DNA of 64,000 nucleotides, taken from positions 1,598 through 65,597 of the forward strand of contig CAJQIG010000005.1 in NCBI GenBank assembly GCA_905478415.1. The letters are read 5' to 3'. The translations under genes were made by a program, and so were the position numbers. How positions within the stretch are numbered: position 1 is the stretch's first letter; each line of letters begins with the position of its first letter. This document shows, piece after piece, positions 1 to 64,000 of the stretch. The stretch is from an uncultured Patescibacteria group bacterium. Lineage in GTDB: Bacteria > Patescibacteriota > Microgenomatia > UBA1400 > PJMF01. A model generated the notes under the pieces. It saw only the letters and a program-made list of their open reading frames with translations, had not been told where the DNA came from and made no database searches.

Positions 1-496
1 GCACTTCAGTGACTTTATAGGCACTTTGGAATGGACCGAGTACAGTTCCTGTAATTTTTTTTGTAAGAATCTCTTTTTTTCTCACCTTTTTTACCCGAGG
101 AAAAAGCTCATCTGTGATCTGAATATAGAGCGGGCTTTTATCGTCTTTGAGTAAGACGTTAAAGTGTGGCTGATAGGTTCGAATCAGCTCAGCTTCTACT
201 AGAAGAGCCTCGAGTTCACTTTCGAGCGTTTCGAATTTTAGTTGTTCAGCAGTAACGACTAATTGTTTGATCCGATGACTGAGTTGTTTAATTTGGGTGT
301 ATGATCGGACTCTATTCTTGAGGTTTTTTGCCTTGCCAACATAGAGGACGTTATCTTCGCTGTCTAAGAACCAGTACACTCCCGGCGATGAGGGTAAGGA
401 CGACAGCACTTCCTGCCATCGCAATAATGATGGTTTGGTCGGTGACGTAGCTGATGAAGGCTGGTCCTGAAGTGGCTTCGAGTGTTTTGTGTTCAT
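1..496 (-). CDS. uvrC: Excinuclease ABC subunit C (UvrC), N-terminal GIY-YIG part. The gene continues beyond the window start (3' partial here). The start is uncertain: ATG at 496..494 or GTG at 409..407.
   Basis: The minus-strand translation of 1..409 reads ...SLPSSPGVYWFLDSEDNVLYVGKAKNLKNRVRSYTQIKQLSHRIKQLVVTAEQLKFETLESELEALLVEAELIRTYQPHFNVLLKDDKSPLYIQ... This matches the UvrC GIY-YIG N-terminus (E. coli PGVYRMYD...VIYVGKAKDLKKR). It is not in the ORF track because its stop lies outside the window. Confidence 0.7.
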   Translation of the reverse strand, partial: MNTKHSKPLQDQPSSATSPTKPSLLRWQEVLSSLPSSPGVYWFLDSEDNVLYVGKAKNLKNRVRSYTQIKQLSHRIKQLVVTAEQLKFETLESELEALLVEAELIRTYQPHFNVLLKDDKSPLYIQITDELFPRVKKVRKKEILTKKITGTVLGPFQSAYKVTEV

Positions 497-2300
497 ATAC
501 TTCATTTGTTTCGGTGCTAATGCGTGGTTGTATTGTAACCTGCTTTGGCAACTGGAGACCATCTTGATATACCGTCAGCGTATATTTACGTTGTTCGTAC
601 GGCAGAATGCTCGGTATCTTGATGGTTTTATTTTTTTGTAGAGTTACAGAAGGATCTCTTGATTCAAACTCTAAAGATATATTGTACCAGGCCTGCTCTG
701 TCTGGTTAGTAATGATGGCTGTTACGAGTCCTGGCAGTGGTATTCCAAAGACACGCTTCGGAATGAGTGCTACCGAGAGGTTAGGTGTCGCTGCTGGGAA
801 TGTTTCTGCAAACGAGATGGTAACGTCTTTTGCCGCTTCATTTCCTGTTGATTTATAGCTGCCTGCAGGATATGGAGTAGTGCTCGAGTTACCATTAATA
901 GCAAACACAATGTGGTTGAGGTCGAAGTTTGAAAAATAGTCTATACCGCCAGTAGTGTCTCCCCAAGTTGGGTCTATCGGAATCCAGAGTTCTTTTTCTT
1001 CGTTCCAGTATTCTGGCCAAGCATGCAGGATATCCCCCTCAAAACTAGAAGGTCTGAGATCATCATTTTCGGCATAGCCATAGCCAGTATTTCTTCGGGC
1101 TGGGATAGCTGCTGCTCTGGCAAGGGTAATAAAGGTATCACTAAATTCTTGACAGACTGCTTGTTCTGGATTTTCAAAGGCTTCGACTGCTCCTTGTCGT
1201 GAACTACCCTCGCTTAAATCACCAGTGCTGTAGGTGAGTGTCTTGACGACGTAATCATACATTTCTTTAGGGGTGCGATATTTTCTTACTAGATCTTGGA
1301 TAAGTGGATCTTGTACTTCCCAATAGGTATCTGCTTGCAAACTTTGTGCAGAGGGACGTAGTACAGGGACAGAAAGATTGGGTGTCAGTGTGACTAAAAT
1401 AGTAGCATTGACATAGACGTTAGTGGCCGAAGCAGGACCCAGCTTGTAGGTAGCAATCCAGTTGCCATCAGCATCAGTTTTGATATCTTCTGGAGCTGGA
1501 TCAATATCTTGGATTGAGATTTTTTGAAATGAAGTATCGGGTGGAAGAGCAATTTGAGCTAGGGTAGTTCCACTGGTCGAGTTTTCAAGCTGGTATCTTA
1601 AAGTGGCTGCATAGATTTGTTTATCTCCAAAAATTGCGGTAATGGGTTTCCCTTTCAGGTCATCGTAGCCAAGCACAAAGTAGTTATCTTTCGTATTTGT
1701 TTTGTCTGGATCGGGATCAATTCTTGGAGGATAGCCATACTGCTCTGGAACATACAGCTCAGTAGTATGTTGCGTATAGTTTGAAGCTTCGGGAAGTTCG
1801 GGAATATGAAGTTCGAGGACCTTCCCTCCAATAGTGGCCAAGTTTGTGTTCGAGTACTCAATGATGAATTTTCTAGCTTTACCTTGACCAACAACTTCAT
1901 CTGGAAAATCAATGGCGATACTAGTGCCGGAGTTATCTTTAACGATGTTAGGAATCAATACCTGGTCATCGTATCTGACGATAACATTTTGTAGATCGGG
2001 GTAGCTGGTTTTGAGTGCATATTGGGTAAGAAAAATAGTTGGTTGTTTGTTTGTGACGATAAAGTTATGAGCAACTTTAGTGACGCCAACAGCATCAACT
2101 GTGTAGGTTGATTTGAGGGTAATGTCGAAATTTTCATTTGCTTGTATTTTTGGCGGTAGTGTTACAGCTAAGCTTACAATCCAGCAGAAAAAAATGGCTC
2201 TAAGGATAGCCTTTTTGAAAGTGCTCATAGGAGTATTGTAACGCATTTGAGGTGTCTGAGTATGAAGAATTAGATACTGCCTTGAATTTTTGCAAAGCAA
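351..2300 (-). CDS. Secreted/membrane-anchored transglutaminase-like (Cys-protease-fold) domain protein. It has an N-terminal signal/TM and a C-terminal TM anchor. The true start is probably internal (Met at 2246 or 2228).
   Basis: The motif ...GAVEAFENPEQAVCQEFSDTFITLARAAAIPARRNTGYGY... resembles the transglutaminase-like core (Cys in a G..C..F motif, followed by GIPAR). The C-terminus is hydrophobic (AMAGSAVVLTLIAGSVLVL RQRR). A hydrophobic N-terminal segment follows internal Met residues. Confidence 0.55.
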   Translation of the reverse strand: MLCKNSRQYLILHTQTPQMRYNTPMSTFKKAILRAIFFCWIVSLAVTLPPKIQANENFDITLKSTYTVDAVGVTKVAHNFIVTNKQPTIFLTQYALKTSYPDLQNVIVRYDDQVLIPNIVKDNSGTSIAIDFPDEVVGQGKARKFIIEYSNTNLATIGGKVLELHIPELPEASNYTQHTTELYVPEQYGYPPRIDPDPDKTNTKDNYFVLGYDDLKGKPITAIFGDKQIYAATLRYQLENSTSGTTLAQIALPPDTSFQKISIQDIDPAPEDIKTDADGNWIATYKLGPASATNVYVNATILVTLTPNLSVPVLRPSAQSLQADTYWEVQDPLIQDLVRKYRTPKEMYDYVVKTLTYSTGDLSEGSSRQGAVEAFENPEQAVCQEFSDTFITLARAAAIPARRNTGYGYAENDDLRPSSFEGDILHAWPEYWNEEKELWIPIDPTWGDTTGGIDYFSNFDLNHIVFAINGNSSTTPYPAGSYKSTGNEAAKDVTISFAETFPAATPNLSVALIPKRVFGIPLPGLVTAIITNQTEQAWYNISLEFESRDPSVTLQKNKTIKIPSILPYEQRKYTLTVYQDGLQLPKQVTIQPRISTETNEVYEHKTLEATSGPAFISYVTDQTIIIAMAGSAVVLTLIAGSVLVLRQRR

Positions 2301-3097
2301 AAAGTCCCACTATATGAGGTGAACGTGAATGCTGTTTCGTTAATCTCAAGAATAGAGTAGATTCCAGGATTATTTTCTGAAAAATTTTCAGCTGCGATGT
2401 TTTCTGAGAATGCTGGGTTTGAAATGTAGTGTGTACCAGTTATTTCTTGGTGGGTAAGTAAATGCACATGCGCATTGAGAAATAAGTTTGCAGATGAATT
2501 TGCAAAAAGTTCTCTTATTATATGTGCATTTTTGTAGTACATGCCTTCTGGTTCATTCTCAAAATAGAAGCTGCCCTTTGAGTCAATAGGAATCAAAGAA
2601 TAGTGGGAGAGGATAATAGTTGGCTTTTCTCTTTGGAGCGCTTCCTTTAACCACTGAATTTTTTCTGTCGAAAGAAAAGCCCCATCGTTTTCATCTAGCT
2701 CGAGATCAAGCCAGAGAATGGTATGTGGTCCCAAAGTTGTTGTTCCGAAAAAAGTTGGTTCTTCTTTCAGTGTGTTTGCATAGATAGAATCAATTTCTTT
2801 CGGGGAAAATGCTTTGAGCTCATGGTTGCCTAAGAGATGAAGCGTTGGTGTAGGAATTTTCTGAAGAAGCGAGAGTGTTTTTATAAGATTTTTTGTATCA
2901 ATAGTTTTGTCATAGGTATCTCTGAGTGCGTCACCCATGTGGACAACTAGGTCGGGAGCTAGCTCTGTAAACTTTGGAATAAGCGCTGTCAGTGTAGCTT
3001 CTGCTTGGGTGTTTGCTTGGCGTACAACTTCGGCATGAGTAGTTGAATTTCTAGATGTTCCAAGGTGGATATCACTGATGATGAGAATCTTTTGCAT
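2270..3097 (-). CDS. Calcineurin-like metallophosphoesterase
   Basis: The N-terminus MQKILIISDIHLG and the motifs ...GDALRD... and GNHE are metallophosphoesterase signature motifs I-III. The gene lies between uvrA and the transglutaminase-like gene. Confidence 0.7.
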   Translation of the reverse strand: MQKILIISDIHLGTSRNSTTHAEVVRQANTQAEATLTALIPKFTELAPDLVVHMGDALRDTYDKTIDTKNLIKTLSLLQKIPTPTLHLLGNHELKAFSPKEIDSIYANTLKEEPTFFGTTTLGPHTILWLDLELDENDGAFLSTEKIQWLKEALQREKPTIILSHYSLIPIDSKGSFYFENEPEGMYYKNAHIIRELFANSSANLFLNAHVHLLTHQEITGTHYISNPAFSENIAAENFSENNPGIYSILEINETAFTFTSYSGTFCFAKIQGSI

Positions 3098-3121
3098 ATA
3101 CAGAAAGTATACCAGATCAAA

Positions 3122-6091
3122 TTACTTCATGGCCTCAAACTCGGTTTTGAGGTATTCTCCAGTTGCAGAGTTGGGATTATCAGCAATATTTCGTGGAGTG
3201 CCGGTAGCCACAATTTCTCCACCGTAAATGCCCCCTTCTGGACCTAAATCAATAACCCAATCCGCATTTTTAATGACATCTAAATTATGTTCGATAGTAA
3301 TGACCGTATTGTTTTGTTCGACCAGTTGATCAAGCACCTCGAGCAGTTTTTGAACATCTTCAAAGTGGAGTCCCGTGGTCGGTTCATCGAGTAAGTAGAC
3401 GACATGCTCATGTGTTTTTGTAGAAAGTTCTTTGGCAAGTTTGACTCTTTGCGCTTCTCCTCCACTTAGGGTTGGAGCTGGTTGTCCAAGCTCAATATAT
3501 CCCAGACCGACAGCCTGTAGGGTTTTGACTTTTTTCCGGATGGTTCCATGGTTGATAAAGAAGTCGACAGCCTCGTCAACGCTCATGTGGAGGACATCAC
3601 TTATTGATTTATCTTTGTATTTTATTTCGAGTGTATCTTCGTTATAGCGAGCACCATGACAGACATCACAGGTGACATAGACATCAGGTAAAAATTGCAT
3701 TTCAATTTTAAGTTGTCCATCTCCTTGGCAGGCTTCGCAACGACCACCTTTCACATTGAAACTAAAGCGACCTGGTCCAAAGCCACGCATTTGGGCGTCT
3801 TTGGTGTTGGCAAAAACTTTTCGAACATAGTCAAAGATCTTAGTGTAAGTAGCTGGATTTGATCGTGGAGTTTTGCCAATTGGACTCTGATCAATCATGG
3901 TGACACGTTTGACGATGTCGGGTACAGTAATTGAGGTAATTGGTCCTGGAGCGCCATCAGTCATTTTACCGAGGTGCTTACGGAGGTGTTGATAGAGAGT
4001 GTCGTGCAGCAACGTTGATTTACCAGACCCAGAAATTCCTGAAATACAGACAAATTTGCCCAAGGGGAATTCGGCATCAACATTTCTCAGATTGTGTTGG
4101 TTAGCACCGGTAATTCTAATAGATCTGCCTTGGGAACCTGGAATGGCATCGTCAGAAACAATTTTTCGTTCAGATTTCTTTCCGTAGAGACTCTTTCGCA
4201 GGACATCTTTTTTACGAGAAAGATATTTAGCTGTTAGAGACTTTTTATTTTTGAGAAGTTCTTCTGGAGTGCCTTCAGCTACAATTTCACCACCGAGTTT
4301 GCCCGCCAGTGGTCCAAAGTCGAAGACATAATCTGCGGCTAGCATGATATCGCGATCATGTTCGACCACAATAACGGTATTTCCCTTTTTCTGTAAGTTC
4401 TGAAGTGTTTTGATGAGGCGATGGTTGTCTCGTTGGTGGAGGCCAATTGTCGGTTCGTCGAGAATGTATAAGACTCCAGTCAAGCCAGTGCCAATTTGTG
4501 ACGCTAAGCGGATCCGTTGGGCTTCACCACCAGCGAGCGTTGCAGCTTCGCGGTTCAGACTTAAGTAGTTCAGGCCGACTGATTTTAAGAAGTGTAATCG
4601 GGCGCTGATTTCTTTAATAATTGACTCACCGATAAAGCGTTCTTTTTCGTTGAGAATTTCCTTTTCTCTGAGAGTATTGACCCAAGCTAGACACTCATCG
4701 ATAGGTAAGGTAGTGATTTCGGCGATAGTTTTACCATCAATATGGACACTCAGAGCTTCTTCTTTCAGTCGAGTTCCTTTACAAGTTGCACAGGTTTGTT
4801 TGAGCATGTAGGCCTGAATTTCTTTTCGAATGTAGTCACTGTCTGTTTCGTGATATCGGCGCTCTAGATTAGTGATGAAGCCTTCAAATTGTTCGTGAAT
4901 GACTGTTTGTCGGCCAAAGCGGTTTTCTCCTTCGACTTTATAAACCTTGTCACTGCCGTGTAGGAGCGTTTTTTGAAATTTTGGTGAAAATTCTTCCCAG
5001 GGGGTTTTTCTAAAATCAAACCCAGCTTCTTCGACTACCGTGGTAACTAGTCGTGCCCACCAAGTATCATTACTGAGCATTCGAGCAAACGGAATGATGG
5101 CTCCTTCACTCAGTGTCAGACTTTGAGCAACAATGGTTGATTCGTCAATTTTAAGGAGTGTTCCCAAACCGTTACAATCTGGACAAGCACCATGAGGTGA
5201 GTTAAATGAAAAAAGCCGAGGTTCAAGTTCTGGAATCGAAATACCACAGTCACTACACGCTCGTTTTTCGCTAAAGAGTCGATCTCTGAATTCAGTGGGT
5301 TTATCTGGAAACGAAAGAGATGCATCATCAACCAGTGAGAACATAACTAAACCATCAGCAAGTTGGAGTGATTCTTCTACTGCAACTGCAATTCGATGTC
5401 GAAGTTTTTTCCGTTCTGCGTCATCTTTCAGTTGTTTAGAGCTAATGACTCCCCGTTCGATGACAACTTCGATAGAGTGTTTATTATTCTTAAGGAGATT
5501 TAATTCTTCTTCAAGATCATACATGCGTCCATCAATTCGAACTCGGCGATATCCTTTTTGCTGTAAGGTGTCAAACAGCCCAGAAAACTCACCTTTTTTA
5601 TCTCGAACTACAGGTGAAAAGACCATAAATCGAGTTGGTTGACCATTTTTTTCGAAATCAAAGATATCCATGATGTGAGACACAATTTGGTCTGTACTTT
5701 GAGTGGCAACCTCGAGTCCACAGTTTGGACAGTGTGGGTGCCCTACTCTGGCGTAAAGGAGACGTAAATAATCATATATTTCTGTGATGGTTCCTACGGT
5801 CGAACGAGGGTTATGTGAAGTAGTCTTTTGGTCAATAGAAATCGCAGGAGAAAGTCCATCAATTTGATCAACTTCTGGTTTTTGCATGACTCCTAGAAAT
5901 TGACGAGCATAGGAGCTCAGACTTTCAACGTACCGGCGTTGCCCTTCTGCATACAGTGTGTCAAAGGCAAGTGAACTCTTACCACTGCCAGAAAGCCCTG
6001 TAAAGACAACCAACTTATTTTTTGGAATAGTCAGGGATATGTTTTTGAGGTTATGCTCTTTGGCACCAGTAACGGTAATGTTTTGTTCCAT
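3122..6091 (-). CDS. uvrA: Excinuclease ABC subunit A (UvrA). The ORF-track start at 6205 is probably too far upstream. The Met at 6091 aligns with canonical UvrA N-termini.
   Basis: [67 protein letters not shown] is near-identical in pattern to the E. coli UvrA N-terminus. There are two ABC ATPase modules and zinc-finger Cys clusters (CPNCG, CSDCG, CEAC..C). Length is ~990 aa. Confidence 0.93.
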
Positions 6092-6216
6092 AGGACTTTT
6101 TTCTTTTTTTATCGAGTCACCATTATACCGAATAAAGTCCGACATTAGGAGGGTCATCTTTTGTAAAATATACTTTTGGGTGGAAAGAACATGAAAGTAT
6201 GGCATACTAGAGGTAT

Positions 6217-6702
6217 ATGGGAGAAACAGAGGGATTATTACGGTTCGTGACCACTGAAGAAGGTAGAGCGGAACTACAAAGAATCAAAAGTGGTACACAA
6301 CAGTTGCCAAATAAAGAGCTTCAGCAAGAAGTTTCGGGTGAAGCTGTAGTATTCCCCACCGCTGGGGAGTATCCTCCAGATGCATCACTAGAATTTTTCT
6401 TTACCAATCCAGACTTGCAAAAATATCGAGATGCAGTCAGCGCTGGAGTCGACAATTTTGCTTCAGAAGCACATAACTATAGAACTGCAAAACTAGCCAA
6501 AGAACATGGTGTCTCAGGCGCTCGTGTACTCCATTTGCTTGACGTCTTAGAAAGAACCAATGGTTTGGATCCATTGAACTTAACGCATGTGTTATTTGGA
6601 TTACATTTTATAAAAGATGTCGTTGATCAAGCTGTATTTCCAAAGTTAGTGGTAAATGCACAAAAGAAACAACAGCTTTTAAAGATGCAGGAAGCTTCTT
6701 AA
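6217..6702 (+). CDS. Hypothetical protein
   Basis: A 161-aa ORF in the uvrA-uvrB intergenic interval. No recognisable motif. Coding status is uncertain. Confidence 0.3.
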   Translation: MGETEGLLRFVTTEEGRAELQRIKSGTQQLPNKELQQEVSGEAVVFPTAGEYPPDASLEFFFTNPDLQKYRDAVSAGVDNFASEAHNYRTAKLAKEHGVSGARVLHLLDVLERTNGLDPLNLTHVLFGLHFIKDVVDQAVFPKLVVNAQKKQQLLKMQEAS

Positions 6703-6713
6703 AAATGTTTGTT

Positions 6714-7028
6714 TTATTTTGGAATCTTTTTAATTCCTTGTAGTCCCCAAATAGTCAGTATTCCAATGATCCCTTTCAGGATATAGAAACCATTTGGATC
6801 CAAGAAATCCTCTGTCATCTTTGTCATCTGCCCAAAGAGCAAATGAATCAGAATACTCAGCGGCAAAGTCAATAGTAACCAATTTTTTTTAGGTACCGAA
6901 ATATGAAACTTTGAGAAGAGTTTGGAAAGCAATGGAGCTAGGAGGGCGACTCCTATAAAAGAAGCTGCAAAATCAAAAATGGCATACCCGGCTATACGAA
7001 ACTGACGAAGGTACTCTACGGTGAACAT
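6714..7028 (-). CDS. Small hypothetical membrane protein
   Basis: A 104-aa ORF with two or three hydrophobic helices. No known motif. Confidence 0.35.
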   Translation of the reverse strand: MFTVEYLRQFRIAGYAIFDFAASFIGVALLAPLLSKLFSKFHISVPKKNWLLLTLPLSILIHLLFGQMTKMTEDFLDPNGFYILKGIIGILTIWGLQGIKKIPK

Positions 7029-7066
7029 ACTAACTTTCTGTTACTCAACACATTGATGAGTACAGG

Positions 7067-7654
7067 CTATTGTACTTCAATTCCATAGCCAACCAGCAGG
7101 GCCAAAACTTCTGGCTGTGAAAAGATGGCTTTTTTTACTTTATTTTGATTGGGATCAATACTATAGTTCTTGGCACCTACAAAAGATGTTTTTTGAAGAT
7201 TTGAGCTTTGAAATATAGTTTTTTCGAGATCAGATCCGGCAAAAGTACTGCCTTCTAGATTTGTGTTTACAAAATCACATTCTTTGATAACGCAGTCAAT
7301 AAAAAAGCTTTTTTTAATGCTTAATTCACTAAAGTTACACAGTTCAATCTTGCACTCTTCGAACTTCCAATTGAGCAGTAAAGTATTGAGGCGTGAAAAG
7401 ATTGTACCTAAAAACTTACAGTTTTTAAAAGTAACTTCTTGAAAGCTGCAGTTGTCAACAATAATGTTTGAAAGATTGCAGTTTTGAAATACACAATCGG
7501 AAAATGTTGTGTTTGAGATAGTACTTCCGGTAAAGTCACAGGCTTTGAACGCACAGTCTGAAAATTCTTTTTGAGTTACATCTGTAGCAAGCTCAGAGAG
7601 CTTTTGAAAGTGTGCATTGGTATAGCTATCTTTTGTAAGTTTTGTAGGAATCAT
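7067..7654 (-). CDS. Pentapeptide-repeat protein (Qnr/MfpA-like right-handed quadrilateral beta-helix). It is translationally coupled to uvrB.
   Basis: The protein is built almost entirely of A(D/N)(L/F)xx pentapeptide units (CDFTGSTISNTTFSDCVFQNCNLSNIIVDNCSFQEVTFKNCKFLGTIF...). Its ATG (7654..7652) directly abuts the uvrB stop TAA (7657..7655), giving TAAATG. Confidence 0.75.
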   Translation of the reverse strand: MIPTKLTKDSYTNAHFQKLSELATDVTQKEFSDCAFKACDFTGSTISNTTFSDCVFQNCNLSNIIVDNCSFQEVTFKNCKFLGTIFSRLNTLLLNWKFEECKIELCNFSELSIKKSFFIDCVIKECDFVNTNLEGSTFAGSDLEKTIFQSSNLQKTSFVGAKNYSIDPNQNKVKKAIFSQPEVLALLVGYGIEVQ

Positions 7655-9913
7655 TTACTCAAGTTCCTTGATAGTATCTCTGAGAATGGCGGCTAGCTCA
7701 AAGTCCATATCTTTAGCCGCTTGGTTCATGCGTCGACGAAGTTTTGTGGCCATAGAGCGTTTATCGTATGGGGTCATGTCTGCAGGTTTTATTTTTGCAA
7801 TATCAACTTGCTCTGTTTTATTAAGTGCAATCAGAAGTTTAGCAGCCTTAGGCTGTTCTTTTCTTTTATCATCTTGTTTCTTTTTGAGCAGTCGTTTTCG
7901 GATGGGTTTGCTGATGGTTTCGGCAGTAATACCGTGTTCTTTGTTGTATGCAACTTGAATAGTTCGGCGACGGAGGGTTTCTTCGATAGCAGCTTTCATT
8001 GAGCGGGTATATTTGTCTGCATAGAGGATGGCGTGGCCCTCAATGTGTCTAGCTGCTCGGCCGATAGTTTGAGTCAGAGCTGTTTGTGACCGTAGGAATC
8101 CCTCTTTATCTGCATCTAAAATAGCTACCAAAGTAACTTCGGGTAAATCAAGGCCTTCTCTCAGGAGATTGATTCCGACCACAACGTCATAGACCCCTCG
8201 GCGTAAATCGTCGAGAATATCAGAGCGCTCTAGTGTTTCAATGTCTGAGTGAAGATAGGCAACTTTTGGGTATTCTAGTGGAGTGGAAATTTCATGAGTT
8301 GTTTGAAGGTGTCGATAGTACTTGTTTTCGATCGGGCCGACTTCCATTTGGGCCACTGGTAGCTCTGGGCTTTCCCAAATAGTTTTTTCAGGCTGGATGT
8401 CATTTTTAGTTTTTATTTTTCTTTCTTGCCAGCTGGCGAACAGCGAATCAATCTTTTGAGTGTCATTGAGATACTCGGTTAATGCTTCAGCCATTTTTTT
8501 GGTGAGAGTCGTTACTAATGTTCTCTGCCCCAATTGTTTGCGAGCAATAATTTCAATGACCAGATCTTCAATTTGATTTTTAATCGGGCGAAGTTCAATA
8601 TTTGGATCAATCAGTCCTGTTGGACGAATAATTTGTTCGATGGCTTTGTTTTCTGAAAAAGAAAGTTCTAAGGGTTGTGGAGTGGCCGATATGTAGCACA
8701 TGGTTTTGGTTCTCTCCATGAATTCATCGAAAGTGAGCGGACGGTTGTCGAGCGCGCTGGGCAGTCGAAACCCATACTCAATCAATGTTTCTTTTCGAGC
8801 ACGGTCTCCATTGTGCATGCCTCGGATTTGAGGGAGTGTCATATGACTTTCGTCAATCATAGTAAGAAAGTCACCATCTCCAAACTCTGTAGCATTATGT
8901 TGGAAATATTCTAGTAGTGTGTAGGGGGCGGAGCCAGGTTTACGACCATCAAAATGGCGTGAGTAGTTTTCAATACCATTTGTAAAACCAAATTCTTCAA
9001 TCATCTCCAAGTCGTAGTTAACTTTTTGTTCGAGGCGATAAGCTTCAATAATTTTTTCTTGGGTCCTGAGCTCATGCAATCGTTTTGCCAAGTCACTGCG
9101 AATTTCTTTGACTCCCTCAACTTGTGAAGTCTTGTTGAGCATATAGTGTTTTGCTGGAAATATAATGAATTCATCTCGGGCTGCGTGACTTTGTCCAGCA
9201 GCTTGATTTGAAGGTACTACTCTTTTACCACTAATGGGATCAATCCAAAAAATTGATTCAATGGTGTTTTCAAAGAAGTCGATTCTTAGTGCTCTATCCT
9301 CGTAGGCAGGCCAGAGTTGCAGACTGTCTCCGCGCAGGCGATAGGTCCCACGCCTAAAATCGGTGGTAGTGCGTTCATACTGTAAGTTGGTGAGTTGTAG
9401 AAACAGTGTTTCGCGAGCGATAATCTCGCCAATGGCGATTCTCAGCATCTGTTTACCATACTCAACTGGGGAACCAAGATTATAGATACATGATACAGAG
9501 GCAATGACAATGGAGTCGGGTCGAGTTAGGAGGTTAGTAGTTGATGCCAGGCGGAGTTTATCAATTTCGTCGTTAATAGTAGCTTCTTTTTCGATGTAGG
9601 TATCAGTGGTGGGCATGTATGTTTCAGGCTGGTAGTAGTCGTAGTACGAAACAAAGTAACTGACGGCATTATTTGGAAAGAAGTCTCGAAACTCTTGATA
9701 TAACTGAGCAGCTAAGGTTTTATTATGAGCGATTACAAGAGTAGGCTTCTGAATTTTTTCGATCACATTAGCCATAGTGAATGTTTTACCTGAGCCGGTT
9801 ACACCCAACAAAGTTTGGTGACGTTTTCCATCCGAGATACCCGCCACAAGGTCTTTAATAGCTTGGGGTTGATCTCCGGTTGGATGAAATGGTGAGTGGA
9901 GCTCGAACTTCAT
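7655..9913 (-). CDS. uvrB: Excinuclease ABC subunit B (UvrB). At 752 aa it is longer than the canonical ~670 aa, with a ~65-aa insertion in the C-terminal helicase domain.
   Basis: The N-terminus MKFELHSPFHPTGDQPQAIKDLVAGISDGKRHQTLLGVTGSGKTFTMANVIEK is classic UvrB. Helicase motifs DESH and YLHSDIETLERSDILDDLRRGVYDVVVGINLLREGLDLPEV are present. The C-terminal UVR domain reads DFELAAILRDTIKEL. The insertion NDTQKIDSLFASWQERKIKTKNDIQPEKTIWESPELPVAQMEVGPIENKYYRHLQTTHEISTPLEYPKVA sits between TEYL and YLHSDI. Confidence 0.93.
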   Translation of the reverse strand: MKFELHSPFHPTGDQPQAIKDLVAGISDGKRHQTLLGVTGSGKTFTMANVIEKIQKPTLVIAHNKTLAAQLYQEFRDFFPNNAVSYFVSYYDYYQPETYMPTTDTYIEKEATINDEIDKLRLASTTNLLTRPDSIVIASVSCIYNLGSPVEYGKQMLRIAIGEIIARETLFLQLTNLQYERTTTDFRRGTYRLRGDSLQLWPAYEDRALRIDFFENTIESIFWIDPISGKRVVPSNQAAGQSHAARDEFIIFPAKHYMLNKTSQVEGVKEIRSDLAKRLHELRTQEKIIEAYRLEQKVNYDLEMIEEFGFTNGIENYSRHFDGRKPGSAPYTLLEYFQHNATEFGDGDFLTMIDESHMTLPQIRGMHNGDRARKETLIEYGFRLPSALDNRPLTFDEFMERTKTMCYISATPQPLELSFSENKAIEQIIRPTGLIDPNIELRPIKNQIEDLVIEIIARKQLGQRTLVTTLTKKMAEALTEYLNDTQKIDSLFASWQERKIKTKNDIQPEKTIWESPELPVAQMEVGPIENKYYRHLQTTHEISTPLEYPKVAYLHSDIETLERSDILDDLRRGVYDVVVGINLLREGLDLPEVTLVAILDADKEGFLRSQTALTQTIGRAARHIEGHAILYADKYTRSMKAAIEETLRRRTIQVAYNKEHGITAETISKPIRKRLLKKKQDDKRKEQPKAAKLLIALNKTEQVDIAKIKPADMTPYDKRSMATKLRRRMNQAAKDMDFELAAILRDTIKELE

Positions 9914-9944
9914 ATCGGGCTATTATAACTTGAAACTGGTATAA

Positions 9945-10709
9945 TTGCGAAAAATGCACGTAACTGCGATTAAAACCCCTCGGCTTTTTGTGAATGACAA
10001 CCTTCTTGGTGTGATTTCGACAACTATTCCCCAATCGGCACTATCCGAACGGAGCGTTTTGGTTGTTACCTCTAAGGTAGTAGCCTTGTGGGAAGGGGCT
10101 GTAGCTGAAATTCCTCGCACAAAGGAAGAAAAACACAAATTAATTCAATCAGAGTCACAACTGTATACCAAACCAACGTCATCAAAATATGATTTGATGT
10201 TAACGGTTCGAGATGATGTTTTGGGAGTGAATGCCGGTATAGATGAATCAAATGTAGCTGAAGGTTTTGTGTTGTTACCAGAAAATTCCTATCAGTCCGC
10301 GGCACATATTTGGCAGTTTTTACGAAAGCAGTATGGACTGCGTGAAGTAGGAGTAATTATTACAGATAGTGTCTCTATGCCACTACGATGGGGCGTAGTT
10401 GGTAGATCCTTAGGTCATTGTGGGTTTAAAGCAATAAAGAGTCGTATTGGCGAAAAAGATCTTTTTGATCGTGAAATTACCATGACTCAAATGGCTGTAT
10501 CACAAGCATTAGCGACAGCTGCAGTGTTCGAAATGGGAGAAGTGGCTGAGTCCACTCCACTCTGTATTCTCACTGAGATCCCACACATAGAGTTTCAGGA
10601 CGCACCACCTTCAAAAGAAGAAATTGATACCTATAAAATAGCTCTTGAAGATGATGTATATGCGCCACTTCTTATGAATGCACGGTGGCAGAAAGGGCAA
10701 AAGGTATAA
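9945..10709 (+). CDS. CofE-like (F420-0:gamma-glutamyl ligase family) protein
   Basis: ...RSVLVVTSKVVALWEGAV... and ...LGVNAGIDESNVAEGFVLLP...VGVIITDSVSMPLRWGVVGRSLGHCGFKAIKSRIGEKDLFDREI... closely parallel Methanocaldococcus CofE (VLVVCSTVISKAEGR; VNAGIDASNVEEGSLLLP; VGVIITDTNGRCFRRGVVGFAIGISGVKAMKDWIGRKDLYGREL). Confidence 0.7.
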   Translation: MRKMHVTAIKTPRLFVNDNLLGVISTTIPQSALSERSVLVVTSKVVALWEGAVAEIPRTKEEKHKLIQSESQLYTKPTSSKYDLMLTVRDDVLGVNAGIDESNVAEGFVLLPENSYQSAAHIWQFLRKQYGLREVGVIITDSVSMPLRWGVVGRSLGHCGFKAIKSRIGEKDLFDREITMTQMAVSQALATAAVFEMGEVAESTPLCILTEIPHIEFQDAPPSKEEIDTYKIALEDDVYAPLLMNARWQKGQKV

Positions 10710-10712
10710 CCA

Positions 10713-11276
10713 ATGCCAACAAAAAAAGTTATAAATGTTTCCACTAAAGGTGGTGATGATGGAAGCTCTGGGTTGATTGATGGTGTACGTCTACCAAAAT
10801 CAAGTCATATTTTTCAAGTTTTGGGGGATGTTGACGAGTTGAACAGCTGGTTGGGATATTCGTTAGTAATGCTTTCGGTCAAACTGCCTGAGCAAAGTGC
10901 TGCTTTACGGCATGCGCAAAAGAATCTCTATTTACTCAGTGCTCTTATTGCTCAAGCTGATCCTAAAAAAGTTTCGGTAGCACGCGAAGAGTTGACCATT
11001 TTGGAGAAGAACTCACTGTATCTTCAGAAGTCAATGAAAGCAGATTGGACACAGTCTTTTTTATATCCAGGTGGCACTGAGACTGCAGCTCGTTTAGATA
11101 TTGCTCGCACCGTTTGTCGTCGATGTGAACGCTCAATGGTGGCTTTGAGTCAGGAGCAGCGAATTCCCGGTATTGCACTGCAGTATCTTAACCGTCTATC
11201 TGACTATTTGTATGTGTTGCGCTGTTTTGTAAACTTTAAAGAGGGATACCAGGAAGCTCAATTCGATATTAAGTAA
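10713..11276 (+). CDS. PduO-type ATP:cob(I)alamin adenosyltransferase family protein (MMAB-like)
   Basis: The N-terminus ...STKGGDDGSSGLIDGVRLPKSSHIFQVLGDVDELNSWLGY matches the PduO/MMAB signature (TKTGDKGxTSL..G.R..KDD..IEAYGTVDELNS.IG). Confidence 0.65.
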   Translation: MPTKKVINVSTKGGDDGSSGLIDGVRLPKSSHIFQVLGDVDELNSWLGYSLVMLSVKLPEQSAALRHAQKNLYLLSALIAQADPKKVSVAREELTILEKNSLYLQKSMKADWTQSFLYPGGTETAARLDIARTVCRRCERSMVALSQEQRIPGIALQYLNRLSDYLYVLRCFVNFKEGYQEAQFDIK

Positions 11277-11331
11277 AAAAATACAGCTGTGAGTTCTCTC
11301 AACAGCCGTATCTTTTCTGTCTAGTTCTGAC

Positions 11332-11952
11332 CTAGTATTTAAACTTTCTGATGAGTCCGACTACTCTGCCCTGAATCTGGACATTAGTAGCATAAATAGG
11401 GCTCATGGATGAGTTAGCGGGCTCTAAACGGACTCGAGTCACCTCTTTGTAGTATCGTTTGAGTGTGGCTAATCCATTATCTAAAAGTGCGACTACAATA
11501 TCGCCGTCTGCAACTTGGCTGGTTTCTTCAACTACAACATAGTCATCTTCTTGGATATGATCTTCGATCATTGAAGTTCCTTTAACTTGGAGTACGTATG
11601 ATCGTTTTTTACCACTAATCATTTCTGGAGAAACTTTAAAGGTAGCTCCTTCTTCAGGGTACGGTTCAATAGGAGAACCTGCTTGAATAAAGCCCATCAA
11701 GGGAAGGTCAATACTATCTGAAAGTTTGACAAAGGTTCGGTCAATGAGTTCAATTCCACGAACGGCTCCCTCATGCTTACGAATAACCTTTTTGCGTTGC
11801 AAAGCTTGTAGATGTTCATGAACTGTTGCCAAAGAAGAGACGCCAATTGAACCAGCAATTTCTTTAAGTGTTGGTGAATAGCCATTTTTTTGAATATACT
11901 GTCCAATGAAATCAACAATTTGTCGCTGACGTTTATACAAGGTGACGGCCAT
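11332..11952 (-). CDS. lexA: LexA repressor (SOS regulator, S24 peptidase)
   Basis: N-terminal wHTH (TLKEIAGSIGVSSLATVHEHLQALQRKKVIRK). C-terminal S24 domain with a GTSM (Ser) motif and VVGLIRKF (Lys). The cleavage-region Ala-Gly reads FIQAGSP. Confidence 0.85.
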   Translation of the reverse strand: MAVTLYKRQRQIVDFIGQYIQKNGYSPTLKEIAGSIGVSSLATVHEHLQALQRKKVIRKHEGAVRGIELIDRTFVKLSDSIDLPLMGFIQAGSPIEPYPEEGATFKVSPEMISGKKRSYVLQVKGTSMIEDHIQEDDYVVVEETSQVADGDIVVALLDNGLATLKRYYKEVTRVRLEPANSSMSPIYATNVQIQGRVVGLIRKFKY

Positions 11953-11991
11953 AAGGGTCCTTTTTAAGATATATTAGTACTGTCCATTTAT

Positions 11992-12014
11992 GTTCGGGCG
12001 TATGTTACCCGAAC
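11992..12014. promoter_or_regulatory. Candidate SOS/LexA operator: the perfect inverted repeat GTTCGGG-N9-CCCGAAC, 40-60 bp upstream of the lexA start
   Basis: A 7-bp perfect inverted repeat with GTTC/GAAC outer half-sites (Cheo-box-like ends, wider spacer) in the lexA 5' region. Flanking it are a CTGT motif and repeated CGAAC motifs. Confidence 0.3.
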
Positions 12015-12119
12015 TGAACACAGCATAACCGAACACAAGCCGTACCTTCAAGCAGATCTTACTATATCAAATATAATCAAAATACCTAAATGAAGAAAAA
12101 CCGAATGGTTTGGGTGTAA

Positions 12120-13811
12120 CTATATCAATGAGCGACCAGTCATCGTGTCAGGTTTGGGGATACCGAGGACTTTGAGCATGGTTGGAGCGATATCTGCAAG
12201 AATTCCAGTTGGAAGCATTATTGGTTTATTTGCATACTGTTGCCCGATGATAAGTAATGGGACTGGGTAAATTGAGTGTTCGGTGTCGACTTCGCCTGTT
12301 TCGTTATTTATTAATTCTTCGGCATTGCCATGATCAGCAGTAATAAGAACCACTCCACCTTGGGAATAAATTTCATTGACAATTCGGCCGAGATGATAAT
12401 CCAAAATTTCACAGGCAGCAATGGTTGCGTCTAAATTACCTGTGTGTCCAACCATATCCCCATTACAAAGATTCGAAATAATGACATCATATTTTTTTAA
12501 TCTGATCTTTTCAATCATGTGGTCAGCAATTTCTGGGGTACTCATTTCTGGTGCAAGGTCATATGACTTCACACCTTTAGATGGAAAAATAACACGATCT
12601 TCGCCCGGATAGATAGTATCTTGTTGCCCATTCATATAGAAGGTTACGAACCGCTCTTTTTCTGATTCTGACATTCTTAGCTGACTGAGTCCGTTCATTG
12701 AGATGATACGACACAGAGGATTCTTGATATTTTGAGGAGGAAAACCGATGTCAGTTGGCAGGTGTTCCTCATACTGTGTCATGGTCACGAAGTAAAGGTT
12801 ATTTATTTTTTTCTGTCGCTTAAAAGTAGTGATATGTTCTTTTTTCTGAATATTGGTGTTTTCATATTTTTCTGCATACGGGTCAAAAGCTTCTTCTGAG
12901 ATACCACCTTCAAAGTCTGGCATGACAAAGGCTCGAGTTAATTCACGAGGGCGGTCGATACGGTAGTTGAAAAAGATAGCTGCATCATTTTCTTGAATGG
13001 TGGTGACGTGGCCTTCGGCTGAGAGGATGTTGGTTGGTTCGATAAATTCATCGGTGACACCAGCTTCATACTGTTGTTGCAGATAGGCAATGGGGTCACT
13101 TGTTTGTTTGCCATTGCCGATGGTCAGTGCATTATAGGCAGCTTCAATTCGGTCCCAGCGTTTGTCTCGATCCATCGCATAGAATCTACCCATAAGAGTT
13201 ACAAGCTTCCCAACTCCGAGTGATTTGCAGGTGTCGGCAATTTGCTGTACGTAATTTACTCCAGATGTTGGAGGTGAGTCTCTACCGTCCGTGAAACCAT
13301 GGATAAAGACACGTTCAACTTGTTGCAGTTTACAAAAATTTAGAAGTGCATAGAGGTGTTCGATATTAGAGTGAACACCACCCGCTCCAATGAGTCCCAT
13401 GATATGTAAGTTCGAGTTGTGTTTTTTTGTGTGGTTAACGGCGTTTATAAATGCTGTTGTATTATTGAAAGAACCATCAGCTATTGCCATGTTGATACGA
13501 GGCAAATCTTGAAAGACGATGTGTCCAGCACCAATATTAAGATGACCGGTTTCTGTGTTCCCATCTTCACCTCTTGGAAGGCCAACGGCTTCGCCACTTG
13601 CAGTGATTTGAGTATGTGGAAACGAAAGCCAGTACTTATCCATGTTTGGGGTTTTGGCTCTCATAATGGCATTTCCAGCATTATTGGGGCCAATGCCCCA
13701 GCCATCTAGGATGAAAAGTGCAACTGGTTTTGAGCCGGAATAGTTGCCTTTTTGGTACGTGGTATTAAAAGGCATGCCACTGAGAGTAGGTTCGATTGGT
13801 TTGTCTGCCAT
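12120..13811 (-). CDS. gpmI: 2,3-bisphosphoglycerate-independent phosphoglycerate mutase (iPGM)
   Basis: LFILDGWGIGPNNAGNAIMRAKTPNMDKYW... is the cofactor-independent PGM N-terminal signature. The C-terminus carries metal-binding ...ITADHGNAE... Length 563 aa. Confidence 0.9.
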   Translation of the reverse strand: MADKPIEPTLSGMPFNTTYQKGNYSGSKPVALFILDGWGIGPNNAGNAIMRAKTPNMDKYWLSFPHTQITASGEAVGLPRGEDGNTETGHLNIGAGHIVFQDLPRINMAIADGSFNNTTAFINAVNHTKKHNSNLHIMGLIGAGGVHSNIEHLYALLNFCKLQQVERVFIHGFTDGRDSPPTSGVNYVQQIADTCKSLGVGKLVTLMGRFYAMDRDKRWDRIEAAYNALTIGNGKQTSDPIAYLQQQYEAGVTDEFIEPTNILSAEGHVTTIQENDAAIFFNYRIDRPRELTRAFVMPDFEGGISEEAFDPYAEKYENTNIQKKEHITTFKRQKKINNLYFVTMTQYEEHLPTDIGFPPQNIKNPLCRIISMNGLSQLRMSESEKERFVTFYMNGQQDTIYPGEDRVIFPSKGVKSYDLAPEMSTPEIADHMIEKIRLKKYDVIISNLCNGDMVGHTGNLDATIAACEILDYHLGRIVNEIYSQGGVVLITADHGNAEELINNETGEVDTEHSIYPVPLLIIGQQYANKPIMLPTGILADIAPTMLKVLGIPKPDTMTGRSLI

Positions 13812-13861
13812 TTTTTATTTCTAGTTATGATTTCAATGTGATACAGTCGATAGTATCATAG

Positions 13862-15190
13862 TTAGCTTGCTGATGTCTCTGGGTTTTGAGGTGCTTCTGC
13901 AGGTGGTGTCTCAACAGCCGGCGAACCAGCAACTTGGCTATGCAAAATTTCTTGATGAATTTGTAGTAGTCGGTTGTATTTTGAAACACGCTCTCCTCTG
14001 TTTGGAGGTCCAAACTTGGTGTAGTCAGCCCCCACGCCAACTGCAAAGTCAGCGATAAAGTCATCATTGGTTTCACCACTGCGGTGGGACATAATTACTT
14101 GCCAGTTGGCTTCTTTTGCTAAACGAATAACTTCGATTGTTTCACTAATAGTACCTGTCTGATTTGGTTTGACGAGTACAGCATTACAAGTTTTATTTTT
14201 AATAGCTTCTGCTGTTTTTTCTTTATTTGTAGCAAGTAAACTGTCACCAACAATCTTAGTTGTTTCTCCAAGATCAGCTGTGATTTGTTTCCAAGCATTT
14301 TCATCGTCTTCCTGGAACGGGTCTTCAATATAGAAGACATGATAGAGATCTCGAAGTTTTTTATAGTACTCGACCATCTCTTTTGATGTGTATGGCTCGG
14401 ATCGATCTTTAAGTGAGTATTTGCCACCTGTATACAGTTCGCTGGCAGCTGCATCGATGCCAAAGAAGACGTCTTGAGCAAAGGTGTACGGGCTGGTTTT
14501 GATTGTTTCTACTAAAATCTCGAATACATCAGTATTACTATAGAGGTTAGGGGTGAAACCACCCACTATTCCCGTTGAGTGGATAGCTCCTTTGATATTG
14601 AGAACCTCTTCGATTTTGTGAAAGAGGGTAACGGCAATGTTTAGTGATGATTCATAATCAATGTGACTGGCAGGAATAATCTCAAATTCTTGAAGATCCA
14701 GGTTGTCAGCACCGTGTTCTCCTCCATTTATCATTGTGTAGATACAGCTAGGAATAGCGACTTCGCTTACTAACTGATATTTTTGTTGAATGTAGTAGTA
14801 GAGTGGTACGTTGAGACTGAGAGCACCAGCTTTGAGAACTGCTTGACTGGCGGCTAAAATAGAGTTTGACCCAAGTTTTGATTTATCGTTGGTGCCATCT
14901 AAGGTGACGAGCAATTGATCAATTTCAAACTGCTGGGTTGGGTCTTTACCAATGAGAGCCTGAGCAATGGTTGTATTGAGATATTCAACTGCTTTGAGAA
15001 CGCCTTTACCATTCATTCGTTCTGGATCATTATCTCTGAGTTCATGTGCTTCGTACTTACCAACAGATGTACCAGTTGGAACACTCGTGGCTACAATAGC
15101 CCCGTTATCAAGCCAGAGTGTGCATTCGACCGTTGGAATTCCTCTCGAATCCATGATTTCGCGCGCGTAGAGTCCTTGAATGAGTGGCAT
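13862..15190 (-). CDS. eno: Enolase (phosphopyruvate hydratase), with a short Pro/Ala/Glu-rich C-terminal tail
   Basis: The N-terminus MPLIQGLYAREIMDSRGIPTVECTLWLDNG is the enolase hallmark. ...VLVKPNQTGTISETIEVIRLAKEANWQVIMSHRSGETNDDFIADFAVG... is the enolase C-terminal signature. Confidence 0.93.
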   Translation of the reverse strand: MPLIQGLYAREIMDSRGIPTVECTLWLDNGAIVATSVPTGTSVGKYEAHELRDNDPERMNGKGVLKAVEYLNTTIAQALIGKDPTQQFEIDQLLVTLDGTNDKSKLGSNSILAASQAVLKAGALSLNVPLYYYIQQKYQLVSEVAIPSCIYTMINGGEHGADNLDLQEFEIIPASHIDYESSLNIAVTLFHKIEEVLNIKGAIHSTGIVGGFTPNLYSNTDVFEILVETIKTSPYTFAQDVFFGIDAAASELYTGGKYSLKDRSEPYTSKEMVEYYKKLRDLYHVFYIEDPFQEDDENAWKQITADLGETTKIVGDSLLATNKEKTAEAIKNKTCNAVLVKPNQTGTISETIEVIRLAKEANWQVIMSHRSGETNDDFIADFAVGVGADYTKFGPPNRGERVSKYNRLLQIHQEILHSQVAGSPAVETPPAEAPQNPETSAS

Positions 15191-15202
15191 ATATAGTCTT
15201 CT

Positions 15203-17038
15203 TTATAGTACGATTTTATTTGATACTGTATTTTTTTTCTCGAGTAGCGGGGCCGCTTCGTAATCTATGATACAGGCTTTTGCGAGGGGCGCAACTGCTG
15301 GGCGAACAGTGACTCCAGTCAGCCCCAGTTTGACAGCCAGGGCAACGATAGCGGGGTTATATTGTTCCATTTGTAAGAGGATCGGAAGTTCTTCTAGTCG
15401 TGCTGTTTTCTTAGATTTTTGAATTTGAGCGATGAATGTTTCAAGTAACGTTTCTAGTAACTCTATTGGGGCAGAATAGTGCTCTTGAAGTAGAGAATTT
15501 GTGGGATCAGTGCCGAGGAGGAGTTGGAGCAACGTATCAACTTGAATACTAATGCCATCGATTTTTTTGACGGGATATGCTGAAGCGTTCAATATATTTT
15601 CGGGAGTGGTTACCTGCCACCAGAGTTCGAATTGTGGGGTTGGTAGCGCAGCTTCTGCAACTTTTACAATAATTCTCTGTAGCTCTTCTGGTGAGCGAAC
15701 AAAGGGTAGTAGAAGGCCAATTGTTGTTGATGAGTGTTGACAGTATTCTTTAAGTGTTTCAAGCTCTAGGTCAAAAAGATCTGGTTGAGAGAGCTGCTTG
15801 TAGGCTCCTCTTGTCCCGACCCAAGGATTTTGTTCAACCGATTCATACGTAGTTGCATGCTCAAGTTTTGAGAGTTCGTTCGAGGGGAAATCGAAACTTC
15901 TATACAGAATTTTTTTAATCTGAGGAAATGAGTTGAAGGTTTGGAGTGTATGAATGAGAGAGTGTTTAAGTAAGTTTCGCTTGTGACCACGAACCAAAGC
16001 GTGAGGATGTGTTCCGTATTTCAGAATCGAGTACTCACTTTTTAAGAGACCAATGCCAGCTATTGGTAGATCTGTATAAGTAGCAGATCTCTGAGGATTA
16101 CCTGCAGATGCGTACACTTGAGTGATGCTTTTTTGTTCAGAATCGAGGTGTTCATATTCGGCAAAATCTGAAATTGCGGTGATTGCAATGTTATTTTCAA
16201 GCAATGCCCACGATACTTTTTTGTGATCTAGGTGTTGCTTTTTAATACTGTTAACGATGTGAGCGATTTCAACTATCTGAGAATTGCTGAGGTGATGTCT
16301 TGATTGCTTTGAGGCTCCAAAGAGAGATGTCTTTTTGGGTGAAAGTCCGATCTTTTTTTTGATAACATTCCAGGTTCTGATATCGACTTCATAGCTATTT
16401 GAGTACTCAGACTCATGGTTTGCGTGGTCTGTTTGGTTACTGACAATATAGACTGTAGTTTTAACACCAGTTCGAGGATGTTTGGTAAAGGCAGTTCCAT
16501 GAGCAGCAGAAACAATATACTCACGTACAACTAGAGGAGAAGTGAAAAGGGCTGTGTGAATTTCCTTTTGTTTCGTTTGTAAGATGTGAGTAAGCACAAT
16601 CTGACTCCACTCTTCTAGCAAAGTGAGAAAAAAGTTGGTGTCACCGGTGGTTTTTTTTGTAGTAACGGAATTTGTGGAATTATTTGAAGAGAAAACAGAG
16701 ACTGCTTGTCCCAAAAAATAGTCATGATAGACCTGATGGAGTTCTTGAAGAATTGGGCTTGGGATTTTTGATCGAGTGATGATGTTTTTAACACTCTTTT
16801 GTAAGTGTGTCACAGACACTGGATCATGGAAATTTGTTTCTTTAAGAAGTAAGCCCAGTTTTTTTGTAAGTGTATTAGCGTCTGCAATAGCCTGGAGAGT
16901 ACTAAGTGGAATAATGGCGGTTTTAGGAATACTAAAATGCAACTTGAGGAGAGTAAGCTGTTTTGCTCCAAAAACACCAACGGTCGGTTTGGAGACGCGT
17001 GAAAAATCTCTGGGCAGGAGAACGAAACAATTTTTCAT
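15203..17038 (-). CDS. PEP-utilising enzyme family protein (pyruvate,phosphate dikinase / PEP synthase-like). I could not see the canonical phospho-histidine GGRTSHAAI motif.
   Basis: The N-terminal region resembles the PPDK/PEP-synthase nucleotide-binding domain. The C-terminal region (IGLLKSEYSILKYGTHPHALV...GLLLPFVRSPEELQRI...) resembles the PEP-utilising TIM-barrel domain. The gene lies between eno and pgi. Confidence 0.5.
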   Translation of the reverse strand: MKNCFVLLPRDFSRVSKPTVGVFGAKQLTLLKLHFSIPKTAIIPLSTLQAIADANTLTKKLGLLLKETNFHDPVSVTHLQKSVKNIITRSKIPSPILQELHQVYHDYFLGQAVSVFSSNNSTNSVTTKKTTGDTNFFLTLLEEWSQIVLTHILQTKQKEIHTALFTSPLVVREYIVSAAHGTAFTKHPRTGVKTTVYIVSNQTDHANHESEYSNSYEVDIRTWNVIKKKIGLSPKKTSLFGASKQSRHHLSNSQIVEIAHIVNSIKKQHLDHKKVSWALLENNIAITAISDFAEYEHLDSEQKSITQVYASAGNPQRSATYTDLPIAGIGLLKSEYSILKYGTHPHALVRGHKRNLLKHSLIHTLQTFNSFPQIKKILYRSFDFPSNELSKLEHATTYESVEQNPWVGTRGAYKQLSQPDLFDLELETLKEYCQHSSTTIGLLLPFVRSPEELQRIIVKVAEAALPTPQFELWWQVTTPENILNASAYPVKKIDGISIQVDTLLQLLLGTDPTNSLLQEHYSAPIELLETLLETFIAQIQKSKKTARLEELPILLQMEQYNPAIVALAVKLGLTGVTVRPAVAPLAKACIIDYEAAPLLEKKNTVSNKIVL

Positions 17039-17097
17039 TGCTAATACTATACTACCTTACTTAGGACAAAGGTTAAAGACCCCAAGCTGTCATATGG

Positions 17098-18183
17098 TTA
17101 ATAGTCTTGGCTCTGTTCTTTTAGTTTTTCTTTGAATGAGTCGACAAAAGGAATGGGACTTGGATCGATCCCTTCAAGCATGGCAATGTAGAAACTGCAA
17201 AAACTAAAGAGTGAAATCATCTCAAATGCCTGTTCAATTTTAGTGGCTGACTTGAGCGGTACCGCTGTTGTTTCAATCTCATTTTCTTCAACAATGTGTT
17301 GTGTTAATTTCATTCGCAGACTCACTTTAGGTGGGTATAAGACTGAGGTTACAAATACAAAGAAATGGGTTGAAGCATTACTTTTCGGAAACTTGAGTCC
17401 TTCCATCAGATGGTGGTTAATCTCTGGAACAACTTTATAGTTGACGAATACTTTTCCGTTTTCATTGTGTTGGTTAGCACTGACATGCGCAACTCCCTCA
17501 AGAAATTCTCCGGCTACGATGAACGGTTGTCTATCCATCATGAGGAATGCTAAAGTTTTTGCAGGGTTCGATTCGGCTGGAACTTCGACAGTGCACCCAG
17601 CAACTTGTGTATCAATTGCTTTGATAACTGCAGTAACATCTTCATCAGAAACACTGATGAGACCAGCTTTTTCAAGTAATCCAATAGTTCCAAACACTGA
17701 GTATCCAATGGCCATACGCGGTTGCTCTGATGGGTTGTGTACGGGGTCTATTTTGTAGTAGGTATAGCCTTTTTCTTGAGCAAGGTCAGCTAAAGCTCCA
17801 CCAGCACAAATAACCATAATCTGAGCTTGTTTTGCTTCAGCTTCTTTAGCTGCCGAGAGCACTTCTTCAGTAGTGCCTGAATAGCTAGAAAGAACCACTA
17901 GGGTGTGTTGGTCAACATAGTTAGGTAGTGAGTAGGTGCGATTGATGTAGAGTGGCACTTTCATTTGTTCTTTGAACAGGTGCAGGATGACATCTGCACC
18001 CAGCGCTGAGCCTCCCATTCCGGCTACAACAACATTGCGGATTTCGTCTTTGGCAGTGAATTGAACTTTTTTTAGCTCTTGCCAAGCATGTTCAATTTGT
18101 TTGCCGAGGGCTTCGATTGAACCGAGCATATTTGAGTTATCAAGCTGTGCAATTTCTTCTCGTGAATCAATGATACTAGCCAT
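17098..18183 (-). CDS. Bifunctional phosphoglucose/phosphomannose isomerase (archaeal-type SIS-domain PGI/PMI)
   Basis: SIS-domain motif VVAGMGGSALGADVILHLF and a second SIS-like half. Length ~360 aa. Adjacent to the mannose/glucose-1-P genes. Confidence 0.7.
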   Translation of the reverse strand: MASIIDSREEIAQLDNSNMLGSIEALGKQIEHAWQELKKVQFTAKDEIRNVVVAGMGGSALGADVILHLFKEQMKVPLYINRTYSLPNYVDQHTLVVLSSYSGTTEEVLSAAKEAEAKQAQIMVICAGGALADLAQEKGYTYYKIDPVHNPSEQPRMAIGYSVFGTIGLLEKAGLISVSDEDVTAVIKAIDTQVAGCTVEVPAESNPAKTLAFLMMDRQPFIVAGEFLEGVAHVSANQHNENGKVFVNYKVVPEINHHLMEGLKFPKSNASTHFFVFVTSVLYPPKVSLRMKLTQHIVEENEIETTAVPLKSATKIEQAFEMISLFSFCSFYIAMLEGIDPSPIPFVDSFKEKLKEQSQDY

Positions 18184-18194
18184 ACGTTCCTTTC

Positions 18195-19469
18195 CTATTC
18201 TGTTTCTATTGGTTCGTGTTCTGTATTTTTTGAAATGGTTGTAGCTGGGTGAACGAACGTTCGCGCCCCCAGTAAAATCCCCGGCATAGCTCGCACGCTA
18301 ATACCTAGATTGGCATATGCTCCGATAATGACACCTTGCCTATTTGAGGGCAGCGTGACCATTGACCCTTTGAGTTGGGTCCGGATAGGTGCCCGGTCAA
18401 GTCGTTTATTCGCTGTAATCAGACCTGCACCAACCTTTACTCCCTGGCCTAAGATTGAGTCTGCTAGATAGCCAAAGTGAATCGATGCTTTTGGTAGTAA
18501 AATTGCCCGCACGACTTCTGTGTTGGCTCCAACAGTAGCGCCAGCTTCAATACTACATTCGCCCCGAACAAAACAGTAGTCACCTACCATTGCCTCGGAA
18601 CCGATGTAACAAGGACCCACTATTTTTGCGAAGTCTCCGATTCTTGCTCCAGCTTTGATAATAATGGGGCCGGCTGAGTCATCGAGGACGGCAGTGGTAC
18701 TGATGTTTGCTTCTGGACTGATACTGGTTTTTTGATTTTCGAAGAGGTGAGAAAGCATCTCAAAAAGGTGCCAAGAATATTTGAGACTTGGTAGTTCTTC
18801 GGTATTTTCAACCCAAGTGACGACATGGTCTTTTGCGAAAGATGTTAGAGCTGCTTCAAGTGAGTACTCCTCTTGAGGAGTAGTTTCTAAGTGAGCCATA
18901 AAGCTTTTAGAGAGGAGATAAATGCTATTAATTTTATAGTTCGAAGGAGCATGTTCTTGGGGTTTTTCGACTATGCCGATAACTCGATTAGCATGCTCTG
19001 GATCAAACTCAAACATGCCATACAGAGAAGGGTTCTCGACTTGTGTACCCATAAAAACACATTCACTCTGCTCTGTTTGCTGTGAGTGCCAGAGTTCTTC
19101 TGCTAGTTCACCCGCATTTGTATAGTACGGTGACAGCATGATGAAGTGCTCAGTTTGCAGGTGTGCAGTGGCAGTTAAGAGCGCTTGCCCTGCTCCTTGT
19201 GCATCAGGTTGTAGTGTCCAAGATATGTTTGAGTTGAGATTATATTTTGTGATCTCAGCACTGAAACCTTTACCTTGAAAATCTTTTTCGGAGACAACAA
19301 TCACGATATCCATGAAGCCATGTGCTTCGAGATTTCTGAGAGTGCGAATGATAATTGGTTCGCCTAAAAGTGGCAAACAACCTTTGTGAGTTTCAGTATT
19401 GAGAGGAAAAAAGCGACTATTTTTACCAGCGGCTAGGATGACAACTGTGGGCTTTTGAGTTTCGTTCAT
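18195..19469 (-). CDS. Sugar-1-phosphate nucleotidylyltransferase with a C-terminal left-handed beta-helix (GlmU / ManC-like bifunctional architecture)
   Basis: N-terminal VVILAAGKNSRFFPLNTETHKGCLPLLGEPII (NTP_transferase G-rich loop). The C-terminal half is full of hexapeptide repeats (IGDFAKIVGPCYIGSEAMVGDYCFVRGECSIEAGATVGANTEVV...). Confidence 0.75.
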   Translation of the reverse strand: MNETQKPTVVILAAGKNSRFFPLNTETHKGCLPLLGEPIIIRTLRNLEAHGFMDIVIVVSEKDFQGKGFSAEITKYNLNSNISWTLQPDAQGAGQALLTATAHLQTEHFIMLSPYYTNAGELAEELWHSQQTEQSECVFMGTQVENPSLYGMFEFDPEHANRVIGIVEKPQEHAPSNYKINSIYLLSKSFMAHLETTPQEEYSLEAALTSFAKDHVVTWVENTEELPSLKYSWHLFEMLSHLFENQKTSISPEANISTTAVLDDSAGPIIIKAGARIGDFAKIVGPCYIGSEAMVGDYCFVRGECSIEAGATVGANTEVVRAILLPKASIHFGYLADSILGQGVKVGAGLITANKRLDRAPIRTQLKGSMVTLPSNRQGVIIGAYANLGISVRAMPGILLGARTFVHPATTISKNTEHEPIETE

Positions 19470-19528
19470 ACGTCTACTATACCATTCTTTTTTGTCTTCT
19501 CCAGATGTGTTAGGCAGTTCTAATCTGT

Positions 19529-19561
19529 GGAGGGGCAGGCGGCACAGCCGCCTGCCCCTCC
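19529..19561. repeat. Perfect GC-rich 14-bp-stem hairpin (GGAGGGGCAGGCGG-cacag-CCGCCTGCCCCTCC) immediately downstream of the phosphomannomutase gene. It lacks an obvious U-tract.
   Basis: An exact inverted repeat read directly from the sequence. Its GC content is far above the local background. It sits 30 bp past the stop of the 19592..21013 gene. Confidence 0.5.
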
Positions 19562-19591
19562 AACGTACCTGTTGCTACTGTATGTCTTTGT

Positions 19592-21013
19592 CTAGTCAAG
19601 CGCGTGAGTATTCACGCCTTGAGTCCAGTCAACCTCCGGATATTTTTTAAGCATGGTTCGAAGAATAGTTTTGACATGGTCATATTGTTCTTGAGTTTTA
19701 CCTTCGAACTTGACTGTAATATAGGGACCATTCTGTGAAGCTCTGATAATAGCCATTTCATTTTGGGTATCCATACGGATACCATCGATGTCGATATATT
19801 TTGCATCTGGCCATTGGGCTTTAAACTCATCCTTTATTTTTGTTTGGATGAACTCAAATTTTATATCATCAGCTAAGCCGAACTTTATCTCTGGACTCGA
19901 GATATAGACGGAAAGTTGTCCGGCGGCTTCAGAGAGGGTTTGCTTTTTTCTTTCGAGGTATTGAAGCAGTCTCAAACTAGCGTAGGCGCCATCATCATGA
20001 CCGTAGAAGTTATCCATAAAGAAAATATGTCCAGAAAGCTCTCCTCCAAAGGGAGCGCGGACCTCTTTTAGTTTGGCTTTGATAAAAGAGTGGCCGGTCA
20101 TCCACATGACTGGATCGCCACCAGATTTTTCGATAGCTTCAGTTACTTGTCGTGAGCAGAGCGTGTTATAGACAATTTTTGAACCCGGCATGAAATCAAG
20201 CACGTCTTGTGCAAACAGTGCTACGATCGAGTCCATCCAAAGTACTTGACCTTTTTCGTCAACAACAGCCATGCGATCACCATCAGTGTCATAGGCAAAG
20301 CCAATATCAGCTCCAGCTTTTTTAACACCAACAGCGAGTCTATCGAGAACCTCAACTTCTGTTGGATCTGGAACTCCCATTGGGAAGTTACCGTCGAGTT
20401 CTGTATTTTGTTCGACCACCTCGCAACCCATGGCTCTAAAAATTTCAGGGTAAAATTTTCCTGAGGTGGTGTTACAAGCATCGATGACAATTTTCCACTT
20501 TTTTTGTAAGTCAAAGTGTTTAATGATATCGGCTTTATAGGCTGGAAAGACATCTTCTTCTCTATTGGTTCCTTTGCCTTCTACAAACTCACCTTTGTCA
20601 CAGAGTTCGCGTAAATACTGAATTTCTTCAGTAATCATGGTGTCAGAATAACCAACACCAAGTTTGAGTCCATTGAATTCTTTTGGGTTGTGAGAGGCGG
20701 TAACCATGGCGCCACCTTTTGTTTTAAATTCATATGAAGAAAAATACACGATTTGACTCAAAGACAATCCCATGTCGATGGTATCAATACCGCCGTCATT
20801 GAGACCGGCAATGAAAGCCTTTGAGTAGACTTCTCCAGTTAATCGATTATCTCTACCAATAGTAGCTTCTTGAATTCTTCTTTGGTGTAAGAAGGTAGCG
20901 TATGCTCGGCCGAGTGTGTAGTAGACATCTTCGCTCAGGTCCACATCAGCAACTCCGCGGAGGTCATAGCCCCTAAAAATTTTAGGATTTATTTTGGAAA
21001 CTAATTTGTACAT
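19592..21013 (-). CDS. Phosphomannomutase/phosphoglucomutase (alpha-D-phosphohexomutase)
   Basis: Active-site motif GGAMVTASHNPKEFNGLKLG (phosphoserine loop T-A-S-H-N-P). Mg-binding FAYDTDGDR. Sugar-binding GGELSGHIFF. Confidence 0.88.
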   Translation of the reverse strand: MYKLVSKINPKIFRGYDLRGVADVDLSEDVYYTLGRAYATFLHQRRIQEATIGRDNRLTGEVYSKAFIAGLNDGGIDTIDMGLSLSQIVYFSSYEFKTKGGAMVTASHNPKEFNGLKLGVGYSDTMITEEIQYLRELCDKGEFVEGKGTNREEDVFPAYKADIIKHFDLQKKWKIVIDACNTTSGKFYPEIFRAMGCEVVEQNTELDGNFPMGVPDPTEVEVLDRLAVGVKKAGADIGFAYDTDGDRMAVVDEKGQVLWMDSIVALFAQDVLDFMPGSKIVYNTLCSRQVTEAIEKSGGDPVMWMTGHSFIKAKLKEVRAPFGGELSGHIFFMDNFYGHDDGAYASLRLLQYLERKKQTLSEAAGQLSVYISSPEIKFGLADDIKFEFIQTKIKDEFKAQWPDAKYIDIDGIRMDTQNEMAIIRASQNGPYITVKFEGKTQEQYDHVKTILRTMLKKYPEVDWTQGVNTHALD

Positions 21014-21078
21014 ACGAGTCCTTTCGTGCCGAAGTTGGCTCCAAGAATTTTTTTGTATGATAAAGTATGATACTTAAT

Positions 21079-21759
21079 TTACACCCCTAGCGTGAAAAGA
21101 TCAAGCTGGGATTGTAATGGCAAGGCTAGCCGGGAGGTTTTTGCTTTTTCATCAAGCTCAACCAATTTGGTATGAAGATGTATGAGTTGTGTTTCAGTGA
21201 AATTGTGTGCTTGTTTTTTGTACTTTGAGACCATAAACGGGGGTCCTTTAATGGTGCCACCTGTTTTTGCTAAGAGGAGTAAGCGAATATGGCGAACTAA
21301 CATCAAAAAACAAAGGTACTCACCATCTTTGAGGATGGCCTCATGTAAAAGGGAAAGTTTTTTTTGAGGATTTCCCTGTGATCCAAAGAGGTCTAGCCAA
21401 GCAAATAAAGCATTGCTGGTTTTGAACTCAGATGCTTGTGCTTGAGGGAATTTTTTTAACATTGTTGGGGTCAGTGCTCTTTTTTCCCAAAGGATGACTT
21501 CGTGTGGTGTTTCTTGTTCTAACAGACTCAAGAGTTCCTTTTTGCGGGCTGAGGTTGGGAGTGAATGCAGCGCTTCAATGACAATCCCCTTTTGTGTTCC
21601 AAAAAGATCACTCTCTCCCAGTGCCGATTCAAGTTCTGCTCGGGAAAGTGGCTTGGCATCAAAACGAACAACTTTTTTACCCTGTTCTTTGAGATTTGAT
21701 AGGTGTGAAGTTAGTTTTTCTCTGGAGGCTACGATGTTATCACCGTGTAAAATAATCAT
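21079..21759 (-). CDS. Possible DNA polymerase III delta subunit-like protein (short form)
   Basis: The N-terminus MIILHGDNIVASREKL resembles HolA N-termini (MIYLLYGED.f...). Confidence is weak and rests only on this pattern and the size. Confidence 0.35.
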   Translation of the reverse strand: MIILHGDNIVASREKLTSHLSNLKEQGKKVVRFDAKPLSRAELESALGESDLFGTQKGIVIEALHSLPTSARKKELLSLLEQETPHEVILWEKRALTPTMLKKFPQAQASEFKTSNALFAWLDLFGSQGNPQKKLSLLHEAILKDGEYLCFLMLVRHIRLLLLAKTGGTIKGPPFMVSKYKKQAHNFTETQLIHLHTKLVELDEKAKTSRLALPLQSQLDLFTLGV

Positions 21760-21798
21760 AGATTGAGTCTATTGAGTGGCACTGTATCTTAGCATAGA

Positions 21799-22515
21799 TC
21801 ATGAAAGGGAGAGCCCATTTCGTTTTAACCAGCCTCTTTTAATTCTGTACTCTGGATCGAATCTTTCAACCAGACTCCAAAACTTGCCTGAGTGGTCCAT
21901 ATGTGTTCGGTGCGCAAGTTCGTGGATAATGACATAGTCAATAATGGGTGGTTCAAAATGGGCCAGCCGCCAATTGAAGTTGAGGTTTCCTTTTGAACTG
22001 CAACTTCCCCACCGGGTTTTCTGTTCTTTAAGCGTAATGGCTTCGTAGGTGGTATCCATTTTTTTAGCTAGAGTTTTGGTTCTCGGCAGAATATAGCTCT
22101 GAGCGGTTCGTTTGAGGAACCGATCAATGTTTGTATGGTAGCTTTTAGTAAGTTCTTCGGCCGAATTAAGTTCTAAGGAGAGGGCTGAATTATGGAGAAT
22201 GGTGTCTCCTTGGATATGGATACCCAGAGGAATTTCTTTTGAAAAGACATCCTGGCGTTGGTATTTTTTTCCAAAGATAACGACGCTAGTGTCAGTCACA
22301 ATATTTTTCTGAACGGAAGCAATTTTTCTTTTTTGGAGTTCAATCCAGTGCGAATTGGTTTGGATAAATCGATCGGCTAAAAACTTAGGAGTAAAAGGGG
22401 GCGTGGTGAGAATAACTTCGCCAGTACCTGACACGCTAATCTTGAGTGATTTTGAGCGTGCATTTTTTTTATGAGTGTAGGTTATTTTTGCCATTTCCTT
22501 AGAAAAGTGTCTCAA
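21799..22515 (-). CDS. YgjP/DUF45-family zinc metallohydrolase (WLM/SprT-like HExxH)
   Basis: The C-terminal motif ...YVIIHELAHRTHMDHSGKFWSLVERFDPEYRIKRGWLKRNG is the DUF45 signature (HELaHl.h.nHs..FW.lv...P.....WL). Confidence 0.7.
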   Translation of the reverse strand: MRHFSKEMAKITYTHKKNARSKSLKISVSGTGEVILTTPPFTPKFLADRFIQTNSHWIELQKRKIASVQKNIVTDTSVVIFGKKYQRQDVFSKEIPLGIHIQGDTILHNSALSLELNSAEELTKSYHTNIDRFLKRTAQSYILPRTKTLAKKMDTTYEAITLKEQKTRWGSCSSKGNLNFNWRLAHFEPPIIDYVIIHELAHRTHMDHSGKFWSLVERFDPEYRIKRGWLKRNGLSLS

Positions 22516-23017
22516 CTAATGACACAAAGTCTATCATACTCACATAGTTTTGGAGTATGGGAGTAAAGATCAGGAAGGCCATGGAGATAATGAGATCGAG
22601 TGTGGGTCCTGTTTCTCTACGAACATTATGGAGTCGGAGTGCCAGTAAAAAGTAAATTACTGTGGTGATAGCGATCATAGCCGCCATAACACTCAGTTGA
22701 TTTACTTCTTGGGAAGTCACCAGTTTGAGGTCGAGTTTTGTATTGAGTTCAGGATAGGTTACCACTACAAAGACAATCGCATCATAGACACCTTTGACTC
22801 CATATGCTGTCAACAACACAGTTAAAATTCGATTCCAGTAATAGACAAGTTTAGCAACTGCACCTTCTATTTGAAGTCGAGTCATTCTTTTTTTGACTTG
22901 CTGTTCTTGCTCTGCTTGGATTGTTTCTTGGTCCTGAAGTGTGGGGGCTGGTGTTGTCACAGGTGGGACTGGGGTGGTTGGAAGTATTTGTTCGGCTTGT
23001 ATCATGATCTCTCCCAA
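22499..23017 (-). CDS. Hypothetical membrane protein with a Pro/Thr-rich N-terminus
   Basis: A 172-aa ORF with an N-terminal PTTPVPPVTTPAPT low-complexity segment, then three or four hydrophobic helices. Confidence 0.4.
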   Translation of the reverse strand: MGEIMIQAEQILPTTPVPPVTTPAPTLQDQETIQAEQEQQVKKRMTRLQIEGAVAKLVYYWNRILTVLLTAYGVKGVYDAIVFVVVTYPELNTKLDLKLVTSQEVNQLSVMAAMIAITTVIYFLLALRLHNVRRETGPTLDLIISMAFLIFTPILQNYVSMIDFVSLVETLF

Positions 23018-23081
23018 CTATAACAAATAATGCTTTTGGTGTACAATACCCCCATTGTGGAGATTTATCTCTATGAAATGT

Positions 23082-23166
23082 GCCGAAGTGGCGGAATTGG
23101 TAGACGCGCACGGTTTAGGACCGTGTAGAGCAATCTGTGGAGGTTCAAGTCCTCTCTTCGGCACCA
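23082..23166 (+). tRNA. tRNA-Leu (anticodon TAG), type II long variable arm, CCA encoded
   Basis: Cloverleaf read by eye. Acceptor GCCGAAG/CTTCGGC. Anticodon stem CACGG/CCGTG with loop TTTAGGA. Long variable arm. T-arm GGAGG-TTCAAGT-CCTCT. 3' end ACCA. Confidence 0.85.
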
Positions 23167-23256
23167 AAATAAAGAGACTTTACGTACGTGGGGTCTCTTT
23201 TTATAGCGGTTTACATATCTGTGTTATTATTGACATTTTTACTATAGGATGTTATA

Positions 23257-23499
23257 ATGATGGTTCTCTGTTTAACACGGAGTGGCTGTTTAATGTATCT
23301 GTTCAATTTTTTTCTGGAGGGAAAAGTGGCAACAAGAATGTTCGTATTCGCTTTGTTAGGAGCAATTGTGATGGCACTCTTATATGGTTTGCTCATAATT
23401 GCTTCTCCAGTACTTATTGGGAATCCTGTGACTCAAATGCTCATTGCTGCGCTTATTGGAGCGGTTATTGGGGCAATTGCAGGGACTTTAAAGATTTAA
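23257..23499 (+). CDS. Small hydrophobic membrane protein, two TM helices. The real start may be the internal Met MFVFALLG.
   Basis: An 80-aa ORF. Its C-terminal half is glycine-zipper-like (LIAALIGAVIGAIAGTL). A strong intrinsic terminator follows it. Confidence 0.4.
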   Translation: MMVLCLTRSGCLMYLFNFFLEGKVATRMFVFALLGAIVMALLYGLLIIASPVLIGNPVTQMLIAALIGAVIGAIAGTLKI

Positions 23500-23511
23500 A
23501 CAGTTCTCATT

Positions 23512-23540
23512 GGCCGCCTTTTTAGGCGGCCACTTTTTTT
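23512..23540 (+). terminator. Rho-independent terminator (GGCCGCC-ttttta-GGCGGCC + T7)
   Basis: A perfect 7-bp GC stem followed by TTTTTTT, directly after the 23257..23499 ORF. Confidence 0.7.
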
Positions 23541-23561
23541 ATACATACGCATACTAGGTAC

Positions 23562-23593
23562 AAAAAAATCCGCCTTGAAAGCGGATTCTTTTG
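23562..23593. terminator. Bidirectional terminator hairpin (AATCCGC-cttgaaa-GCGGATT). An A-run lies upstream and a T-run downstream.
   Basis: Stem plus flanking A7/T4 runs. It could terminate both the + strand small gene and the - strand 23726..24427 gene. Confidence 0.55.
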
Positions 23594-23725
23594 TCTCAGA
23601 ACGTGAATCCCGGTGAGGATAAACCTTCTGAGGTATTAAGATAATATCAAATTATTATAAGATTGTCAATAGGAATAAAAAAGTATCATACCATATCAGA
23701 TCGATAAAAAATATGGGAGTTTTAT

Positions 23726-24427
23726 TTAGAGTTGTGGCTCGATTTGTCCAGAACCTGATCCTTCAGAAGTAAACTCGAGGAGATAAGCACTATCAGCTTT
23801 GTTTTCTTGCCCGAGAACTCGATCATCGTAGCGCATTTCTGACATCCATTGATTAACTGATCGAGCCCAGGAACCATCACTGCTGGGTGTGTACTTCTTC
23901 ATAATTAGTTCAGGAGTGACTCGACCTTGGTCAATATAGTAAGCTTTGAGTTCTCTCGCTGCTCTCTCAAAGTTAGCTTCGTAGCTCTCAAATCCTAAAG
24001 TACCGCGTTCATGAATACCAAAGCCAAGACAATTATATGAGCCTGGAGGGATTCTCTTGCAGAGATTACTCTCTTGCATGGCAATTGCAGGCAAAAGTCT
24101 GAAGTCGATATCGTATCGGTCTGCGATTTCGACAATAGCTACACCATAGTAATCATATGGCTTCAGGGGGGAGTTATAGCGCTCTAAAAAGTTAGCAATG
24201 ATCAGTGGGCGGGCGTCGCCAGCTTCCAAGTAGGTTTTGAATTCGAGGTTATCTTCGTAATCAGCAACATCGTCGAGTGATGTCTCGACAACTTTGATAC
24301 CACTCATCTCAGAAGTAAAGTCTAAAAAATCTGGATTTATAGAATAAAAATTATATCCAGCTATGACGGTTAAAATCATTCCTGTGGCTAGAAATATCCA
24401 TGAAAATGCGTAAAATAAAGACTTCAT
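23726..24427 (-). CDS. Membrane-anchored lytic transglycosylase (SLT-domain)-like protein
   Basis: N-terminal TM. LLPAIAMQESNLCK resembles the SLT catalytic-Glu motif (A.a.qES.f). Confidence 0.45.
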   Translation of the reverse strand: MKSLFYAFSWIFLATGMILTVIAGYNFYSINPDFLDFTSEMSGIKVVETSLDDVADYEDNLEFKTYLEAGDARPLIIANFLERYNSPLKPYDYYGVAIVEIADRYDIDFRLLPAIAMQESNLCKRIPPGSYNCLGFGIHERGTLGFESYEANFERAARELKAYYIDQGRVTPELIMKKYTPSSDGSWARSVNQWMSEMRYDDRVLGQENKADSAYLLEFTSEGSGSGQIEPQL

Positions 24428-24498
24428 ATGGTGTGATTAACTAAGGTACTACTCGGATAGTATACCAGCTGTATGCACCTAGACAAACGAAGAGTCTT

Positions 24499-25557
24499 TT
24501 GATATCCTATAATAGTATGAAACTATATACCAGTTTAGCTCGTATTGCCTTTTCACTGACTCTAGTGGTGAGTCTTTTCGTGGCTACTCTTTCTCAAGTT
24601 GCTGCAGTTGCTTCAATTCCAGCAGGTATTCATATTCTTCGTATTGAAGAAGTGACTGAGGCGGCAGAGCTGACTCAGGACATGGGAGTTGATGATGTGT
24701 GGACCTATGTCACCATTCCGTTTACTTTAGCAGACCTCGATCGGCCGCAAGAATGGCAAGACTTTTTTGATACCGCAGCTTCTAAAAAAATGATTCCACT
24801 TGTTCGCTTAACAACAGCATTTGAAGATGAATCCTGGAATGTGCCAACTAAGAAAAATATTGTTGATCAAATTACTTTTCTTTCAAAGTTACAGTGGCCA
24901 ACTGACAAAAAGCATATTATCGTTTTTAACGAAGTCAATCACTCTAAAGAATGGGGAGGCACTGTTGATCCGGAAGAATATGCGAGACTTTTTGCGTTTA
25001 CTGCAAACTGGGCCCATACCGAAGAACAAAACTTTGTGGTGTTGCCTGCAGCACTTGATTTAGCGGCTCCGAATGGTCGTAGCACAGTAGAAGCCTTCAC
25101 CTTTCTTTCTCAAATGGAAGCGTCCCATCCCGATGTACTTTTACTCGCTGATGCTTGGAACTCACATTCCTATCCAAATCCTGGTTTTTCAGCTTCTCCA
25201 CAACGAAGTGGGCAAAACTCTCTGAGTGGTTTTAAGCTAGAACTCGCATGGTTGCAAGAACATACTGGCAAGGAGTTTCAAGTGTATATAACTGAGACTG
25301 GTTGGGATGTTTCTGGTTCACTCGATCGCTGGATGGCCTCTTATTATCAATATGCAGTCAGTCATATTTGGAGTGATCCGTCTGTTGTGGCTGTGACGCC
25401 TTTCATTTTACAAGGTTCACCAGGCCCTTTTTCAGGCTTCAGCTTTTTGGATGAAACGGGGGAGCCAACAACACAGTATGTTGCTTATCAAAAGGCATTG
25501 AAAAATCACTATGCACCTTCAGACTTTCTGTTAGCAAAAATACAAGTAATTGAGTAA
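24499..25557 (+). CDS. Secreted glycoside hydrolase, clan GH-A-like (GH5-like (beta/alpha)8)
   Basis: A signal peptide. IVFNEVNHSKEWGG is an NEP-type acid/base motif (here NEV). VYITETGWD is the ITE nucleophile motif of clan GH-A. Confidence 0.5.
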   Translation: MISYNSMKLYTSLARIAFSLTLVVSLFVATLSQVAAVASIPAGIHILRIEEVTEAAELTQDMGVDDVWTYVTIPFTLADLDRPQEWQDFFDTAASKKMIPLVRLTTAFEDESWNVPTKKNIVDQITFLSKLQWPTDKKHIIVFNEVNHSKEWGGTVDPEEYARLFAFTANWAHTEEQNFVVLPAALDLAAPNGRSTVEAFTFLSQMEASHPDVLLLADAWNSHSYPNPGFSASPQRSGQNSLSGFKLELAWLQEHTGKEFQVYITETGWDVSGSLDRWMASYYQYAVSHIWSDPSVVAVTPFILQGSPGPFSGFSFLDETGEPTTQYVAYQKALKNHYAPSDFLLAKIQVIE

Positions 25558-25612
25558 TTAATTTATACACTATCTTGACAGAAGTAAGAAAAAATCATAT
25601 AGTTGCCCTACC

Positions 25613-26425
25613 ATGGGAAAAAAACGCCTTACCATTACCCTTTCCGAAGAAATTGTTAAGAAAGTTGACAAGTATATCGATGGTGTCCAAATTCGAAACC
25701 GTTCGCACGCAATTGAAAGTCTGTTAGAACAGAGTTTCTCCCCTTCTATTGATACAGCCGTAATTTTAGCTGGTGGCCTTGAAGCCACAAAGGATAGTCC
25801 AGCTCTCAAAAAAATGAGTGATCGCTACGTGTTAGCAATTACTTTAGAAAAACTCCGTGACGTTGGTATTGACCAAGTTGTGATCTGTGCGGGTCAACTG
25901 ACCCCTCAAATTAAGGCCATTTTTGGTTCTGGAGCAAGCTATGGTGTCGACTTAGTCTACACAGAGGAACAAGAGCCTCTGGGGACGGCTGGGGCCCTTA
26001 AATTAGCTGAACGTTATCTTGTTGGCGAGCCATTTTTAGTGATTCATGCTGATGTGCTCAGTGATTTAGATTTTGGATCACTTGTTGAGTTCCATTTGAG
26101 TGAGAATACTTTGGCTACGATTGCCGTTAAACCAGCGATGGGTACGAAAGAGTATGGTCACGTGTACTTAGCAGGAAATAGAATTGTAGAGTTTTCAGAT
26201 TCAAGTGAAAAAAAAGGTATCAGTATTATTAATACTGGTATGTATGTGCTTGGTCCAGAAGTTTTAGACGCAATTGCTCCTCATTCTAAACTCTACTTAG
26301 AAAAAGATATTTTTCCACAACTAGCAGCTACGGGTGAATTAAGTGCATTCTTATTTCAGGGCTACTGGTTTGATGTTACTAAAGATACGACCTTTGCTGA
26401 AGCTGCTGATGCTTGGGAACTGTAG
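25613..26425 (+). CDS. Fusion protein: an N-terminal ribbon-helix-helix (CopG/NikR-like) DNA-binding domain plus a sugar-nucleotidyltransferase-fold domain with a degenerate G-rich loop
   Basis: The N-terminus MGKKRLTITLSEEIVKKVDKYIDGVQIRNRSHAIESLLEQSF is a textbook RHH (the KRLTITL beta-strand and the RSHAIESLL helix). It is followed by AVILAGGLEATKD... and ...EPLGTAGALKLAERYLVGEPFLVIHADVLSDLDF..., which is the NTP_transferase fold. The canonical GGxGTRL has become GGLEATKD. Confidence 0.6.
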   Translation: MGKKRLTITLSEEIVKKVDKYIDGVQIRNRSHAIESLLEQSFSPSIDTAVILAGGLEATKDSPALKKMSDRYVLAITLEKLRDVGIDQVVICAGQLTPQIKAIFGSGASYGVDLVYTEEQEPLGTAGALKLAERYLVGEPFLVIHADVLSDLDFGSLVEFHLSENTLATIAVKPAMGTKEYGHVYLAGNRIVEFSDSSEKKGISIINTGMYVLGPEVLDAIAPHSKLYLEKDIFPQLAATGELSAFLFQGYWFDVTKDTTFAEAADAWEL

Positions 26426-26427
26426 GA

Positions 26428-26871
26428 TTACAGCCATTGGTTAAATAGGTAGGCAGTAGTTATCAGCGTGACAATAGTCACACATTGCCAAAACAGTTGA
26501 TACACAAACCAAACAGAATCATTGTGAAACAAGGTGAATCCACGCATTTTTTTTGGTGGATTTCTTTCTATCGTAGAAAACTGCTGCAGGAACCAATAGA
26601 GTATCTCTCCCCCACTCCTGACTAGCCAGAATGTTGAAACAAGTAAAAGGAAGAGTACCCAATCTTGCAAAAGAAGTGAACTGAGTGCCGCCAGTGTCCA
26701 AAAAGGGCCAACTACTGTTGCATCTCCCCAAACAAAAATGCCGAGCCAAAAAAGAGCAGGTGTATCTCCCAGTGCATTTTTTTCTTGGGCGGATTGGTAG
26801 AAGCCTTTGATGGAAATGACGAGAGTAGTAATTGTAAAGACGAGTAGTAGTCCGGTTTGGAGTGGATGCAT
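26428..26871 (-). CDS. Hypothetical integral membrane protein (Trp-rich)
   Basis: A 147-aa ORF with four predicted TM helices. No motif recognised. Confidence 0.4.
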   Translation of the reverse strand: MHPLQTGLLLVFTITTLVISIKGFYQSAQEKNALGDTPALFWLGIFVWGDATVVGPFWTLAALSSLLLQDWVLFLLLVSTFWLVRSGGEILYWFLQQFSTIERNPPKKMRGFTLFHNDSVWFVYQLFWQCVTIVTLITTAYLFNQWL

Positions 26872-26954
26872 AGTTGATGAGGTTTATTTTACCAGATTAG
26901 TGGTAGTGCTCTTTTTAGTACAAAACCGTCAACAAGTGTCGACGGTTTATTTTG

Positions 26955-27026
26955 AGCGGGAGACGGGGTTCGAACCCGCGACCTCTTCCTTGGCAAGGAA
27001 GCGCTCTACCACTGAGCTACTCCCGC
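26955..27026 (-). tRNA. tRNA-Gly (anticodon GCC)
   Basis: The reverse complement reads GCGGGAGTAGCTCAGTGGTAGAGCGCTTCCTTGCCAAGGAAGAGGTCGCGGGTTCGAACCCCGTCTCCCGCT. The anticodon loop is TTGCCAA. Confidence 0.88.
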
Positions 27027-27293
27027 AGATGTTGATCTAACATTCAGAATTATACAACCTGATGCTGATCTTGTGAATAAGTGTCTGAGGTCGTATAGTA
27101 CACATATGAACAGAAATCCCCTCACATCACCAGAAATGAACCGACAAATGGGCAAAGCTACCGATAATGGGCTTAAGTTTTTCTTCAAGTGGTTTGGGAT
27201 TGCAGTTACAGAACTTGTTAAGTTTATTAAAGTGTTGGTTTCTTCAGCAATGGGAAAATAATTTTTTTCAAAAATTTTTCAAATAAAGATGTG

Positions 27294-27366
27294 TGCCAAG
27301 TTCAGGAATCGAACCTGAATCTCATGTTTTTCAGACATGCGCCGTAACCACCTTGGCTAACTTGGC
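27294..27366 (-). tRNA. tRNA-Phe (anticodon GAA)
   Basis: The reverse complement reads GCCAAGTTAGCCAAGGTGGTTACGGCGCATGTCTGAAAAACATGAGATTCAGGTTCGATTCCTGAACTTGGCA. The anticodon loop is CTGAAAA. Confidence 0.85.
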
Positions 27367-27399
27367 ATCTTTGTATCAAGAAAAGATACTTTTTTTCTG

Positions 27400-27472
27400 T
27401 GGAATGTAAGGGACTCGAACCCCTGACCCTTCGGATGTAAGCCGAATGCTCTACCAACTGAGCTAACATTCC
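27400..27472 (-). tRNA. tRNA-Val (anticodon TAC)
   Basis: The reverse complement reads GGAATGTTAGCTCAGTTGGTAGAGCATTCGGCTTACATCCGAAGGGTCAGGGGTTCGAGTCCCTTACATTCCA. The anticodon loop is CTTACAT. Confidence 0.88.
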
Positions 27473-27479
27473 ATTTTTG

Positions 27480-27560
27480 TGCCCAGGAGAGGAGTTGAAC
27501 CTCCACACCTTGCGGCATACGCACCTCAAGCGTACGTGTATACCATTTCACCACCTGGGC
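27480..27560 (-). tRNA. tRNA-Leu (anticodon GAG), long variable arm
   Basis: The reverse complement reads GCCCAGGTGGTGAAATGGTATACACGTACGCTTGAGGTGCGTATGCCGCAAGGTGTGGAGGTTCAACTCCTCTCCTGGGCA. The anticodon loop is TTGAGGT. Confidence 0.8.
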
Positions 27561-27662
27561 ACTTTTAAAAGAGCATGTAGTGTGTGAAATCACAGACTAC
27601 AAGGCTTGTATTATAAAATACTTTCACCTTTTTCGGAAGTACGGCTTCTGCCGATTTTCAGG

Positions 27663-27750
27663 TGGTGCCAGAGATGGGAGTCGAACCCATACGCCCGTAA
27701 TTGAGCACTAGTTCCTGAAACTAGCCTGTCTACCATTTCAGCACTCTGGC
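27663..27750 (-). tRNA. tRNA-Leu (anticodon CAG), long variable arm, CCA encoded
   Basis: The reverse complement reads GCCAGAGTGCTGAAATGGTAGACAGGCTAGTTTCAGGAACTAGTGCTCAATTACGGGCGTATGGGTTCGACTCCCATCTCTGGCACCA. The anticodon loop is TTCAGGA. Confidence 0.8.
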
Positions 27751-27809
27751 AATAAAAAGTATTGTACCTTTTTTTTACCTTTTTTCTAGTTCTAAGGGAA
27801 CAATAAAAA

Positions 27810-28499
27810 CTATTTTCGATTAATGGTTTCAAATTTTCGTTGAAAAGCTTCGATAATAATGTCGCGAGATTGTTTAAAATCAAAATAGGTTGTATTGATG
27901 GTCAGATCATATGAGTTAACTTTTTTAGGATCTTTTTTGAAGTACTGTTTGACAAATTCTCGACGTTCTTTTTCTACTTTAGCAATAACCTCTTTGGCTT
28001 TTGCTAGGTTGTGTCCTTCATAATCAATAGCTCTTTGAACTCTGACTTTGTAGGGAGCGGTGATGTTGACGTGCAGGCCCTTACCAAACGGAGTAATAAA
28101 ATTAGCTCCACGACCTAAGATGACGCACTTGCCTTGATAGGCATAGGCGAGCACGACTTTGATTAGTTCAGAGACATAGGCAGAATCATCAATATACTCA
28201 ACATTTAAGACTGAGTGGACGATATCTTCGATTTTCGAGCGGTTTTTCTCGTCAACAGCTTTAATAATTTCTTTTCGTCTTTTTGTTGAGGAAGCAATTT
28301 GGTCAATAATTTGTTCGTCTATGAGTTCAAAGCCAAGTTTTTGAGCTACCGCTTCAGCAATGGGGGCGCCACCACTCCCTGGTTCGCGGGCAATGGTAAT
28401 GAAGGGTTTTGTAAAAGAGTGCTCGGGGTTAAGAGCTGATTCTTTGAGATGAAAAAACTGTAAGGCCTTATTAATGAGGGGGTAATAACGTGTGTCCAT
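27810..28499 (-). CDS. Cytidylate-kinase-like family protein (P-loop, Cytidylate_kin2-type)
   Basis: FITIAREPGSGGAPIAEAVAQKLGFELIDEQII matches the cytidylate kinase-like family N-terminus (ItIsRe.GSGG..ia..la..Lg....D.eii). Confidence 0.55.
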   Translation of the reverse strand: MDTRYYPLINKALQFFHLKESALNPEHSFTKPFITIAREPGSGGAPIAEAVAQKLGFELIDEQIIDQIASSTKRRKEIIKAVDEKNRSKIEDIVHSVLNVEYIDDSAYVSELIKVVLAYAYQGKCVILGRGANFITPFGKGLHVNITAPYKVRVQRAIDYEGHNLAKAKEVIAKVEKERREFVKQYFKKDPKKVNSYDLTINTTYFDFKQSRDIIIEAFQRKFETINRK

Positions 28500-28620
28500 A
28501 GAACTATTATACCTACTTTCTACAAAAAACCAGGTCGAGTTCGCTTCTTTTTCGGAACTTTCATTTAGTGGTATAATATAATTTCTGGGTGTAAAAGCCC
28601 TGTCCTTTTTACTTTATTTT

Positions 28621-28693
28621 GCGCCAGTAGCTCAGCGGATAGAGCACCGGTCTTCGGAACCGGGTGTCGGGGGTTCGAATCCCTCCTGGCGCA
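28621..28693 (+). tRNA. tRNA-Arg (anticodon TCG)
   Basis: GCGCCAGTAGCTCAGCGGATAGAGCACCGGTCTTCGGAACCGGGTGTCGGGGGTTCGAATCCCTCCTGGCGCA. The anticodon loop is CTTCGGA. Confidence 0.88.
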
Positions 28694-28835
28694 CACATAA
28701 AGGACCAGCAATAGCTGGTTCTTGATGTGTTTGTTCGGTGATGATTTGAACTGTCGCGCCGGGCAAACGAGCACATTGTGCGAGTCACCCTAGTGCATGT
28801 GAGCCTCATCTAGTAGAAACAGATTGCGAATCGTA

Positions 28836-28856
28836 AATCCCTCCTGGCGCACACAT
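28836..28856 (+). repeat. 21-bp direct repeat of the tRNA-Arg 3' end (AATCCCTCCTGGCGCACACAT; first copy 28678..28698), 137 bp downstream. att-like scar.
   Basis: An exact 21-bp identity with the T-arm/acceptor 3' segment of the tRNA at 28621..28693. The intervening 137 bp contain a hairpin (GGACCAGC-aata-GCTGGTTC). Confidence 0.6.
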
Positions 28857-28872
28857 TTATTTATATATTGAT

Positions 28873-29382
28873 ATGTCAAAACAAGAAAAAAAATTAGTTT
28901 CGCGCGTTGCTCTTTTTGCACCAGATACTAAAGCTATTCAGCCCCACCTCCCTCCTGTTCAAGAAGTAATTTGTACTATTAGACCTAGCTGGTCGAAAGT
29001 TGGTGCATACGAAATGGCACTTCCTGGTGGCAAGATCGATTCAGTTGATTACGATAATCTTAAACAAACAGAAATGCTTACCGATGTTGAAGCTGGAGCC
29101 AATGCAGCTGCCCGAGAACTTTGGGAAGAGTTGGGAATTGAGCTGGCACCTACTGTTTTACGCTACATTTTAGAGTCTACTAATGATTCCGGTTGGACAA
29201 CCCTTTTATATGCCGCTTTTCTTCAAGAAAAGCCTGCCCTACAAGTGCTTCCAGAAAGTGCTGGTACTGTTTGGTTAGATGCTACTGCTGTGGCTGAAGG
29301 AAACATTCCTTTGTTTGCAGAACATGCTTATCTAGTCATTCAGGCTCTTGAGAGTTTTGGTAGTAGATTGAACAAAACATAA
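28873..29382 (+). CDS. NUDIX hydrolase
   Basis: Nudix-box-like GGKIDSVDYDNLKQTEMLTDVEAGANAAARELWEELGI (G-x5-E-x7-REL-EE-GI pattern). Confidence 0.55.
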   Translation: MSKQEKKLVSRVALFAPDTKAIQPHLPPVQEVICTIRPSWSKVGAYEMALPGGKIDSVDYDNLKQTEMLTDVEAGANAAARELWEELGIELAPTVLRYILESTNDSGWTTLLYAAFLQEKPALQVLPESAGTVWLDATAVAEGNIPLFAEHAYLVIQALESFGSRLNKT

Positions 29383-29424
29383 AAAAAAGCGGACCATTAT
29401 GATCCGCTTATGTAAATGAAATTC

Positions 29425-29817
29425 TCAGAGTTTGGGTACATTCAGTAGATCACCGAGTGCTTCTTGTAATGCACTTGCCAACTCAACCCTTCTCTCTTCT
29501 CTTTGAGCAAGAAATGAAATGTTGGCTAGCTTCAGTGCTAACACATTTCGATCTTCGCCCGCTTCTTTTATGGCAGAAGCTACATAAGCTGCCATAGTTG
29601 TTTTTTGAACGAGCGCTACTGCTTCTTCATCAGATACTCCATGGGCCAGAATGATACTGTGTTTATGGTTTTCTGACCAAGCAGGGAAGTTGTCAGCTGA
29701 AGCCAGTGATGTCCAGGTTCTGATCCCTGCATGATTACTACCTTTTTGACCGGTTCCTTCCAAAATAACATTGTAAGGCACGTACCTACTCCTTTGTGAA
29801 ACGAAAGCATTTTTCAT
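29425..29817 (-). CDS. Hypothetical protein
   Basis: A 130-aa ORF. A bidirectional hairpin plus T8 lies downstream (29385..29412). No motif recognised. Confidence 0.35.
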   Translation of the reverse strand: MKNAFVSQRSRYVPYNVILEGTGQKGSNHAGIRTWTSLASADNFPAWSENHKHSIILAHGVSDEEAVALVQKTTMAAYVASAIKEAGEDRNVLALKLANISFLAQREERRVELASALQEALGDLLNVPKL

Positions 29818-29971
29818 CCCACTTTTTAGTTAAAGAACTTCGACATGATTATAACATATAAATACAGGTCTTCTTTTTCTTGTGTGACACCCTTCTCTTT
29901 TTTATGTTGGTTTGGTATGCATCCTGAGTCATGAAGGCATTTGAAAACTTTGAATTTTTTTGATAAATCAA

Positions 29972-30002
29972 AAACCCAGGATTTTATTCCTGGGTTTTTT
30001 TA
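29972..30002. terminator. Bidirectional rho-independent terminator (AAACCCAGGA-ttttatt-TCCTGGGTTT + T-run)
   Basis: A 10-bp stem flanked by A5 and T7. It terminates the PKD-protein gene (minus strand). Confidence 0.65.
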
Positions 30003-30023
30003 AACACTCTATAAAGTGTGCCT

Positions 30024-31463
30024 TTAATTAACAATGATTGTAATCGTATCAGTACCTGTAAGACCATCGTTGTCTGTTACGGTTAACGTTACCGTGTAAG
30101 TCCCTGGATTTCTATACGTATGCAGAACACGATGATTTACACTTGTTGTTCCATCTCCAAAATCCCAAAGGTATGAGGATATTGTCCCATCTGAGTCATA
30201 AGATTGATCTCCATAGAAACGGTTTCTAACAGGTGCAGTGCCTTCATATGTTTCTGCTGTAGCAATTGCAACGGGTGCAGTGCCTTCAATTGGATCAGTT
30301 GCAGTAATACTCATTGTCGTACTACTAGTTGCACCTTCATTATCGGTAACAGTTAAAGTTACTAGATATGTTCCAGCCACTGTGTAAGTATGATTTGCAA
30401 TCACACCTGAGGCTGTAGTTTCATCTCCAAAATTCCAATCATAGGAGACTATGCTTCCATCTGAATCCGAAGAGCTTGAAGCATCAAAGTTGACCACCAG
30501 ATCAATTTCACCTGCGGAAACATTTGAGGTCATACTTGCTGTAGGTGCATAATTAAAGTTAGGATCCAAAGCAGTAATAGTAACGCTTTCTGTAGTACTA
30601 GCGCCTTCGTTATCTGTTGCTGTTACCACAGCTGTGTACTCACCAAAATCGTTATACACATGATTTAACTGTACTGCAGTTGATTGGGTGGCAACTTGGC
30701 CATCACCAAAATCCCAATCGTAAGAAACGATACTGCCATTTGGATCGTAAGATCCAGTTAGATCAAAGTTAACATCAAGTGGTGCATCTCCTGTTGTAGG
30801 ATTCGTCGATAACATAACTACTGGAGAGGCATTGCCGTTTCCCTCTGTTGCAAAGTAAACTCCATTAAATTTTACTGAATCACCTAGACTGGAAAAGTTA
30901 ACAACAAACTCTAATTTGTAAAATGGGTAAGATTGAGCAACCTGAGTAGTCTCAATTGCGTTTGTCCAACTCATATTAGGAATATCATAATCTTGATGTT
31001 GGAAAGCTTTCCAAACAAAAGTCCATTCTCCATCTATTGAATCTGAACCATACACATTAACATCGAATACATTAGGATTAGCTTGAATCCACCACATTGA
31101 GTAATGTAGCGTTGTATCATTTGGGTTAGCTTCTACGATTGTAGAAGTAACAGCATACTCAAAAGGAACTAAAAGACCGCCGAAGCTTGATGTAGATGCT
31201 TTGCGAGTATGCCCTTTGAATAAATCAGGGGTTGGTTGATTTTCTTTAGTACTAAAAGTCCAATTAGCATCATCTTCCCAATGAACAGAACTTTGAACTT
31301 CTGGGTTGTTAGGGTCTCTAAACCAAGGATTTAACACAAGATTATCCTCAGGTAAGGGACCAACTGTATTAACTGTTGCCAATGCAGGAGCAGCAAACCG
31401 GAGAAAAGCAACCGAAAAAACGGTCAAGATAAAAGAAAAAAACAATGACTTTTTCATATTCAT
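30024..31463 (-). CDS. Secreted protein with three tandem PKD domains
   Basis: Signal peptide MNMKKSLFFSFILTVFSVAFLRFAAPALA. Three repeats of the pattern ...SYDW(D/N)FGDG...Y(T/L)V.LTVTDNEG(A/L)... typical of the PKD fold. Confidence 0.7.
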   Translation of the reverse strand: MNMKKSLFFSFILTVFSVAFLRFAAPALATVNTVGPLPEDNLVLNPWFRDPNNPEVQSSVHWEDDANWTFSTKENQPTPDLFKGHTRKASTSSFGGLLVPFEYAVTSTIVEANPNDTTLHYSMWWIQANPNVFDVNVYGSDSIDGEWTFVWKAFQHQDYDIPNMSWTNAIETTQVAQSYPFYKLEFVVNFSSLGDSVKFNGVYFATEGNGNASPVVMLSTNPTTGDAPLDVNFDLTGSYDPNGSIVSYDWDFGDGQVATQSTAVQLNHVYNDFGEYTAVVTATDNEGASTTESVTITALDPNFNYAPTASMTSNVSAGEIDLVVNFDASSSSDSDGSIVSYDWNFGDETTASGVIANHTYTVAGTYLVTLTVTDNEGATSSTTMSITATDPIEGTAPVAIATAETYEGTAPVRNRFYGDQSYDSDGTISSYLWDFGDGTTSVNHRVLHTYRNPGTYTVTLTVTDNDGLTGTDTITIIVN

Positions 31464-31613
31464 AAACTATAACTTTATATTCTAATAACTATTGTAATGT
31501 ATCATTATCGACAATAATTAGTAAGTCTGAGTTTTGTGTAGCTTCATTAGGGGTGAAAGTTTCAATCCCAGCTTTTGACATATTGGAGAAATTTTTAGTA
31601 TATACTATGTAGT

Positions 31614-32804
31614 GTGAAACCCTCGAAAAAACAGCTCCAGCGCAACATTTTTTTAGTATATATCCTGACAGCTCTCGATTATGCCTGGTTTTGGATTGCT
31701 ATTTGGGTACTTTTTTACTTGCGATTTACCGATTATGCGGGGATTGGTTTACTTGAAGCTATTATGATTACTACTTCGGTATTTGCAGAGGTTCCTACAG
31801 GTGCAATTGCAGATTTATTAGGTAAGAAGAAGACGATGTTAGTCGCTTTTGCTGTTGGAAGTGTGGGAAATATACTCATGGGTTTAGCTGGAGATTTCAC
31901 ATTGCTCGCCTTAGGAGTCTTAGTAGCAACACTTGGTGGTGCACTGACTTCTGGGACTGTTGAAGCACTTGTGTATGATAGTTTGCTTTCAATCAAAAAG
32001 GAAAAAACATATGAAAAAGTTTTGGGAAATATGTCTTCCATTCGCATGGCTACATTAGGGTTTGTGGCTTTGATTGGTGGCTTTTTATACAGCTTGAACC
32101 CAGGACTTCCTTTTATCGGAGTTGGTTTGGCAAAATTAGTTGCTATAGGAGTTGGGTTATTATTAGTCGAACCTCCTATTGATTCTGAAACATTTTCTTG
32201 GAGTGTCTATAAAAACCAAACGGTGCAGGGTTTTAAACAATTCTTTGCTGTTGGATATCGAAAGCAGCATATAGCAGTGCTCCTTTTAACTGCCTTAGTG
32301 GTGATGAATGGTCATGTTTTTATTGATGCACAGTTGGTTGACTTAGGTTGGAACGAGAAACAGCTTGGTGTGATTGCCACAGTCATGTATGGCATCTCGG
32401 CTTTAGTTGGACAGTTGGCTCCTTGGATTTCTAAGAAATTTGGAACAGTTACGGCACATCTTTTTTCGGCTTTGTATATTGCCGGTACCATGTTGGTTGT
32501 ACCATTACTTGGACCAGTAGTTGCAACAGTGTTTATTATTTCTCGCAACAATACGATTGAAATTTTTGGTAATACAGCTTCAATGATTGTGAATGCGCAT
32601 ACTGAGTCGAAGTACAGGGCTACCACACTTTCTACATATAGTATGCTTTCGAACATTCCCTATATTTTTGCTGCGTATGGGCTTGGTAGTTTGATGGATC
32701 GATGGTCATCTCACACAGTGGTAGCTACGTTAGGTGCTTTGCTGGCAGCTGTTGTGGTTGCTGCCTTGTTTGTAGTGCCCCGTCAGTCAAAAAGCAGTAT
32801 CTGA
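31614..32804 (+). CDS. Major facilitator superfamily transporter
   Basis: ~12 TM helices. The loop 2-3 motif ...GAIADLLGKKKTMLVAF... resembles the MFS signature G-x3-D-(R/K)-x-G-R-(R/K). Confidence 0.7.
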   Translation: MKPSKKQLQRNIFLVYILTALDYAWFWIAIWVLFYLRFTDYAGIGLLEAIMITTSVFAEVPTGAIADLLGKKKTMLVAFAVGSVGNILMGLAGDFTLLALGVLVATLGGALTSGTVEALVYDSLLSIKKEKTYEKVLGNMSSIRMATLGFVALIGGFLYSLNPGLPFIGVGLAKLVAIGVGLLLVEPPIDSETFSWSVYKNQTVQGFKQFFAVGYRKQHIAVLLLTALVVMNGHVFIDAQLVDLGWNEKQLGVIATVMYGISALVGQLAPWISKKFGTVTAHLFSALYIAGTMLVVPLLGPVVATVFIISRNNTIEIFGNTASMIVNAHTESKYRATTLSTYSMLSNIPYIFAAYGLGSLMDRWSSHTVVATLGALLAAVVVAALFVVPRQSKSSI

Positions 32805-32819
32805 TATACTATATCTAAG

Positions 32820-33089
32820 ATGCCAAGAAATCCCGAATATCAACATTTTTTAGATGTTGTTGCTGGTCGTCAGACCGATGGTGGTACTCCAACAGAAGAA
32901 ACAACTGCATCAGATCAAGAAATTGGTTGGTGGAAACAGCACCAGTTTCGGCGAGCTATGCGACATGCTCGGGCTGGGAATGCTACAGATCTTGAGTTGC
33001 GATATTTAGCTAATCATGGGTACATTTACCCAGCTACTCCGAAAGAATATATTCAGAAGCCTACAAAAGAAAAAAAAGTTAGTCAATAG
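32820..33089 (+). CDS. Small hypothetical protein
   Basis: An 89-aa ORF with no motif. Confidence 0.3.
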   Translation: MPRNPEYQHFLDVVAGRQTDGGTPTEETTASDQEIGWWKQHQFRRAMRHARAGNATDLELRYLANHGYIYPATPKEYIQKPTKEKKVSQ

Positions 33090-33696
33090 TAGTGCAGACC
33101 TCGTCAGCCCACATTCCTCGCTTTTTTTCGATAGCAGTTTGTTGTAGTTTTTCAAACATTTCTTGGTATTTTATATCCGGTTTGTACTCTGAAGAGATCG
33201 CATAACCTTCTGTCAATAGCAGTTCATTTATAGAAACTAAATTTTCTGAAAGAGGTTCAGCCCCTTCAGGAAGAATATATACATATCTGAGCAAGCGACC
33301 GTAACGATCAGTGTCAGAAACATCTTTTTCAAGCCAAACGTGTTGCCCATCAACTAACTGGATATTAAAGGCAGAAGCTTCTTTCCCAAAACAGCCTTGA
33401 GGTCGATTGGGATCGACGGTTTCTGGAGTGTCGATGCCGATGTAGCGCACTTTTCTATCATCGATGAGAACAATAGTGTCGCCGTCGATGACGCGTGCTA
33501 CGGTGGCAGATTCGAGTTTTGCAAATTGTTTGGTGTTGTGTACTACTGCAGTTGATGGTTCTGGGAGTATTTTGTCAGTAGTGGGTGTGTCAAAACGAGT
33601 CAAACTAAAGGAGATGGCAAACAGCACTACTAAGATCACTAGCTTTTGTGAAAAGGAGGCTTTGTTGTAGAGTTTTCTGAATTCTTTTTTGATCAT
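33079..33696 (-). CDS. Membrane-anchored thermonuclease (staphylococcal nuclease, SNase-like)
   Basis: N-terminal TM. ATVARVIDGDTIVLIDDRKVRYIGIDTPE...GKEASAFN...DRYGRLLRYVY matches the SNase active-site pattern (DGDT...RL.GIDaPE...D.YgR.la.v). Confidence 0.75.
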   Translation of the reverse strand: MIKKEFRKLYNKASFSQKLVILVVLFAISFSLTRFDTPTTDKILPEPSTAVVHNTKQFAKLESATVARVIDGDTIVLIDDRKVRYIGIDTPETVDPNRPQGCFGKEASAFNIQLVDGQHVWLEKDVSDTDRYGRLLRYVYILPEGAEPLSENLVSINELLLTEGYAISSEYKPDIKYQEMFEKLQQTAIEKKRGMWADEVCTTID

Positions 33697-34196
33697 ATCT
33701 TGCGACTATCGTATGCCCAGTGTAACAGAGCTTGACGCTGTTTTTTTCGGCAGCTCAAATCACCTTTAATACAATTCTTTTTAAGTTGGCCAATGTGACG
33801 GCGCATGGCTTTCCACCGTTTAATTTGGCGTTCATCATCAACATCTCTACGGCCCATGTAGTATCTACAATACCACTGGAACCAGCCGCGCGGATCATCG
33901 GGATGAATCCAGCCTTTGGTTTGCCAGACCGAGAGTGGTTGACTGGCCTCGACTCCAAAAAAATTTACATTTGCATCAGGTTTTTGAGGAGAAAGTTTAG
34001 CATTAGCAAACCACTCTTTGGGAAATTCTCTTCGACAATCAGTCATGTATTTTCCGCTAAAGACACCAAGCTTGAGCATTTGTTGTGGTGTCAGCTCTGG
34101 CTTGAATTCGGGGTTAAAATGTTTGCCAATTGGTTCAGACAAAATATATTTGTAGTTTTTTTGAAATGAATCATTAACAACAACTATGGCAGACAT
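33693..34196 (-). CDS. Conserved hypothetical protein (W/R/Y-rich C-terminal motif WFQWYCRYYMGRRDVDDERQIKRWKAM). Family not identified.
   Basis: A 167-aa ORF overlapping the SNase gene start by 4 bp (operon). The motif-rich C-terminus suggests a conserved domain I cannot name. Confidence 0.4.
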   Translation of the reverse strand: MSAIVVVNDSFQKNYKYILSEPIGKHFNPEFKPELTPQQMLKLGVFSGKYMTDCRREFPKEWFANAKLSPQKPDANVNFFGVEASQPLSVWQTKGWIHPDDPRGWFQWYCRYYMGRRDVDDERQIKRWKAMRRHIGQLKKNCIKGDLSCRKKQRQALLHWAYDSRKI

Positions 34197-34966
34197 TAGG
34201 CACTTTTGGGAGGTAGTGGAATAAAGACACTGGTTCTTTTTTTGTAGGCCTCAAAATCGGGGCGGCCAGCATACTTTTTTTCAAGTAGCGGGATTCCTGA
34301 AACAAATAGAATCAAGATGGTAATAGTTACTGGTCCAACGAGGGTAAAGAGCGCATTCGGAAAAGAAAGTACTACAATAAAAATTCCCCACCAAAGGGTA
34401 ACTTCACCGAAGTAATTTGGATGGCGAGTATATTTCCACAAGCCAGATTCCATGAGTTTGCCTTTGTTTTTTTTATCAGCGATATGTTGTTTTAGTTGTC
34501 GATCCCCTACTACTTCGAAATAGAAACCAAAACTCCAAACAAGTAGCCCCAGAATATCAAAAACATAGACAGCGTTTGCTTTTTGTGTGTGAATAAAAAT
34601 AATTGGTATCGATATGAGGAACAGCAGAAAACCTTGTAACATAAAGACTTGGAAATACGATCTAATGGTAAACCACTTACCCCAGTCTTTTCTCCAGGCA
34701 AGGTAGCGAGAGTCTTCTGGCTTATTTTTATTTCGTGCATAGATATGGGAAGCTAGTCTTACTCCCCATATGGTGACAAGTAAGGTAATTACTAATGGTC
34801 TTAGTTGATAACTACCAATAAGTAAGAAGGCAGCCCAAGCTACAAGCACAAATCCAAGACCCCAAGCAATATCGGCAACGTCATTTCTTTTTTTGATGAC
34901 AGATATAAAGTACCAAGCATTCATGTAGAGAAAAATAATGCCAAGGAGTGTTAGATAGATGTTCAT
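34196..34966 (-). CDS. DUF1295 / ICMT / steroid-5-alpha-reductase-like membrane protein. The probable start is the Met at 34966 rather than 35032.
   Basis: The C-terminal motif [21 protein letters not shown] is the RHPNY.GE...W.G signature shared by the ICMT/DUF1295/phospholipid methyltransferase family. ~7 TM helices. Confidence 0.6.
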
Positions 34967-35355
34967 AATCCCAACTTTGTGGCTGCTACGTAGGTAAGTG
35001 TCGAGACTAAAGTTGCGAGGACTGTTCCCCAAATAAGATCAACAATAGTTACCAATAGTGGCCAGTCTTTGACAGTAGCTAGGTTAGTCAGATCATAGGT
35101 GGCATAGGTGACCAGACCGAACAGTGCCCCCATGAGTGCTGCTGACATTAGTGATTCTTTTTGAAGGGCTGGAGAAATCACAAAGATAAGTAGCCCTGCA
35201 ACAAAGATAAGGTAAAAAATAATGGCGGCAACCCAGTTAACATTGACTTTCATCAGGAAACCAAGTTGTTTACCATAAAAGTTTCTTGCAACCAGCCCCA
35301 GCCAGACCATATCTATTGCTAAAAAGATTGAGAAAGCGATGCCGTAGAGTTTCAT
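34963..35355 (-). CDS. Small integral membrane protein (DUF2177-like)
   Basis: A 130-aa ORF with four TM helices. It overlaps the downstream gene by 4 bp if that gene starts at 34966. Confidence 0.4.
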
Positions 35356-35510
35356 ATGAGTTTAGTGTACCAAATAAGTATGTGGGCTGAAAAGTCACAG
35401 CTCTAGGTTTGAAGTGATGAGTTGCCATGAAGGGAAGCTCAGAAATTTCCAGTAGGGTGCTTTTGAAAAGATTGATCAACTCAATAAGGTAGCTTATACT
35501 ATAACGTATC

Positions 35511-35885
35511 ATGATACATGAAACAGAAAAATCCTTTGATCAACAACTTGCTGAAGAAGCAGTAAGAATGAATAATTTCATTGCTTATCTTCCCGGGGGC
35601 TTGTATCGAAGACTTGCAGCAGATCAAGTGCAACCAGGCCAGACTTATGGAGAGTATTTGCCAGAAAGTGAACATAAATGGCGGAGTGAGATTTTTCTTA
35701 GTCAAACTCCCAACCAGTTTTTTGCTCTTGTTGATGAATTGATTACTCAGTTTGGAATTCAAACCGAGGAGATTGACTTATCAGGGGCTGATTGGAAAAA
35801 GAAGCTTCAAATTAAGAAACTTGTAGCTCCTGTTTTTATTGCCCTCCGTAAAATGGGATATACCGATTACGAATTAAATGTCTAG
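35511..35885 (+). CDS. Hypothetical protein
   Basis: A 124-aa ORF with no motif. Confidence 0.35.
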   Translation: MIHETEKSFDQQLAEEAVRMNNFIAYLPGGLYRRLAADQVQPGQTYGEYLPESEHKWRSEIFLSQTPNQFFALVDELITQFGIQTEEIDLSGADWKKKLQIKKLVAPVFIALRKMGYTDYELNV

Positions 35886-35912
35886 AGTAGTTTTAGAAAT
35901 GTAAGGTTACGT

Positions 35913-36407
35913 ATGAATTGTATTATCACTGTTGGTTTTCCCGAATCAAGATGGGAAGAGTACAAGACAATTCGAATGCAAGCGCTTAAAGAGGTGCCCC
36001 AAGCTTTCCTAGATGATATTGATCGTGCAGAAAAAGAACCTACATCATTTTGGATTGAGAGAGCTAAAAATGTTACCTTTGCTGAGGTTAATGGCAAGGT
36101 TGTAGGAATTGTGGGATTTTATCAAGAGGAAAAAACAAAGCAGCGTCACATTGCAAACCTTGTAGGTGTCTATGTGTTACCTGAACATCGAGGTAAAAAA
36201 ATTGGGTATGAGTTAGTAGTCCGAGTTCTAGATGAAATTAAGAAAAATCCAGAGATTACAGTCATTCAGTTGGGAGTCGTTGCTACCCAACAAAAAGCTC
36301 TGCAACTTTATACTTCTTTGGGATTCGTTGAAGTTGGCAAACTTAAGTTTGCGGTCAAGGTAGGTGATACTTATTTTGATGAATACTTGATGCAGCTGTA
36401 CCTATAG
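35913..36407 (+). CDS. GNAT family N-acetyltransferase
   Basis: VVGIVGF...HIANLVGVYVLPEHRGKKIGYELVVRVLDEIKKN...LGVVATQQKALQLYTSLGFVEVGK matches GNAT motifs A/B (the R/Q-x-x-G-x-G/A acetyl-CoA loop reads HRGKKIG). Confidence 0.75.
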   Translation: MNCIITVGFPESRWEEYKTIRMQALKEVPQAFLDDIDRAEKEPTSFWIERAKNVTFAEVNGKVVGIVGFYQEEKTKQRHIANLVGVYVLPEHRGKKIGYELVVRVLDEIKKNPEITVIQLGVVATQQKALQLYTSLGFVEVGKLKFAVKVGDTYFDEYLMQLYL

Positions 36408-36409
36408 CT

Positions 36410-36715
36410 TTATTTTTCTGGAATAGAATCCACCCAATTTTTAATGGCATTTTTGAGGGCCCGTGGTCCCGTCATTGTCGGAAATGATACGTACATACTC
36501 GATGGCGTATGTTTTATATAGAGGGTATGACGGTCAGATCTGATTTCAATGACATCACCATACTTTTGTTCTAGACTTATTTCATCTTTGTACCAATCTG
36601 CAGGGTTAGTTGCAGAAAATGATTGTGCGAGTAGGTCATGTTTTTCTAGTGCTGCTTGAACTTCTTCTGCTGTTGGGATGTCTGTGACTTCTGTAAAAGT
36701 TGGTCGTTCTGTCAT
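36410..36715 (-). CDS. Small hypothetical protein
   Basis: A 101-aa ORF with no motif. Confidence 0.35.
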   Translation of the reverse strand: MTERPTFTEVTDIPTAEEVQAALEKHDLLAQSFSATNPADWYKDEISLEQKYGDVIEIRSDRHTLYIKHTPSSMYVSFPTMTGPRALKNAIKNWVDSIPEK

Positions 36716-36794
36716 TATGTGGTGATTATAGCATTAGCGGAGAGATACTAGAGCTGAATACAGTAATGATACATATATACTGTAGAATGGTAGT

Positions 36795-37454
36795 ATGCCA
36801 GAATTCACTCGAAACTTCAGAGATATATTAGAAACCAGAAAAATAGCAAGGGCACATAGAGATGAAGAAGATGATCAGTGGTTACTTGATGACGAAGGTG
36901 TAGAAAACTTTAACTATTTTTTTAAGAATGTGCTTTTTGGAAAAAAGCTTGAAGATATTGTGAGGACTTTGAGGGAGAGTAAAGGAAACGTGGCAGCTCT
37001 CAATGTATTCGGTGGAACAAAAGTTTTAGAAGATCTCGAGATCGATTCAGGATTTGCAATTAAATTAAAACAAAAACGTGCCCCAGAAAAAGGATCTAAA
37101 GTTATTGAGGGAGATGTGCTGAGTAAAGCTACTTGGAGAGAAATACCAGATAATTTAGACTTAGTTTTATCAATGGGACGAGGTGCCTTATATGATCTTC
37201 CCGATAACGCAAATATTTTTTATTTTTTAATTAACACCATTTGGAACAAGATGAATGCTAGTGGGAGTATTGCCTTATTTCAGGTGCCCAGGTGGATGAA
37301 ATCAGACTTTGAGAGTTGGGCAAAAAAGGTATCCGAAAGTGGAGTTCAAATAAATTATAGTTTGACCCATGCAGATGATTCAGATAAGGACACCTACTAC
37401 GCAGTTCTTTTGTTGAAAGATGAGGAATCTCCGGTACAGTTACCTTCAGTTTGA
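36795..37454 (+). CDS. Hypothetical protein
   Basis: A 219-aa ORF with no motif recognised. Confidence 0.35.
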   Translation: MPEFTRNFRDILETRKIARAHRDEEDDQWLLDDEGVENFNYFFKNVLFGKKLEDIVRTLRESKGNVAALNVFGGTKVLEDLEIDSGFAIKLKQKRAPEKGSKVIEGDVLSKATWREIPDNLDLVLSMGRGALYDLPDNANIFYFLINTIWNKMNASGSIALFQVPRWMKSDFESWAKKVSESGVQINYSLTHADDSDKDTYYAVLLLKDEESPVQLPSV

Positions 37455-37477
37455 AGAATCAGTGAGTAAAATAATGG

Positions 37478-38092
37478 TTAGTGAACTATAAAACTATTAT
37501 TACTCAGAAGCTCTGTAACTATTACAGAAGTATTTATATTTGTTGTATCAAATACATGTTCGCTATTTAATGGATCATTATTAAGTTTATTTAATAAAAC
37601 TATAGAACGATTTAAGTACTGTACTTCTCCTCTTTTTTCTAATCGATTCTCAAGAGTTTTTTTATCTGCAATAAGCACAATATATTTGATTTTGATGTTT
37701 AAATCTTTAGTTTTTTCTACAAACCATCTCAGTTCCTCTTCAATAACAAAATCTATGACAACATCTATGACAACATCTAACTCTGCCTTAATATAACTTC
37801 TAGTAGTGTCTAAGATGCTATTCCAAGCTAAGCTAATTCGTTTTTCCCAAGAAAGTTTGCTCACTTTTTCAGTAGCATTAAGAAAAGTGTCGCCTTCAAT
37901 CAAAACTCCTTCATCTAGCTGACTTACTAATTTTCTTGTTACTGTAGTTTTACCAACCCCCAATGGGCCTGAAACGATATAAACTGTTCTTTGTTTGTTC
38001 ATGGTAACTATTTTTTGCAAACTAACCATACTTTCTATTGCTCTTGTAAAAACAAGTTGTTTTTTTTCTGGATAGTGTTCCACTGATATCAT
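37478..38092 (-). CDS. P-loop kinase-like protein (AAA_33 / chloramphenicol-phosphotransferase-like fold) containing an in-frame 12-bp tandem DNA repeat
   Basis: Walker A VYIVSGPLGVGKTTVTRKL. The tandem repeat ATCTATGACAAC x2.5 (37751..37779) encodes DVVIDVVIDFVI. Confidence 0.55.
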   Translation of the reverse strand: MISVEHYPEKKQLVFTRAIESMVSLQKIVTMNKQRTVYIVSGPLGVGKTTVTRKLVSQLDEGVLIEGDTFLNATEKVSKLSWEKRISLAWNSILDTTRSYIKAELDVVIDVVIDFVIEEELRWFVEKTKDLNIKIKYIVLIADKKTLENRLEKRGEVQYLNRSIVLLNKLNNDPLNSEHVFDTTNINTSVIVTELLSNNSFIVH

Positions 38093-38208
38093 TGATGCAT
38101 CTTGAGCATAGTTACTGCCAGGAGGGTTGTGAGGTTCTATTAGAATAATTTACCTTTTATCCAGTTGGTTGGCCAAGACTGCTCGCTCGCGTTGCTCACT
38201 GTGTGATG

Positions 38209-38381
38209 CTAGCCATTGAGGGTGGGGAAAGAATCGAACTTTCCTCTCAACCATTCCACTCACAGGGAAGCATTCTGCCGCTGAACTAAAGGTGATAATA
38301 CTTTGCTCACCTTCTGGGTATCGAACCCAGGTCTCTTCCGTGGTGGGTCAAGTGGGACTCGAACCCACGACACCCTGCTTA
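38209..38381. repeat. attL: the left copy of the 173-bp direct repeat. It contains a 3' fragment of tRNA-Lys (anticodon loop to CCA, ~38341..38381) plus ~130 bp of tRNA-flanking sequence that includes tRNA-like T-arm motifs.
   Basis: Matches 47711..47883 except for 2 substitutions. These form a compensatory pair in the tRNA T-stem (CTGGG/CCCAG versus GTGGG/CCCAC). Confidence 0.8.
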
Positions 38382-38581
38382 GGTAGCACGACTTAGATGT
38401 TAATACTTGTCTATTAAAAAATATTATACAGGGACAGTTTTATTTTGTCACTGAATTGTACTTAATAAATCTTGAATGCAAGGGATTTAGTGCTCCCCGT
38501 AATGGATTCGATACGAACTGCAATACTCGAGGCAGGCACTAATAAGTGGCTATACACTGAAGAATTTTTAACTAGTCCAGT

Positions 38582-39895
38582 TTAAAAAACACCTCTTTCA
38601 TTTAGTCTTTCAACTGAAATACCCTTTTGTAGGTCTTTAAACCCAAAGCTCCAATGTATGTCACGTGTTTTTTCAGCTACATATTCTTTCAAATCCGATT
38701 CATTCGATAGTGTCATTGTGTCTATAGCAATATCCCACGACCTTTGAGCAAAAACAGAAGTTCGAGGTTCTGGCCACATTGTTCTAATGGCAGGGTCTAT
38801 ATAAACATTTTCCATACCATTAATTTCCATAGTGCCTAAAATACTACCGCTAAATCCAAGTTTTTCATACATTTTACCTGCACCACTCAAGGTAACATAT
38901 AGTTGTGCAGCAAACCAAGAAAGGTAAATCGTTGGAGCACCACCCTCACCTGTTTTAAGAACATTTGTTGATGTGGACATCAAACCATTTGCGAAAACTT
39001 GTTGAGAATCTATTCCTCCATCTCTTCTTTTCCAACTTAGATGAATCATTCCTTCACTAATTGAGTCCCAATGAGTTGCCCTCGATGGAAAAGATGCAAA
39101 TCTAGTTCTAAATTCGGATTCCTGAATGAGCGTTTCAATATCTAAAGGTCTAATAAGCTCAGTCTGAGGAAAAAAAGGCTGTAAAGTTATATCTAACATT
39201 GCTACATTAATACCTAAATTGTGTTGAAATATTTGTGACTTGAATGGTGGCAAAGTATCCCCGTCTTCAAGGTGGATTTTCTTTGCTTCATAGTTTTGCT
39301 TTTCAACCTCAATTTCGTTCTTTCTTTCTCTATCTGCACTCTTTAGAAAGCTTTTATAGTTTAACTCAGCTCGGTTCTTATTATTATTTCTAGAAATCTG
39401 AGCCTTTTCACGCTTGCCAAACAGAAGTTCAATGTGCTCTGGCGATGCGATGTTCACAGACTTCTTTGTGCTTCCAGTTCTAATCCAAATATTACTGTCA
39501 TTATGAGCATAGTAAGGTGTTTCATTTCCTTCATATATTCTTAAGAGAAGAAATACTTTACCATTGTTGTCATTTGTCTTGTGAACCCCAAAACTTGGAA
39601 TAGGGGATATGTTGCCAATAACTTGAGCAATGTACTCATCGTGCCTTCCATCATCAATACCCTCCCATTTTGTTGGTTCACCTGTTTTTCTGTTTTCTCT
39701 AATACCTACAACAATTACGCCACCGCGAGTATTTGCGAACGCACAAACCAGCTTTGCTAGTTTCATCTTATCTGGAAGCTCCTCCTTGTAATCCAATTGC
39801 ATGCCTTCTGAATTTTTTTCTTCGGCAAAACTAACAACATCATCAAAAGAAAATTCACTCAATTTTTTAGTCAATATCTCCATTTTAGTCTCCAA
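38582..39895 (-). CDS. AlbA_2 / Schlafen-like (divergent AAA-associated DNA/RNA-binding) domain protein with an unknown ~230-aa C-terminal domain
   Basis: N-terminal ...LDYKEELPDKMKLAKLVCAFANTRGGVIVVGIRENRKTGEPTKWEGIDD... matches the AlbA_2 core (E.lEFK..l......l.k.vcAFANt.GG.l.iGv.d.g...Gi). Confidence 0.6.
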   Translation of the reverse strand: METKMEILTKKLSEFSFDDVVSFAEEKNSEGMQLDYKEELPDKMKLAKLVCAFANTRGGVIVVGIRENRKTGEPTKWEGIDDGRHDEYIAQVIGNISPIPSFGVHKTNDNNGKVFLLLRIYEGNETPYYAHNDSNIWIRTGSTKKSVNIASPEHIELLFGKREKAQISRNNNKNRAELNYKSFLKSADRERKNEIEVEKQNYEAKKIHLEDGDTLPPFKSQIFQHNLGINVAMLDITLQPFFPQTELIRPLDIETLIQESEFRTRFASFPSRATHWDSISEGMIHLSWKRRDGGIDSQQVFANGLMSTSTNVLKTGEGGAPTIYLSWFAAQLYVTLSGAGKMYEKLGFSGSILGTMEINGMENVYIDPAIRTMWPEPRTSVFAQRSWDIAIDTMTLSNESDLKEYVAEKTRDIHWSFGFKDLQKGISVERLNERGVF

Positions 39896-40122
39896 TCCTT
39901 TTCAACTCATCTAAATATCTGTTAACTAACTCAGCCATTTTTTTCTGTATCCTAACCTACTAAGTCACCAGCTAAGTCATGAGTAAATTCAAATAAATCA
40001 ATGAAATTCTCGTTACTGCCAATGTTCATTGTAGCATCACTAGAATACGAGTTCATACCTTTAGGGTTAGGTAGCACGACTTAGATGTTAATACTTGTCT
40101 ATGGCTATATTATAGCGCGCTC

Positions 40123-40812
40123 TTAATTTTTTTTACGCAAAATGATTGTTTTTGTTTTATTTGAAGAAGTGTTACTTTTTAGATTATCGGAGTTTATTGA
40201 ACTATCATAGAAATTGCAACTGTCCAAATTACTAGTGTTTAATGTCTCAGCAAATTTGCTATTTGGAAAAAATTCAGTACAAAGCATTGCTAATCCATTT
40301 TTTTTATTAGCAAATGTTTGATAAACTTGATTATTTTCGCAGATGTTTTCAAGAGTATTTTTTATATAAGTATTAAGGTGATACTTCCAAACAACACCCT
40401 GACAAAAGGAATTTCCCAAACCCTCAAACACATCTATTACTAAACGAACTTGCAATTCATTTTGAACATATTGGTCATTTTTTAATGACTCAACTATGAG
40501 GAGATTTTCTTTATCTTGATACAAGTCAGAATAAGCTTCGGCAGTTTGCTCTTGGCTTAATTTAGCTTTTTGAAAGAGTTGGTTTTCTTCTTGAATTTTA
40601 ACTGACTTATCAGCTTTTTCACCAGCTTCTATTGCAATAATATTCGATTCTTTTGAAATGATATTTGATTCTTTAGCAATAGATTGAGATGCAATTAGGG
40701 AAATAATAGACACGATAAGAGCACATATGCTTATCGTTGTTGACTTGTTTTTTTTGAGGTACACAACTAGCTTATTTAAGCTGAGGTTTCCCTGCTTCTT
40801 CGAGTTTGGCAT
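40123..40812 (-). CDS. Hypothetical membrane-anchored, low-complexity (Asn/Ser/Lys-rich) protein
   Basis: A 229-aa ORF with an N-terminal TM. It overlaps the upstream DUF4145 gene by 41 bp, so it appears to be in an operon with the AlbA_2 and DUF4145 genes. Confidence 0.35.
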   Translation of the reverse strand: MPNSKKQGNLSLNKLVVYLKKNKSTTISICALIVSIISLIASQSIAKESNIISKESNIIAIEAGEKADKSVKIQEENQLFQKAKLSQEQTAEAYSDLYQDKENLLIVESLKNDQYVQNELQVRLVIDVFEGLGNSFCQGVVWKYHLNTYIKNTLENICENNQVYQTFANKKNGLAMLCTEFFPNSKFAETLNTSNLDSCNFYDSSINSDNLKSNTSSNKTKTIILRKKN

Positions 40813-41455
40813 TTAATTTTTTTCTTTTGGCTTCTAAAATAGCAGGTTGAACAAAGTAATAATCAAAAAGACTCTCAATCACATCGAGATTCCATTCTGC
40901 TTCACCTTCCTCCACGTCCACAATCCCACCAGTGTTTTTACTTTTGATTGGATGTGCTGCAAAGTTCCCAACCACACGAATAGCATCAATGCCTTGTGAT
41001 ATTGATGATGGTAGGCCTCCATTGTCTAATACTTGTTGAATTTCACTATCAAGGCTTCCTGCTTTAACATTGATTGTTTCAATTTTACCTGTTTCGCTAT
41101 GTAACACCTTGAGCTTTGCTTTTTCTCTAAGTATGTGTTGCAAACATCTTCTGCTTAAAGCTGCACTAGCCTTGGGACTATCCTGAAGGACGTTTGCTGC
41201 TTCTAAATATTCATGCGTGTATTCACTTGGGATTTCTTTTGAAATGGGACTTCTGGCTATGTTTTTAGGATACACTACTATATTGGAACTTCCTCCGCCA
41301 TCTTTTGGTATTTTTCTAAATCTTATTATTGCTTTACCACATTCAGGACAAATCATTGAACTTATATACCAGTGTGCATCAATATCTGAAATAGAGTTGC
41401 GAGATAGTTCAGAAAATGATTCGTGTATAGATGTTTTACAATGTGGACATATCAT
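40772..41455 (-). CDS. Zinc-ribbon + DUF4145 domain protein
   Basis: N-terminal CPHC...(x27)...CPEC is a four-Cys zinc ribbon. C-terminal ...AALSRRCLQHILRE...IDAIRVVGNFAAHPIKSKNTGGIVDVEEGEAEWNLDVIESLFDYYFVQP matches the DUF4145 pattern (R..lE..l......ld.iR..GN.aaH......i..eea...l..le.ll...f). Confidence 0.6.
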   Translation of the reverse strand: MICPHCKTSIHESFSELSRNSISDIDAHWYISSMICPECGKAIIRFRKIPKDGGGSSNIVVYPKNIARSPISKEIPSEYTHEYLEAANVLQDSPKASAALSRRCLQHILREKAKLKVLHSETGKIETINVKAGSLDSEIQQVLDNGGLPSSISQGIDAIRVVGNFAAHPIKSKNTGGIVDVEEGEAEWNLDVIESLFDYYFVQPAILEAKRKKLNAKLEEAGKPQLK

Positions 41456-42326
41456 GTTTATATTATACCAAAGTATTCCGAAAAGGTTTTACCTCGATAT
41501 AACAAAAATATTTTATTGCATAGTAAACAATACCCTATTATTATTCCCCTGCCATAAGTACTGGATAATTAACCTAGAGTAGCTATACATGATTAGTATC
41601 CAGTGGACTTAGCCTAGTCTGACTTTCTAGGTCGAATTAACACTGGGTTGTAGACTGGTGTTATTTATGGGCTCCCGCAGGACAATAATGACCCCCGTGC
41701 AAGTTCACTTATAGTCAAAACCATAAGCTATCAATCACGCTCAGCGCAGTCTCTAAGGTACAACAGACCTCTTCAATATATTTTTAATATTTCCGTCACC
41801 ACTATTTCCAGGGCCTAGTGGCAAGCCCTCGTATCCATTCTCGCGGTTAATTTAAAGACACCCGCTACTGCTAGAATAAAGCTCACCTGTGTCTGTGGTG
41901 GTAATAAAAAAACCACCAAAATAGGTTTCTCATGTTTTTCCTACTTGGTGGTTTCAAATGAAACACACTATATGTTTTTTCTCGCTGTAATAAAAAAATC
42001 CACTTAGACGTAGTTAGTATTGTGTATGCTGTGAGGCTACTAACCACGTCCAAATGGACTTTTCATACACATAACTATACCTACCCTCTATATTGTCCCA
42101 ATAAAGACCGTTTGTCAATAGATAAAAGCTTGATAAATCAGACAAAATAGACAATGATGAGCAAGTAGATAACTATGTAGTATTATAGGGCCTCACACCA
42201 ATGTTTATCTTGCTTTAGGTTTTGAGCTACTGGTAACACCCACACCCCCCTCTGTGAGAAAGGGGCCCTTTAACCCGAGTTGGACTACTAGTAGAAGGTA
42301 TTATAAGGATATTTTTTTTCCTTTTT

Positions 42327-44408
42327 TTACCACTCTTTTGGAGGATTTTCAAAAAGGTCTATTAATTCCAAAGCTCTTTTGCCAATATTTTTACCTTTTG
42401 AGCTCTTATAAATCATAATTCTCTTTTCAATTTCTTTAATTGGGTATAACTCGCCTAATGACTTAAGACCTAATGTTTCGTATGAACCTTTATTTGAAGA
42501 GTGAACCATACCTGTAAAACCATCTAATAATTTAATTAACCCTACATCATCTTGAACTAATTTTCGAATGTAATTCTTGACGCTCTTTTCATTTCCCCAC
42601 TTCAACCACCTGAATAATATTACATCTAGGCGAGTTTCATCTTCGAGTTTCCCATTCTTTACTTTCTTTTTTATTAATTTTAAAACCTCTTTTCTGAATT
42701 TTTCTACAAATTTTTTGTCAACTAATATATCTTTATCATTTTTTTCTATTTGCTCACCAAAGACATCAAGGAGTCTAAGAGAAAAATGAATATTTTGAGT
42801 TTCATTCATAGTGTTAAGAATAAAATCAGCACGTTTATCTTTTGAAACAATATTCTTTAGGGCCTGGTATGTCAAGCGACCCACTTGAGTGTTAAAGTCA
42901 TTTAACCCAAACAATCCACTCTGAGTATCTGAGACATGTCCATCAATATTCCATAAATTCACTATTATTTTTTGGATTTGTTCTTGGGTAATTTTTTCAA
43001 TTCTGTCTAATAACAAATCAATAGTCTTAGTCAGTTTCTTTTCTTTATCTAGTAATAAAAACTTTTCTTTCAAAGAATCTTCATTTGTTTTTGTAGAAAG
43101 AACTGCTTGCACCTCAACTTCTGAAACCTCATCTTCAGGCACACTTAGCTGAAAATAAAAATCGAATTTTTGCTCTGAACAAATTCTCTTTTGTAGACGC
43201 CATTCTCTTTCATAACTTGAACCACTCGATGAATCCATCTTCAACTGAGGAAAAAGTTCTCTTGTTATTCCATCTATTGACGACATAAATTCTTTAGGAA
43301 CGATTTTTTCATTATCTAAAATTTCTTTATAAATTTTTTGACGTTCTTCATCTCTTTCTCTTGAAGGAAAACTAAGTAATGAATCATCTTTATTCAAAAA
43401 AACATACTTGTTACCAGCAATAACATTATAATATGTTGGGACAAAAATTCTTAAAGCTTCTACCGCAATAAAATCCACTGGATTAACATCTTCCTTGTTA
43501 ACTACAGACCAATTTAGTTGAAGAGAACTCAAAAAACGATTAATATCTCTAATGGTAACAAACAAATTACTAAAACCATTTCTAAATATGGCTTCCCAAT
43601 GCTTCTGTTCTTCACTGTCAAAAACATATGTACCGTAAATAGAATCTAGTGTTTTATCTAATCCAGAAAACAAAACACCTCTTAGGTTCTGTTTATCTGG
43701 AACTGGGATTGTAAATGATACCTGAATAATTTTTTTAAGATAGTCATGTCCTTCAATTCCACGTTCTGTTATCCTACTCGCTACTTTTTCTCTATCATAT
43801 GCAAGTAAAAAAACCGTGTTTGGGAAGTTTGCTGTCATTTTAACCATCTTTAATATCAGTAATGTCTCCTGTTTATCTAGGCGGTCAATATCATCAATTA
43901 CTACCAAAATTTTCTTTCTCCGCCTTTTTAAAAGAACATCAATCGATTCTCTTATTTCAGTTAAAGTTTGAACACCACCATATTTTTTAATTTTTCCTGG
44001 TGAAAACTCAAAAAACCAAAGAAATTTTACAGAAGGATTAAACTCAAACATGGACTGTTTAAGTAGTTTTGAAGAATAATTTGTAAGTTTCTGCTTCAAT
44101 TCGTCTTTTTCACCATTTTTATCTAATGCAGCAGTAAATGAGTCAAAAAAATCGGAAATTAGTTGATTTTGACTAGAAAAATTCCAAGGATTGAACTTAA
44201 TAATAACGACATCTTTTCTTTTAAAATTTTCAAGAATTAAATTTATAAATGACGTTTTTCCTGCACCCCATATACCTTCAATACCAATAACATAGCTTTC
44301 TTTGCCTTTATAATTCTTAATTAGCTGTGCTACCTTTTCAGCTAATGGCGCCCTTTTTAAAACGTCTTCTTTACCTTTTTTTTGTATTGGTGAATCAGTT
44401 GATATCAT
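42327..44408 (-). CDS. KAP-family P-loop NTPase
   Basis: N-terminal Walker A GIEGIWGAGKTSFINLIL, followed by a long helical region with VVIDDIDRLDKQE (Walker B-like DD). This is typical KAP NTPase architecture and length (693 aa). Confidence 0.7.
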   Translation of the reverse strand: MISTDSPIQKKGKEDVLKRAPLAEKVAQLIKNYKGKESYVIGIEGIWGAGKTSFINLILENFKRKDVVIIKFNPWNFSSQNQLISDFFDSFTAALDKNGEKDELKQKLTNYSSKLLKQSMFEFNPSVKFLWFFEFSPGKIKKYGGVQTLTEIRESIDVLLKRRRKKILVVIDDIDRLDKQETLLILKMVKMTANFPNTVFLLAYDREKVASRITERGIEGHDYLKKIIQVSFTIPVPDKQNLRGVLFSGLDKTLDSIYGTYVFDSEEQKHWEAIFRNGFSNLFVTIRDINRFLSSLQLNWSVVNKEDVNPVDFIAVEALRIFVPTYYNVIAGNKYVFLNKDDSLLSFPSRERDEERQKIYKEILDNEKIVPKEFMSSIDGITRELFPQLKMDSSSGSSYEREWRLQKRICSEQKFDFYFQLSVPEDEVSEVEVQAVLSTKTNEDSLKEKFLLLDKEKKLTKTIDLLLDRIEKITQEQIQKIIVNLWNIDGHVSDTQSGLFGLNDFNTQVGRLTYQALKNIVSKDKRADFILNTMNETQNIHFSLRLLDVFGEQIEKNDKDILVDKKFVEKFRKEVLKLIKKKVKNGKLEDETRLDVILFRWLKWGNEKSVKNYIRKLVQDDVGLIKLLDGFTGMVHSSNKGSYETLGLKSLGELYPIKEIEKRIMIYKSSKGKNIGKRALELIDLFENPPKEW

Positions 44409-44485
44409 ATTGATATACTATCACAAAACTTTTTCAAATTTTTACTTTCTTAGTATTAACATGACCTGTTGTATAATAAAGAAAA

Positions 44486-44606
44486 CTCGCGGCTATTATT
44501 ACACCTTTTTTAGGTGAGTTTTTACTTGTCGTTAATGATAGGCAGCCCTATCTGTCAAACGACAAGTCGTAGCCGCGAGGAAGTCTAGGATGGGCTGCCT
44601 TTTTTT
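44486..44606 (+). promoter_or_regulatory. Candidate cis-regulatory leader RNA. It has nested perfect inverted repeats (10-bp, 10-bp, 6-bp and 4-bp stems) plus an alternative 8-bp pairing and a U7 tract. A putative -10 (TATAAT 44472..44477) lies upstream. The downstream gene starts at 44629.
   Basis: P1 is CTCGCGGCTA (44486..95) pairing with TAGCCGCGAG (44570..79). P2 is CACC-ttttttta-GGTG. P3 is ACTTGTCGTT (44524..33) pairing with AACGACAAGT (44558..67). The inner hairpin is GATAGG-cagc-CCTATC. GGCAGCCC (44541..48) is complementary to GGGCTGCC (44592..99), which is followed directly by TTTTTTT. Confidence 0.45.
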
Positions 44607-44628
44607 GAAAAGCCCAAGGAAGGAACTC

Positions 44629-45303
44629 ATGATTCAACTCGGGCTATTTTTTTTAGGAATTTTTGTATACACATTTGGTCTTAATCTTTTTGCACAATAC
44701 CGCAGAGGACAAATGCAATTTGGTGGCGTACTTGGAATTTTTGCCGCCTGTTGGGCTTTGTTCACTAACATTTATTTGTTCCTGGTAATGATTCCTTTAT
44801 TCTTCATTTTCCGCAAACTTGCTAGTTATTTAGTCTTCCTCTTTTTCAAGAAACAATATCCCAAAGCAGTGAACCTTGATTGGAAAACATTTCAGTTACG
44901 AGAAACATACAGAGAAAATAAAAAACCTGAAAACTTACTAGACGGCAAATGTCTTGAGGGCATGGTGAGTAAAATGGAAGCAAAAAATAAAGAGCTGGAA
45001 GAATTTTGTGACAACGCATACAAGGTCACAGGTATTAAAGAAACTTTGCAAAAACATGATGAAAAGAAGGAGAGTCTGAAAAGTATCTATAGTCAGGTTC
45101 TAACTAGTTATGGAGGAATTTTTACCGCGAAAGCAATAATTACTGCTCCTTACTACCTCAACAAATATCTTGAAACAATCAATAAACCTGGTCATTTCTT
45201 AAAACCAAATACTGAAATCAAAATGTTTGGTGATATTGACCCTAAAGAGAAACAGTTTCTGGGAAGTCTCAATGAGTCATTTGGATTCCCTGACTTAATA
45301 TAA
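44629..45303 (+). CDS. Hypothetical membrane protein. The start at 44629 (RBS AAGGAAGG 44616..44623) is preferred over the ORF-track start at 44590.
   Basis: Two N-terminal TM helices, then a soluble Lys/Glu-rich domain. There is a good Shine-Dalgarno sequence 5 bp upstream of the Met at 44629. Confidence 0.4.
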   Translation: MIQLGLFFLGIFVYTFGLNLFAQYRRGQMQFGGVLGIFAACWALFTNIYLFLVMIPLFFIFRKLASYLVFLFFKKQYPKAVNLDWKTFQLRETYRENKKPENLLDGKCLEGMVSKMEAKNKELEEFCDNAYKVTGIKETLQKHDEKKESLKSIYSQVLTSYGGIFTAKAIITAPYYLNKYLETINKPGHFLKPNTEIKMFGDIDPKEKQFLGSLNESFGFPDLI

Positions 45304-45320
45304 CAACCAAGAAAGGAAGC

Positions 45321-45647
45321 ATGAGCAAGAATTACTTAGCGCTTAGCACTGTTGCAACAGTGTCATTAGTAGGAATCCTAGCTATACTTTTCTACACAAC
45401 CTTCGTGGTTAGACCTAGAGAACAAGCACTACAAAAGCATATTGCAGTTATGCAGGCTTGCAATCAGCAACGTCTATACATGACTTGGGAGCTAAAAAAC
45501 TCACTAAATGATGTGAGCGAGTTTGCTCCTCAAGAAGAAAAAGACCTTATAAACCAGACATTGGATAATGCTACAGGATATTTTCATAGCTCTGATTTTT
45601 TTGATACATGTTTCGAAAAAACTATAGAGGAATGGAATTTAAATTAA
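45321..45647 (+). CDS. Small hypothetical membrane-anchored protein
   Basis: A 108-aa ORF with one N-terminal TM. Confidence 0.35.
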   Translation: MSKNYLALSTVATVSLVGILAILFYTTFVVRPREQALQKHIAVMQACNQQRLYMTWELKNSLNDVSEFAPQEEKDLINQTLDNATGYFHSSDFFDTCFEKTIEEWNLN

Positions 45648-46006
45648 TTTGTTTCAATTGGCTTACTTTTTAGTATGTAGGCTTCATGAACTTTAAAACC
45701 ATTAACTTTCTCATTTTGAAGGTGGAATCCTTCTTTGTATTTTAAAAATAGTTCAGTTATGTGGTCTTGGACAGGGAATATTCCAATTCTTGCAATAGAT
45801 TTATTTTCTTCTTCACTTAGATTTTCTCTCATTTTAGAGGCGACAAGGTTAAAGATTTCTGTTCTATTTTCGTCAGTAATCCAGTCAGCAGAAACTAATA
45901 CTGACCACTTATCTATGAAATCATCCATTCTCATTATGGCAAAAAGAGTAAAGTTGCCTTTTTGAGCTTCAATTTCGTTAGTAATTAATTTAAATTTTTC
46001 TACCAT
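45644..46006 (-). CDS. Hypothetical protein. Its start overlaps the stop of the upstream HEPN gene.
   Basis: A 120-aa ORF. It overlaps the 46000..46458 gene by 7 bp (operon). No minimal-nucleotidyltransferase motif is seen. Confidence 0.35.
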   Translation of the reverse strand: MVEKFKLITNEIEAQKGNFTLFAIMRMDDFIDKWSVLVSADWITDENRTEIFNLVASKMRENLSEEENKSIARIGIFPVQDHITELFLKYKEGFHLQNEKVNGFKVHEAYILKSKPIETN

Positions 46007-46458
46007 CTTTTCTTTAAGTATACAAGAATCCCATTTGAATTATTAGTAAGAGCATTGTAAACAGATTTAACTTTTGATTCAGTCCAGTAATTTGGTTGAT
46101 ATCGCATATTTACCCATTGCTGGTTTCCTGGCAGAACATAATCTTGCGTGGCAGCAGACCATGATGCAAAATAGGGATTATTTCCTACATTTGTGAACTT
46201 GTTCGATAATCCGGATAATATTTGAAGTTTGTCTAGTTCATGAGTTCTGAAAATGGTTCGTATGTTGTTATCAACGCTGCTATCATCAGCTGGGTAACTT
46301 ACCAGGTCAAGTTTCTTACAAACGCAAGCCTTAAGGGCACATTCCAACACAAAGCCCATTGTGTAGCCTGCATAATCATAATCCCCTGCTTCAATTAAAA
46401 TTTTTGCAGCCTTTATTCTCGCTCGTGTTATCTTTTTTAGTTCGGTGCGTGTTGCCAT
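46000..46458 (-). CDS. HEPN-domain protein (putative RNase/abortive-infection-type)
   Basis: The N-terminal helix pair ARIKAAKILIEAGDYDYAGYTMGFVLECALKACVCKKL is typical of HEPN. A candidate R-x(4-6)-H motif is present in RTIFRTHELDKL. Confidence 0.45.
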   Translation of the reverse strand: MATRTELKKITRARIKAAKILIEAGDYDYAGYTMGFVLECALKACVCKKLDLVSYPADDSSVDNNIRTIFRTHELDKLQILSGLSNKFTNVGNNPYFASWSAATQDYVLPGNQQWVNMRYQPNYWTESKVKSVYNALTNNSNGILVYLKKRW

Positions 46459-46479
46459 TACAATATTACGATTTTATCA

Positions 46480-47559
46480 TTATTTTGATATGTTTTGATG
46501 TTCAAATGCTTGTTTGTCACTAACCATAATTTCAATGATTAATTTCCCTTTTTTTCTACATTCTTTTATTGTAAAACGCTTATCATTTTTTATCCCTGAT
46601 TCATCTAGTCTTCGTTGCTCCAGGTCAAGGCGAGTTTCTGAACTTTCATCTTTCAACCACAAAGGGTCGTACATACGCTGTACGTCACTTTTGCCCTTTG
46701 TTGAAAATTGTCGGTAAATGTTTAGAGTAACATTGATACCTTTGTGACCCATTACTTCTTTGACGTCTATCGGTTTTGCCCCAGCATCAATCATTGCTGT
46801 AGTTTTAATATGCCTAAAACGGTGCAAGGTAATTCTTTTCTTGATACCATGTTCTTTTAAAGATTCTCTCCAGGATTTTGCAACACCTTCTGGGTTTGCA
46901 GGGAAAACCTTTTCCCAGTTTGTCCTATTTTTGAGAGTATCGATATATTTGGGAGGTATTATCATTATTTCCCTCCTTCTCCCCTTTCTTAGAACCTCAA
47001 AATAAGGTTCAGGCACATCGAAGTGAAGGTCATCACCTGTGACATGTGTAAGCTCCTCTTTTCTTGCACCGGTTAGAAGTAGCATGATGAGATACAGTCT
47101 TCGCTCATTCTTTCTTTCTCTGACTAGTTTATTATCCGTTGGTTTTATTTCATTACTTTTATTCGCTAGGCTAAGCGCTAATTCAGGTGAAATCATGTCC
47201 TTTTTCCTATTATCAACAATGACGAAAGGGACCTGCCTGGAAAAGTTATGGCTAATGTGTTGGTACAAAAAGAGCCAGTTAATGAAAGAGCGAATCATTC
47301 GTATTTCAGTGTTCAGAGATGAAGGCTTCCATGGTTTTTTTAGATTATCATTCTTGTGACAACCATACCTTCTCAGCTTTTCGAGGTAAGCTATGATGTT
47401 TTTGGTTATCAAGGATTGATTCCCAAATTCTCGGGTAAATCTGTGAAAGAATTCACGTTTCTTTTTTTGTGTCTTGGGAGACTCATTTTTTCGCAGAGGA
47501 ACATCGATGCAGTACTCCTTTAGGAGTGTGTGGAGTTTTTTCCCTTGGATTGCTACCAT
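46480..47559 (-). CDS. Tyrosine recombinase / phage-type integrase
   Basis: C-terminal catalytic motifs: ...LLLTGARKEEL (Arg), ...ITLHRFRHIKTTAMIDAGAKPIDVKEVMGHKGINVTLNIYRQ (H-x-x-R ... H ... Y). It is adjacent to tRNA-Lys. Confidence 0.85.
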   Translation of the reverse strand: MVAIQGKKLHTLLKEYCIDVPLRKNESPKTQKKKREFFHRFTREFGNQSLITKNIIAYLEKLRRYGCHKNDNLKKPWKPSSLNTEIRMIRSFINWLFLYQHISHNFSRQVPFVIVDNRKKDMISPELALSLANKSNEIKPTDNKLVRERKNERRLYLIMLLLTGARKEELTHVTGDDLHFDVPEPYFEVLRKGRRREIMIIPPKYIDTLKNRTNWEKVFPANPEGVAKSWRESLKEHGIKKRITLHRFRHIKTTAMIDAGAKPIDVKEVMGHKGINVTLNIYRQFSTKGKSDVQRMYDPLWLKDESSETRLDLEQRRLDESGIKNDKRFTIKECRKKGKLIIEIMVSDKQAFEHQNISK

Positions 47560-47710
47560 AACAGAATTTACCTAGATGTGTATCTAAGTACTTTCTGTTG
47601 TTTCTTTTCCAAGGCGGGACGCTATGGGTAATGGACCCCGATATTGCGTTATCCCCATAAAGGGAGGCGATGCCAAACAACTTAATGCTAATCTGGACTA
47701 GCTCATGAGG

Positions 47711-47883
47711 CTAGCCATTGAGGGTGGGGAAAGAATCGAACTTTCCTCTCAACCATTCCACTCACAGGGAAGCATTCTGCCGCTGAACTAAAGGTGATAA
47801 TACTTTGCTCACCTTCTGGGTATCGAACCCAGGTCTCTTCCGTGGTGGGTCAACTGGGACTCGAACCCAGGACACCCTGCTTA
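47711..47883. repeat. attR: the right copy of the 173-bp direct repeat. It overlaps the 3' portion of the intact tRNA-Lys.
   Basis: See attL. Confidence 0.8.
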
Positions 47884-47919
47884 AGAGGCAGGTGCTCTAA
47901 CCGACTGAGCTATTGACCC
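47843..47919 (-). tRNA. tRNA-Lys (anticodon CTT), CCA encoded. It is the integration target of the island.
   Basis: The reverse complement reads GGGTCAATAGCTCAGTCGGTTAGAGCACCTGCCTCTTAAGCAGGGTGTCCTGGGTTCGAGTCCCAGTTGACCCACCA. The anticodon loop is CTCTTAA. Confidence 0.88.
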
Positions 47920-48016
47920 GACTATTTTTGACAGCTATTTCCACTGTCAATCAGATCGGTAGTATATCAAAAAAAATACTTTTTGACCACTAGTCTGTCT
48001 CAAGAGATACAAAAGT

Positions 48017-48763
48017 CTAGTAACATCCAAAGGTGCTTTTTTCTCCATTACAGCAAAACGGTTTGGGATCCATTTTACGATACTTTTCCCAGTACTCTTC
48101 TTGCCAATAAGTACTATGCACGGTGTATCGACCTAGCTCTGGTGAGTAACAACCGCAAGGAATGTTTTCGAGAATATTTCCATCTGGGCAAATGGGAGCA
48201 ACTTGTTCCCAACAGTTTTGTTGTACTTCTTGGAGTTGGGCGGTTCGAGAGGCTTCATCTTCGCCAATAAGGGAAAGGCGTTCTACTTGTGAGGAGGTAA
48301 CTTCTTCTACTTGGATGTAATCGCAAACTTGGACTTTGCATTTTTCTGGTTGTGTCGTTAGATTGCAGATGGCAAATCCATTATCAAACGAGACTTTTGC
48401 TAAGTGTTTTTGGCTTGTCGAAGTAATAGCTGCAAAGGTGTAACACCGATCTGGGGCATTTGTGGCGAGACACTTCACCACGTTTGAGGTCATTTTAATT
48501 CCTTGTTGGGCTAAGGTGAGTTGTATCAGAGCAACAGGAGAAAAAAGTAGAAAGAAAAAGATTAAAACAAATGTTGTGATTGGATGATACTTATAGCGTT
48601 CACTTCTTCTTCTGAGGAAAGGAAGTGCAATGACGGTTAAAAGTGCGGTTAGTGCGCTAAAAAGGATAAAGATGATCAAAACAAGCCCATGGGTTTCCCA
48701 TAGCAGTCTTGGTAAAGAAGTGCAGACCCACGGTTGCATGGTACAAATTGAGTACTCGAACAT
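48017..48763 (-). CDS. Cys-rich membrane/secreted hypothetical protein
   Basis: Three N-terminal TM helices. The C-terminal domain has 14+ Cys (…CPDGNILENIPCGCY…FCCNGEKSTFGCY). Confidence 0.4.
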   Translation of the reverse strand: MFEYSICTMQPWVCTSLPRLLWETHGLVLIIFILFSALTALLTVIALPFLRRRSERYKYHPITTFVLIFFFLLFSPVALIQLTLAQQGIKMTSNVVKCLATNAPDRCYTFAAITSTSQKHLAKVSFDNGFAICNLTTQPEKCKVQVCDYIQVEEVTSSQVERLSLIGEDEASRTAQLQEVQQNCWEQVAPICPDGNILENIPCGCYSPELGRYTVHSTYWQEEYWEKYRKMDPKPFCCNGEKSTFGCY

Positions 48764-48878
48764 GTATTCAGTATAGATGATTTTCAGGTACTAAAAAAGC
48801 GGGCCTGAATAAACTATCCCTTTACAATACTACTCAAAACAATATATAGTATAAATACTTAACATAAAGCACAACATT

Positions 48879-49202
48879 TTGTGTATTTTGGATAAAATGA
48901 TTACTTTCGTACATAAGTCAACACCACGCCGAAGAATTCAAGATTTTTTTTCATCTGTTTCAAAGCGTCACTCGCAAGCTAATACCTACTACTTGCAGGC
49001 TCGGGTCGATTACTTGAAAGCACAGATCTTTCGTTTGATTGCTTTGGCACAGCAAGATCCTAAAGCCAAAGGTGGTAAGGAAACACATGAGGATCAGATT
49101 ACTAGGCTTCGGGCAAAGCTCAGCCAGTGTCGTGAACACTTAGAAAGTGCGCGCCGCCAAAAAAATGTTCGGAAGCGCAACTCTATTATTTTAGAAATGT
49201 AG
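48879..49202 (+). CDS. Small basic hypothetical protein
   Basis: A 107-aa ORF. The C-terminal part looks like a basic coiled coil. Confidence 0.3.
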   Translation: MCILDKMITFVHKSTPRRRIQDFFSSVSKRHSQANTYYLQARVDYLKAQIFRLIALAQQDPKAKGGKETHEDQITRLRAKLSQCREHLESARRQKNVRKRNSIILEM

Positions 49203-49230
49203 GTTTTTCTCAGGTTATCATAGTGCCAGT

Positions 49231-50406
49231 ATGGTAGTATGGCTTGGTATGCAGCATATACATCGACTATTTTCGCTGTTACGTACATATAAATGGTACG
49301 TATTTTTTTTCTTGCTTGGGATGGTACTGATTGCCTTTTTTACTTTTTCAGTGGTAAAGTTTGGTTCTGTTTTTGTGGCTAGTAAACAAAACAAAGAAGT
49401 TGTGCAACCTGTGTCTCTGGTGACTCCAACGCCCTCTCCTCCACCCGACCCTCTTCGTCCATATACAATTTTACTGTTAGGATATGGTGGCTTTGGTCAT
49501 GATGGAGGGAGTCTGACAGACACCATGCTTTTAGCATACATCGTTCCTCGAGAACAACGAGCCACTTTATTTTCAATTCCTCGTGATCTTTGGGTTGAGT
49601 TACCAATTAAGACTGAAGAAAAAAAATGGGGAAAGATTAACTCAGCCTTTGCTATTGGTAATGATGATCGTAAATATACTCATAAACCTGAATTATTTAC
49701 TGGTGTAGGCGGCGGTGGCCGAATGGCGAAAGCTGTTGTGTCTGAAATTTTAGGGATTGAAGTTGATTACTTTGCAGCTATCGATTTTTCTGGCTTCACT
49801 CGCGCACTTGATTCTTTGGGGTCACTTTCAATTTCTGTGCCAATTACGTTTGATGACAAATTTTATCCAGTAGCAGGTAAAGAAGATGAAACTTGTGATA
49901 AGTCAGAAGAAGATATTGCAGCTTTGACAGCTACTATGAGTGGGTACAAACTGGAGCAAGAGTTTACTTGCCGGTATGAAGAACTACACTTTGATGCAGG
50001 TGTTCAGCCAATGGATGCTGAGACGGCACTCAAGTTTGTACGTTCTCGTCACTCAGAACAATATGGAGGTGATTTTGGTCGTTCACAGCGGCAGCAGGCA
50101 TTACTAGTTGCACTCAAGAACAAATTGTTTTCGCCAGCTGGTTTTGTAAAACTTGTTCCCACCGTTTTACAGCTGACTAACTATGTACAAACTGATATTA
50201 CGAGCGAAAAAATCAGAGATATTTTGACCACACATGAAGGTTTGAGAGACTATACCTTTAGCACAGTTCGTCTCACCGATAGCAAAGAGGACAATGTTTT
50301 ACAGCAGGGATATAGTAGCGATCGCCAGTACATTTTGATGCCAACTTCTGGTGAGGGAGACTGGACGAGTGTGCGTGAGTTTTTTGGACGAGAAGTTATC
50401 GAGTAA
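49231..50406 (+). CDS. LytR-CpsA-Psr (LCP) family cell-envelope phosphotransferase
   Basis: N-terminal TM. YTILLLGYGGFGHDGGSLTDTMLLAYIVPREQRATLFSIPRDLWVEL is the LCP core (nillLG.D.......sDtiml......k....lSIPRDt.v). Confidence 0.75.
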   Translation: MVVWLGMQHIHRLFSLLRTYKWYVFFFLLGMVLIAFFTFSVVKFGSVFVASKQNKEVVQPVSLVTPTPSPPPDPLRPYTILLLGYGGFGHDGGSLTDTMLLAYIVPREQRATLFSIPRDLWVELPIKTEEKKWGKINSAFAIGNDDRKYTHKPELFTGVGGGGRMAKAVVSEILGIEVDYFAAIDFSGFTRALDSLGSLSISVPITFDDKFYPVAGKEDETCDKSEEDIAALTATMSGYKLEQEFTCRYEELHFDAGVQPMDAETALKFVRSRHSEQYGGDFGRSQRQQALLVALKNKLFSPAGFVKLVPTVLQLTNYVQTDITSEKIRDILTTHEGLRDYTFSTVRLTDSKEDNVLQQGYSSDRQYILMPTSGEGDWTSVREFFGREVIE

Positions 50407-50414
50407 CCACTTGG

Positions 50415-50690
50415 TTAGTTTTTTTGGCCCATTTCTGCAAGCCAGGCATCACTGAGGACTACTCCACCTTCGACTCTGGTAAGAAAATTCAGTTCGACTA
50501 GCTTGTCGATACTTCCAGATTGAGAAGTCATTGCCTCAGGAACGGGAGTGTTTGGGTGTGCTAAACAGTACTCCATAATTCCTTGTAAGACCCTACCGTC
50601 AGTCTCCATATTTAGGTTAGTAAATTCGTCGGAAAGAGTGCCGTTGGTTGCGTCAAAATCCATTCCTGTACCTGGCTGTGGTTCTAGCAT
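50415..50690 (-). CDS. Small hypothetical protein
   Basis: A 91-aa ORF. Confidence 0.3.
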   Translation of the reverse strand: MLEPQPGTGMDFDATNGTLSDEFTNLNMETDGRVLQGIMEYCLAHPNTPVPEAMTSQSGSIDKLVELNFLTRVEGGVVLSDAWLAEMGQKN

Positions 50691-50799
50691 AGTTCCTTTA
50701 TTACTTATGTATACTCAAAGTATACCAGATGTTTTTAAAACTAAATTGAAATATAAACTCAGTACTTATAGTTTTGGAGTCCCATATCCAAGAATTTTT

Positions 50800-51336
50800 T
50801 TAATATGGTAAATCCCCCACATTAGGTCTCACTACTAATATTTGAGGGGGAACATTATTTTGAGTGCCTCTTATGGCAACAGAGCTTTTGTCATATCTAT
50901 TATTATGTTTAATGATTGATAGCTCAGGAACAAGATCAGATTTTTCATTTTTACTAAATAATTTTTCGCATTCTTCTTTTGTTCGTTTAATAGAACTATC
51001 TCCAGATTCAGAACCTGGAATGACCAGATAAGATAATTGGGCACCTTCTATTTGAGTTTTAAACTCAGTTATTAGTTGTTCTACATAACTTCGACCACTT
51101 TTATGAACTAAAGAAATGAAACTTTTTCCTTCCTTTGTTATTCCCCATAGTGCAATAACAATGCAATCAACTACTTGTGTAGCTTTTATTGTTCTTTTTA
51201 TCTCTTTTGTTTCATTATCAAACGTGACTAGAGATGATTTATCGGTTAGTAGGTTTTCGCTGCCTGCTCTAAAAAAACTATGATATAACTCAGCATTTAC
51301 TTGCGCATTATTTCCAGCGGTATCAAAAGATGACAT
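50800..51336 (-). CDS. Hypothetical protein
   Basis: A 178-aa ORF with no motif recognised. Confidence 0.35.
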   Translation of the reverse strand: MSSFDTAGNNAQVNAELYHSFFRAGSENLLTDKSSLVTFDNETKEIKRTIKATQVVDCIVIALWGITKEGKSFISLVHKSGRSYVEQLITEFKTQIEGAQLSYLVIPGSESGDSSIKRTKEECEKLFSKNEKSDLVPELSIIKHNNRYDKSSVAIRGTQNNVPPQILVVRPNVGDLPY

Positions 51337-51427
51337 ATCTTCGATATTACCATACTAATTTATATTAGACAAAGCAAGGGTTTTCAACCATTCAAATGAT
51401 GGCACTGTTGTACTATGTGGGAGTTAG

Positions 51428-52261
51428 TTATTTAGAGAATAAATATTTGTTGGCAACTAAAATTGATTCTGCTAAATATTTTTTATAAGTGTCTTTGTCT
51501 TTTTGATAAATATAGAACCAAAAACCAACAAATAGCTTTGTCATAGAAATCCACCAAAAAAATCTATATTCTCTTTCCTTAGTAAATTCTAAGCCACATT
51601 GGCTGACAAATGTGTTCCATTTTTCTTTCGGAACATAGTCCCATGCAAACTGCCCAATATCTCTCAATGGATCTGACATTCGCACATCATCCCAATCTAC
51701 AATATATATTTTCTCTTCCTTTAATATAAAGTTAGAAATATTTGGGTCAGCATGTATTGGTGTAGTTTCATCAGAAATAGCTTTAGGTTTTCCTTCAATT
51801 AACCTATCCAAGTGTTTTGTGACGGACTCATCTTTAGAAGAAGTATCTATTTCTTTTTTCCATTTTTCTACTTCTCTAAGAAATCTATTTGAAGTTTCCT
51901 TGTATTCTGAAGGAGTTTCAAGTTCTAAAATTGCTTTTAATTTTTCATCAGAATGGTATTTACAAATTAATTTTGCAATTTCTTGATAGTTTCTATTTAG
52001 CCATGCAGTGCTTGGTTGTTCTCCCGAGATATACTCTTGAACAATGATCTTGCTATCTGCATATAAGATTTGAGGTGTAATGTTTGTATCTGCCAATCTT
52101 AATAATGAGGTATTTACCGATTCAACTTTAATAAATACTTTATCTTTTTCAAGAACGCCAATATAGCTAGTTTTTGATTTACCAGCTGGACTCTCCTCTA
52201 GCTTCCAGTTGCCTTTTTTAATCTTACTATTAAGAACCTGTCTTATTTCTTCAATATTCAT
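51428..52261 (-). CDS. Aminoglycoside-phosphotransferase/choline-kinase-like (APH family) small-molecule kinase
   Basis: Catalytic loop PIHADPNISNFIL (HxDxxxxN). DFG-equivalent IVDWDDVRMSDPLRDIGQF (D-W-[DE] ... DP..D). Confidence 0.65.
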   Translation of the reverse strand: MNIEEIRQVLNSKIKKGNWKLEESPAGKSKTSYIGVLEKDKVFIKVESVNTSLLRLADTNITPQILYADSKIIVQEYISGEQPSTAWLNRNYQEIAKLICKYHSDEKLKAILELETPSEYKETSNRFLREVEKWKKEIDTSSKDESVTKHLDRLIEGKPKAISDETTPIHADPNISNFILKEEKIYIVDWDDVRMSDPLRDIGQFAWDYVPKEKWNTFVSQCGLEFTKEREYRFFWWISMTKLFVGFWFYIYQKDKDTYKKYLAESILVANKYLFSK

Positions 52262-52353
52262 ATATAAAAAATTATAACAGGTTTGAACTTTACCCTAAGG
52301 ATAAGTTTATGTGTCCTAATGGAGTGTGAGATCACCTAAAAAGAAAGAGATTG

Positions 52354-52424
52354 ATGCCCGACATGGATTTGAACCATGATTGACGGCTTCAAAGGCCGCT
52401 GTCCTGCCATTAGACGATCGGGCA
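52354..52424 (-). tRNA. tRNA-Gln (anticodon TTG)
   Basis: The reverse complement reads TGCCCGATCGTCTAATGGCAGGACAGCGGCCTTTGAAGCCGTCAATCATGGTTCAAATCCATGTCGGGCA. The anticodon loop is CTTTGAA. Acceptor TGCCCGA/TCGGGCA. Confidence 0.8.
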
Positions 52425-52546
52425 ACGTGTAGCCAAGGCTACAGGGAAGTATTGTAACAAATTTTTTGAGTTTGCTCAATCTGTGTATTTATAGTTTCCA
52501 GGCTTCATCTATTCAAGTAAGGTGAATTGAGAGTATACTCAAATTC

Positions 52547-53080
52547 ATGAAGCATATTTTTAAAGACACAAACTTAATTAAACCAGCGGTGTTTGGTGCT
52601 ACTGATGGCATTATTACCACGTTTGCAGTCGTAGCCAGTGTGGCGGGAGCGAATCTTTCTCCAAGTATTGTGCTGATTATGGGCATTGCTAATATGTTGG
52701 GTGATGGGGTTAGTATGGGACTTGGTGATTACTTAGGTGAGCGATCAGAGCGTTTAGTTGTTTCTAAAGGAGAATGTGAAGACGCATGTAAAGGTGTTTG
52801 GAAAACAGGCGTAGTTACGTTTACTGCTTTTGTGATTGCGGGTGTATTTCCTCTTCTCCCCTATTTTCTTGAAGCTTTTGGAGTTCCTATTGCTCATGAA
52901 TCTCAGTTTATGTACTCGATTATTTCTACAATGATAACCTTGTTTGTAGTGGGGTCACTAAGAACCATCATTGTTCCAATTGCTTGGTGGAAAAATGGTT
53001 TAGAGATGCTACTGGTTGGATCAGCCGCCGCAAGTGTAGCGTACCTTTTTGGGTATTTAGTTGATGCTTGGGTACTCTAA
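52547..53080 (+). CDS. VIT1/CCC1-family (vacuolar iron transporter-like) membrane protein
   Basis: PAVFGATDGIITTFAVVASVAGANLS...GIANMLGDGVSMGLGDYLG matches VIT-family TM1-2 motifs. Confidence 0.65.
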   Translation: MKHIFKDTNLIKPAVFGATDGIITTFAVVASVAGANLSPSIVLIMGIANMLGDGVSMGLGDYLGERSERLVVSKGECEDACKGVWKTGVVTFTAFVIAGVFPLLPYFLEAFGVPIAHESQFMYSIISTMITLFVVGSLRTIIVPIAWWKNGLEMLLVGSAAASVAYLFGYLVDAWVL

Positions 53081-54624
53081 GCAGATTTCGAATCTAGTTC
53101 TCTATTGATCGTTCCAATTGTTTGGGGTCCATTGTAAATCATGCCCGTAATGAGTTGGAGTAAGTCGGCTCCAGCATCCAGTTTGGTCTGTGCAGTCTTT
53201 GTATCAAAAATTCCTCCACAACCGACGATAGTAAAGCGATTTTTAAAATTCTTTTTGGTGAGTTTAATTAAGTTATTTGATCTTTCGAAGGTGGGTTGTC
53301 CGCTAAGATTGCCTTTTCTTTGTTTCCAAATTTTCCGATCTGCATCTGTTACTGCTGGATTATTTTTATCTTTGGTTAAGTTGCCAAAAATAACTCCTTG
53401 GACAGTATGTGCGGCACTTACTCGTAAGAGAGCTAAGGTTTCTTTTTCGGATTGGTCTATTGGCATTTTTATATAGAGCGGTTTTGAAAGTTCCAGTGTG
53501 TCGATAACGCTCAGCAATTGCTCGAGTCGATTTGGAGTGGTAAATGGTTCGCCACCAAATGTATTTGGGCAGCTAATATTGAGTTCGTAGTAACTGTGAT
53601 GTACTTGTGATTTTTCAAAGAGTACAAAGCTTTTGATAACATCCATAACTTGCTCGTGATCAGAATCGAAGTGAGTATTGGTCGAAGCGATACTGATACC
53701 CACAGGGACAGAAAAATGAATGCCACTAAGTTTGGCAATAATTGTTTTTGCACCAAGTGATTTTAGTCCTTTGTTGACAATCAGTGCTTTTGAGTCTGGT
53801 AGTCTTCCAAGTCTGGGTTTAGGGTTCCCTTGGTATGGCTGGGCCGTCACTGTTCCAATTGTATGAAAGCCAAAGCCAACTGGTCCAAGGATGCGGGCCA
53901 TTTCTCCATTGTAATCAAAGCCAGCACAGAGGCCAATTTTATTTGGGAATGAAATTCCATTAAAGGTAACAGCAGTTGTTGGTGAGTTGTACGAAAATAT
54001 CCAGTTGGTGAGTGATCGGGTAAGACTATTTTGTCCCAAGATATACCCAGCTTTTGTAAAGGCAGTATGTATGGTCTCTGGATCAAATAAGAAAAGAACT
54101 GGTTTTAAAAGTTGGGTGTACAAGAAGTTAAAAATAGTGTGAGAAATAGTTTTTAAAAGAAGGTGTGGTTTTTTTTGAGTCATCGAGAAATATTTCCAAG
54201 AAACAAAGAATAGTGTCATGCTCGTCGCCGCTGAGATGAGGCAGTAGAGACACCAGCCTTTAATAACAAACGCCATGATAAACACTAAATACAAACTAAA
54301 AAGTCCCCCCAAGGTCGCCAATGTTGTAAAAAGTTGTGGCAAGGTTGCAAATGATTGTAGCTTTTTTGGTACAAAACCTTTGATATCTAATTCGAGGATA
54401 GTAGCAACTCCGAGAATAAAAAGAGTTAAGTAGAAAAGTAGTCCCAGTGCGTAGAGTGGTACTGGACCAATGTGGGCATACGGGCTTGAGAGGACTTCGC
54501 CACAACTAAAACCACTACCGCAAGGTGGGACTATGCCCTGCAATTCTTCATAGGCAAGGTAGCTTGCGTCAGCAATTCCAATAAGTGGTAGTGCGACGTG
54601 CAAAAGTAGGAGAAAAGTTTTCAT
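53077..54624 (-). CDS. pyrD: Fusion protein: an N-terminal VKOR (vitamin-K-epoxide-reductase-like, CxxC) membrane domain plus a C-terminal class-2 (quinone-dependent) dihydroorotate dehydrogenase
   Basis: N-terminus: ...SYLAYEELQGIVPPCGSGFSCGEVLSSPYAHIGPVPLYALGLLFY...GWCLYCLISA (VKOR loop Cys pair plus CXXC in a TM helix). C-terminus: ...FPNKIGLCAGFDYNGEMARILGPVGFGFHTIGTVTAQPYQGNPKPRLGRLPDSKALIVNKGLKSLG..., ...ELNISCPNTFGG... and ...IVGCGGIFDTKTAQTKLDAGADLLQLITGMIYNGPQ. These parallel E. coli PyrD ([53 protein letters not shown]...GASLVQIYSGFIFKGP). Confidence 0.7.
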   Translation of the reverse strand: MKTFLLLLHVALPLIGIADASYLAYEELQGIVPPCGSGFSCGEVLSSPYAHIGPVPLYALGLLFYLTLFILGVATILELDIKGFVPKKLQSFATLPQLFTTLATLGGLFSLYLVFIMAFVIKGWCLYCLISAATSMTLFFVSWKYFSMTQKKPHLLLKTISHTIFNFLYTQLLKPVLFLFDPETIHTAFTKAGYILGQNSLTRSLTNWIFSYNSPTTAVTFNGISFPNKIGLCAGFDYNGEMARILGPVGFGFHTIGTVTAQPYQGNPKPRLGRLPDSKALIVNKGLKSLGAKTIIAKLSGIHFSVPVGISIASTNTHFDSDHEQVMDVIKSFVLFEKSQVHHSYYELNISCPNTFGGEPFTTPNRLEQLLSVIDTLELSKPLYIKMPIDQSEKETLALLRVSAAHTVQGVIFGNLTKDKNNPAVTDADRKIWKQRKGNLSGQPTFERSNNLIKLTKKNFKNRFTIVGCGGIFDTKTAQTKLDAGADLLQLITGMIYNGPQTIGTINRELDSKSA

Positions 54625-54628
54625 GTGG

Positions 54629-55393
54629 TTATTCTACACGCTCTTTCGGGGCTTTCAAGGTTGTTACATAGTAGGTATTTACTTCATTCTCTCGGCCGTC
54701 GGCACGATAAGTTGTTACAAGTTGTAGAGGAGTTCCTTTTAGCAAGTCTGCGACTTCTTCAGTTGTGTAGGCATGACAGTAGCGGATGGCTTGCTCTCCT
54801 CTTCTCCAGTCCAAAAAGTAATCGTTATTTTCAAGTTGGTTTGTGTCAATTTTGAGCTTTGTTGGAGCAATGAGCCGATCAGTGAATCGTTCAAACTCAA
54901 TAAAATTCCAGGTAGTAAATACGAGTTGACCTCCAGGGTTGAGCCGTGAAGCAAGTTTCTTTAGAAATATTTTTCGAAGTTGTGTACTTGGAATATGATG
55001 CATAACTCCAAAAACAGTGATCAGGTCAAAGGTTTGTGAATCAAAAGAAAGTAGTTTATTCGTTAACAAAGTTTCTAGGATATTTTCTTGGTTGAGTGTT
55101 ACTTTCTCTTTTTGAGGAGAGAGTGTTTTGATGGCAGCCTCAAGAAGAGTGGGATTTGAGTCAATTCCAGTATAGTGAGTCAGGTAATCAAAGTTTTCGA
55201 AGGCAAAAGCTCCAAATCGTCCATTTCCGCAGCCAAGGTCAAGGATCGTCTTGGTTGTTGAAGGTTCAATGTGTGTAAGCAGTGTTTCCCATCCGGGCCA
55301 GATATGGTTGCGAGTAGTATCAAATTCCTTGGCAGTTGTAGTGTAAAAGTCCGCATTAAGTTGGTTGAGTGCAGAAATTGTGTGAATATCCAT
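54629..55393 (-). CDS. Class I SAM-dependent methyltransferase, Trm9-like (candidate tRNA wobble-uridine methyltransferase)
   Basis: SAM motif I ILDLGCGNGRF. ...DLITVFGVMHHIPSTQLRKIFLKKLASRLNPGGQLVFTTWNF resembles Trm9/ALKBH8-type MTases (aViHHlst..rR...i.el.R.l..GG..li..Wa). It is divergent from the Elp3 homolog. Confidence 0.6.
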   Translation of the reverse strand: MDIHTISALNQLNADFYTTTAKEFDTTRNHIWPGWETLLTHIEPSTTKTILDLGCGNGRFGAFAFENFDYLTHYTGIDSNPTLLEAAIKTLSPQKEKVTLNQENILETLLTNKLLSFDSQTFDLITVFGVMHHIPSTQLRKIFLKKLASRLNPGGQLVFTTWNFIEFERFTDRLIAPTKLKIDTNQLENNDYFLDWRRGEQAIRYCHAYTTEEVADLLKGTPLQLVTTYRADGRENEVNTYYVTTLKAPKERVE

Positions 55394-55430
55394 AGGTACT
55401 GCTATAATACCAGAGAAAATAGATTTATTT

Positions 55431-57296
55431 ATGTACGCATTTAACCCTCATGACTACTTAGAACAATTAGTTCCCTTGTTGCTCGAGCTAGAAAAAGTTG
55501 AGCAAATTTCTGCCAAAGGTTTAGCTCAGCTAGTAAAGCGACACGCCAAACCGAATGGAAATGTTTTTTCTAAAGATGAAATTGTGCGTGGGTATCGAGA
55601 GTTGGCCGGCACTCATGGAATTGCTCCATTTGTCCAATCCTTTTTAAAAAAAGTAACGATGAAGCCAACGAGAACTCAATCGGGAGTATCTCCGGTTACG
55701 GTTTTGACAAAGCCGTTCCCCTGTCCTGGTCAGTGTATTTTTTGTCCGAATGATGTTCGGATGCCGAAGAGTTACTTGGCGGATGAGCCCGGCGCGCAGC
55801 GTGCCGAGCGTAATTGGTTTGATCCTTACTTGCAAACCTATAACCGTTTGCAGGCGTTACATAATATTGGTCACTTAGTTGATAAAACTGAAGTTATTGT
55901 ATTGGGTGGCACTTGGTCATTTTATCCAGAGAGCTATCAAATTTGGTTTATCAAAGAGTGTTTTAGAGCCTTAAATGATTTTGGGACACATGATGGTCGC
56001 GATAAGATTTTTCAGTGGTATGAAGATATGGCTGAAGAGTTAAAAAAGAAAGATATTCTTCGTACAAATAGCCCAAAGCAGAATCAAAAATCACTGGCCG
56101 AGTTACAGATAGATGGTGAAGCCATTACCAAGACATATAATCGAATCATTTCAGAACAGTACACAGCCCCAGAAAAGCTGGGTGGCTTTGATTCATATCA
56201 AGTTGCATCTTGGGAAGAATTGGAAGCTGAGCAGAAAAAAAATGAAACGGCTGCTGTGAGGTGTGTGGGATTAGTAATTGAAACTCGACCTGACAATATT
56301 TCAGAAGCTGAAGTTGTCAGAGTGCGCCGTCTGGGTTGTACTAAAACTCAAATTGGAGTTCAGTCGTTGCAAGATAGTGTGCTTAACCTAAATAAGCGTG
56401 GTCACGATGTTGCCGCCACTAGGAAAGCGTTTAAGTTACTTAGACAAGCCGGTTTTAAAATTCATGCTCACTGGATGGCAAATTTATATGGTTCATCGGT
56501 CGAGGCAGATAAAATTGATTATGAACAATTATTTTCTGATCCAGATTTTTGTCCTGACGAGCTCAAAATTTATCCGTGTAGCTTAATTGGCAGTGCTGAG
56601 TTAATGCAGGTGTATAAAGCTGGTAAATGGAAGCCATATACACAGACTGAGTTAGCCGAAGTGCTCTCTCACGTATTTAAAGTTACACCTCAGTATGCTC
56701 GTTTAACTCGGGTTATTCGTGACATTCCTTCACAAGATATTGTTGAAGGAAATATGTTAACAAACTTCAGACAAATTGTTGAACAGTCTTTAGAAGAACA
56801 AAAAATTATTCCGCAAGACATTCGCTCCAGAGAAATTAAAGATGGAATCTTTGATCCAAAAGATATTGAGTTTAAAGTTTCAGAGTATCAAACCCAAGTT
56901 AGTACAGAGTATTTTTTGCAGTATCTGGTTCCTGCTGAAAAAGTTGCCTATCCACATCGAACCAGTAAGAAAATTCCTGGTACTGAAAAAATTCTAGGAT
57001 TTTTGCGTCTCTCAATTCCTAAAGAACAGTCATTTATTTCAGAGTTGAAAGAGAGCACGATGATCCGTGAAATTCATGTGTATGGCACCGTAGTGGCGTT
57101 GGGGAAAGATGGAACTTCAAAGGCACAACACTTAGGACTTGGAAAAAAATTAATAGTACGAGCAGAAAAAATATCTCAAGATGCTGGGTATAAAAAAATG
57201 GCTGTCATTTCTGGAATTGGAACAAAGGAATACTATCGTAAACGAGGGTTTACTGATGGTGAGTTGTATCAATTTAAAGCTGTTTCTGCAAAATAA
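55431..57296 (+). CDS. elp3: Elp3-family radical-SAM + GNAT protein (Elongator catalytic subunit homolog; tRNA wobble-uridine carboxymethylation)
   Basis: Radical SAM Cys cluster PFPCPGQCIFCPND. ...GTWSFYPESYQ..., ...VIETRPDNISEAEVVRVRRLGCTKTQIGVQS... and the C-terminal GNAT ...HLGLGKKLIVRAEKISQDAGYKKMAVISGIGTKEYYRKRGF form the Elp3 architecture. Confidence 0.8.
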   Translation: MYAFNPHDYLEQLVPLLLELEKVEQISAKGLAQLVKRHAKPNGNVFSKDEIVRGYRELAGTHGIAPFVQSFLKKVTMKPTRTQSGVSPVTVLTKPFPCPGQCIFCPNDVRMPKSYLADEPGAQRAERNWFDPYLQTYNRLQALHNIGHLVDKTEVIVLGGTWSFYPESYQIWFIKECFRALNDFGTHDGRDKIFQWYEDMAEELKKKDILRTNSPKQNQKSLAELQIDGEAITKTYNRIISEQYTAPEKLGGFDSYQVASWEELEAEQKKNETAAVRCVGLVIETRPDNISEAEVVRVRRLGCTKTQIGVQSLQDSVLNLNKRGHDVAATRKAFKLLRQAGFKIHAHWMANLYGSSVEADKIDYEQLFSDPDFCPDELKIYPCSLIGSAELMQVYKAGKWKPYTQTELAEVLSHVFKVTPQYARLTRVIRDIPSQDIVEGNMLTNFRQIVEQSLEEQKIIPQDIRSREIKDGIFDPKDIEFKVSEYQTQVSTEYFLQYLVPAEKVAYPHRTSKKIPGTEKILGFLRLSIPKEQSFISELKESTMIREIHVYGTVVALGKDGTSKAQHLGLGKKLIVRAEKISQDAGYKKMAVISGIGTKEYYRKRGFTDGELYQFKAVSAK

Positions 57297-57452
57297 TATC
57301 TCATAACATTGTTTTTTATTGATAGTACGGTATAATTTGGGCACTCTAGTTGCTCGATTCGCATTGTTGCAGTAAGTAGCGGCTAGTGTTGTTTAACAAT
57401 CAACACAACTAACAATCCGGTTAGTTGGAACATATCTCAAAGGAGAAAGCTT

Positions 57453-58265
57453 TTGAACTATTTGCCATTAGTGCAGAGGACTTGGAATTTAGCAGATGTG
57501 ATGATGGGTGCAGCTGGTCGACCGTTACATGTAACGGTTTTGGTTGCAGATGAGCAAAAAAATGTTTTAGCCATCAAGTCCGATTGGGCTGGTGGTGAAA
57601 AAGTGACTTCACGGGCTCCATACTTTGGTCCCAAGAAGGCGGCTGAACTGGTTGACACCATTCAGCTAAATAGCAAGATTATTGCTATGACACCAGTTCC
57701 AACCTTTAAGACCTCCACTGGTTTTATGGGTGGGGTGCGCCGTATGTATGATGGAAAATATCTCATCACGGCATGCAGCGCCTGGGACGAAAAGGCCGAC
57801 GCTTTGATGGCACTGGTACTAAACTATGCCATGACCTATGAGTTGCGGTTTCATCACGTTGGGTTTACCCATCTGACTGAAGAAGCTATGTGGACAGCTA
57901 TTAGCAAGGATCAGTCTCGCTTGGGTGTCATGCCACTTCCCATAGATAGTGATGATTCTGGATATATACTGAGAGTCGAAGAACAGCGAGTACCCAATGG
58001 GGTCTATTGGATCGAACACCATTATTCCCCAGTAGTGCTAGAACCGACAATTTTCTGGGGGGTAGTAACTACTCCGGGTTTAGTAGAATATCTTGGATTT
58101 TGGTTGGATTTACAACCAGGATTTAATGTAGAGCTTTCTGATAATGACCGCCTTGCAATGATTCAAGTAACGGATCGTGATGGCACAGAGTTGGCCATTA
58201 TGGAACGATCTAAGTGGTGGGATGTTGATGTTCAAAATGCTAAGCGGGGAAATCCGCGGCATTAG
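57453..58265 (+). CDS. Hypothetical protein, slightly GC-enriched, downstream of elp3 with its own TATAAT-containing promoter region
   Basis: A 270-aa ORF. Candidate -10 at 57333..57338 and RBS AAAGGAGAAAG. No motif recognised. Confidence 0.4.
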   Translation: MNYLPLVQRTWNLADVMMGAAGRPLHVTVLVADEQKNVLAIKSDWAGGEKVTSRAPYFGPKKAAELVDTIQLNSKIIAMTPVPTFKTSTGFMGGVRRMYDGKYLITACSAWDEKADALMALVLNYAMTYELRFHHVGFTHLTEEAMWTAISKDQSRLGVMPLPIDSDDSGYILRVEEQRVPNGVYWIEHHYSPVVLEPTIFWGVVTTPGLVEYLGFWLDLQPGFNVELSDNDRLAMIQVTDRDGTELAIMERSKWWDVDVQNAKRGNPRH

Positions 58266-58332
58266 TTGTTGATTGTAGATGGGCCAGGCTTTCAGCCTGG
58301 CCCATATTTGTAGCTATTGCTAGAGAGTATGG

Positions 58333-58668
58333 TTATTCTTTTAAGTCCATGTCGAATCTTTTTCTGGTAAAGTCAATTTTTTTCTGCATAACTTGTTCGA
58401 CGTCGATGTCGAGTTCAATTCCGAGTAGGATAAGTGAACCGAGCACATCGGCAAATTCGTCTTCGACATTTTCTCGGCTGAATTTTTCAATTTTTGTATT
58501 TCGTTGCAAGTTCATTGAGGTTAAGATTTCGTCAGAAAGTTCACCTAACTCTTCCATGATTTTCATGGTGCGAGCAAATGTGCGTTGTTCATGATTTTTA
58601 AGTGGCCAGCGGTCATTTAAAAATGAACTAATTGATTCATATTGAGTTACTAAATCTTTAATTGTCAT
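58333..58668 (-). CDS. MazG-like nucleotide pyrophosphohydrolase (all-alpha NTP-PPase)
   Basis: ...MKIMEELGELSDEI...EDEFADVLGSLILLGIELDIDVEQVMQKKIDF matches the MazG EE..E/D metal-binding helix pattern (E..EL......EElgDvL..l..la...giDle.a...K). Confidence 0.6.
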   Translation of the reverse strand: MTIKDLVTQYESISSFLNDRWPLKNHEQRTFARTMKIMEELGELSDEILTSMNLQRNTKIEKFSRENVEDEFADVLGSLILLGIELDIDVEQVMQKKIDFTRKRFDMDLKE

Positions 58669-60125
58669 GCCTGTATTTTATCATCTTTGGCCCGAATCAG
58701 GCGAGTAATCTGGTTTGAGTGTCGAAGATACCCAGTTCCAAGTCCAGGAATACCGGAAAATTCTGCTGGCTGCAAGAGTGAGAGAAAGTGAGCAGTGCTT
58801 TTTGGAAGTTTGGCTTTAGAAGATTGGTTCAACTTAAATCTTAGTTTTCTAAGTCCATAAAAAAGAGGCGCTGAAATGTTTCTTCTCATGTGTATGTGTA
58901 ACTTGTGTTTAGAGAGACAGGAACTGCATTTTGTACAACTGGGTGTAGTACTGCCAAAATAGGCTCCCAACTTTTTCATCTTACAGAATTTTGTGAGTAA
59001 AATATGTTCCATTTTCTGTAAATCGTTCGTTATCTTTTTTTGTTGAGAGGTGGATTTATTTTTCTTTTGGAACTTAGAGCGATTTTCCTGATCAATTTTT
59101 GAAAAAAAAGTGTAACAAGCTGTTGGTTGACCATCGCGACCACCTCGACCAATTTCTTGGGCATAATCCTCTACAGAGATAGGAGTATCAAAATGGATAA
59201 CGAATCGGACGTTTGGTTTATCAACTCCCATCCCAAAAGCATTGGTAGCGGCAATGATATTTATTTTCCCAGAGATAAAATCAGTCTGAATTTTTTTTCG
59301 CAGCTGATTTTCTAATACACCATGATAGGCAGCTACTTTGAGTTGTGGCACTAGCTGTGTAAGTATGAGTGCAATGTACTCAGTATTTTTTCGAGTTGAA
59401 GCATAGATAATACCATCTTCTCCAACATGATTGGAAAGAATTTCGAGTAAGTACAATAATTTAGTGACCACAGTTGGCGTATTGAGCACCAAAACTTGTA
59501 AGTTAGAACGATAGACATTCTCTGAAAAAATATTTGGGTGGGTGAGTTCTAGTGAAGAGATAACCTCATTGAGAATATGTTGGGTAGCAGTGGCCGTTAC
59601 GGCTAAAAGTACTGGCATTTGTGTAGTTGCTTTGAGTGAAGATAGTATTTTTTTATAACTTGGCCGAAACTCATTTCCCCATTGGCTAATACAGTGAGCT
59701 TCATCAATAACCACTAAGGAAAGAGTGATCTTTTTTAAAATACTCTGGAACGCTTTTGTTTCTAATTTTTCTGGAGAAATATATACAATTTTGTATTTAT
59801 TTTTAAGAATTTCTTGAGTTCGTATTTTCTTTTCACCATCAGAAAGTGAAGTATTTAAAAAAGTCGCAGCCACTCCCCTTTCTACTAAATTCTTAACTTG
59901 ATCTTGCATCAGCGAGATAAGTGGTGAGATTACCAGAGTGATTCCAGGAAATAAAAGTGCAGGCACTTGAAAACAAATTGATTTCCCACCGCCAGTTGGT
60001 AGGACGGCAATGGTGTTTTTTCCAGACAAGACTGAAGTAATAATTTCCTTTTGGCCTTTTCTAAACGAAGTATATCCCCAATGAGCTTGCAAAATTTTTT
60101 CTGGTGTCATGGTTGCACTATACAA
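58665..60125 (-). CDS. recQ: ATP-dependent DNA helicase RecQ (short form without HRDC)
   Basis: Motif I VLPTGGGKSICFQVPAL. Motif II VVIDEAHCISQWGNEFRPSY (DEAH). The RecQ-specific aromatic loop and the C-terminal zinc-binding Cys (CTKCSSC). Confidence 0.85.
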   Translation of the reverse strand: MYSATMTPEKILQAHWGYTSFRKGQKEIITSVLSGKNTIAVLPTGGGKSICFQVPALLFPGITLVISPLISLMQDQVKNLVERGVAATFLNTSLSDGEKKIRTQEILKNKYKIVYISPEKLETKAFQSILKKITLSLVVIDEAHCISQWGNEFRPSYKKILSSLKATTQMPVLLAVTATATQHILNEVISSLELTHPNIFSENVYRSNLQVLVLNTPTVVTKLLYLLEILSNHVGEDGIIYASTRKNTEYIALILTQLVPQLKVAAYHGVLENQLRKKIQTDFISGKINIIAATNAFGMGVDKPNVRFVIHFDTPISVEDYAQEIGRGGRDGQPTACYTFFSKIDQENRSKFQKKNKSTSQQKKITNDLQKMEHILLTKFCKMKKLGAYFGSTTPSCTKCSSCLSKHKLHIHMRRNISAPLFYGLRKLRFKLNQSSKAKLPKSTAHFLSLLQPAEFSGIPGLGTGYLRHSNQITRLIRAKDDKIQA

Positions 60126-60145
60126 ACCAAAAATGACAAAAAGTG

Positions 60146-60709
60146 TTATGAAAGTTCTGTGTATCTAAAACAGTTGGTGGTATGATCCATTACCATTCCT
60201 GTAGCCTGCATAAAGGCATACATAATGGTTGGTCCCACGAAACTACAGCCACGTTTTTTTAAATCTATACTCAGAGCTACAGACTGAGTAGATTGCACGG
60301 GAACCAGACAGAGTTTTTTATACGAATGAATAATCGGTGATCCACCCACAAAACTCCACAGGTACTTTGAAAAACTGCCAAGCTCTTTTTGTATTGCAAG
60401 CACAGCACGAGCATTTTTTATCGTTGATCTGACTTTTAACTTGTTCCGAATGATTCCAGGATTTTGTAAAATTAGGGCAATTTCTTCCTCGTCAATTTCG
60501 GAAACTTTTTCAACTTCGAAATTGTAAAAAACTTTTTTATATTCACTTCTCTTTTTCAGTACAGTTTCCCAAGAAAGACCAGCTTGTGCTCCTTCTAATA
60601 TTAAAAACTCAAAAAGTAACCGATCATCGTATACGGGCACTCCCCACTCAGTGTCGTGATACTTTTGATAGTTGGGATTGTCTTTTGGAACCCATCCACA
60701 ACGAGTCAT
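60146..60709 (-). CDS. tag: DNA-3-methyladenine glycosylase I (Tag)
   Basis: N-terminus RCGWVPKDNPNYQKYHDTEWGVPVYDDRLLFEFLILEGAQAGLSWETVLKKR is the Tag signature, including zinc-binding Cys/His. Confidence 0.85.
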   Translation of the reverse strand: MTRCGWVPKDNPNYQKYHDTEWGVPVYDDRLLFEFLILEGAQAGLSWETVLKKRSEYKKVFYNFEVEKVSEIDEEEIALILQNPGIIRNKLKVRSTIKNARAVLAIQKELGSFSKYLWSFVGGSPIIHSYKKLCLVPVQSTQSVALSIDLKKRGCSFVGPTIMYAFMQATGMVMDHTTNCFRYTELS

Positions 60710-61914
60710 TATTTAAGATATTTCTTATGTTTTATTTTTTCTGGTAGAAGCGATTTATTTTTATCTGGATACATCTCGTAGCCTTTACCATACCCTTGAT
60801 TTTTCATGAGAGAGGTTGGGGCGTTTCGAAGTTCTAGAGGAATACTCAAGTTCCCAAATGTTTCGACATCTCTGAGCGCTGAAAAGTAGGCGTCATAGGC
60901 TGTTCGATTTTTTTTACATCTTGCTAGGTAAGCAACTCCATGAGCCAAATTAATTTGGGCTTCCGGATAGCCAATGTTGTGGACAGCTTCAAAGACAGCA
61001 TTGGCAACAACTAAGGCCGTGGGTGCGGCCAGACCAATATCTTCACTAGCAAAGACTACCATTCGACGAGCAATAAACTTTGGATCTTCTCCAGCACTAA
61101 CCATTCGAGCTAAGTAGTAGAGAGCAGCATCAGTGTTACTAGCACGCATTGATTTAATAAAGGCGCTGATAGTGTCGTAGTGTTGTTCTCCCTTTTTGTC
61201 ATAACTCAGGTGTGAAGATTGCAGAGTTTCTTTTAATGTCTTGGTGGTAACTTTTTCGTAAATGGTAACTGTTTGGTCTAGTAAATTAAGTAATTTTCTG
61301 GCATCTCCATTGCTGAAGCGAATCAGCCAATCGGTAGCATCTTTACTAATTGTTTTTATTTTAAGATGTTTCTTTGCATTTTTTAGAACCACGGCTAAAT
61401 CTTCATCTGTATGACTGGTGAGTACAAAGACTTTGCATCGTGAGAGTAACGCCGAATTAACTTCGAAGCTAGGGTTTTCGGTGGTGGCCCCAATTAAAAT
61501 GAGAGTGCCATTTTCAACAAAGGGAAGCAAGTAGTCTTGTTGGGCTTTATTAAACCTATGAATTTCGTCAAGAAAAAGAATGGGAGCCTCATAGCTTTCT
61601 GTAAGCTGTTTCTGACTGGCACTTTGGAGCACGATTTTTCGAATGTCATCTTTTTTTGCAGAAACGGCACTCAGTTCATAAATATCACGGTTGTGAGTAT
61701 GGGCAATAATTTTGGCTAACGTGGTTTTACCAACACCTGGTGGTCCCCAAAAAAGCATCGAAAATATATGCCCTTTTTCGATCGCAATTCGCAGTGGTTT
61801 GTCTGGACCCACAAGATGTGACTGCCCAATAAAGGTGTCTAAATTTGTGGGTCGAAGGAGTGTTGCGAGATTGGGCATAACCCTAATGTAACCCAAACAA
61901 AGGGGCGAAATCAA
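60709..61914 (-). CDS. rarA: Replication-associated recombination protein A (RarA/MgsA AAA+ ATPase)
   Basis: Walker A GPPGVGKTTLAKIIA. Walker B ILFLDEIHRFNKAQQD. The C-terminal MgsA helical domain YYLARMVSAGEDPKFIARRMVVFASEDIGLA. Confidence 0.85.
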   Translation of the reverse strand: MISPLCLGYIRVMPNLATLLRPTNLDTFIGQSHLVGPDKPLRIAIEKGHIFSMLFWGPPGVGKTTLAKIIAHTHNRDIYELSAVSAKKDDIRKIVLQSASQKQLTESYEAPILFLDEIHRFNKAQQDYLLPFVENGTLILIGATTENPSFEVNSALLSRCKVFVLTSHTDEDLAVVLKNAKKHLKIKTISKDATDWLIRFSNGDARKLLNLLDQTVTIYEKVTTKTLKETLQSSHLSYDKKGEQHYDTISAFIKSMRASNTDAALYYLARMVSAGEDPKFIARRMVVFASEDIGLAAPTALVVANAVFEAVHNIGYPEAQINLAHGVAYLARCKKNRTAYDAYFSALRDVETFGNLSIPLELRNAPTSLMKNQGYGKGYEMYPDKNKSLLPEKIKHKKYLK

Positions 61915-61932
61915 GCAGGGATTTTCGGGAAT

Positions 61933-62886
61933 TTATTGGTTCAGAATTTTGGCGAAATGATCTTTAATTTTTTCAGTAGCATGCACTTCTACTAGGCCTT
62001 GTTTCGGTTGTCCATAATAGACATAGCTTCCCAAGGGGGCAACTAAAACAGCCGCAACTGCTAAGAGATCTTCTTCCCCATCGACTTTGATGAATGCCTT
62101 TTCTCTTTGATCAGTAGCATTGATAAGTGACTGCACAGCGCCGTGTTCAATAGTTCCGGCGGCATTGGTGACGCTGCTTGTTGGAGTAATAGCATCAATA
62201 GTAGTTGATGGATAGAGCTTTCTTTCGCAGTAGCCATCAAAGATGCCAATATCAAACTTCCAACCAAACGTTATGAATTTTTCGAGTGTTGAATCGCCAA
62301 CGACAATTTTTGGACTTGGGATAGTGCTTGGTTCAACCACTACTTTTCCTTGGATTTTACTAAAATCTTGTCGTTGCTCTTCGGTTAACTGAATGTCTTT
62401 CTCAAAAATATTGGCATAGACTTGGCCAGAACGAGATATCTTTCCAGCTCGAATTCGTGCGGCGTGAATTGGTTGGCCGTCCTCGGCTGGAACCATGTCG
62501 ACGATATAGACTGGGAGTTTTTTTAAACGAAGCTGGTCTCTAATGGCGGTAATTTTGTCAGCTCCGGCTTCGGTCTCTTTTGTTACATAAAGCGCGTCAA
62601 CTTTTTGATTTGGGTCAATCAGAGGACCATAGATATCATTCAACTCGACTAATTCAGCAGTGTAACCTTGTGTTTTACAGTACTGACTCACGTTTCTAAA
62701 TCGAGTTCCCAGCGTTTCCAAATTATGACGAAATGGCTTATTCAGAATAAGTTTCTTGGTTGCGATACCAATCAGCAGCCGCTGTCCCACTTCGGCAGCA
62801 GCATCAATAAAAGCTTTATGACCATCATGAAGATGATCAAAAGTGCCGCCTAGGGCTACAGTTATATATTTTTTTCTTTTTTTCAT
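61933..62886 (-). CDS. Fusion of a cytidylyltransferase-fold phosphopantetheine adenylyltransferase-like domain (HxGH) with a DUF359 domain (archaeal-type GTP-dependent dephospho-CoA kinase family)
   Basis: N-terminus ITVALGGTFDHLHDGHKAFI (T/HxGH nucleotidyltransferase motif). C-terminus ...IVVGDSTLEKFITFGWKFDIGIFDGYCERK...ITPTSSVTNAAGTIEHGA...KVDGEEDLLAVAAVLVAP... matches DUF359/COG1909 hallmarks (the VGD and DGEEDLa motifs). Confidence 0.55.
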   Translation of the reverse strand: MKKRKKYITVALGGTFDHLHDGHKAFIDAAAEVGQRLLIGIATKKLILNKPFRHNLETLGTRFRNVSQYCKTQGYTAELVELNDIYGPLIDPNQKVDALYVTKETEAGADKITAIRDQLRLKKLPVYIVDMVPAEDGQPIHAARIRAGKISRSGQVYANIFEKDIQLTEEQRQDFSKIQGKVVVEPSTIPSPKIVVGDSTLEKFITFGWKFDIGIFDGYCERKLYPSTTIDAITPTSSVTNAAGTIEHGAVQSLINATDQREKAFIKVDGEEDLLAVAAVLVAPLGSYVYYGQPKQGLVEVHATEKIKDHFAKILNQ

Positions 62887-62963
62887 ACCAACGTGTATTG
62901 TACCTTGAGAAAGGCATAAAAAAAACTCCTGGGTGGAGTTTGGGATTTTTGGGCAAAAAGGGG

Positions 62964-62989
62964 GGCCACAACTTTACAGCTGTGGCCCG
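62964..62989 (-). terminator. Rho-independent terminator for the 63005..63337 gene (GGCCACA-loop-TGTGGCC, then a T-run on the minus strand)
   Basis: A 7-bp GC-rich stem. Its reverse complement is followed by CCCCTTTTTGCCC. Confidence 0.55.
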
Positions 62990-63004
62990 CGATTAAAAAT
63001 CGTT

Positions 63005-63337
63005 TTACCCTTCCAGCATGTCGGCCATATCGGCTTCGACATCTAAGGCTTCATCGCGTTCGGCAATGGCTTCATTCAGCTCAGTCTCGGCCGTACGCAG
63101 CGCCATGCGGAGTTCGTTAACAGTAATCTGAGCCTCTTCAACGCGCCCATTGGCTTTTTCGACCAGGGCGGCGATGGCTTCGCGAATTTCTGTAACGGTT
63201 TTGCCGGTTGCGGCTGAAATCAGCTTGAACATGCTGCGGAATTGTTGTGCAAACTCCTTGCGCAGGCTGTTCTCTACTCGTTGCAGGTCGGCTTTACGGG
63301 TTGAAGTTTTTTCTAAACCAAACATAAGATCCTCCAA
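63005..63337 (-). CDS. Hypothetical coiled-coil protein. The gene is markedly GC-rich (~55%) relative to the window.
   Basis: A 110-aa ORF. Heptad-like E/A/R-rich sequence (…EAQITVNELRMALRTAETELNEAIAERDEALDVEADMADM…). A GGAGG RBS at 63341..63348 overlaps a hairpin. Confidence 0.4.
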   Translation of the reverse strand: MEDLMFGLEKTSTRKADLQRVENSLRKEFAQQFRSMFKLISAATGKTVTEIREAIAALVEKANGRVEEAQITVNELRMALRTAETELNEAIAERDEALDVEADMADMLEG

Positions 63338-63597
63338 AGGATGTAGAGCACGAGAGCGTGCTCAATAAGGGAAAAACGATTTATTAAAAAACAGTTGTTG
63401 ATCGCCGCGAAGGGCGGGGGCCAAAATTGGGCCAAAGAGCCAGACGGCGACCAACAACTCAGATAGTATAGCAAAAAAGGCCCATAATGTCAATATGTGT
63501 AAATATAAACAATTATTATGATATACTACTATGTCTTTTAAAAAAATAGTCCACACTTTTCCCACTGTAAATTCGCGTCGCGAAAAGGAGTCGTATC

Positions 63598-63942
63598 ATG
63601 TGTTTTTCGGAAGGGGCTTCTCTGCCCTCTACCCCAGCCCAGATTTGGGGTGCGTTTAGGGATTGGGCTTCATGCCATTTATACAAAAGAGATGGCAAGC
63701 GGCTTATAACCTATACAGATTTGGGTTTTAGATTGTTGCACAAGTCAGACGTTTTTCAGCTCTCTAAGAGAGCGCATAGAGCCCAAGTTGAATATTGGTC
63801 TGTACAGCTGCTATCTCGATTTGTAGCTGACACGGTTGTACTAGAAGTACCTATGTCTCATTTAGGACTAGCTGAGTTTGGATTAGAACAAAAGTTTGAT
63901 CGCCGCCGCCCTGTTATTATGGTATTGCGACGACCAGCTTGA
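63598..63942 (+). CDS. Hypothetical protein
   Basis: A 114-aa ORF followed by a strong terminator. Confidence 0.35.
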   Translation: MCFSEGASLPSTPAQIWGAFRDWASCHLYKRDGKRLITYTDLGFRLLHKSDVFQLSKRAHRAQVEYWSVQLLSRFVADTVVLEVPMSHLGLAEFGLEQKFDRRRPVIMVLRRPA

Positions 63943-63952
63943 AGAGGTTATT

Positions 63953-63982
63953 GCGACCGGTTTGTTCCGGTCGCTTTTTTTT
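63953..63982 (+). terminator. Rho-independent terminator (GCGACCGG-tttgtt-CCGGTCGC + T8)
   Basis: A perfect 8-bp stem and T8 run read from the sequence. Confidence 0.75.
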
Positions 63983-64000
63983 ATTTCATCAGAGAAATGA

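Follow-up and report, generated by a model that had tools for sequence, protein, structure and literature searches.

In the window, by which we mean the whole 64,000-nucleotide stretch of DNA analysed here, a gene for a pentapeptide-repeat protein (PRP) of 195 aa (7654..7067, minus strand) lies directly behind uvrB (9913..7655, minus strand; 752 aa). The uvrB stop codon (TAA, 7657..7655) is followed without a spacer by the ATG of the PRP gene (7654..7652), and both ORFs are in one frame across the junction GAG TAA ATG, the TAA-ATG at 7652..7657 of the minus strand being read directly from the sequence. A preliminary description of this DNA had placed the PRP start exactly at the uvrB stop, and this is borne out. 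An SD-like AAGGAA (7664..7669, minus strand), located in the 3' end of uvrB and 9 nt 5' of the PRP ATG, may act as its ribosome-binding site; the closest relative found, lineage L100, has AAGGAG at the equivalent position. A scan found no terminator-like site between uvrB and PRP, or just 3' of PRP. The ATG is taken as the true start because homologues begin at equivalent positions. The locus with an identical PRP is present in several marine metagenome assemblies, and the adjacency is therefore no assembly artefact.

The NCBIfam UvrB equivalog, whose cut-off is 743 bits, matches the uvrB product in two stretches with 929 bits; the product contains the Pfam domains UvrB_inter, UvrB, Helicase_C and UVR. 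Compared with the standard 653-658-aa UvrB model, it carries a clade-wide insertion of ~90 aa, and its close homologues are all 742-801 aa long. On the other side of PRP, 38 nt from its 3' end, lies the gene for a small membrane protein of 104 aa, TM104 (6714..7028, minus strand), with two segments above the hydropathy threshold, a third suspected by eye, and no match in Pfam or NCBIfam. It is followed by orf161 (6217..6702, plus strand; 161 aa), a lineage-specific filler of the uvrB-uvrA spacer on the opposite strand, and by uvrA (3122..6205, minus strand), with UvrA Pfam domains. The only family match of orf161, in Pfam or NCBIfam, is an NCBIfam one far below threshold (E 0.0099, 15.8 bits vs a cut-off of 284), and tblastn gave no match to it in the relatives L095-L099; it is called as a gene in metagenome records. 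The lexA gene (11332..11952, minus strand; Pfam LexA_DNA_bind and Peptidase_S24) lies 1.4 kb 5' of uvrB. The neighbours of PRP are thus uvrB, a small membrane protein, an unknown ORF, uvrA and lexA, and no biosynthetic enzyme was found among the window ORFs of at least 450 aa.

The PRP superfamily is very large, and its members differ widely in function. In the case of the window protein, the Pfam matches are Pentapeptide_4 (8.7e-23), Pentapeptide (3.7e-17) and Pentapeptide_3 (1.1e-13), and the best match among solved structures is AlbG (2xt4/2xt2, E 4e-26, residues 11-194 vs 11-192), followed by MfpA, EfsQnr, QnrB1 and AhQnr (E 7e-9 to 3e-5). AlbG is the albicidin self-resistance factor of Xanthomonas albilineans and protects DNA gyrase. 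Known PRPs of the AlbG/Qnr class are rod-shaped, DNA-like beta-helices which, as dimers, dock on gyrase and free it from poisons; the interface of MfpA is with the ATPase/transducer domain of GyrB (PDB 6ZT5). The AF2 model of the window PRP (pLDDT 94.9, pTM 0.90) has regular short strands, and Foldseek with this model returns AlbG (2xt2_A) first, with a TM of 0.94, an rmsd of 1.5 Å and 31% identity, and next QnrB1 and MfpA (Qnr/MfpA E ~1e-10, TM 0.4-0.75). The scores stay far below every NCBIfam cut-off for Qnr (such as NF033086, 53.2 bits vs 240) or MfpA (NF000349, 27.4 bits vs 360); the closest metagenome homologues are annotated as 'fluoroquinolone resistance protein'. The protein is mildly acidic (pI 5.3) and has no signal peptide, the maximum Kyte-Doolittle(15) value over its first 40 residues being ~0. 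Secretion was considered and rejected, as there is no hydrophobic segment at the N-terminus. Sequence and model together place PRP, as a cytoplasmic protein, in the AlbG/McbG/Qnr/MfpA class, and in this the preliminary description, which had assigned it to the Qnr/MfpA, DNA-mimic type and would have counted a signal peptide against a cytoplasmic partner, is borne out.

The resemblance to AlbG extends to several details. The two proteins are of a similar length class (195 vs 200 aa), each with a short N-terminal extension, and the beta-helix of PRP is co-linear with the eight coils counted in AlbG. The repeat register of PRP is interrupted in the coil that bears the loop in AlbG, where a register break with a short helical turn (residues 87-97; 7364..7396, minus strand) stands at the position of AlbG T87-A99. 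The spacing from F86 to F98 is 12 instead of 10, a 2-residue break of the 5-residue register, and DSSP assigns H to residues 86-88 of the model. At this position PRP has 4 residues fewer than wild-type AlbG and 2 more than loop-deleted AlbG. Near the C-terminus, a predicted cap helix (residues ~181-190; 7085..7114, minus strand) carries the motif FSxPEVLxLL, which aligns with FSLPEAASLL of AlbG, so that the two share FSxPE..LL. In the model the helix lies at residues 182-186 to 182-190; the motif, with P181, E182, V183, L184, L186 and L187, does not vary among the closest homologues. In known PRPs the C-terminal helix caps the beta-helix and has a role in head-to-head dimerisation (PMC8145042, PMC7897471), and, judging from its equivalence to the helix of AlbG, Qnr and MfpA, the cap helix of PRP is predicted to mediate dimerisation as well.

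There are also differences from these systems. The AlbG loop is shortened by 4 residues in PRP, and PRP belongs to a Patescibacteria bacterium with a small genome. Unlike AlbG and McbG, PRP lies outside any antibiotic biosynthesis or immunity cluster. It shares with Qnr and MfpA a pentapeptide beta-helix of similar length and a C-terminal helix, but it lacks both Qnr loops, and no gene for a GTPase partner of the mfpB type lies beside it. The loop of AlbG (91-97) and loop B of QnrB1 are needed for poison-specific protection (PMC7897471). Because the required loop is cut to a 2-residue bulge, the sequence suggests that poison-specific protection by PRP may be weak, absent or different.

The short loop could even mean that PRP is no topoisomerase protector and that its work concerns neither gyrase nor nucleotide excision repair (NER). 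Besides the loss of a loop essential in AlbG and QnrB1, this would be in line with PENT (6fls), a Qnr-like dimeric PRP that has no loops and whose function is unconfirmed (PMC8145042), and with the very heterogeneous neighbours of PRP-family members. However, MfpA counts among the gyrase inhibitors although it has none of the extra-helical loops seen in QnrB1, AhQnr and AlbG (PMC8145042), so the loops are not required of every class member, and MfpA binds GyrB as a T-segment mimic (PMC7980463). The similarity to AlbG is moreover full-length and co-linear, including the dimer helix, and GyrI-like genes adjoin PRP-family members in two lineages. We regard a function unrelated to gyrase and NER as very unlikely. 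The gyrase of the cell itself is the most likely target, a proposal based on the fold shared with AlbG and on ~31% identity to it; sequence and fold thus favour the fallback of the preliminary description, a gyrase-protecting factor.

The distribution of the linkage was followed in five related lineages. In four of them, which are Pacebacteria-type (L095/96, L097, L098/99 and L221), UvrB is 78-80% identical to that of the window, and the order ppdK-eno-iPGM-lexA-...-uvrB-uvrA-transglutaminase-uvrC is kept; the window uvrA is 85-87% identical to that of L095, L098 and L221. No PRP, TM104 or orf161 was found in the uvrB-uvrA region of these four, where uvrB is separated from uvrA by a spacer of 48-324 nt or by one small ORF on the opposite strand. 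The linkage is thus missing in 4/5 related lineages examined. The exception is L100 (UvrB 92% identical), the only relative found with a PRP after uvrB; this PRP is 63% identical to that of the window, and the contig ends inside it. Between the window and L100, dN is 0.31 for PRP and 0.059 for uvrB, so that PRP evolves ~5 times faster, and dS is saturated. The L100 junction reads TAA-CGACA-ATG, with a 5-nt spacer that puts PRP in a different frame from uvrB. Neither the spacing nor the frame of the junction is therefore conserved between the two lineages. A readthrough fusion of uvrB and PRP, in frame across the single TAA, was rejected for the same reason, the L100 spacer shifting the frame.

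A wider survey gave a similar picture. Homologues of PRP were collected by exhaustive search, a word-index search having given only 3 matches, and family loci were gathered with a degenerate DNA motif encoding NYxIDP…FxxPEVL, which returned 120 loci, all of them true family members. At the other 118 family loci, 91 of which have at least 300 nt upstream, no uvrB was found (0/118). Conversely, 80 diverse uvrB genes taken from a genome-collection scan with UvrB had no PRP up to 6 kb away, or as far as the contig reached where the locus was shorter (0/80); these genes cover all phyla with UvrB at most 49% identical and represent a broad background. The six closest PRP homologues, looked up individually, are in unrelated contexts. 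A DNA-repair theme around the family was also considered and rejected, since the 40 genes tightly linked to its members are heterogeneous; they include methyltransferases, GNAT acetyltransferases, cation-efflux transporters and NUDIX hydrolases. Only NUDIX/MazG-type genes recur beside family members, and a GyrI-like (SbmC-type) gene directly follows a family member in two lineages. Neighbour families were assigned by Pfam, a strict NUDIX-box regular expression having missed known NUDIX neighbours.

These data bear on the partnership with UvrB that the preliminary description had inferred from translational coupling, in which a DNA-mimic PRP would bind, regulate or protect UvrB or UvrAB and the coupling would set the stoichiometry. 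The in-frame abutting ORFs with the SD-like site, the DNA-like fold of PRP and the adjacency retained in L100 are all compatible with it. A literature search found no prior description of a uvrB/UvrB-PRP pair, in agreement with the preliminary description, hence the partnership would be new and, if true, would give nucleotide excision repair its first DNA-mimic regulator. Nevertheless, the absence of the linkage from four of the five relatives and from 118/118 other family loci and 80/80 other uvrB loci argues against it, as do the faster change of PRP than UvrB at non-synonymous sites and the fact that the closest characterised relatives of PRP all act on gyrase. The TAAATG junction, read earlier as a mark of partnership, is replaced in L100, and the proposed survey of uvrB neighbourhoods came out against conservation, with no lineage but L100 sharing the linkage of the window organism; absence from relatives is the outcome that the preliminary description itself had named as refuting the idea. 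The partnership is not supported, and we consider it the least probable of the readings discussed here. Hardly more probable is that this Pacebacteria sublineage has turned an AlbG-like PRP into a DNA mimic that acts on UvrB or UvrA2B2, or into a coupler of gyrase rescue to NER; such recruitment would explain why PRP stays behind uvrB across two synonymous-saturated lineages.

This persistence nonetheless deserves attention. Because the adjacency is retained across saturated synonymous divergence, the arrangement is more than short-lived and may be under mild selection. It is thus conceivable that PRP acts on gyrase and that its site behind uvrB has been selected, tying gyrase protection to the damage response. 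The nearest precedent for co-expression of a PRP with repair is qnrB, whose expression is tied to DNA damage, qnrB genes being SOS-regulated via LexA (PMC11126768). The proximity of lexA to uvrB and the clustering of uvrA, uvrB and uvrC in this region are in favour of such a co-option. The regulatory sequences point in the other direction. The only candidate promoter that a scan found for the uvrB-PRP unit is a promoter-like site 5' of uvrB, TTCGCA-18 nt-TATAAT (9922..9951, minus strand; 10/12 matches), which looks near-consensus and would be constitutive. It stands back-to-back with the -10 box of a divergent cofE-like gene, and L095, L097, L098 and L100 share the block TTTTCGCAATTATACCAGTTTCAAGTTATAAT, with 1-4 substitutions before the -10 box. 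A palindrome TTCGGG-N9-CCCGAA lies in the lexA promoter region (11993-12013) and is kept in L095, L097 and L098; no second site of this kind occurs near repair genes in the window, and a looser palindrome covers the uvrA -10 box in relatives. A search of the window for LexA-type operators, with either the strict or the looser palindrome, found nothing at uvrB or uvrA. The arrangement is also missing in the four sister lineages. Selection for a link to the damage response is therefore unlikely in our view, and the earlier phrase 'co-regulated with repair' would apply to PRP in a positional sense only.

Taken together, our results favour a gyrase-directed PRP inserted in the variable uvrB-uvrA spacer and passively co-transcribed with uvrB, a reading to which we assign a probability of about 0.7. 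What the genes encode, how PRP folds, how it joins uvrB and where the linkage occurs are firm, and from these the following course of events may be proposed. Within a marine Pacebacteria-type bacterium, a single sublineage would have acquired a gene for an AlbG-type PRP, which landed in the short, variable uvrB-uvrA spacer, probably together with the TM104 gene. Compaction of the small genome would then have brought the PRP ATG against the uvrB stop. Translation of PRP would take place on the uvrB mRNA, possibly by ribosomes fresh from termination at the uvrB stop, and the protein would most likely act on the gyrase of the cell. Its position behind uvrB would be the outcome of the landing site, and not evidence of work with UvrB. 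Like generic operonic genes after uvrB, PRP follows on the same strand without a terminator or spacer and has an SD-like site within the gene before it; the difference is that no conserved uvrB-PRP operon was found in other bacteria. The interpretation given in the preliminary description is, overall, partly supported.

The second gene of the proposed insertion can be followed in other genomes. TM104 is absent from the relatives L095-L099, and in the L108/L219 lineage a homologue 57-61% identical to it also lies after the PRP; TM104 has probably arrived together with PRP. Its homologues (n=88) are ~104 aa long, none has a precomputed Pfam domain, and the few with a source name are from Patescibacteria. 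The G+C content is 0.33-0.38 across PRP and TM104 vs 0.42-0.46 in uvrB and uvrA; for PRP the low value could come partly from a composition rich in Phe, Asn, Lys and Ser and not from a foreign origin. The uvrB-uvrA spacer appears as an insertion hot spot in this clade. The window protein documents AlbG-like PRPs in Patescibacteria, and the evidence points to a routine event, in which a small genome of this group received, at a variable site between genes, an AlbG/Qnr-class, probably gyrase-directed PRP from a family widespread in metagenomes. Where a genome is compact, a stop codon that touches the next start codon is no evidence of a protein partnership. By crude ORF calls, 13 of the 40 same-strand junctions in the window are of at most 5 nt or overlapping; tight junctions are common in this genome, and the abutment of uvrB and PRP is not special.

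The uvrB gene (9913..7655, minus strand) encodes a protein of 752 aa. Against the NCBIfam UvrB equivalog (cut-off 743) it reaches 929 bits, and its Pfam domains are UvrB_inter, Helicase_C, UvrB and UVR. The TAA stop codon of uvrB (7657..7655) abuts the ATG (7654..7652) of an ORF on the same strand (7654..7067) encoding a 195-aa pentapeptide-repeat protein (PRP), with Pfam matches to Pentapeptide_4 (8.7e-23), Pentapeptide (3.7e-17) and Pentapeptide_3 (1.1e-13). The junction reads GAG TAA ATG, with a spacer of zero and both genes in a common frame, and the start of PRP exactly at the uvrB stop, as noted in the preliminary description, is confirmed. An SD-like AAGGAA lies 9 nt 5' of the PRP ATG, which is well placed given that PRP homologues start at equivalent residues, and a sequence scan found no terminator-like site between the two genes. 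The identical uvrB-PRP locus is contained in several marine metagenome assemblies. About one third of the same-strand junctions in the window are separated by ≤5 nt or overlap, so that the zero spacer is unremarkable. A readthrough fusion across the single TAA (7652-7657) was rejected, as L100, the closest relative found, has the two genes in different frames; the shared frame in the window is probably a coincidence.

Several results indicate that PRP belongs to a broad AlbG-like family. The best match among solved structures, by far, is AlbG (2xt4/2xt2; E 4e-26), a PRP that gives Xanthomonas albilineans self-resistance to albicidin. AlbG is co-linear with the window PRP over residues 11-194, and in the sequence search it is followed by MfpA, EfsQnr, QnrB1 and AhQnr. 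An AlphaFold2 model built from an alignment of 70 homologues (pLDDT 94.9, pTM 0.90) retrieved AlbG first in Foldseek (TM 0.94, rmsd 1.5 Å, 31% identity), with QnrB1 and MfpA next in rank. These matches support the DNA-mimic-type identity first proposed. PRP scores far below the cut-offs of the curated NCBIfam Qnr and MfpA equivalogs, and is neither of the two. An exhaustive search recovered 122 family representatives with E ≤ 1e-30, rising to 2,229 when the threshold was relaxed to E ≤ 1e-10. A cap helix at residues ~181-190 (FSxPEVLxLL), invariant in close homologues, aligns with the dimerisation helix of AlbG; the role of the C-terminal helix in known PRPs has been described (PMC7897471, PMC8145042). 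The loop that AlbG needs for albicidin protection (PMC7897471) is matched only in part, by a register break of two extra residues. No N-terminal hydrophobic segment was found in PRP and its pI is 5.3, which fits a cytoplasmic location. By homology to QnrB1 and AlbG (PMC7897471) and to MfpA (PMC7980463), PRP would be expected to form dimers and to target DNA gyrase as they do, in line with the gyrase-protecting role that had been offered as a fallback.

The closest UvrB homologues place the organism among Patescibacteria of Pacebacteria/Microgenomates type. Four relative lineages (L095/96, L097, L098/99 and L221; UvrB 78-80% and UvrA 85-87% identical to the window) keep the order ppdK-eno-iPGM-lexA-(two divergent genes)-uvrB-…-uvrA-transglutaminase-uvrC, of which the 7.1-kb L221 contig shows the central part only. 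PRP, the 104-aa membrane protein TM104 encoded next to it (6714-7028, minus strand) and a 161-aa ORF (orf161) are absent from the uvrB-uvrA locus in all four. The spacer measures 68 nt in L095, 48 nt in L097 and 324 nt in L221, and holds one unrelated opposite-strand ORF in L098; it is a variable spot in the clade. Among the relatives examined, PRP follows uvrB only in L100 (3.1-kb contig, UvrB 92% identical), where the junction is TAA-CGACA-ATG, PRP is in a different frame from uvrB, and its identity to the window PRP is 63% over the first 79 aligned residues. Between the two, synonymous sites are saturated and dN is 0.31 for PRP versus 0.059 for uvrB. PRP and TM104 have a G+C of 0.33-0.38, lower than the 0.42-0.46 of uvrB and uvrA.

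The wider surveys were negative. A degenerate-motif scan of metagenome contigs gave 120 PRP loci, all true family members (30-59% identity), two of which are the window organism itself; uvrB was found at none of the other 118 (91 with at least 300 nt upstream). Individual checks of the six closest homologues revealed unrelated surroundings and no uvrB linkage, and none of 80 phylogenetically diverse uvrB loci had a PRP within 6 kb or to the contig end where shorter. A full-text literature search found no described UvrB-PRP relationship; the preliminary description likewise knew of none. That description suggested that PRP could regulate or protect the NER machinery, and named absence of the linkage in relatives as grounds for abandoning the idea; such absence is what we observed in four of the five related lineages, and together with the unconserved junction this distribution contradicts a partnership.

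We propose instead that PRP was inserted into the variable uvrB-uvrA spacer in one sublineage. TM104 probably arrived with it, since a homologue 57-61% identical also follows PRP in the unrelated L108/L219 lineage (L108:8171-8488, L219:3-269); its conserved family (~104 aa, 88 homologues) has no Pfam model, and the few named homologues are all from Patescibacteria. Given the lack of terminator and spacer, the conserved uvrB promoter (9922-9951) would most simply account for PRP expression, and terminating uvrB ribosomes might re-initiate at the PRP ATG. Since qnrB is under SOS control (PMC11126768), it is plausible by analogy that this placement was selected for tying protection of gyrase to the damage response, but no operator was found at uvrB. 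A conserved palindrome, TTCGGG-N9-CCCGAA, lies upstream of lexA, just downstream of its promoter (11993-12013), and a looser one, TTTCGG-N13-CCGAAA, spans the uvrA -10 box in L095 and L098; they are candidates for the clade's LexA operator. Both are missing from the window uvrB and uvrA promoters, the latter lost at uvrA where the insertion replaced that spacer.

Neighbours of PRP-family members are heterogeneous which, with the short loop, makes a function unrelated to gyrase conceivable. A gyrase target gains slight support from a GyrI-like (SbmC-type, PF06445) gene directly after PRP in two lineages (L116/L146 and L160), with an 8-nt overlap in one and a 7-nt gap in the other, possibly a two-gene gyrase-protection pair. 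Genes for nucleotide-pool 'house-cleaning' sit beside the closest PRP homologues (L171, L091-L093, L094, L118, L220) at a higher frequency than expected: the gene adjoining PRP is of NUDIX type in four lineages and MazG-like in one more. The order in L091 is PRP-NUDIX-Exo_endo_phos, where the two gaps measure only 10 and 8 nt; Pyr_excise is encoded 4 kb away.

An extra Metallophos phosphoesterase gene (2270-3097, minus strand) between uvrA and the transglutaminase-like gene is absent in L095 and L098, and so is another lineage-specific indel of the NER cluster. The uvrA of L097 (L097:9311-12608) is broken across three reading frames, which points to a pseudogene or to a fault in the assembly. 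At 9914-9953 the TATAAT boxes of uvrB and of a divergent cofE-like gene stand back to back, each just 9 nt from the start codon of its gene, and so in L100 as in the window the transcripts are probably near-leaderless; uvrB leaders are longer in the other relatives. Throughout the clade UvrB has 742-801 aa, ~90 aa more than the 653-658 aa of the standard model, owing to an insertion at residues ~487-547 (gene at 7655-9913, minus strand), before the second helicase lobe.

What the first reader, a model, noticed from the sequence alone, without database searches (positions are those of the whole stretch)
25613..26425. Ribbon-helix-helix DNA-binding domain fused to a sugar-nucleotidyltransferase fold with a degenerate catalytic loop
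The first ~45 residues form an unmistakable RHH (KRLTITL strand, RSHAIESLL helix). The rest is an NTP_transferase fold whose glycine-rich loop GGxGTRL is replaced by GGLEATKD, so it is probably catalytically inactive. This looks like a transcription factor that senses a nucleotide-sugar or sugar-phosphate through an enzyme-derived ligand-binding domain. Several sugar-nucleotide genes lie nearby (18195..21013). I am not aware of this architecture being characterised.
Basis: partly seen in the sequence, partly recalled or inferred. Interest (0 to 1): 0.55.

Follow-up and report, generated by a model that had tools for sequence, protein, structure and literature searches.

The report
NikR-like repressor with dead sugar-nucleotide enzyme sensor
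This gene, annotated everywhere as a sugar-nucleotide enzyme, is most likely a DNA-binding repressor whose enzyme-like half has lost its catalytic residues and serves as a metabolite sensor, and its conserved binding site sits in front of sugar-activation and glycolysis genes in tiny-genome (CPR) bacteria.

Summary
The ORF 25613..26425 (+, 270 aa) is real. Its first ~45 residues are a ribbon-helix-helix (RHH) domain. The family profile matches E. coli NikR (4e-7) and CopG.

The rest is a confident NDP-sugar pyrophosphorylase fold, closest to GDP-mannose pyrophosphorylases. Across 149 relatives the phosphate-binding loop is 7 residues short and hypervariable. Two further conserved lysines, including the EKP-motif lysine, are mostly lost. 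Base- and sugar-contacting residues stay 73-99% conserved, so the domain looks like a pseudoenzyme sensor.

New here: a tandem repeat, GTATGAnnnnGTATGA, lies just upstream of the family gene in five phyla. Its half-site is the same as E. coli NikR's. In Patescibacteria it also precedes pgk, glpX and the phosphomannomutase gene.

In this window an exact copy (21055-21070) sits 5 nt after the conserved promoter of a six-gene run: PMM, GlmU-like NTase, PGI/PMI, PEP-synthase-like, enolase, iPGM. The window's own gene has no significant operator.

The ligand (possibly a GDP-hexose) and the direction of the response are inferred. No description of the family was found, and source annotations that carry a name call it an enzyme or hypothetical.

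The parts
25613..26425 (+). Gene for the 270-aa RHH + nucleotidyltransferase-like protein
   Evidence: ORF list. More than 120 full-length homologs at 44-75% identity.
25619..25747 (+). Ribbon-helix-helix DNA-binding domain (residues 3-45). It has the beta-strand KRLTITL with R5, T7, T9 invariant, and helices at 12-22 and 30-41.
   Evidence: RHH_1 scores 21.0 bits on the isolated domain. The family profile hits NikR and CopG. AF2 predicts the two helices. R5/T7/T9/R30/S31 are 149/149 conserved.
25754..26416 (+). NDP-sugar pyrophosphorylase-like (NTP_transferase fold) domain, residues 48-268, proposed sensor
   Evidence: PF00483 at 2.9e-25. AF2 pLDDT is mostly about 90 across this domain, lower (70-85) at residues 41-70 and 171-210. 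Foldseek top hits are VTC1, GMPPB, MurU and HddC at E ~1e-20, TMq 0.70-0.75.
25769..25813 (+). Degenerate, shortened phosphate-binding loop (A53-K67: AGGLEATKDSPALKK). It replaces the canonical GGxGTRLxPLTxxxPKP.
   Evidence: Alignment A1. Loop median is 18 vs 24 residues, with no GxG[TS]R in 225 of 230 RHH-bearing relatives. Entropy is 3.3-3.8 bits at positions 56-62.
26198..26206 (+). Degenerate 'EKP' motif (D196-S197-S198). The sugar-phosphate-binding lysine is replaced by serine.
   Evidence: HMMER alignment to GMPPB and VTC1: FSDSS against FVEKP. Lys is kept in only 20 of 149 relatives.
25575..25603 (+). Promoter-like site of the gene itself: TTGACA, 17 nt, TATAGT, ending 9 nt before the ATG
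   Evidence: Consensus scan gives 11 of 12 matches. No significant GTATGA operator lies here.
21055..21070 (+). Predicted operator: exact tandem repeat GTATGAtaaaGTATGA. On the PMM-sense strand it reads TCATACtttaTCATAC and ends 41 nt upstream of the PMM start codon.
   Evidence: Exact match. PWM score is 28.2 bits against a maximum of 17.5 in 50 shuffles. Exact matches expected per window: 0.008. The same position is conserved in 10 other Patescibacteria genomes.
21076..21104 (-). Inferred promoter of the PMM operon: -35 TTGATC (21104-21099), 17-nt spacer, -10 TAAATT (21081-21076, overlapping the holA stop codon). The operator begins 5 nt downstream.
   Evidence: Conserved TTGAYC-17-TA(A/G)(A/G)TT in 11 aligned genomes. 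The consensus scan reports an alternative instead, TTCACG-18-TATCAT.
12120..21013 (-). Proposed target operon: PgmG-like PMM/PGM (19592-21013), archaeal-GlmU-like NTase/acetyltransferase (18195-19469), bifunctional PGI/PMI (17098-18183), PEP-synthase-like (15203-17038), enolase (13862-15190), iPGM (12120-13811)
   Evidence: Pfam and NCBIfam assignments. All six are on the same strand with short gaps. Operon status is inferred.
21170..21185 (+). Second exact GTATGAagatGTATGA inside holA, about 100 bp upstream of the first. Doubtful auxiliary site.
   Evidence: Exact match, but the PWM score is only 13.8 bits and it is not conserved in relatives.

Best explanation
The gene encodes a one-component transcriptional repressor. 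Its N-terminal NikR-like ribbon-helix-helix domain dimerises. Two dimers are proposed to bind side by side on a tandem repeat of GTATGA hexamers spaced 10 (sometimes 11) bp apart. That repeat lies at or just downstream of the -10 element, so binding would block transcription initiation. The C-terminal domain descends from a GDP-mannose-pyrophosphorylase-like enzyme. It has lost the phosphate-handling and catalytic residues but kept those that hold the base and the hexose. It is therefore proposed to bind a nucleotide-sugar as a sensor and modulate DNA binding; the ligand is most likely a guanine nucleotide-sugar such as GDP-mannose. In this genome the target is the PMM / GlmU-like NTase / PGI-PMI / PEP-synthase-like / enolase / iPGM gene run. 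In related Patescibacteria the targets are the gene itself plus pgk, glpX, fba and iPGM. This links the sugar-nucleotide pool to the supply of hexose phosphate. Shown here: the two folds, the pattern of residue loss and retention, the conserved operator and its positions. Inferred: that this protein binds the operator, that binding represses, the ligand identity, and that the ligand acts as co-repressor.
For: RHH: (NikR 4e-7, CopG 5e-4; RHH_1 in 24 of 25 members). NTase fold.

Pseudoenzyme pattern: the G-loop is 7 residues shorter and hypervariable. The EKP lysine is kept in 13% and the lysine matching VTC1 K196 in 28%. In contrast E119 is 97% conserved, G124 99%, G182 98%, N207 93%, E230 96%, W252 97% and D254 90%. 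These positions map through the HMMER alignment onto the GDP-mannose contacts of VTC1 described in PMC9168903. E119 occupies the base-specificity position, equivalent to RmlA Q83. PDB entry 3pkq is titled 'Q83D variant of RmlA with dGTP'.

Operator: 41 of 63 family genes carry GTATGAnnnnGTATGA (at most 1 mismatch) within 150 bp upstream. PWM hits number 63, of which 62 are on the gene's strand. The hits span Patescibacteria, Chloroflexota, Acidobacteriota, Planctomycetota and Zixibacteria. The half-site equals the E. coli NikR half-site GTATGA (PMC7055735 and PMC545781). The family keeps an R-x-T-x-T strand that aligns with NikR's RVTITL.

Context: in 24 Patescibacteria loci the gene is directly followed by glpX-fba, fba, iPGM or PMM, or directly preceded by pgk; in 2 more iPGM is its divergent upstream neighbour. 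Operators follow TTGACA-17-TATAAA promoters upstream of pgk. They lie between holA and PMM in 11 genomes including this window.
Against: There is no experiment of any kind. The window's own gene and its closest relatives (L009, L010) lack a significant operator upstream, so autoregulation is not universal. The nucleotidyltransferase in the target operon looks UDP-GlcNAc-type (Arch_glmU), not GDP-mannose-type, so the guanine-sugar guess does not follow from the pathway. The window protein retains K231, and 13-28% of relatives retain one or other lysine, so residual activity cannot be excluded. The RHH part of the AF2 monomer model has low confidence (pLDDT 53-62), as expected for an obligate dimer. 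Operon structure is inferred from gene order only. Some operator copies contain TATGAT, which resembles a -10 box. Many loci, however, have a separate -10 upstream of the repeat.
Confidence: 0.72

Rival explanations
1. The protein is a DNA-binding regulator, but the enzyme-like domain binds no small molecule. It serves as an oligomerisation scaffold, or docks onto a partner protein such as an active nucleotidyltransferase, much as GMPPA docks onto GMPPB. Another possible partner is the small conserved-tail peptide encoded downstream in other phyla.
For: The phosphate-binding loop is lost. Non-CPR relatives carry a co-oriented small ORF with a conserved C-terminal tail, DLLGDFSEQTGAFFG. GMPPA works within a complex with GMPPB (PMC9168903; abstract of PMC11228364).
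Against: The residues that contact base and hexose in VTC1 are the most conserved positions of the domain. That is hard to explain without a nucleotide-sugar-like ligand. The window genome has no such small ORF after the gene. The LbH domain that mediates GMPPA-GMPPB contacts is absent.
Confidence: 0.13
2. The protein is a bifunctional 'trigger enzyme'. It would be a still-active sugar-1-phosphate nucleotidyltransferase that also binds DNA, like PutA or BirA, using an unconventional loop.
For: More distant RHH-fused relatives keep a complete GxGTR...PKP loop and EKP (P0135, P0173 and others), so active fusions probably exist. The window protein has K60, K66, K67 and K231, which might substitute.
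Against: Loop positions 56-62 are close to random across 149 close relatives. The loop is 7 residues shorter. The EKP lysine is Ser or Thr in most, and the lysine matching VTC1 K196 is Thr in most. Catalysis in this superfamily depends on these residues (PMC9168903).
Confidence: 0.08
3. The protein is an ordinary sugar-phosphate nucleotidyltransferase, as annotated, and the N-terminal extension is irrelevant.
For: Source annotations say 'sugar phosphate nucleotidyltransferase' or 'mannose-1-phosphate guanylyltransferase'. The Pfam NTP_transferase hit is strong.
Against: The N-terminus is the most conserved part of the protein and is a bona fide RHH. A conserved operator with the NikR half-site precedes the gene in five phyla. 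Catalytic motifs are missing.
Confidence: 0.03
4. The RHH acts as a toxin-antitoxin style antitoxin fused to a nucleotidyltransferase-like toxin or effector.
For: RHH domains are common in antitoxins. There are weak HicB-like antitoxin Pfam hits.
Against: The gene has stable, syntenic housekeeping neighbours across minimal genomes and sits in operons with glycolytic genes. The C-terminal fold is that of sugar-nucleotide pyrophosphorylases, whereas the nucleotidyltransferases known from toxin-antitoxin systems are of the unrelated minimal-nucleotidyltransferase kind (from established knowledge, not tested here).
Confidence: 0.02

Closest known systems
NikR (nickel-responsive RHH repressor, E. 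coli)
   Same: It is the best structural-database match to the RHH (4e-7). It has the same R-x-T-x-T recognition strand and the same DNA half-site, GTATGA (PMC7055735, PMC545781). It shares the overall logic of an N-terminal RHH plus a C-terminal ligand-sensing domain, with the end product or ligand acting as co-repressor.
   Different: NikR's sensor is an ACT-like nickel-binding tetramerisation domain, whereas here it is a nucleotidyltransferase fold. NikR half-sites are inverted and 16 bp apart. Here they are direct repeats 10-11 bp apart. The regulon is nickel uptake in NikR and sugar or central carbon genes here.
GMPPA (catalytically inactive paralogue of GDP-mannose pyrophosphorylase GMPPB)
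   Same: It is a member of the same enzyme fold that has lost catalysis and works as a GDP-mannose sensor for feedback control (PMC11228364 abstract; PMC9168903). GMPPB and VTC1 are the closest structural matches to the window domain.
   Different: GMPPA acts allosterically on an enzyme complex through its LbH domain. It has no DNA-binding domain and is eukaryotic. Here the output would be transcription.
CggR / SorC-family central glycolytic genes regulator (Bacillus) and other enzyme-derived sensor regulators (PurR of B. subtilis, RpiR/SIS, ROK/NagC). This comparison comes from established knowledge.
   Same: A repressor encoded within or beside glycolytic operons (gap-pgk-tpi-pgm-eno in Bacillus). 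It uses a catalytically dead, enzyme-derived sugar-phosphate-binding domain as sensor.
   Different: There is no sequence or fold relationship: those use a winged-HTH plus a deaminase- or isomerase-like fold. The DNA motifs also differ.
Sugar-1-phosphate nucleotidyltransferases (GMPPB/VTC1/ManC, MurU, HddC, RmlA)
   Same: Same fold (TMq 0.70-0.75) and conserved base- and hexose-contact residues.
   Different: The window protein lacks the GxGTR...PKP signature loop and the EKP lysine, and carries an RHH domain.

Membership tests
Ribbon-helix-helix (CopG/NikR-type) DNA-binding domain | Sequence-profile match to RHH families | tested here: met
   RHH_1 scores 21.0 bits against a 20.5 cut-off on the isolated domain, and 24 of 25 family members match. 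The family profile hits NikR at 4e-7 and CopG at 5e-4.
Ribbon-helix-helix (CopG/NikR-type) DNA-binding domain | N-terminal beta-strand with alternating polar residues followed by two helices | tested here: met
   The strand R5-L-T7-I-T9-L is invariant in 149 of 149. Helices at 12-22 and 30-41 appear in the AF2 model. The strand itself is not formed in the monomer model.
Ribbon-helix-helix (CopG/NikR-type) DNA-binding domain | Obligate dimer that binds repeated DNA subsites | not testable with these tools
   Indirect only: a conserved tandem GTATGA repeat lies upstream of the gene in five phyla.
NikR family | C-terminal ACT-like nickel-binding tetramerisation domain | tested here: not met
   The C-terminal domain is an NTP_transferase fold. 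NCBIfam NikR hits cover residues 4-41 only and fall far below the cut-off.
NikR family | Operator half-site GTATGA recognised by the RHH | tested here: inconclusive
   The same hexamer is found in the predicted operators, but the arrangement differs (direct repeat, 10-11 bp). Binding was not tested.
Sugar-1-phosphate nucleotidyltransferase (PF00483) enzymes | Rossmann-like NTP_transferase fold | tested here: met
   PF00483 at 2.9e-25. Foldseek E ~1e-20 to VTC1, GMPPB, MurU and HddC.
Sugar-1-phosphate nucleotidyltransferase (PF00483) enzymes | N-terminal signature loop G-x-G-T-R-x(n)-P-K that binds NTP/PPi (VTC1 G9, T12, R13, K23) | tested here: not met
   The loop reads GGLEATKDSPALKK. It is 7 residues shorter and hypervariable in the family.
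Sugar-1-phosphate nucleotidyltransferase (PF00483) enzymes | EKP-motif lysine and the second lysine (VTC1 K163, K196) that contact the sugar-1-phosphate | tested here: not met
   S197 replaces the first lysine (kept in 13% of the family). K231 is present here but kept in only 28% of the family.
Sugar-1-phosphate nucleotidyltransferase (PF00483) enzymes | Enzymatic activity | not testable with these tools
   This needs an assay.
Pseudoenzyme nucleotide-sugar sensors (GMPPA-like) | Catalytic residues lost while the ligand pocket is conserved | tested here: met
   Entropy is 3.3-3.8 bits in the loop against 0.06-0.7 bits at the near-invariant contacts E119, G124, G182, N207, E230, W252 and D254; H145, D147 and Y181 are about 1.0-1.1 bits.
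Pseudoenzyme nucleotide-sugar sensors (GMPPA-like) | Binds the nucleotide-sugar | not testable with these tools
   This needs ITC, DSF or a structure.

The most novel reading that the evidence does not exclude
This may be the founding example of a widespread, unrecognised family of transcription factors. It occurs in Patescibacteria, Chloroflexota, Acidobacteriota, Planctomycetota and Zixibacteria, with about 100 clusters at 50% identity. A NikR-type RHH module would have been recombined with a dead GDP-sugar pyrophosphorylase. In CPR bacteria the family would be the master repressor that couples the nucleotide-sugar pool to gluconeogenic/glycolytic and sugar-activation operons, through a GTATGA tandem-repeat operator. 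That would be, as far as I know, the first central-metabolism regulon inferred for these unculturable organisms.
Probability: 0.45. Interest if true: 0.75.

Novelty: new variant of a known kind. Interest (0 to 1): 0.66.

Why it matters
Candidate Phyla Radiation bacteria have minimal genomes and, to my knowledge, very few recognised regulators, and none can be manipulated genetically.

This work gives a conserved repressor, its operator sequence and a coherent target set: pgk, glpX, fba, iPGM, PMM, a GlmU-like NTase, PGI/PMI and enolase. That makes regulation of their central carbon and cell-envelope sugar supply testable in vitro and in heterologous hosts.

It would also correct the annotation of hundreds of proteins now labelled as enzymes. 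That matters for metabolic reconstructions, which would otherwise count them as GDP-mannose or NDP-sugar synthases.

More generally it adds a clean example of a pseudoenzyme recruited as a sensor. Relatives span fully intact to fully degenerate catalytic motifs. It also illustrates modular exchange of sensor domains on a NikR-type DNA-binding head that keeps its DNA half-site.

Tried and rejected
Only GTAAGAaaaaaTCATAT (25584-25600) resembles an inverted pair. With 2 mismatches it is no more than chance (2 found, 2.5 expected). The PWM gives no hit above the reporting cut-off of -5 bits in the 120 bp before the gene.
- **Second exact repeat inside holA (21170-21185).** It is not conserved in 10 syntenic genomes and has a low PWM score, so it is treated as doubtful.
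- **Promoter for PMM.** The scan gave TTCACG-18-TATCAT. The comparative alignment favours TTGATC-17-TAAATT.
- **Context of relatives with intact catalytic loops (P0173, P0135).** The contigs are only ~1.2 kb and show no GTATGA repeat, so they are uninformative.
- **AFDB fold search.** This was meant to look for named examples of the architecture, but the library was unavailable.
- **Literature.** Searches for RHH plus nucleotidyltransferase or pyrophosphorylase, CopG plus NTP_transferase, and Patescibacteria plus RHH plus regulator found nothing relevant.
- **fba, glpX and pgk in the window.** None was found within these 64 kb, so their operators could not be checked in this genome.
- **Frameshift rescue of the loop.** Rejected, because all homologs share the short loop in frame.
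Full report
**Observation**

The ORF at 25613..26425 (+) encodes 270 aa, exactly as described.

Pfam assigns NTP_transferase (PF00483, 2.9e-25, residues 51-266). It gives a sub-threshold RHH_1 hit at residues 5-40 (18.4 bits against a 20.5 cut-off). NCBIfam adds weak matches to the N-terminus of NikR.

The RHH call becomes firm with family information:
- The isolated N-terminus scores 21.0 bits for RHH_1.
- 24 of 25 family N-termini match RHH_1.
- A profile of residues 3-47 (alignment A2) finds three PDB matches. These are the RHH of E. coli NikR (4e-7; QRVTITLDDDLLETLD...NRSEAIRDIL), P. horikoshii NikR (1.7e-4), and CopG (5e-4; KKRLTITLSESVLENL).

An AlphaFold2 model built on 36 sequences has mean pLDDT 82.7 and pTM 0.78. 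Across residues 48-270 pLDDT is mostly about 90. It predicts helices at 12-22 and 30-41. The low confidence of residues 1-45 is expected for an obligate-dimer domain modelled as a monomer.

Foldseek against the PDB ranks GDP-mannose pyrophosphorylases first (VTC1 7x8k, human GMPPB 7d74; E ~1e-20, TMq 0.70-0.75). MurU, HddC and RmlA follow.

**A family of pseudoenzymes**

The protein is not an oddity.
- The word-indexed search returns more than 120 full-length relatives of about 270 aa at 44-75% identity.
- The exhaustive search returns 109 clusters (at 50% identity) with E <= 1e-30, most covering residues 1-270.
- In GTDB species representatives the family occurs in Patescibacteria (Pacebacteria, Woesebacteria, Microgenomates, Paceibacterota). 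It also occurs in Chloroflexota (Anaerolineae, Promineifilaceae, Ardenticatenaceae), Acidobacteriota (Thermoanaerobaculia), Planctomycetota and Zixibacteria. The closest relative is a Candidatus Pacebacteria MAG at 72% identity.
- Sources name these proteins 'sugar phosphate nucleotidyltransferase', 'mannose-1-phosphate guanylyltransferase/phosphomannomutase' or 'hypothetical'.

I aligned the window protein with canonical enzymes found in the same search. Where those have GGxGTRLxPLTxxxPKP, it has GGLEATKDSPALKK.

Among 245 relatives with and without RHH, the picture is as follows:

| Class | Count | Median loop length | EKP motif |
|---|---|---|---|
| RHH-bearing, no GxG[TS]R motif | 225 | 18 | mostly lost |
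| Canonical enzymes | 15 | 24 | EK kept in all listed (Pro often replaced) |
| RHH-bearing, complete loop | 5 | 24 | intact |

Intermediates also exist: P0137, P0182, P0194 and P0222. The series runs from apparently active RHH-enzyme fusions to the fully degenerate subfamily that contains the window protein.

In 149 close relatives the conservation pattern is sharp.
- Loop positions 56-62 carry 3.3-3.8 bits of entropy.
- S197 aligns with the Lys of EKP in GMPPB and VTC1. It is Lys in only 20 of 149.
- K231 aligns with VTC1 K196. It is Lys in only 42 of 149.

The VTC1 structure paper lists the GDP-mannose contacts and calls Glu195-Lys196, Asp111 and Asp219 catalytically critical. It places PPi on Gly9, Thr12, Arg13 and Lys23 (PMC9168903). 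Through the HMMER alignment, the base and sugar contacts map onto the window protein as follows:

| VTC1 residue | Role | Window residue | Conservation in family |
|---|---|---|---|
| residue 80 (acidic) | guanine N1 | E119 | 97% |
| G85 | guanine O6 | G124 | 99% |
| N109 | contact | H145 | 73% |
| D111 | catalytic | D147 | 81% |
| Y145 / G146 | contact | Y181 / G182 | 78% / 98% |
| N173 | contact | N207 | 93% |
| E195 | catalytic pair with K196 | E230 | 96% |
| W217 | contact | W252 | 97% |
| D219 | catalytic | D254 | 90% |

So the pocket for base and hexose is under strong selection, while the phosphate-handling residues are free to drift. This is the signature of a ligand-binding pseudoenzyme.

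E119 sits at the base-specificity position, equivalent to RmlA Q83. A PDB entry retrieved here is titled 'Q83D variant of RmlA with dGTP'. That fits an acidic residue selecting guanine.

**The operator**

I extracted the 110 bp upstream of every family gene. Almost every gene with its own intergenic region is preceded by a tandem direct repeat, for example aaaGTATGAcaaaGTATGAcac. It ends a median of 22 bp before the start codon.

41 of 63 loci have it with at most 1 mismatch. The consensus is aaaGTATGAyAAAGTATGAyA.

A PWM scan of 64 loci of about 12 kb each gives 63 hits at 16 bits or more. Of these, 62 are on the strand of the family gene and nearly all are intergenic. In shuffles of the 64-kb window the best score averaged 11.5 and never exceeded 17.5.

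In Chloroflexota and Acidobacteriota the repeat lies 6-10 bp downstream of a recognisable TTGACA-17-TAnnnT promoter. It therefore sits over the transcription start. This also shows the repeat is not merely a -10 box.

The hexamer is the same as the E. coli NikR half-site: GTATGA-N16-TCATAC (PMC7055735) and GTATGAT-N13/14-ATCATAC (PMC545781). The family's invariant R5-x-T7-x-T9 strand aligns with NikR's R-V-T-I-T.

The DNA-binding head most similar to this family thus recognises the very hexamer found repeated in front of the family's genes. That is the strongest indirect evidence that these repeats are its binding sites.

**The regulon**

I clustered the neighbours across the loci. In Patescibacteria:
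- the gene is followed on the same strand by glpX-fba in 10 loci, fba alone in 4, iPGM in 6 and PMM in 2;
- it is preceded by pgk in 9 loci;
- it is divergent from iPGM in 2 loci.

pgk-led operons carry an 11-bp-spaced version of the repeat immediately after TTGACA-17-TATAAA. Extra copies lie between the family gene and glpX in L019 and L023.

In the lineage with the window's gene order (PMM, holA, YgjP-like..., a 240-aa membrane protein, a 350-aa secreted protein, then the RHH gene), a copy lies a few bases after the holA stop codon, immediately upstream of PMM. This holds in 11 genomes whose flanks have otherwise diverged.

**In this window**

The window contains two exact matches to GTATGAnnnnGTATGA, against 0.008 expected.

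The first, at 21055-21070, scores 28.2 bits on the PWM. It is the conserved PMM site. On the PMM-sense strand it reads TCATACtttaTCATAC. It begins 5 nt after an inferred -10 (TAAATT, 21081-21076), which is paired with a -35 (TTGATC, 21104-21099). It ends 41 nt before the PMM ATG at 21013.

Downstream on that strand, with short gaps, lie six genes:
- PgmG-like PMM/PGM
- an archaeal-GlmU-like nucleotidyltransferase/acetyltransferase
- bifunctional PGI/PMI
- a PEP-synthase-like protein
- enolase
- iPGM

The second match (21170-21185, inside holA) is weak on the PWM and is not conserved, so I treat it as doubtful.

The window's own gene has a near-consensus promoter, TTGACA-17-TATAGT at 25575-25603, ending 9 nt before the ATG. 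It has no significant operator. The same holds for its nearest relatives L009 and L010. In this clade the regulator therefore seems to be expressed constitutively.

fba, glpX and pgk are not within these 64 kb.

**Mechanism**

Shown here:
- the two folds;
- the selective loss of catalytic residues with retention of the pocket;
- the conserved operator;
- its promoter-proximal placement in front of the family gene and of sugar and glycolytic genes.

Inferred:
- RHH dimers bind the two hexamers side by side, one helical turn apart, and occlude the start site.
- The nucleotidyltransferase-like domain binds a nucleotide-sugar and alters DNA affinity or dimer-dimer cooperativity.
- The ligand is a guanine nucleotide-sugar such as GDP-mannose. 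I put this at roughly one in three. The operon's own NTase looks UDP-GlcNAc-type, so UDP-sugars, sugar-1-phosphates or GDP/GTP remain open.
- The ligand acts as co-repressor, giving end-product feedback on hexose-phosphate supply and sugar activation.

**Comparison and novelty**

The protein works like NikR, with the same head, the same half-site and a ligand-sensing tail. It also works like GMPPA, a dead GDP-mannose pyrophosphorylase used as a GDP-mannose sensor. It plays the role that CggR plays for glycolytic operons in Bacillus. It is a member of none of these families:
- It lacks NikR's nickel-binding domain.
- It lacks GMPPA's LbH domain and enzyme partner.
- It shares no fold with SorC-type regulators.

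It should not be filed as a functional sugar-1-phosphate nucleotidyltransferase, because the signature loop and the EKP lysine were tested and are not met.

Four literature searches found no description of this architecture or operator. That library is incomplete, so prior description cannot be excluded.

I rate it a new variant of a known kind: a one-component repressor with an enzyme-derived sensor. It is of above-average interest because of its breadth, its misannotation, and the testable regulon it gives for CPR bacteria.

Noticed in passing
L026, L027, L028, L033, L034, L036, L042-L045, L047, L052, L056, L060, L073 (immediately after the family gene, roughly -52 to +16 nt from its stop codon): In non-CPR phyla the RHH-NTase-like gene is followed, often with overlap, by a 52-80 aa ORF. 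Its N-terminus is variable and its extreme C-terminal tail is conserved..DLLG(D/N)(F/Y)SEQTGA(F/L)FG. It is absent from the window. A few CPR members have a different tail, W..(L/F)SNMSPDD(F/H)E, either as a separate ORF (L018) or fused to the regulator (P0120). It may be a partner or ligand-mimic peptide.
   Followed up: partly
window 24499..25557 (+) and 23726..24427 (-): A 352-aa protein with a signal-peptide-like N-terminus and a 233-aa membrane-anchored protein have no Pfam hit. They are nevertheless conserved directly upstream of the regulator gene in about 20 Patescibacteria genomes (clusters 1 and 2). Their function is unknown. In several genomes the operator lies between the 350-aa gene and the regulator.
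   Followed up: partly
window 21170..21185 (+), inside holA: A second exact GTATGAagatGTATGA lies about 100 bp upstream of the conserved PMM operator. It is specific to this genome. It could be chance or an auxiliary site.
   Followed up: partly
Proteins P0135, P0173, P0182, P0184, P0194, P0217, P0222; loci L088, L089: More distant RHH-NTP_transferase fusions keep a complete GxGTR...PKP loop, and mostly EKP as well. Their RHH strand is R-x-S-x-T, and the two loci read show no GTATGA repeat upstream. They may be active 'trigger enzyme' ancestors of the degenerate subfamily.
   Followed up: partly
window 26954..27750 (-) and 23082..23166 (+): A cluster of five tRNA genes (Gly-GCC, Phe-GAA, Val-TAC, Leu-GAG, Leu-CAG) lies just downstream of the regulator gene, and a tRNA-Leu(TAG) lies upstream. 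Several ORFs listed in these stretches are translations of tRNA genes, not real genes.
   Followed up: no
P0048, P0062, P0087, P0126, P0127 (N-termini): Some database gene models for family members begin with MTKYD.., MRKYD.. or MKKYD... This is the operator itself (ATGACAAAGTATGAC) translated. Gene callers have probably extended the ORF into the operator.
   Followed up: no
window 15203..17038 (-): A 611-aa PEP-utilising protein sits between PGI/PMI and enolase. It has only a partial PPDK_N domain and a PEP-binding C-terminal domain. Its scores are far below the PEP synthase cut-offs (137 bits against 598). It is an atypical, shortened PEP synthase or PPDK-like enzyme.
   Followed up: no

What the first reader, a model, noticed from the sequence alone, without database searches (positions are those of the whole stretch)
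38209..47883. tRNA-Lys-integrated ~9.7 kb island with a 173-bp att repeat, an integrase and a cargo made of defence-associated domains
A 173-bp direct repeat (38209..38381 / 47711..47883, 2 mismatches) brackets an AT-rich block. The inner repeat boundary falls in the tRNA-Lys(CTT) anticodon loop, the classic crossover site of tRNA-targeting tyrosine integrases, and the integrase gene sits beside the intact tRNA. The cargo is not phage structural genes. It is a set of domains that recur in antiphage islands: an AlbA_2/Schlafen-like protein, a zinc-ribbon-DUF4145 protein, a KAP P-loop NTPase and a HEPN protein. It also holds unexplained non-coding structure. None of these matches a named defence system architecture that I recognise, so this is the best candidate for an undescribed system in the window. 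The two repeat mismatches are a compensatory pair inside the tRNA T-stem (CTGGG/CCCAG versus GTGGG/CCCAC). The element-borne tRNA fragment therefore derives from a different but functional tRNA-Lys allele, which marks attP versus attB ancestry.
Basis: partly seen in the sequence, partly recalled or inferred. Interest (0 to 1): 0.8.

Follow-up and report, generated by a model that had tools for sequence, protein, structure and literature searches.

The report
tRNA-Lys integrated antiphage defence island
A 9.3-kb mobile island, inserted by its own integrase next to a lysine tRNA gene of an uncultured marine bacterium, carries several independent antiphage genes from families that are already described, so it is a clean but ordinary defence island and not a new immune system.

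Summary
A 174-nt direct repeat (38208-38381 / 47710-47883, two mismatches) brackets a low-GC block next to tRNA-Lys(CTT). The integrase has the full catalytic set, including the tyrosine. Metagenome contigs from the same population supply an empty site (L006, with a private SNP) and a P-O-P' junction (L019), which is either a circular or tandem form or an assembly mis-join.

Three parts of the interpretation fail. First, the T-stem alleles place the crossover 3' of the T-stem, not in the anticodon loop. Second, the cargo does match named defence families. The zinc-ribbon-DUF4145 protein is a RAZR/PD-T7-4 homologue. The KAP NTPase matches PADLOC's PifA model end to end. The AlbA_2 protein is a prokaryotic Schlafen with the Ex4DxK motif. 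Third, the "non-coding structure" is most simply two tandem terminator-like hairpins.

The cargo genes look like independent modules, not one system. A HEPN-like protein with a conserved 120-aa partner is an uncharacterised two-gene module.

Left unexplained: the 132 nt of the repeat downstream of the tRNA fold as a circularly permuted, YrlA-like tRNA mimic, and a 36-nt arm duplication flanks the Schlafen gene.

Verdict: new member of a known kind.

The parts
38208..38381 (.). Left copy of the 174-nt att repeat (P-O-B' junction). It holds the element-type tRNA-Lys 3' fragment (38343-38381, T-stem GTGGG/CCCAC) and a copy of the 132-nt region that lies downstream of the tRNA.
38379..38414 (.). 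P-arm 36-mer, copy 1. It overlaps the repeat by the three bases TTA.
   Evidence: family D2, 100% identical to 40067-40102. Metagenome scan.
38582..39883 (-). Prokaryotic Schlafen (pSlfn): an N-terminal SLFN/AlbA_2 nuclease domain with motif E26-x4-D31-x-K33, followed by an uncharacterised C-terminal domain (about residues 225-433). The ORF could also start at the TTG at 39895.
   Evidence: Pfam 2.3e-19. Motif invariant or nearly so in 27 homologues. AlphaFold2 pLDDT 85.5, with Foldseek hits to SLFN13/14/5/11 and the SAMD9 tRNase.
40067..40102 (.). P-arm 36-mer, copy 2. It is internal to the island and has no adjoining tRNA sequence. With copy 1 it brackets the 1,688-bp Schlafen module.
40123..40812 (-). 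229-aa protein with one N-terminal transmembrane segment and no known function. It overlaps the RAZR-like gene by 41 nt.
   Evidence: It is absent beside RAZR homologues in L053 and L054.
40772..41455 (-). RAZR / PD-T7-4 homologue: a Cys4 zinc ribbon (C3, C6, C36, C39) plus a DUF4145 (HEPN) RNase domain with R160-x7-H168.
   Evidence: PADLOC PD-T7-4 1.8e-21. Pfam DUF4145 1e-11. Aligned to PDB 9y9c with R/H on RAZR R146/H154. Residue positions. Literature: PMC13017515.
41901..42063 (-). Two tandem intrinsic-terminator-like hairpins (41987-42063 and 41901-41954). Each is followed by UUUUUUUAUUAC. They lie downstream of the KAP gene.
   Evidence: Fold z-score -4.07 on the minus strand against -0.96 on the plus strand. 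Sliding windows confine the signal to about 41840-42119. Coordinates.
42327..44408 (-). KAP-family P-loop NTPase, PifA-like. Walker A G45-T52, Walker B LVVIDD at 168-173, and a long C-terminal region.
   Evidence: Pfam KAP_NTPase 2.7e-49. PADLOC PifA 1.8e-88 over profile positions 6-707 of 720. 24% identity to an annotated plasmid pifA. Motifs.
44590..45303 (+). 237-aa protein with a hydrophobic N-terminal region (multi-pass membrane-like), function unknown.
45321..45647 (+). 108-aa protein with one hydrophobic N-terminal segment, function unknown.
45644..46006 (-). 120-aa conserved partner of the HEPN-like protein. It overlaps that gene by 7 nt. No domain was found.
   Evidence: 63-78% identical partners in two other genomic contexts.
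46000..46458 (-). HEPN-like 152-aa protein, in an apparent operon with the integrase upstream and the 120-aa partner downstream.
   Evidence: Pfam HEPN 9e-4, below the cut-off. 39 of 53 family members hit Pfam HEPN. AlphaFold2 pLDDT 94.9, and the top PDB fold matches are all HEPN domains but weak. The family has 1,313 representatives.
46480..47559 (-). Tyrosine integrase with catalytic residues R166, K192, H246, R249, H272 and Y282.
   Evidence: Pfam 5.7e-13. Alignment to Tn1549 Int and IntI4. Residue positions. Only one homologue below 1e-10 among 5.8 billion proteins.
47560..47709 (.). P' arm of the element. Its last 22 nt resemble the sequence next to the same tRNA-downstream region in another genome (L011).
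47710..47883 (.). Right copy of the 174-nt att repeat (B-O-P' junction). It forms the 3' part of the intact tRNA plus the region downstream of it.
47843..47919 (-). Intact tRNA-Lys(CTT) with the host-type T-stem CTGGG/CCCAG.
47719..47841 (-). Permuted tRNA-like unit inside the repeat. In order: anticodon-stem strand, T-arm, closed 7-bp acceptor-like hairpin, D-arm, anticodon-stem strand (47768-47841), then a T-arm minihelix (47719-47764). A duplicate lies at 38217-38339.

Best explanation
This is a small integrative element of about 9.3 kb of unique DNA. Its own tyrosine integrase inserted it next to tRNA-Lys(CTT). The element's attP carries a copy of the tRNA from the anticodon loop to the 3' end, plus the 132-nt structured region downstream of it. 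Recombination with the chromosomal site therefore leaves an intact tRNA and an intact downstream region, and creates the 174-nt direct repeat.

Strand exchange took place 3' of the T-stem, inside the 144 identical bases. This step is inferred from the allele pattern.

The cargo is a set of independently acting antiphage genes, not one system:
- A prokaryotic Schlafen, expected to cleave tRNA when its C-terminal domain senses a phage.
- A RAZR/PD-T7-4 homologue, a zinc-finger HEPN RNase. The E. coli protein is switched on by assembling around phage portal-like rings.
- A PifA-like KAP P-loop NTPase.
- A HEPN-like protein with a conserved 120-aa partner, with a toxin-antitoxin-like layout.
- Three small membrane proteins of unknown role.

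Shown here: the insertion, the empty site, the catalytic residues and the family memberships at sequence or fold level. Inferred: present-day excision, and every biochemical activity of the cargo.
For: Repeat and tRNA.

Empty site: L006 joins both flanks through a single copy of the repeat. It carries a C at the position equivalent to window 38288/47790. That base occurs in none of the other junction copies read, all of which have A, so L006 is a real haplotype and not a walk through a collapsed repeat.

P-O-P' junction: contig L019.

Allele pattern: attB has CTGGG, attP has GTGGG, the intact tRNA has CTGGG and the fragment has GTGGG.

Integrase: catalytic set R166, K192, H246, R249, H272, Y282. 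Its only homologue (60% identity) also abuts a tRNA-Lys 3' end.

Composition: island GC is 34.7% against 39.3% in the flanks.

Cargo families. RAZR alignment to PDB 9y9c with R/H conserved and literature. Schlafen motif and fold. KAP and Schlafen defence literature.

Modularity: Schlafen homologues occur alone or inside a Shedu-containing defence island. The HEPN-like pair occurs without an integrase in two other contexts. RAZR homologues occur alone in viral contigs.
Against: - No excisionase, replication or transfer gene was recognised, so the island may no longer move on its own.
- L019 has no private SNP. It could be an assembler mis-join across the 144-nt identical segment.
- L006 differs by a SNP, so it shows a never-occupied (or separate) lineage. 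It does not show an excision product.
- The KAP protein is only 24% identical, over 59% of its length, to an annotated plasmid pifA.
- The HEPN call for the 152-aa protein is weak. The query is below the Pfam cut-off, the arginine of the Rx4-6H motif is not conserved in the family, and Foldseek E-values are 0.047 or higher.
- No function was tested experimentally.
Confidence: 0.8

Rival explanations
1. The island is a fixed, decayed remnant of a prophage or satellite that can no longer excise. The empty site is simply an older lineage, and the P-O-P' contig is an assembly chimera.
For: The only integrase homologue sits in a prophage-like element that carries an Ltp-type superinfection-exclusion lipoprotein and an O-like replication initiator. 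No Xis, replication or packaging gene was found in the island. L019 has no private SNP. L006 carries a SNP, so it is not an excision product of this strain.
Against: All nine ORFs are intact. The integrase keeps all six catalytic residues. The repeat is perfect over 144 nt. The island sequence is essentially identical (at most 2 differences per contig) in contigs from samples of several dataset prefixes. A P-O-P' contig does exist.
Confidence: 0.25
2. The cargo genes together make up one undescribed multi-gene defence system.
For: The genes are tightly packed. Two pairs overlap (RAZR-like with the 229-aa gene, HEPN-like with the 120-aa gene). Five genes have no confident named-system match.
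Against: The genes lie on both strands in at least four transcription units, and two terminator-like hairpins sit between two of those units. RAZR, KAP NTPases and Schlafens each protect as single genes in published work. Their homologues, and the HEPN-like pair, occur elsewhere without the other cargo. The Schlafen module is set apart by its own 36-nt repeats.
Confidence: 0.06
3. It is a phage satellite (P4-, PICI- or PLE-like) that depends on a helper phage for transfer and carries defence genes in a cargo hotspot.
For: Its size (about 9-10 kb), the tRNA-adjacent integrase and the defence cargo resemble P4-like satellites with defence hotspots. That comparison rests on my own knowledge of the satellite literature. 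The closest integrase is phage-associated.
Against: Pfam, NCBIfam and PHROGs found no primase/replicase, AlpA/Xis-like regulator, capsid-size redirection, small terminase or other hijacking gene. IMG/VR holds no relative of the integrase beyond a partial 28% match.
Confidence: 0.08
4. The repeat is a generic dispersed repeat or an assembly artefact, and the block is ordinary chromosome.
For: None was found.
Against: There are only two copies in the window, and one related copy among the species-representative genomes. The same junctions were assembled independently in more than 20 contigs from several samples. An empty site exists.
Confidence: 0.01

Closest known systems
tRNA-integrated genomic islands and defence islands mobilised by tyrosine integrases, for example P4-like elements with defence hotspots (comparison from my own knowledge of the literature)
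   Same: The integrase lies at the tRNA-proximal end. A direct repeat made from the tRNA 3' part restores the gene. GC is lower than in the host. The cargo is made of swappable antiphage genes. Related strains have an empty site.
   Different: The att identity is unusually long (174 nt) and runs 132 nt past the tRNA. The crossover maps 3' of the T-stem even though the identity starts in the anticodon loop. No replication, regulatory or hijacking genes were found. The integrase lineage is almost an orphan, with one homologue in 5.8 billion proteins.
RAZR (PD-T7-4), the ring-activated zinc-finger RNase of E. coli (PMC13017515)
   Same: An N-terminal Cys4 zinc ribbon plus a C-terminal DUF4145/HEPN domain. 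The R-x7-H pair aligns with the catalytic R146/H154. Similar length (227 against 219 aa). PADLOC model hit at 1.8e-21.
   Different: The sequence is distant (phmmer 2.6e-7 to 9y9c), with an insertion of about 17 residues in the HEPN domain. The gene overlaps a downstream 229-aa membrane-protein gene that is not found beside the two other homologues examined. The phage trigger is unknown.
PifA of the F plasmid and other KAP P-loop NTPase defence proteins (PMC13552941)
   Same: A KAP_NTPase domain with Walker A and B motifs, followed by a long uncharacterised C-terminal region. It matches the PADLOC PifA profile end to end.
   Different: Only about 24% identical to an annotated plasmid pifA, and only over the NTPase part. 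A simple hydropathy scan found no hydrophobic transmembrane-like segment. No pifC-like neighbour was recognised.
Prokaryotic Schlafen (pSlfn) defence nucleases (PMC13056530)
   Same: The SLFN/AlbA_2 domain carries the catalytic Ex4(E/D)xK motif, and its fold matches SLFN13/14/5/11. A non-nuclease domain is fused to it, as in 97% of pSlfns. One homologue lies in a defence island.
   Different: The C-terminal domain (about residues 225-433) matches nothing in Pfam or in PDB folds. It would therefore fall among the pSlfns fused to unannotated domains (about 17% of the family). The family is rare, with about 30 full-length clusters.
YrlA-type bacterial Y RNAs, which are tRNA mimics resembling circularly permuted tRNAs (bioRxiv 10.1101/312249). 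This comparison applies to the 132-nt part of the att repeat.
   Same: The order of elements is the same: anticodon-like stem formed by the two ends, T stem-loop, acceptor-like stem closed by a loop, D stem-loop. T- and D-loop sequences are canonical. The acceptor-like stem has 7 bp, as reported for the M. smegmatis YrlA.
   Different: No Rfam family matches, even at E up to 10. No Ro60/TROVE gene is among the ORFs of 300 aa or more in the window. The unit lies directly 3' of a tRNA gene and is followed by a second T-arm minihelix. Only two sequences are known.

Membership tests
Tyrosine recombinase / phage integrase (PF00589) | Catalytic R-K-H-R-H/W-Y set, including the nucleophilic tyrosine | tested here: met
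   R166, K192, H246, R249, H272 and Y282. Y282 aligns with the tyrosine position of Tn1549 Int and IntI4.
Tyrosine recombinase / phage integrase (PF00589) | Domain model scores above the curated cut-off | tested here: met
   49.4 bits against a cut-off of 27.1. PHROG 1 integrase at 7.7e-29.
tRNA-integrated genomic island | Direct repeat made from the tRNA 3' part at both ends, with an intact tRNA at one end | tested here: met
tRNA-integrated genomic island | Empty target site in a close relative | tested here: met
   L006 joins both flanks through one repeat copy and carries a private SNP.
tRNA-integrated genomic island | Excised circular form (attP junction) | tested here: inconclusive
   L019 has P-O-P' with the element allele. 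It has no private SNP, so a mis-join or a tandem copy cannot be excluded.
Integrases that cross over in the anticodon loop (the sublocation classes of tRNA-targeting integrases, recalled from the literature) | Strand exchange in the 7-nt anticodon loop, so that everything 3' of it in the intact tRNA comes from the element | tested here: not met
   The intact tRNA keeps the host T-stem allele and the fragment keeps the element allele. Only 3 of the 7 loop bases are shared by attP and attB.
RAZR / PD-T7-4 | N-terminal Cys4 zinc ribbon | tested here: met
   CPHC at residue 3 and CPEC at residue 36. The PADLOC PD-T7-4 profile covers residues 3-169.
RAZR / PD-T7-4 | DUF4145 (HEPN) domain with the catalytic Arg/His pair (R146/H154 in E. 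coli RAZR) | tested here: met
   Pfam DUF4145 at 45.2 bits against a cut-off of 23.1. R160 and H168 align to R146 and H154 of PDB 9y9c.
RAZR / PD-T7-4 | RNase activity triggered by assembly around ring-shaped phage proteins | not testable with these tools
   Needs biochemistry and phage assays.
PifA / KAP NTPase defence proteins | KAP_NTPase domain with Walker A and B motifs | tested here: met
   Pfam 168.4 bits. GIWGAGKT at residue 45 and LVVIDD at residue 168.
PifA / KAP NTPase defence proteins | Full-length similarity to PifA | tested here: inconclusive
   The PADLOC PifA profile matches at 1.8e-88 over positions 6-707 of 720. An annotated plasmid pifA is only 24% identical over 59% of the query.
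PifA / KAP NTPase defence proteins | Exclusion of T7-like phages | not testable with these tools
   Needs infection assays.
Prokaryotic Schlafen (pSlfn) | SLFN/AlbA_2 nuclease domain with the Ex4(E/D)xK motif | tested here: met
   Pfam 70.5 bits. E26-GMQL-D31-Y-K33, with E26 and K33 invariant and D31 at least 90% conserved in 27 homologues.
Prokaryotic Schlafen (pSlfn) | Fold similar to the Schlafen RNase lobe | tested here: met
   Foldseek hits to SLFN13, SLFN14, SLFN5, SLFN11 and the SAMD9 tRNase, E from 4e-4 to 1.6e-2, on a model with pLDDT 85.5.
HEPN superfamily (the 152-aa protein) | HEPN domain model or fold | tested here: inconclusive
   The query scores 19.8 bits against a cut-off of 22. 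39 of 53 family members hit Pfam HEPN at E up to 0.01, best 2.2e-8. The top seven PDB fold matches are all HEPN domains, but with E of 0.047 or higher and TM scores mostly 0.3-0.5.
HEPN superfamily (the 152-aa protein) | Conserved Rx4-6H catalytic motif | tested here: inconclusive
   R67-x5-H73 is present in the query. Only H73 is invariant in the family, and the arginine positions vary.
HEPN-MNT toxin-antitoxin pairs | Partner is a minimal nucleotidyltransferase | tested here: not met
   The 120-aa partner has no Pfam, NCBIfam, PADLOC or PHROG hit. I see no GSx10DxD-type motif in its sequence.
Phage satellites (P4-like, PICI, PLE) | Replication and helper-hijacking genes (primase/replicase, regulator, packaging or capsid-redirection) | tested here: not met
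   None was detected in any of the nine ORFs.
YrlA / bacterial Y RNA (the 132-nt att segment) | Permuted tRNA-like topology: AC stem, T arm, closed acceptor stem, D arm | tested here: met
   The RNAalifold consensus has 4 compensatory pairs between two genomes. The halves re-joined in silico are called as a canonical cloverleaf by ARAGORN in both genomes.
YrlA / bacterial Y RNA (the 132-nt att segment) | Match to a curated Rfam model | tested here: not met
   With E up to 10, the only tRNA-related match to this tRNA-like unit is a sub-threshold tRNA match (20.5 bits), and no Y-RNA family matched.
YrlA / bacterial Y RNA (the 132-nt att segment) | Encoded near an rsr (Ro60/TROVE) gene | tested here: not met
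   No TROVE domain is in any ORF of 300 aa or more in the 64-kb window. The rest of the genome was not seen.

The most novel reading that the evidence does not exclude
The 132 nt that the island copies along with the tRNA-Lys 3' half may not be filler. They may encode a conserved, circularly permuted tRNA mimic with YrlA-like topology and a trailing T-arm minihelix, co-transcribed with tRNA-Lys. On this reading the element carries its own copy so that integration preserves this RNA, and the T-arm-like hairpins, rather than the anticodon loop, may be what the integrase recognises. It would be a new class of tRNA-linked tRNA mimic without a nearby Ro60 gene, possibly in a Patescibacteria-like host, and an integrase whose target is a tRNA-like RNA gene downstream of the real tRNA.
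Probability: 0.15. Interest if true: 0.65.

Novelty: new member of a known kind. Interest (0 to 1): 0.38.

Why it matters
This is a compact, well-bounded example of how antiphage genes travel. One integrase and a long att site move a RAZR homologue, a KAP NTPase, a Schlafen nuclease and a HEPN-like pair in an uncultured marine bacterium. The occupied state, the empty state and a possible circular state can all be seen in environmental data.

It extends three recently characterised defence families to a host far from the model organisms. It supplies divergent sequences for testing what those proteins sense. It also flags several candidates for testing: the HEPN-like protein with its 120-aa partner, the Schlafen C-terminal domain and three small membrane proteins. 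The 120-aa partner, the Schlafen C-terminal domain and two of the membrane proteins have no database match, while the HEPN-like protein and the 229-aa membrane protein have only weak ones.

The allele pattern gives an unusually direct natural map of where an integrase did not cut. The att region holds a tRNA-like RNA that deserves its own look.

Tried and rejected
- **Large structured RNA in the 871-nt gap (41456-42326).** The whole region has z = -4.07 on the minus strand only. Sliding windows confine the signal to two hairpin-plus-U-run elements. There was no Rfam hit and no blastn match in phages or plasmids. Idea rejected.
- **CTTAGRT as an integrase arm-site motif.** It has 16 matches in the window against 17.5 expected. 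Not supported.
- **The 229-aa membrane protein as a conserved RAZR partner.** It is absent next to the two RAZR homologues in viral contigs.
- **Other elements sharing the 36-nt P arm.** The metagenome scan found only this same island. No contig lacks the Schlafen module.
- **Relatives of the integrase.** The protein database holds one homologue. IMG/VR holds only a partial 28% match.
- **More copies of the 132-nt tRNA-like region.** One genome among the species representatives, none in viral contigs, and none in other held loci with covariance model R1.
- **A/C SNP as a crossover marker.** It is uninformative, because both island copies and attP carry A. It only marks L006 as a separate lineage.
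- **Host identity.** No source names were returned for any window protein.
- **AFDB fold search.** The library was unavailable.

Full report
**1. Observation**

The direct repeat is real. Exact comparison gives 174 nt, 38208-38381 against 47710-47883, with mismatches only at 38352/47854 and 38368/47870. tRNA-Lys(CTT) lies at 47843-47919 on the minus strand.

Read on the minus strand, the repeat starts at the last three bases of the anticodon loop. It runs through the T-arm and acceptor end (41 nt) and continues about 132 nt beyond the tRNA. The two mismatches are the two partners of the first T-stem pair: GTGGG/CCCAC in the left fragment and CTGGG/CCCAG in the intact gene.

The 9,328 bp between the repeats are 34.7% GC, against 39.3% on both sides. 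Every contig that holds the repeat hits only two places in the window. A 25-mer from it occurs in one genome out of 185,579 species representatives. It is therefore not a generic repeat.

**2. Is it an insertion, and does it move?**

Exact-protein look-ups of the flanking genes returned more than 20 independently assembled contigs of the same population.

- *Empty site.* Contig L006 joins the left flank (204-aa kinase-like gene) to the right flank (240-aa gene) through a single repeat copy and an intact tRNA-Lys. The island is absent. L006 carries a C at the position equivalent to window 38288/47790. All the other junction copies read have A there. A base that is unique to this contig, and linked on both sides to flank-specific sequence, cannot come from a mis-walk through a collapsed repeat. 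The empty site is therefore a real haplotype. The same SNP shows that L006 belongs to a separate lineage and is not an excision product of this strain.
- *P-O-P' junction.* Contig L019 joins the end of the Schlafen gene and the P arm, through one repeat copy, to the P' arm and the integrase gene. It has no private SNP, so a circular or tandem form is likely but an assembler mis-join across the 144 identical bases cannot be excluded.
- *Contig breaks.* Many contigs end at or inside the repeat. This is what a repeat longer than the assembly k-mer produces.

**3. Where was the crossover?**

The four att forms align cleanly. attB (L006) has the CTGGG/CCCAG T-stem and attP (L019) has GTGGG/CCCAC. 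In the window the intact tRNA (B-O-P') has the host allele and the fragment (P-O-B') has the element allele.

A crossover in the anticodon loop would give the opposite pattern. A crossover in the T-loop would give mismatched hybrid stems. Exchange therefore happened 3' of the T-stem, somewhere in 38208-38351 / 47710-47853.

In addition, attP and attB share only three of the seven anticodon-loop bases. That does not fit an overlap region in the loop.

The element-borne fragment comes from a different, functional tRNA-Lys allele: the only homologous integrase (60% identity) sits about 160 nt from a tRNA-Lys 3' end with the same GTGGG/CCCAC stem. The fragment also marks attP ancestry. Calling the loop the crossover site was wrong.

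**4. Integrase**

The protein has 359 aa and scores 49.4 bits on Pfam Phage_integrase. Its catalytic set is R166, K192, H246, R249, H272 and Y282. The tyrosine aligns with that position in Tn1549 Int and in IntI4.

The lineage is nearly an orphan. Only one homologue scores below 1e-10 among 5.8 billion proteins, and IMG/VR holds only a partial 28% match. That one homologue lies in a prophage-like element with an Ltp-type exclusion lipoprotein and an O-like replication initiator.

**5. Cargo**

(a) *40772-41455, minus strand: RAZR homologue.* The protein has two CxxC pairs and a DUF4145 domain. PADLOC assigns PD-T7-4 at 1.8e-21. PD-T7-4 has been renamed RAZR, a zinc-finger HEPN RNase that is activated by assembling around phage portal-like rings, with catalytic residues R146 and H154 (PMC13017515). 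The window protein aligns to the RAZR chain of PDB 9y9c, with R160 and H168 on those residues.

(b) *42327-44408, minus strand: PifA-like KAP NTPase.* It is a KAP P-loop NTPase (2.7e-49) with Walker A and B motifs, and it matches PADLOC's PifA profile end to end (1.8e-88). It is only about 24% identical to an annotated plasmid pifA. KAP NTPases with unknown C-terminal regions were recently shown to protect against phage (PMC13552941).

(c) *38582-39883, minus strand: prokaryotic Schlafen.* The SLFN/AlbA_2 domain carries E26-x4-D31-x-K33, which is the Ex4(E/D)xK catalytic motif of prokaryotic Schlafens (PMC13056530). The motif is conserved in 27 homologues. The AlphaFold2 model (pLDDT 85.5) matches SLFN13/14/5/11 and the SAMD9 tRNase. 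The C-terminal domain matches nothing.

(d) *46000-46458 and 45644-46006, minus strand: HEPN-like pair.* A 152-aa protein overlaps its 120-aa partner by 7 nt, directly downstream of the integrase gene. The query is sub-threshold for Pfam HEPN. However, 39 of 53 members of its family (1,313 representatives) hit HEPN, and the best fold matches are all HEPN proteins, though weak. Only H73 is invariant. The same pair, with a 63-78% identical partner, occurs without an integrase in two other contexts. One is next to tRNA-Ile in a 47%-GC genome and the other is next to clpB. The partner is not an MNT-type nucleotidyltransferase.

(e) *Three membrane proteins.* They have 229, 237 and 108 aa and no hit beyond one weak PHROG match of unknown function (1.1e-3) for the 229-aa protein. 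The 229-aa gene overlaps the RAZR-like gene, but it is absent beside two RAZR homologues in viral contigs.

**6. One system or several?**

The genes lie on both strands in at least four transcription units. Homologues of the Schlafen, the RAZR-like protein and the HEPN-like pair stand alone elsewhere. One Schlafen homologue sits in a defence island with Shedu (SduA_C), PLD, PD-(D/E)XK and DUF2726 genes. Published work shows single-gene activity for the three named families. I conclude that the island is a mosaic of independent modules.

**7. The non-coding structure**

The 871-nt gap folds much better than shuffled sequence on the minus strand only (z = -4.07 against -0.96). Sliding windows confine the signal to about 41840-42119. 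That stretch holds two hairpins, 41987-42063 (a 27-bp stem) and 41901-41954. Each is followed by UUUUUUUAUUAC on the coding strand of the upstream KAP gene. I read them as tandem intrinsic terminators. There is no Rfam, phage or plasmid match.

**8. Unexplained features**

- *36-nt P-arm duplication.* The 36 nt next to the left repeat (38379-38414) recur perfectly at 40067-40102, without any tRNA sequence. Together they bracket the 1,688-bp Schlafen module. This is not the pattern of tandem accretion at a tRNA, where the internal repeat would be the tRNA fragment. No variant lacking the module was found, and no other element with this arm.
- *Permuted tRNA-like unit.* The 132 nt downstream of the tRNA read, in order: anticodon-stem strand, T-arm, 7-bp acceptor-like hairpin closed by an 11-nt loop, D-arm, complementary anticodon-stem strand, and then a T-arm minihelix. 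When the two halves are re-joined in silico, ARAGORN calls a canonical cloverleaf, both here and in the only other genome with this region (L011, about 80% identical). Four base pairs differ by compensatory changes between the two. This topology is the one described for YrlA-type bacterial Y RNAs (bioRxiv 10.1101/312249). Against membership, no Rfam model matches and no Ro60 gene is in the window.
- *P' arm ancestry.* The last 22 nt of the island's P' arm resemble the sequence next to this region in L011. This suggests that attP was copied from the tRNA-Lys locus of an earlier host.

**9. Host**

No taxon name could be retrieved. The window encodes archaeal-type PGI/PMI, GlmU and GlmM, a DUF359-containing PPAT-like protein and a LytR-CpsA-Psr protein. 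One Schlafen homologue is labelled Patescibacteria. These are hints of a Patescibacteria-like host. L011, in contrast, is labelled Pseudomonadales. The question is not settled.

**10. Verdict**

The island reading is correct and is now backed by an empty site and a candidate circular junction. Three claims are not supported: the crossover site, the "undescribed system" claim and the non-coding structure. This is a new member of a known kind, a tRNA-integrated defence island. It has an unusually long att site, a nearly orphan integrase, one uncharacterised two-gene module and an intriguing tRNA mimic inside the att site.

Noticed in passing
window 47719-47841 (minus strand); duplicate at 38217-38339; L011 3693-3833: Directly 3' of tRNA-Lys lies a circularly permuted tRNA-like unit (T-arm, closed 7-bp acceptor hairpin, D-arm, with the ends pairing as an anticodon stem) followed by a T-arm minihelix. 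It is about 80% conserved, with 4 compensatory pairs, in one other genome. The topology is that of YrlA Y RNAs, but there is no Rfam hit and no Ro60 gene in the window.
   Followed up: partly
window 38379-38414 and 40067-40102: A perfect 36-nt duplication of the element's P arm brackets the 1,688-bp Schlafen module. The internal copy has no tRNA sequence next to it. Its origin is unexplained, and no variant without the module was found.
   Followed up: partly
window 47689-47709 versus L011 3677-3703: The last 22 nt or so of the island's P' arm resemble the chromosomal sequence next to the tRNA-downstream region in another genome. This suggests that attP was captured from an earlier host's tRNA-Lys locus.
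   Followed up: no
L040 9718-10812: The HEPN-like gene and its 119-aa partner recur at 82% nucleotide identity over 861 nt in a 47%-GC genome. They lie about 200 nt downstream of tRNA-Ile(TAT), with no integrase nearby. A third copy sits next to clpB (L047, L048). The pair behaves as a mobile two-gene module.
   Followed up: partly
L012 1-11239: The only integrase homologue (60% identity) starts about 160 nt from a tRNA-Lys 3' end. It heads a prophage-like element that carries a CAP-domain protein, an Ltp-type superinfection-exclusion lipoprotein and an O-like replication initiator.
   Followed up: partly
L038 4505-10643: A Schlafen homologue (50% identity) lies in a dense defence neighbourhood: PLD/NgoFVII-like, Shedu SduA_C, PD-(D/E)XK and DUF2726 genes, with a Pif1-type helicase further downstream.
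   Followed up: no
window 12120-21013, 49231-50406 and 61933-62886: The host encodes archaeal-type bifunctional PGI/PMI, GlmU and GlmM, a DUF359-containing PPAT-like protein and a LytR-CpsA-Psr protein. This set hints at a Patescibacteria-like host. The one related genome found is labelled Pseudomonadales.
   Followed up: partly
window about 50500-52500: A second low-GC patch (31-34%) abuts tRNA-Gln (52353-52424). It contains an APH-family kinase-like gene and small ORFs. It may be another small insertion at a tRNA.
   Followed up: no
window 26954-28694: Six tRNA genes are clustered here (Gly, Phe, Val, Leu, Leu, Arg). This looks like ordinary tRNA clustering.
   Followed up: no
window 41456-41890: About 430 nt upstream of the RAZR-like gene are non-coding, somewhat GC-richer than their surroundings, and not unusually structured. 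This could be a long leader or a decayed gene.
   Followed up: partly
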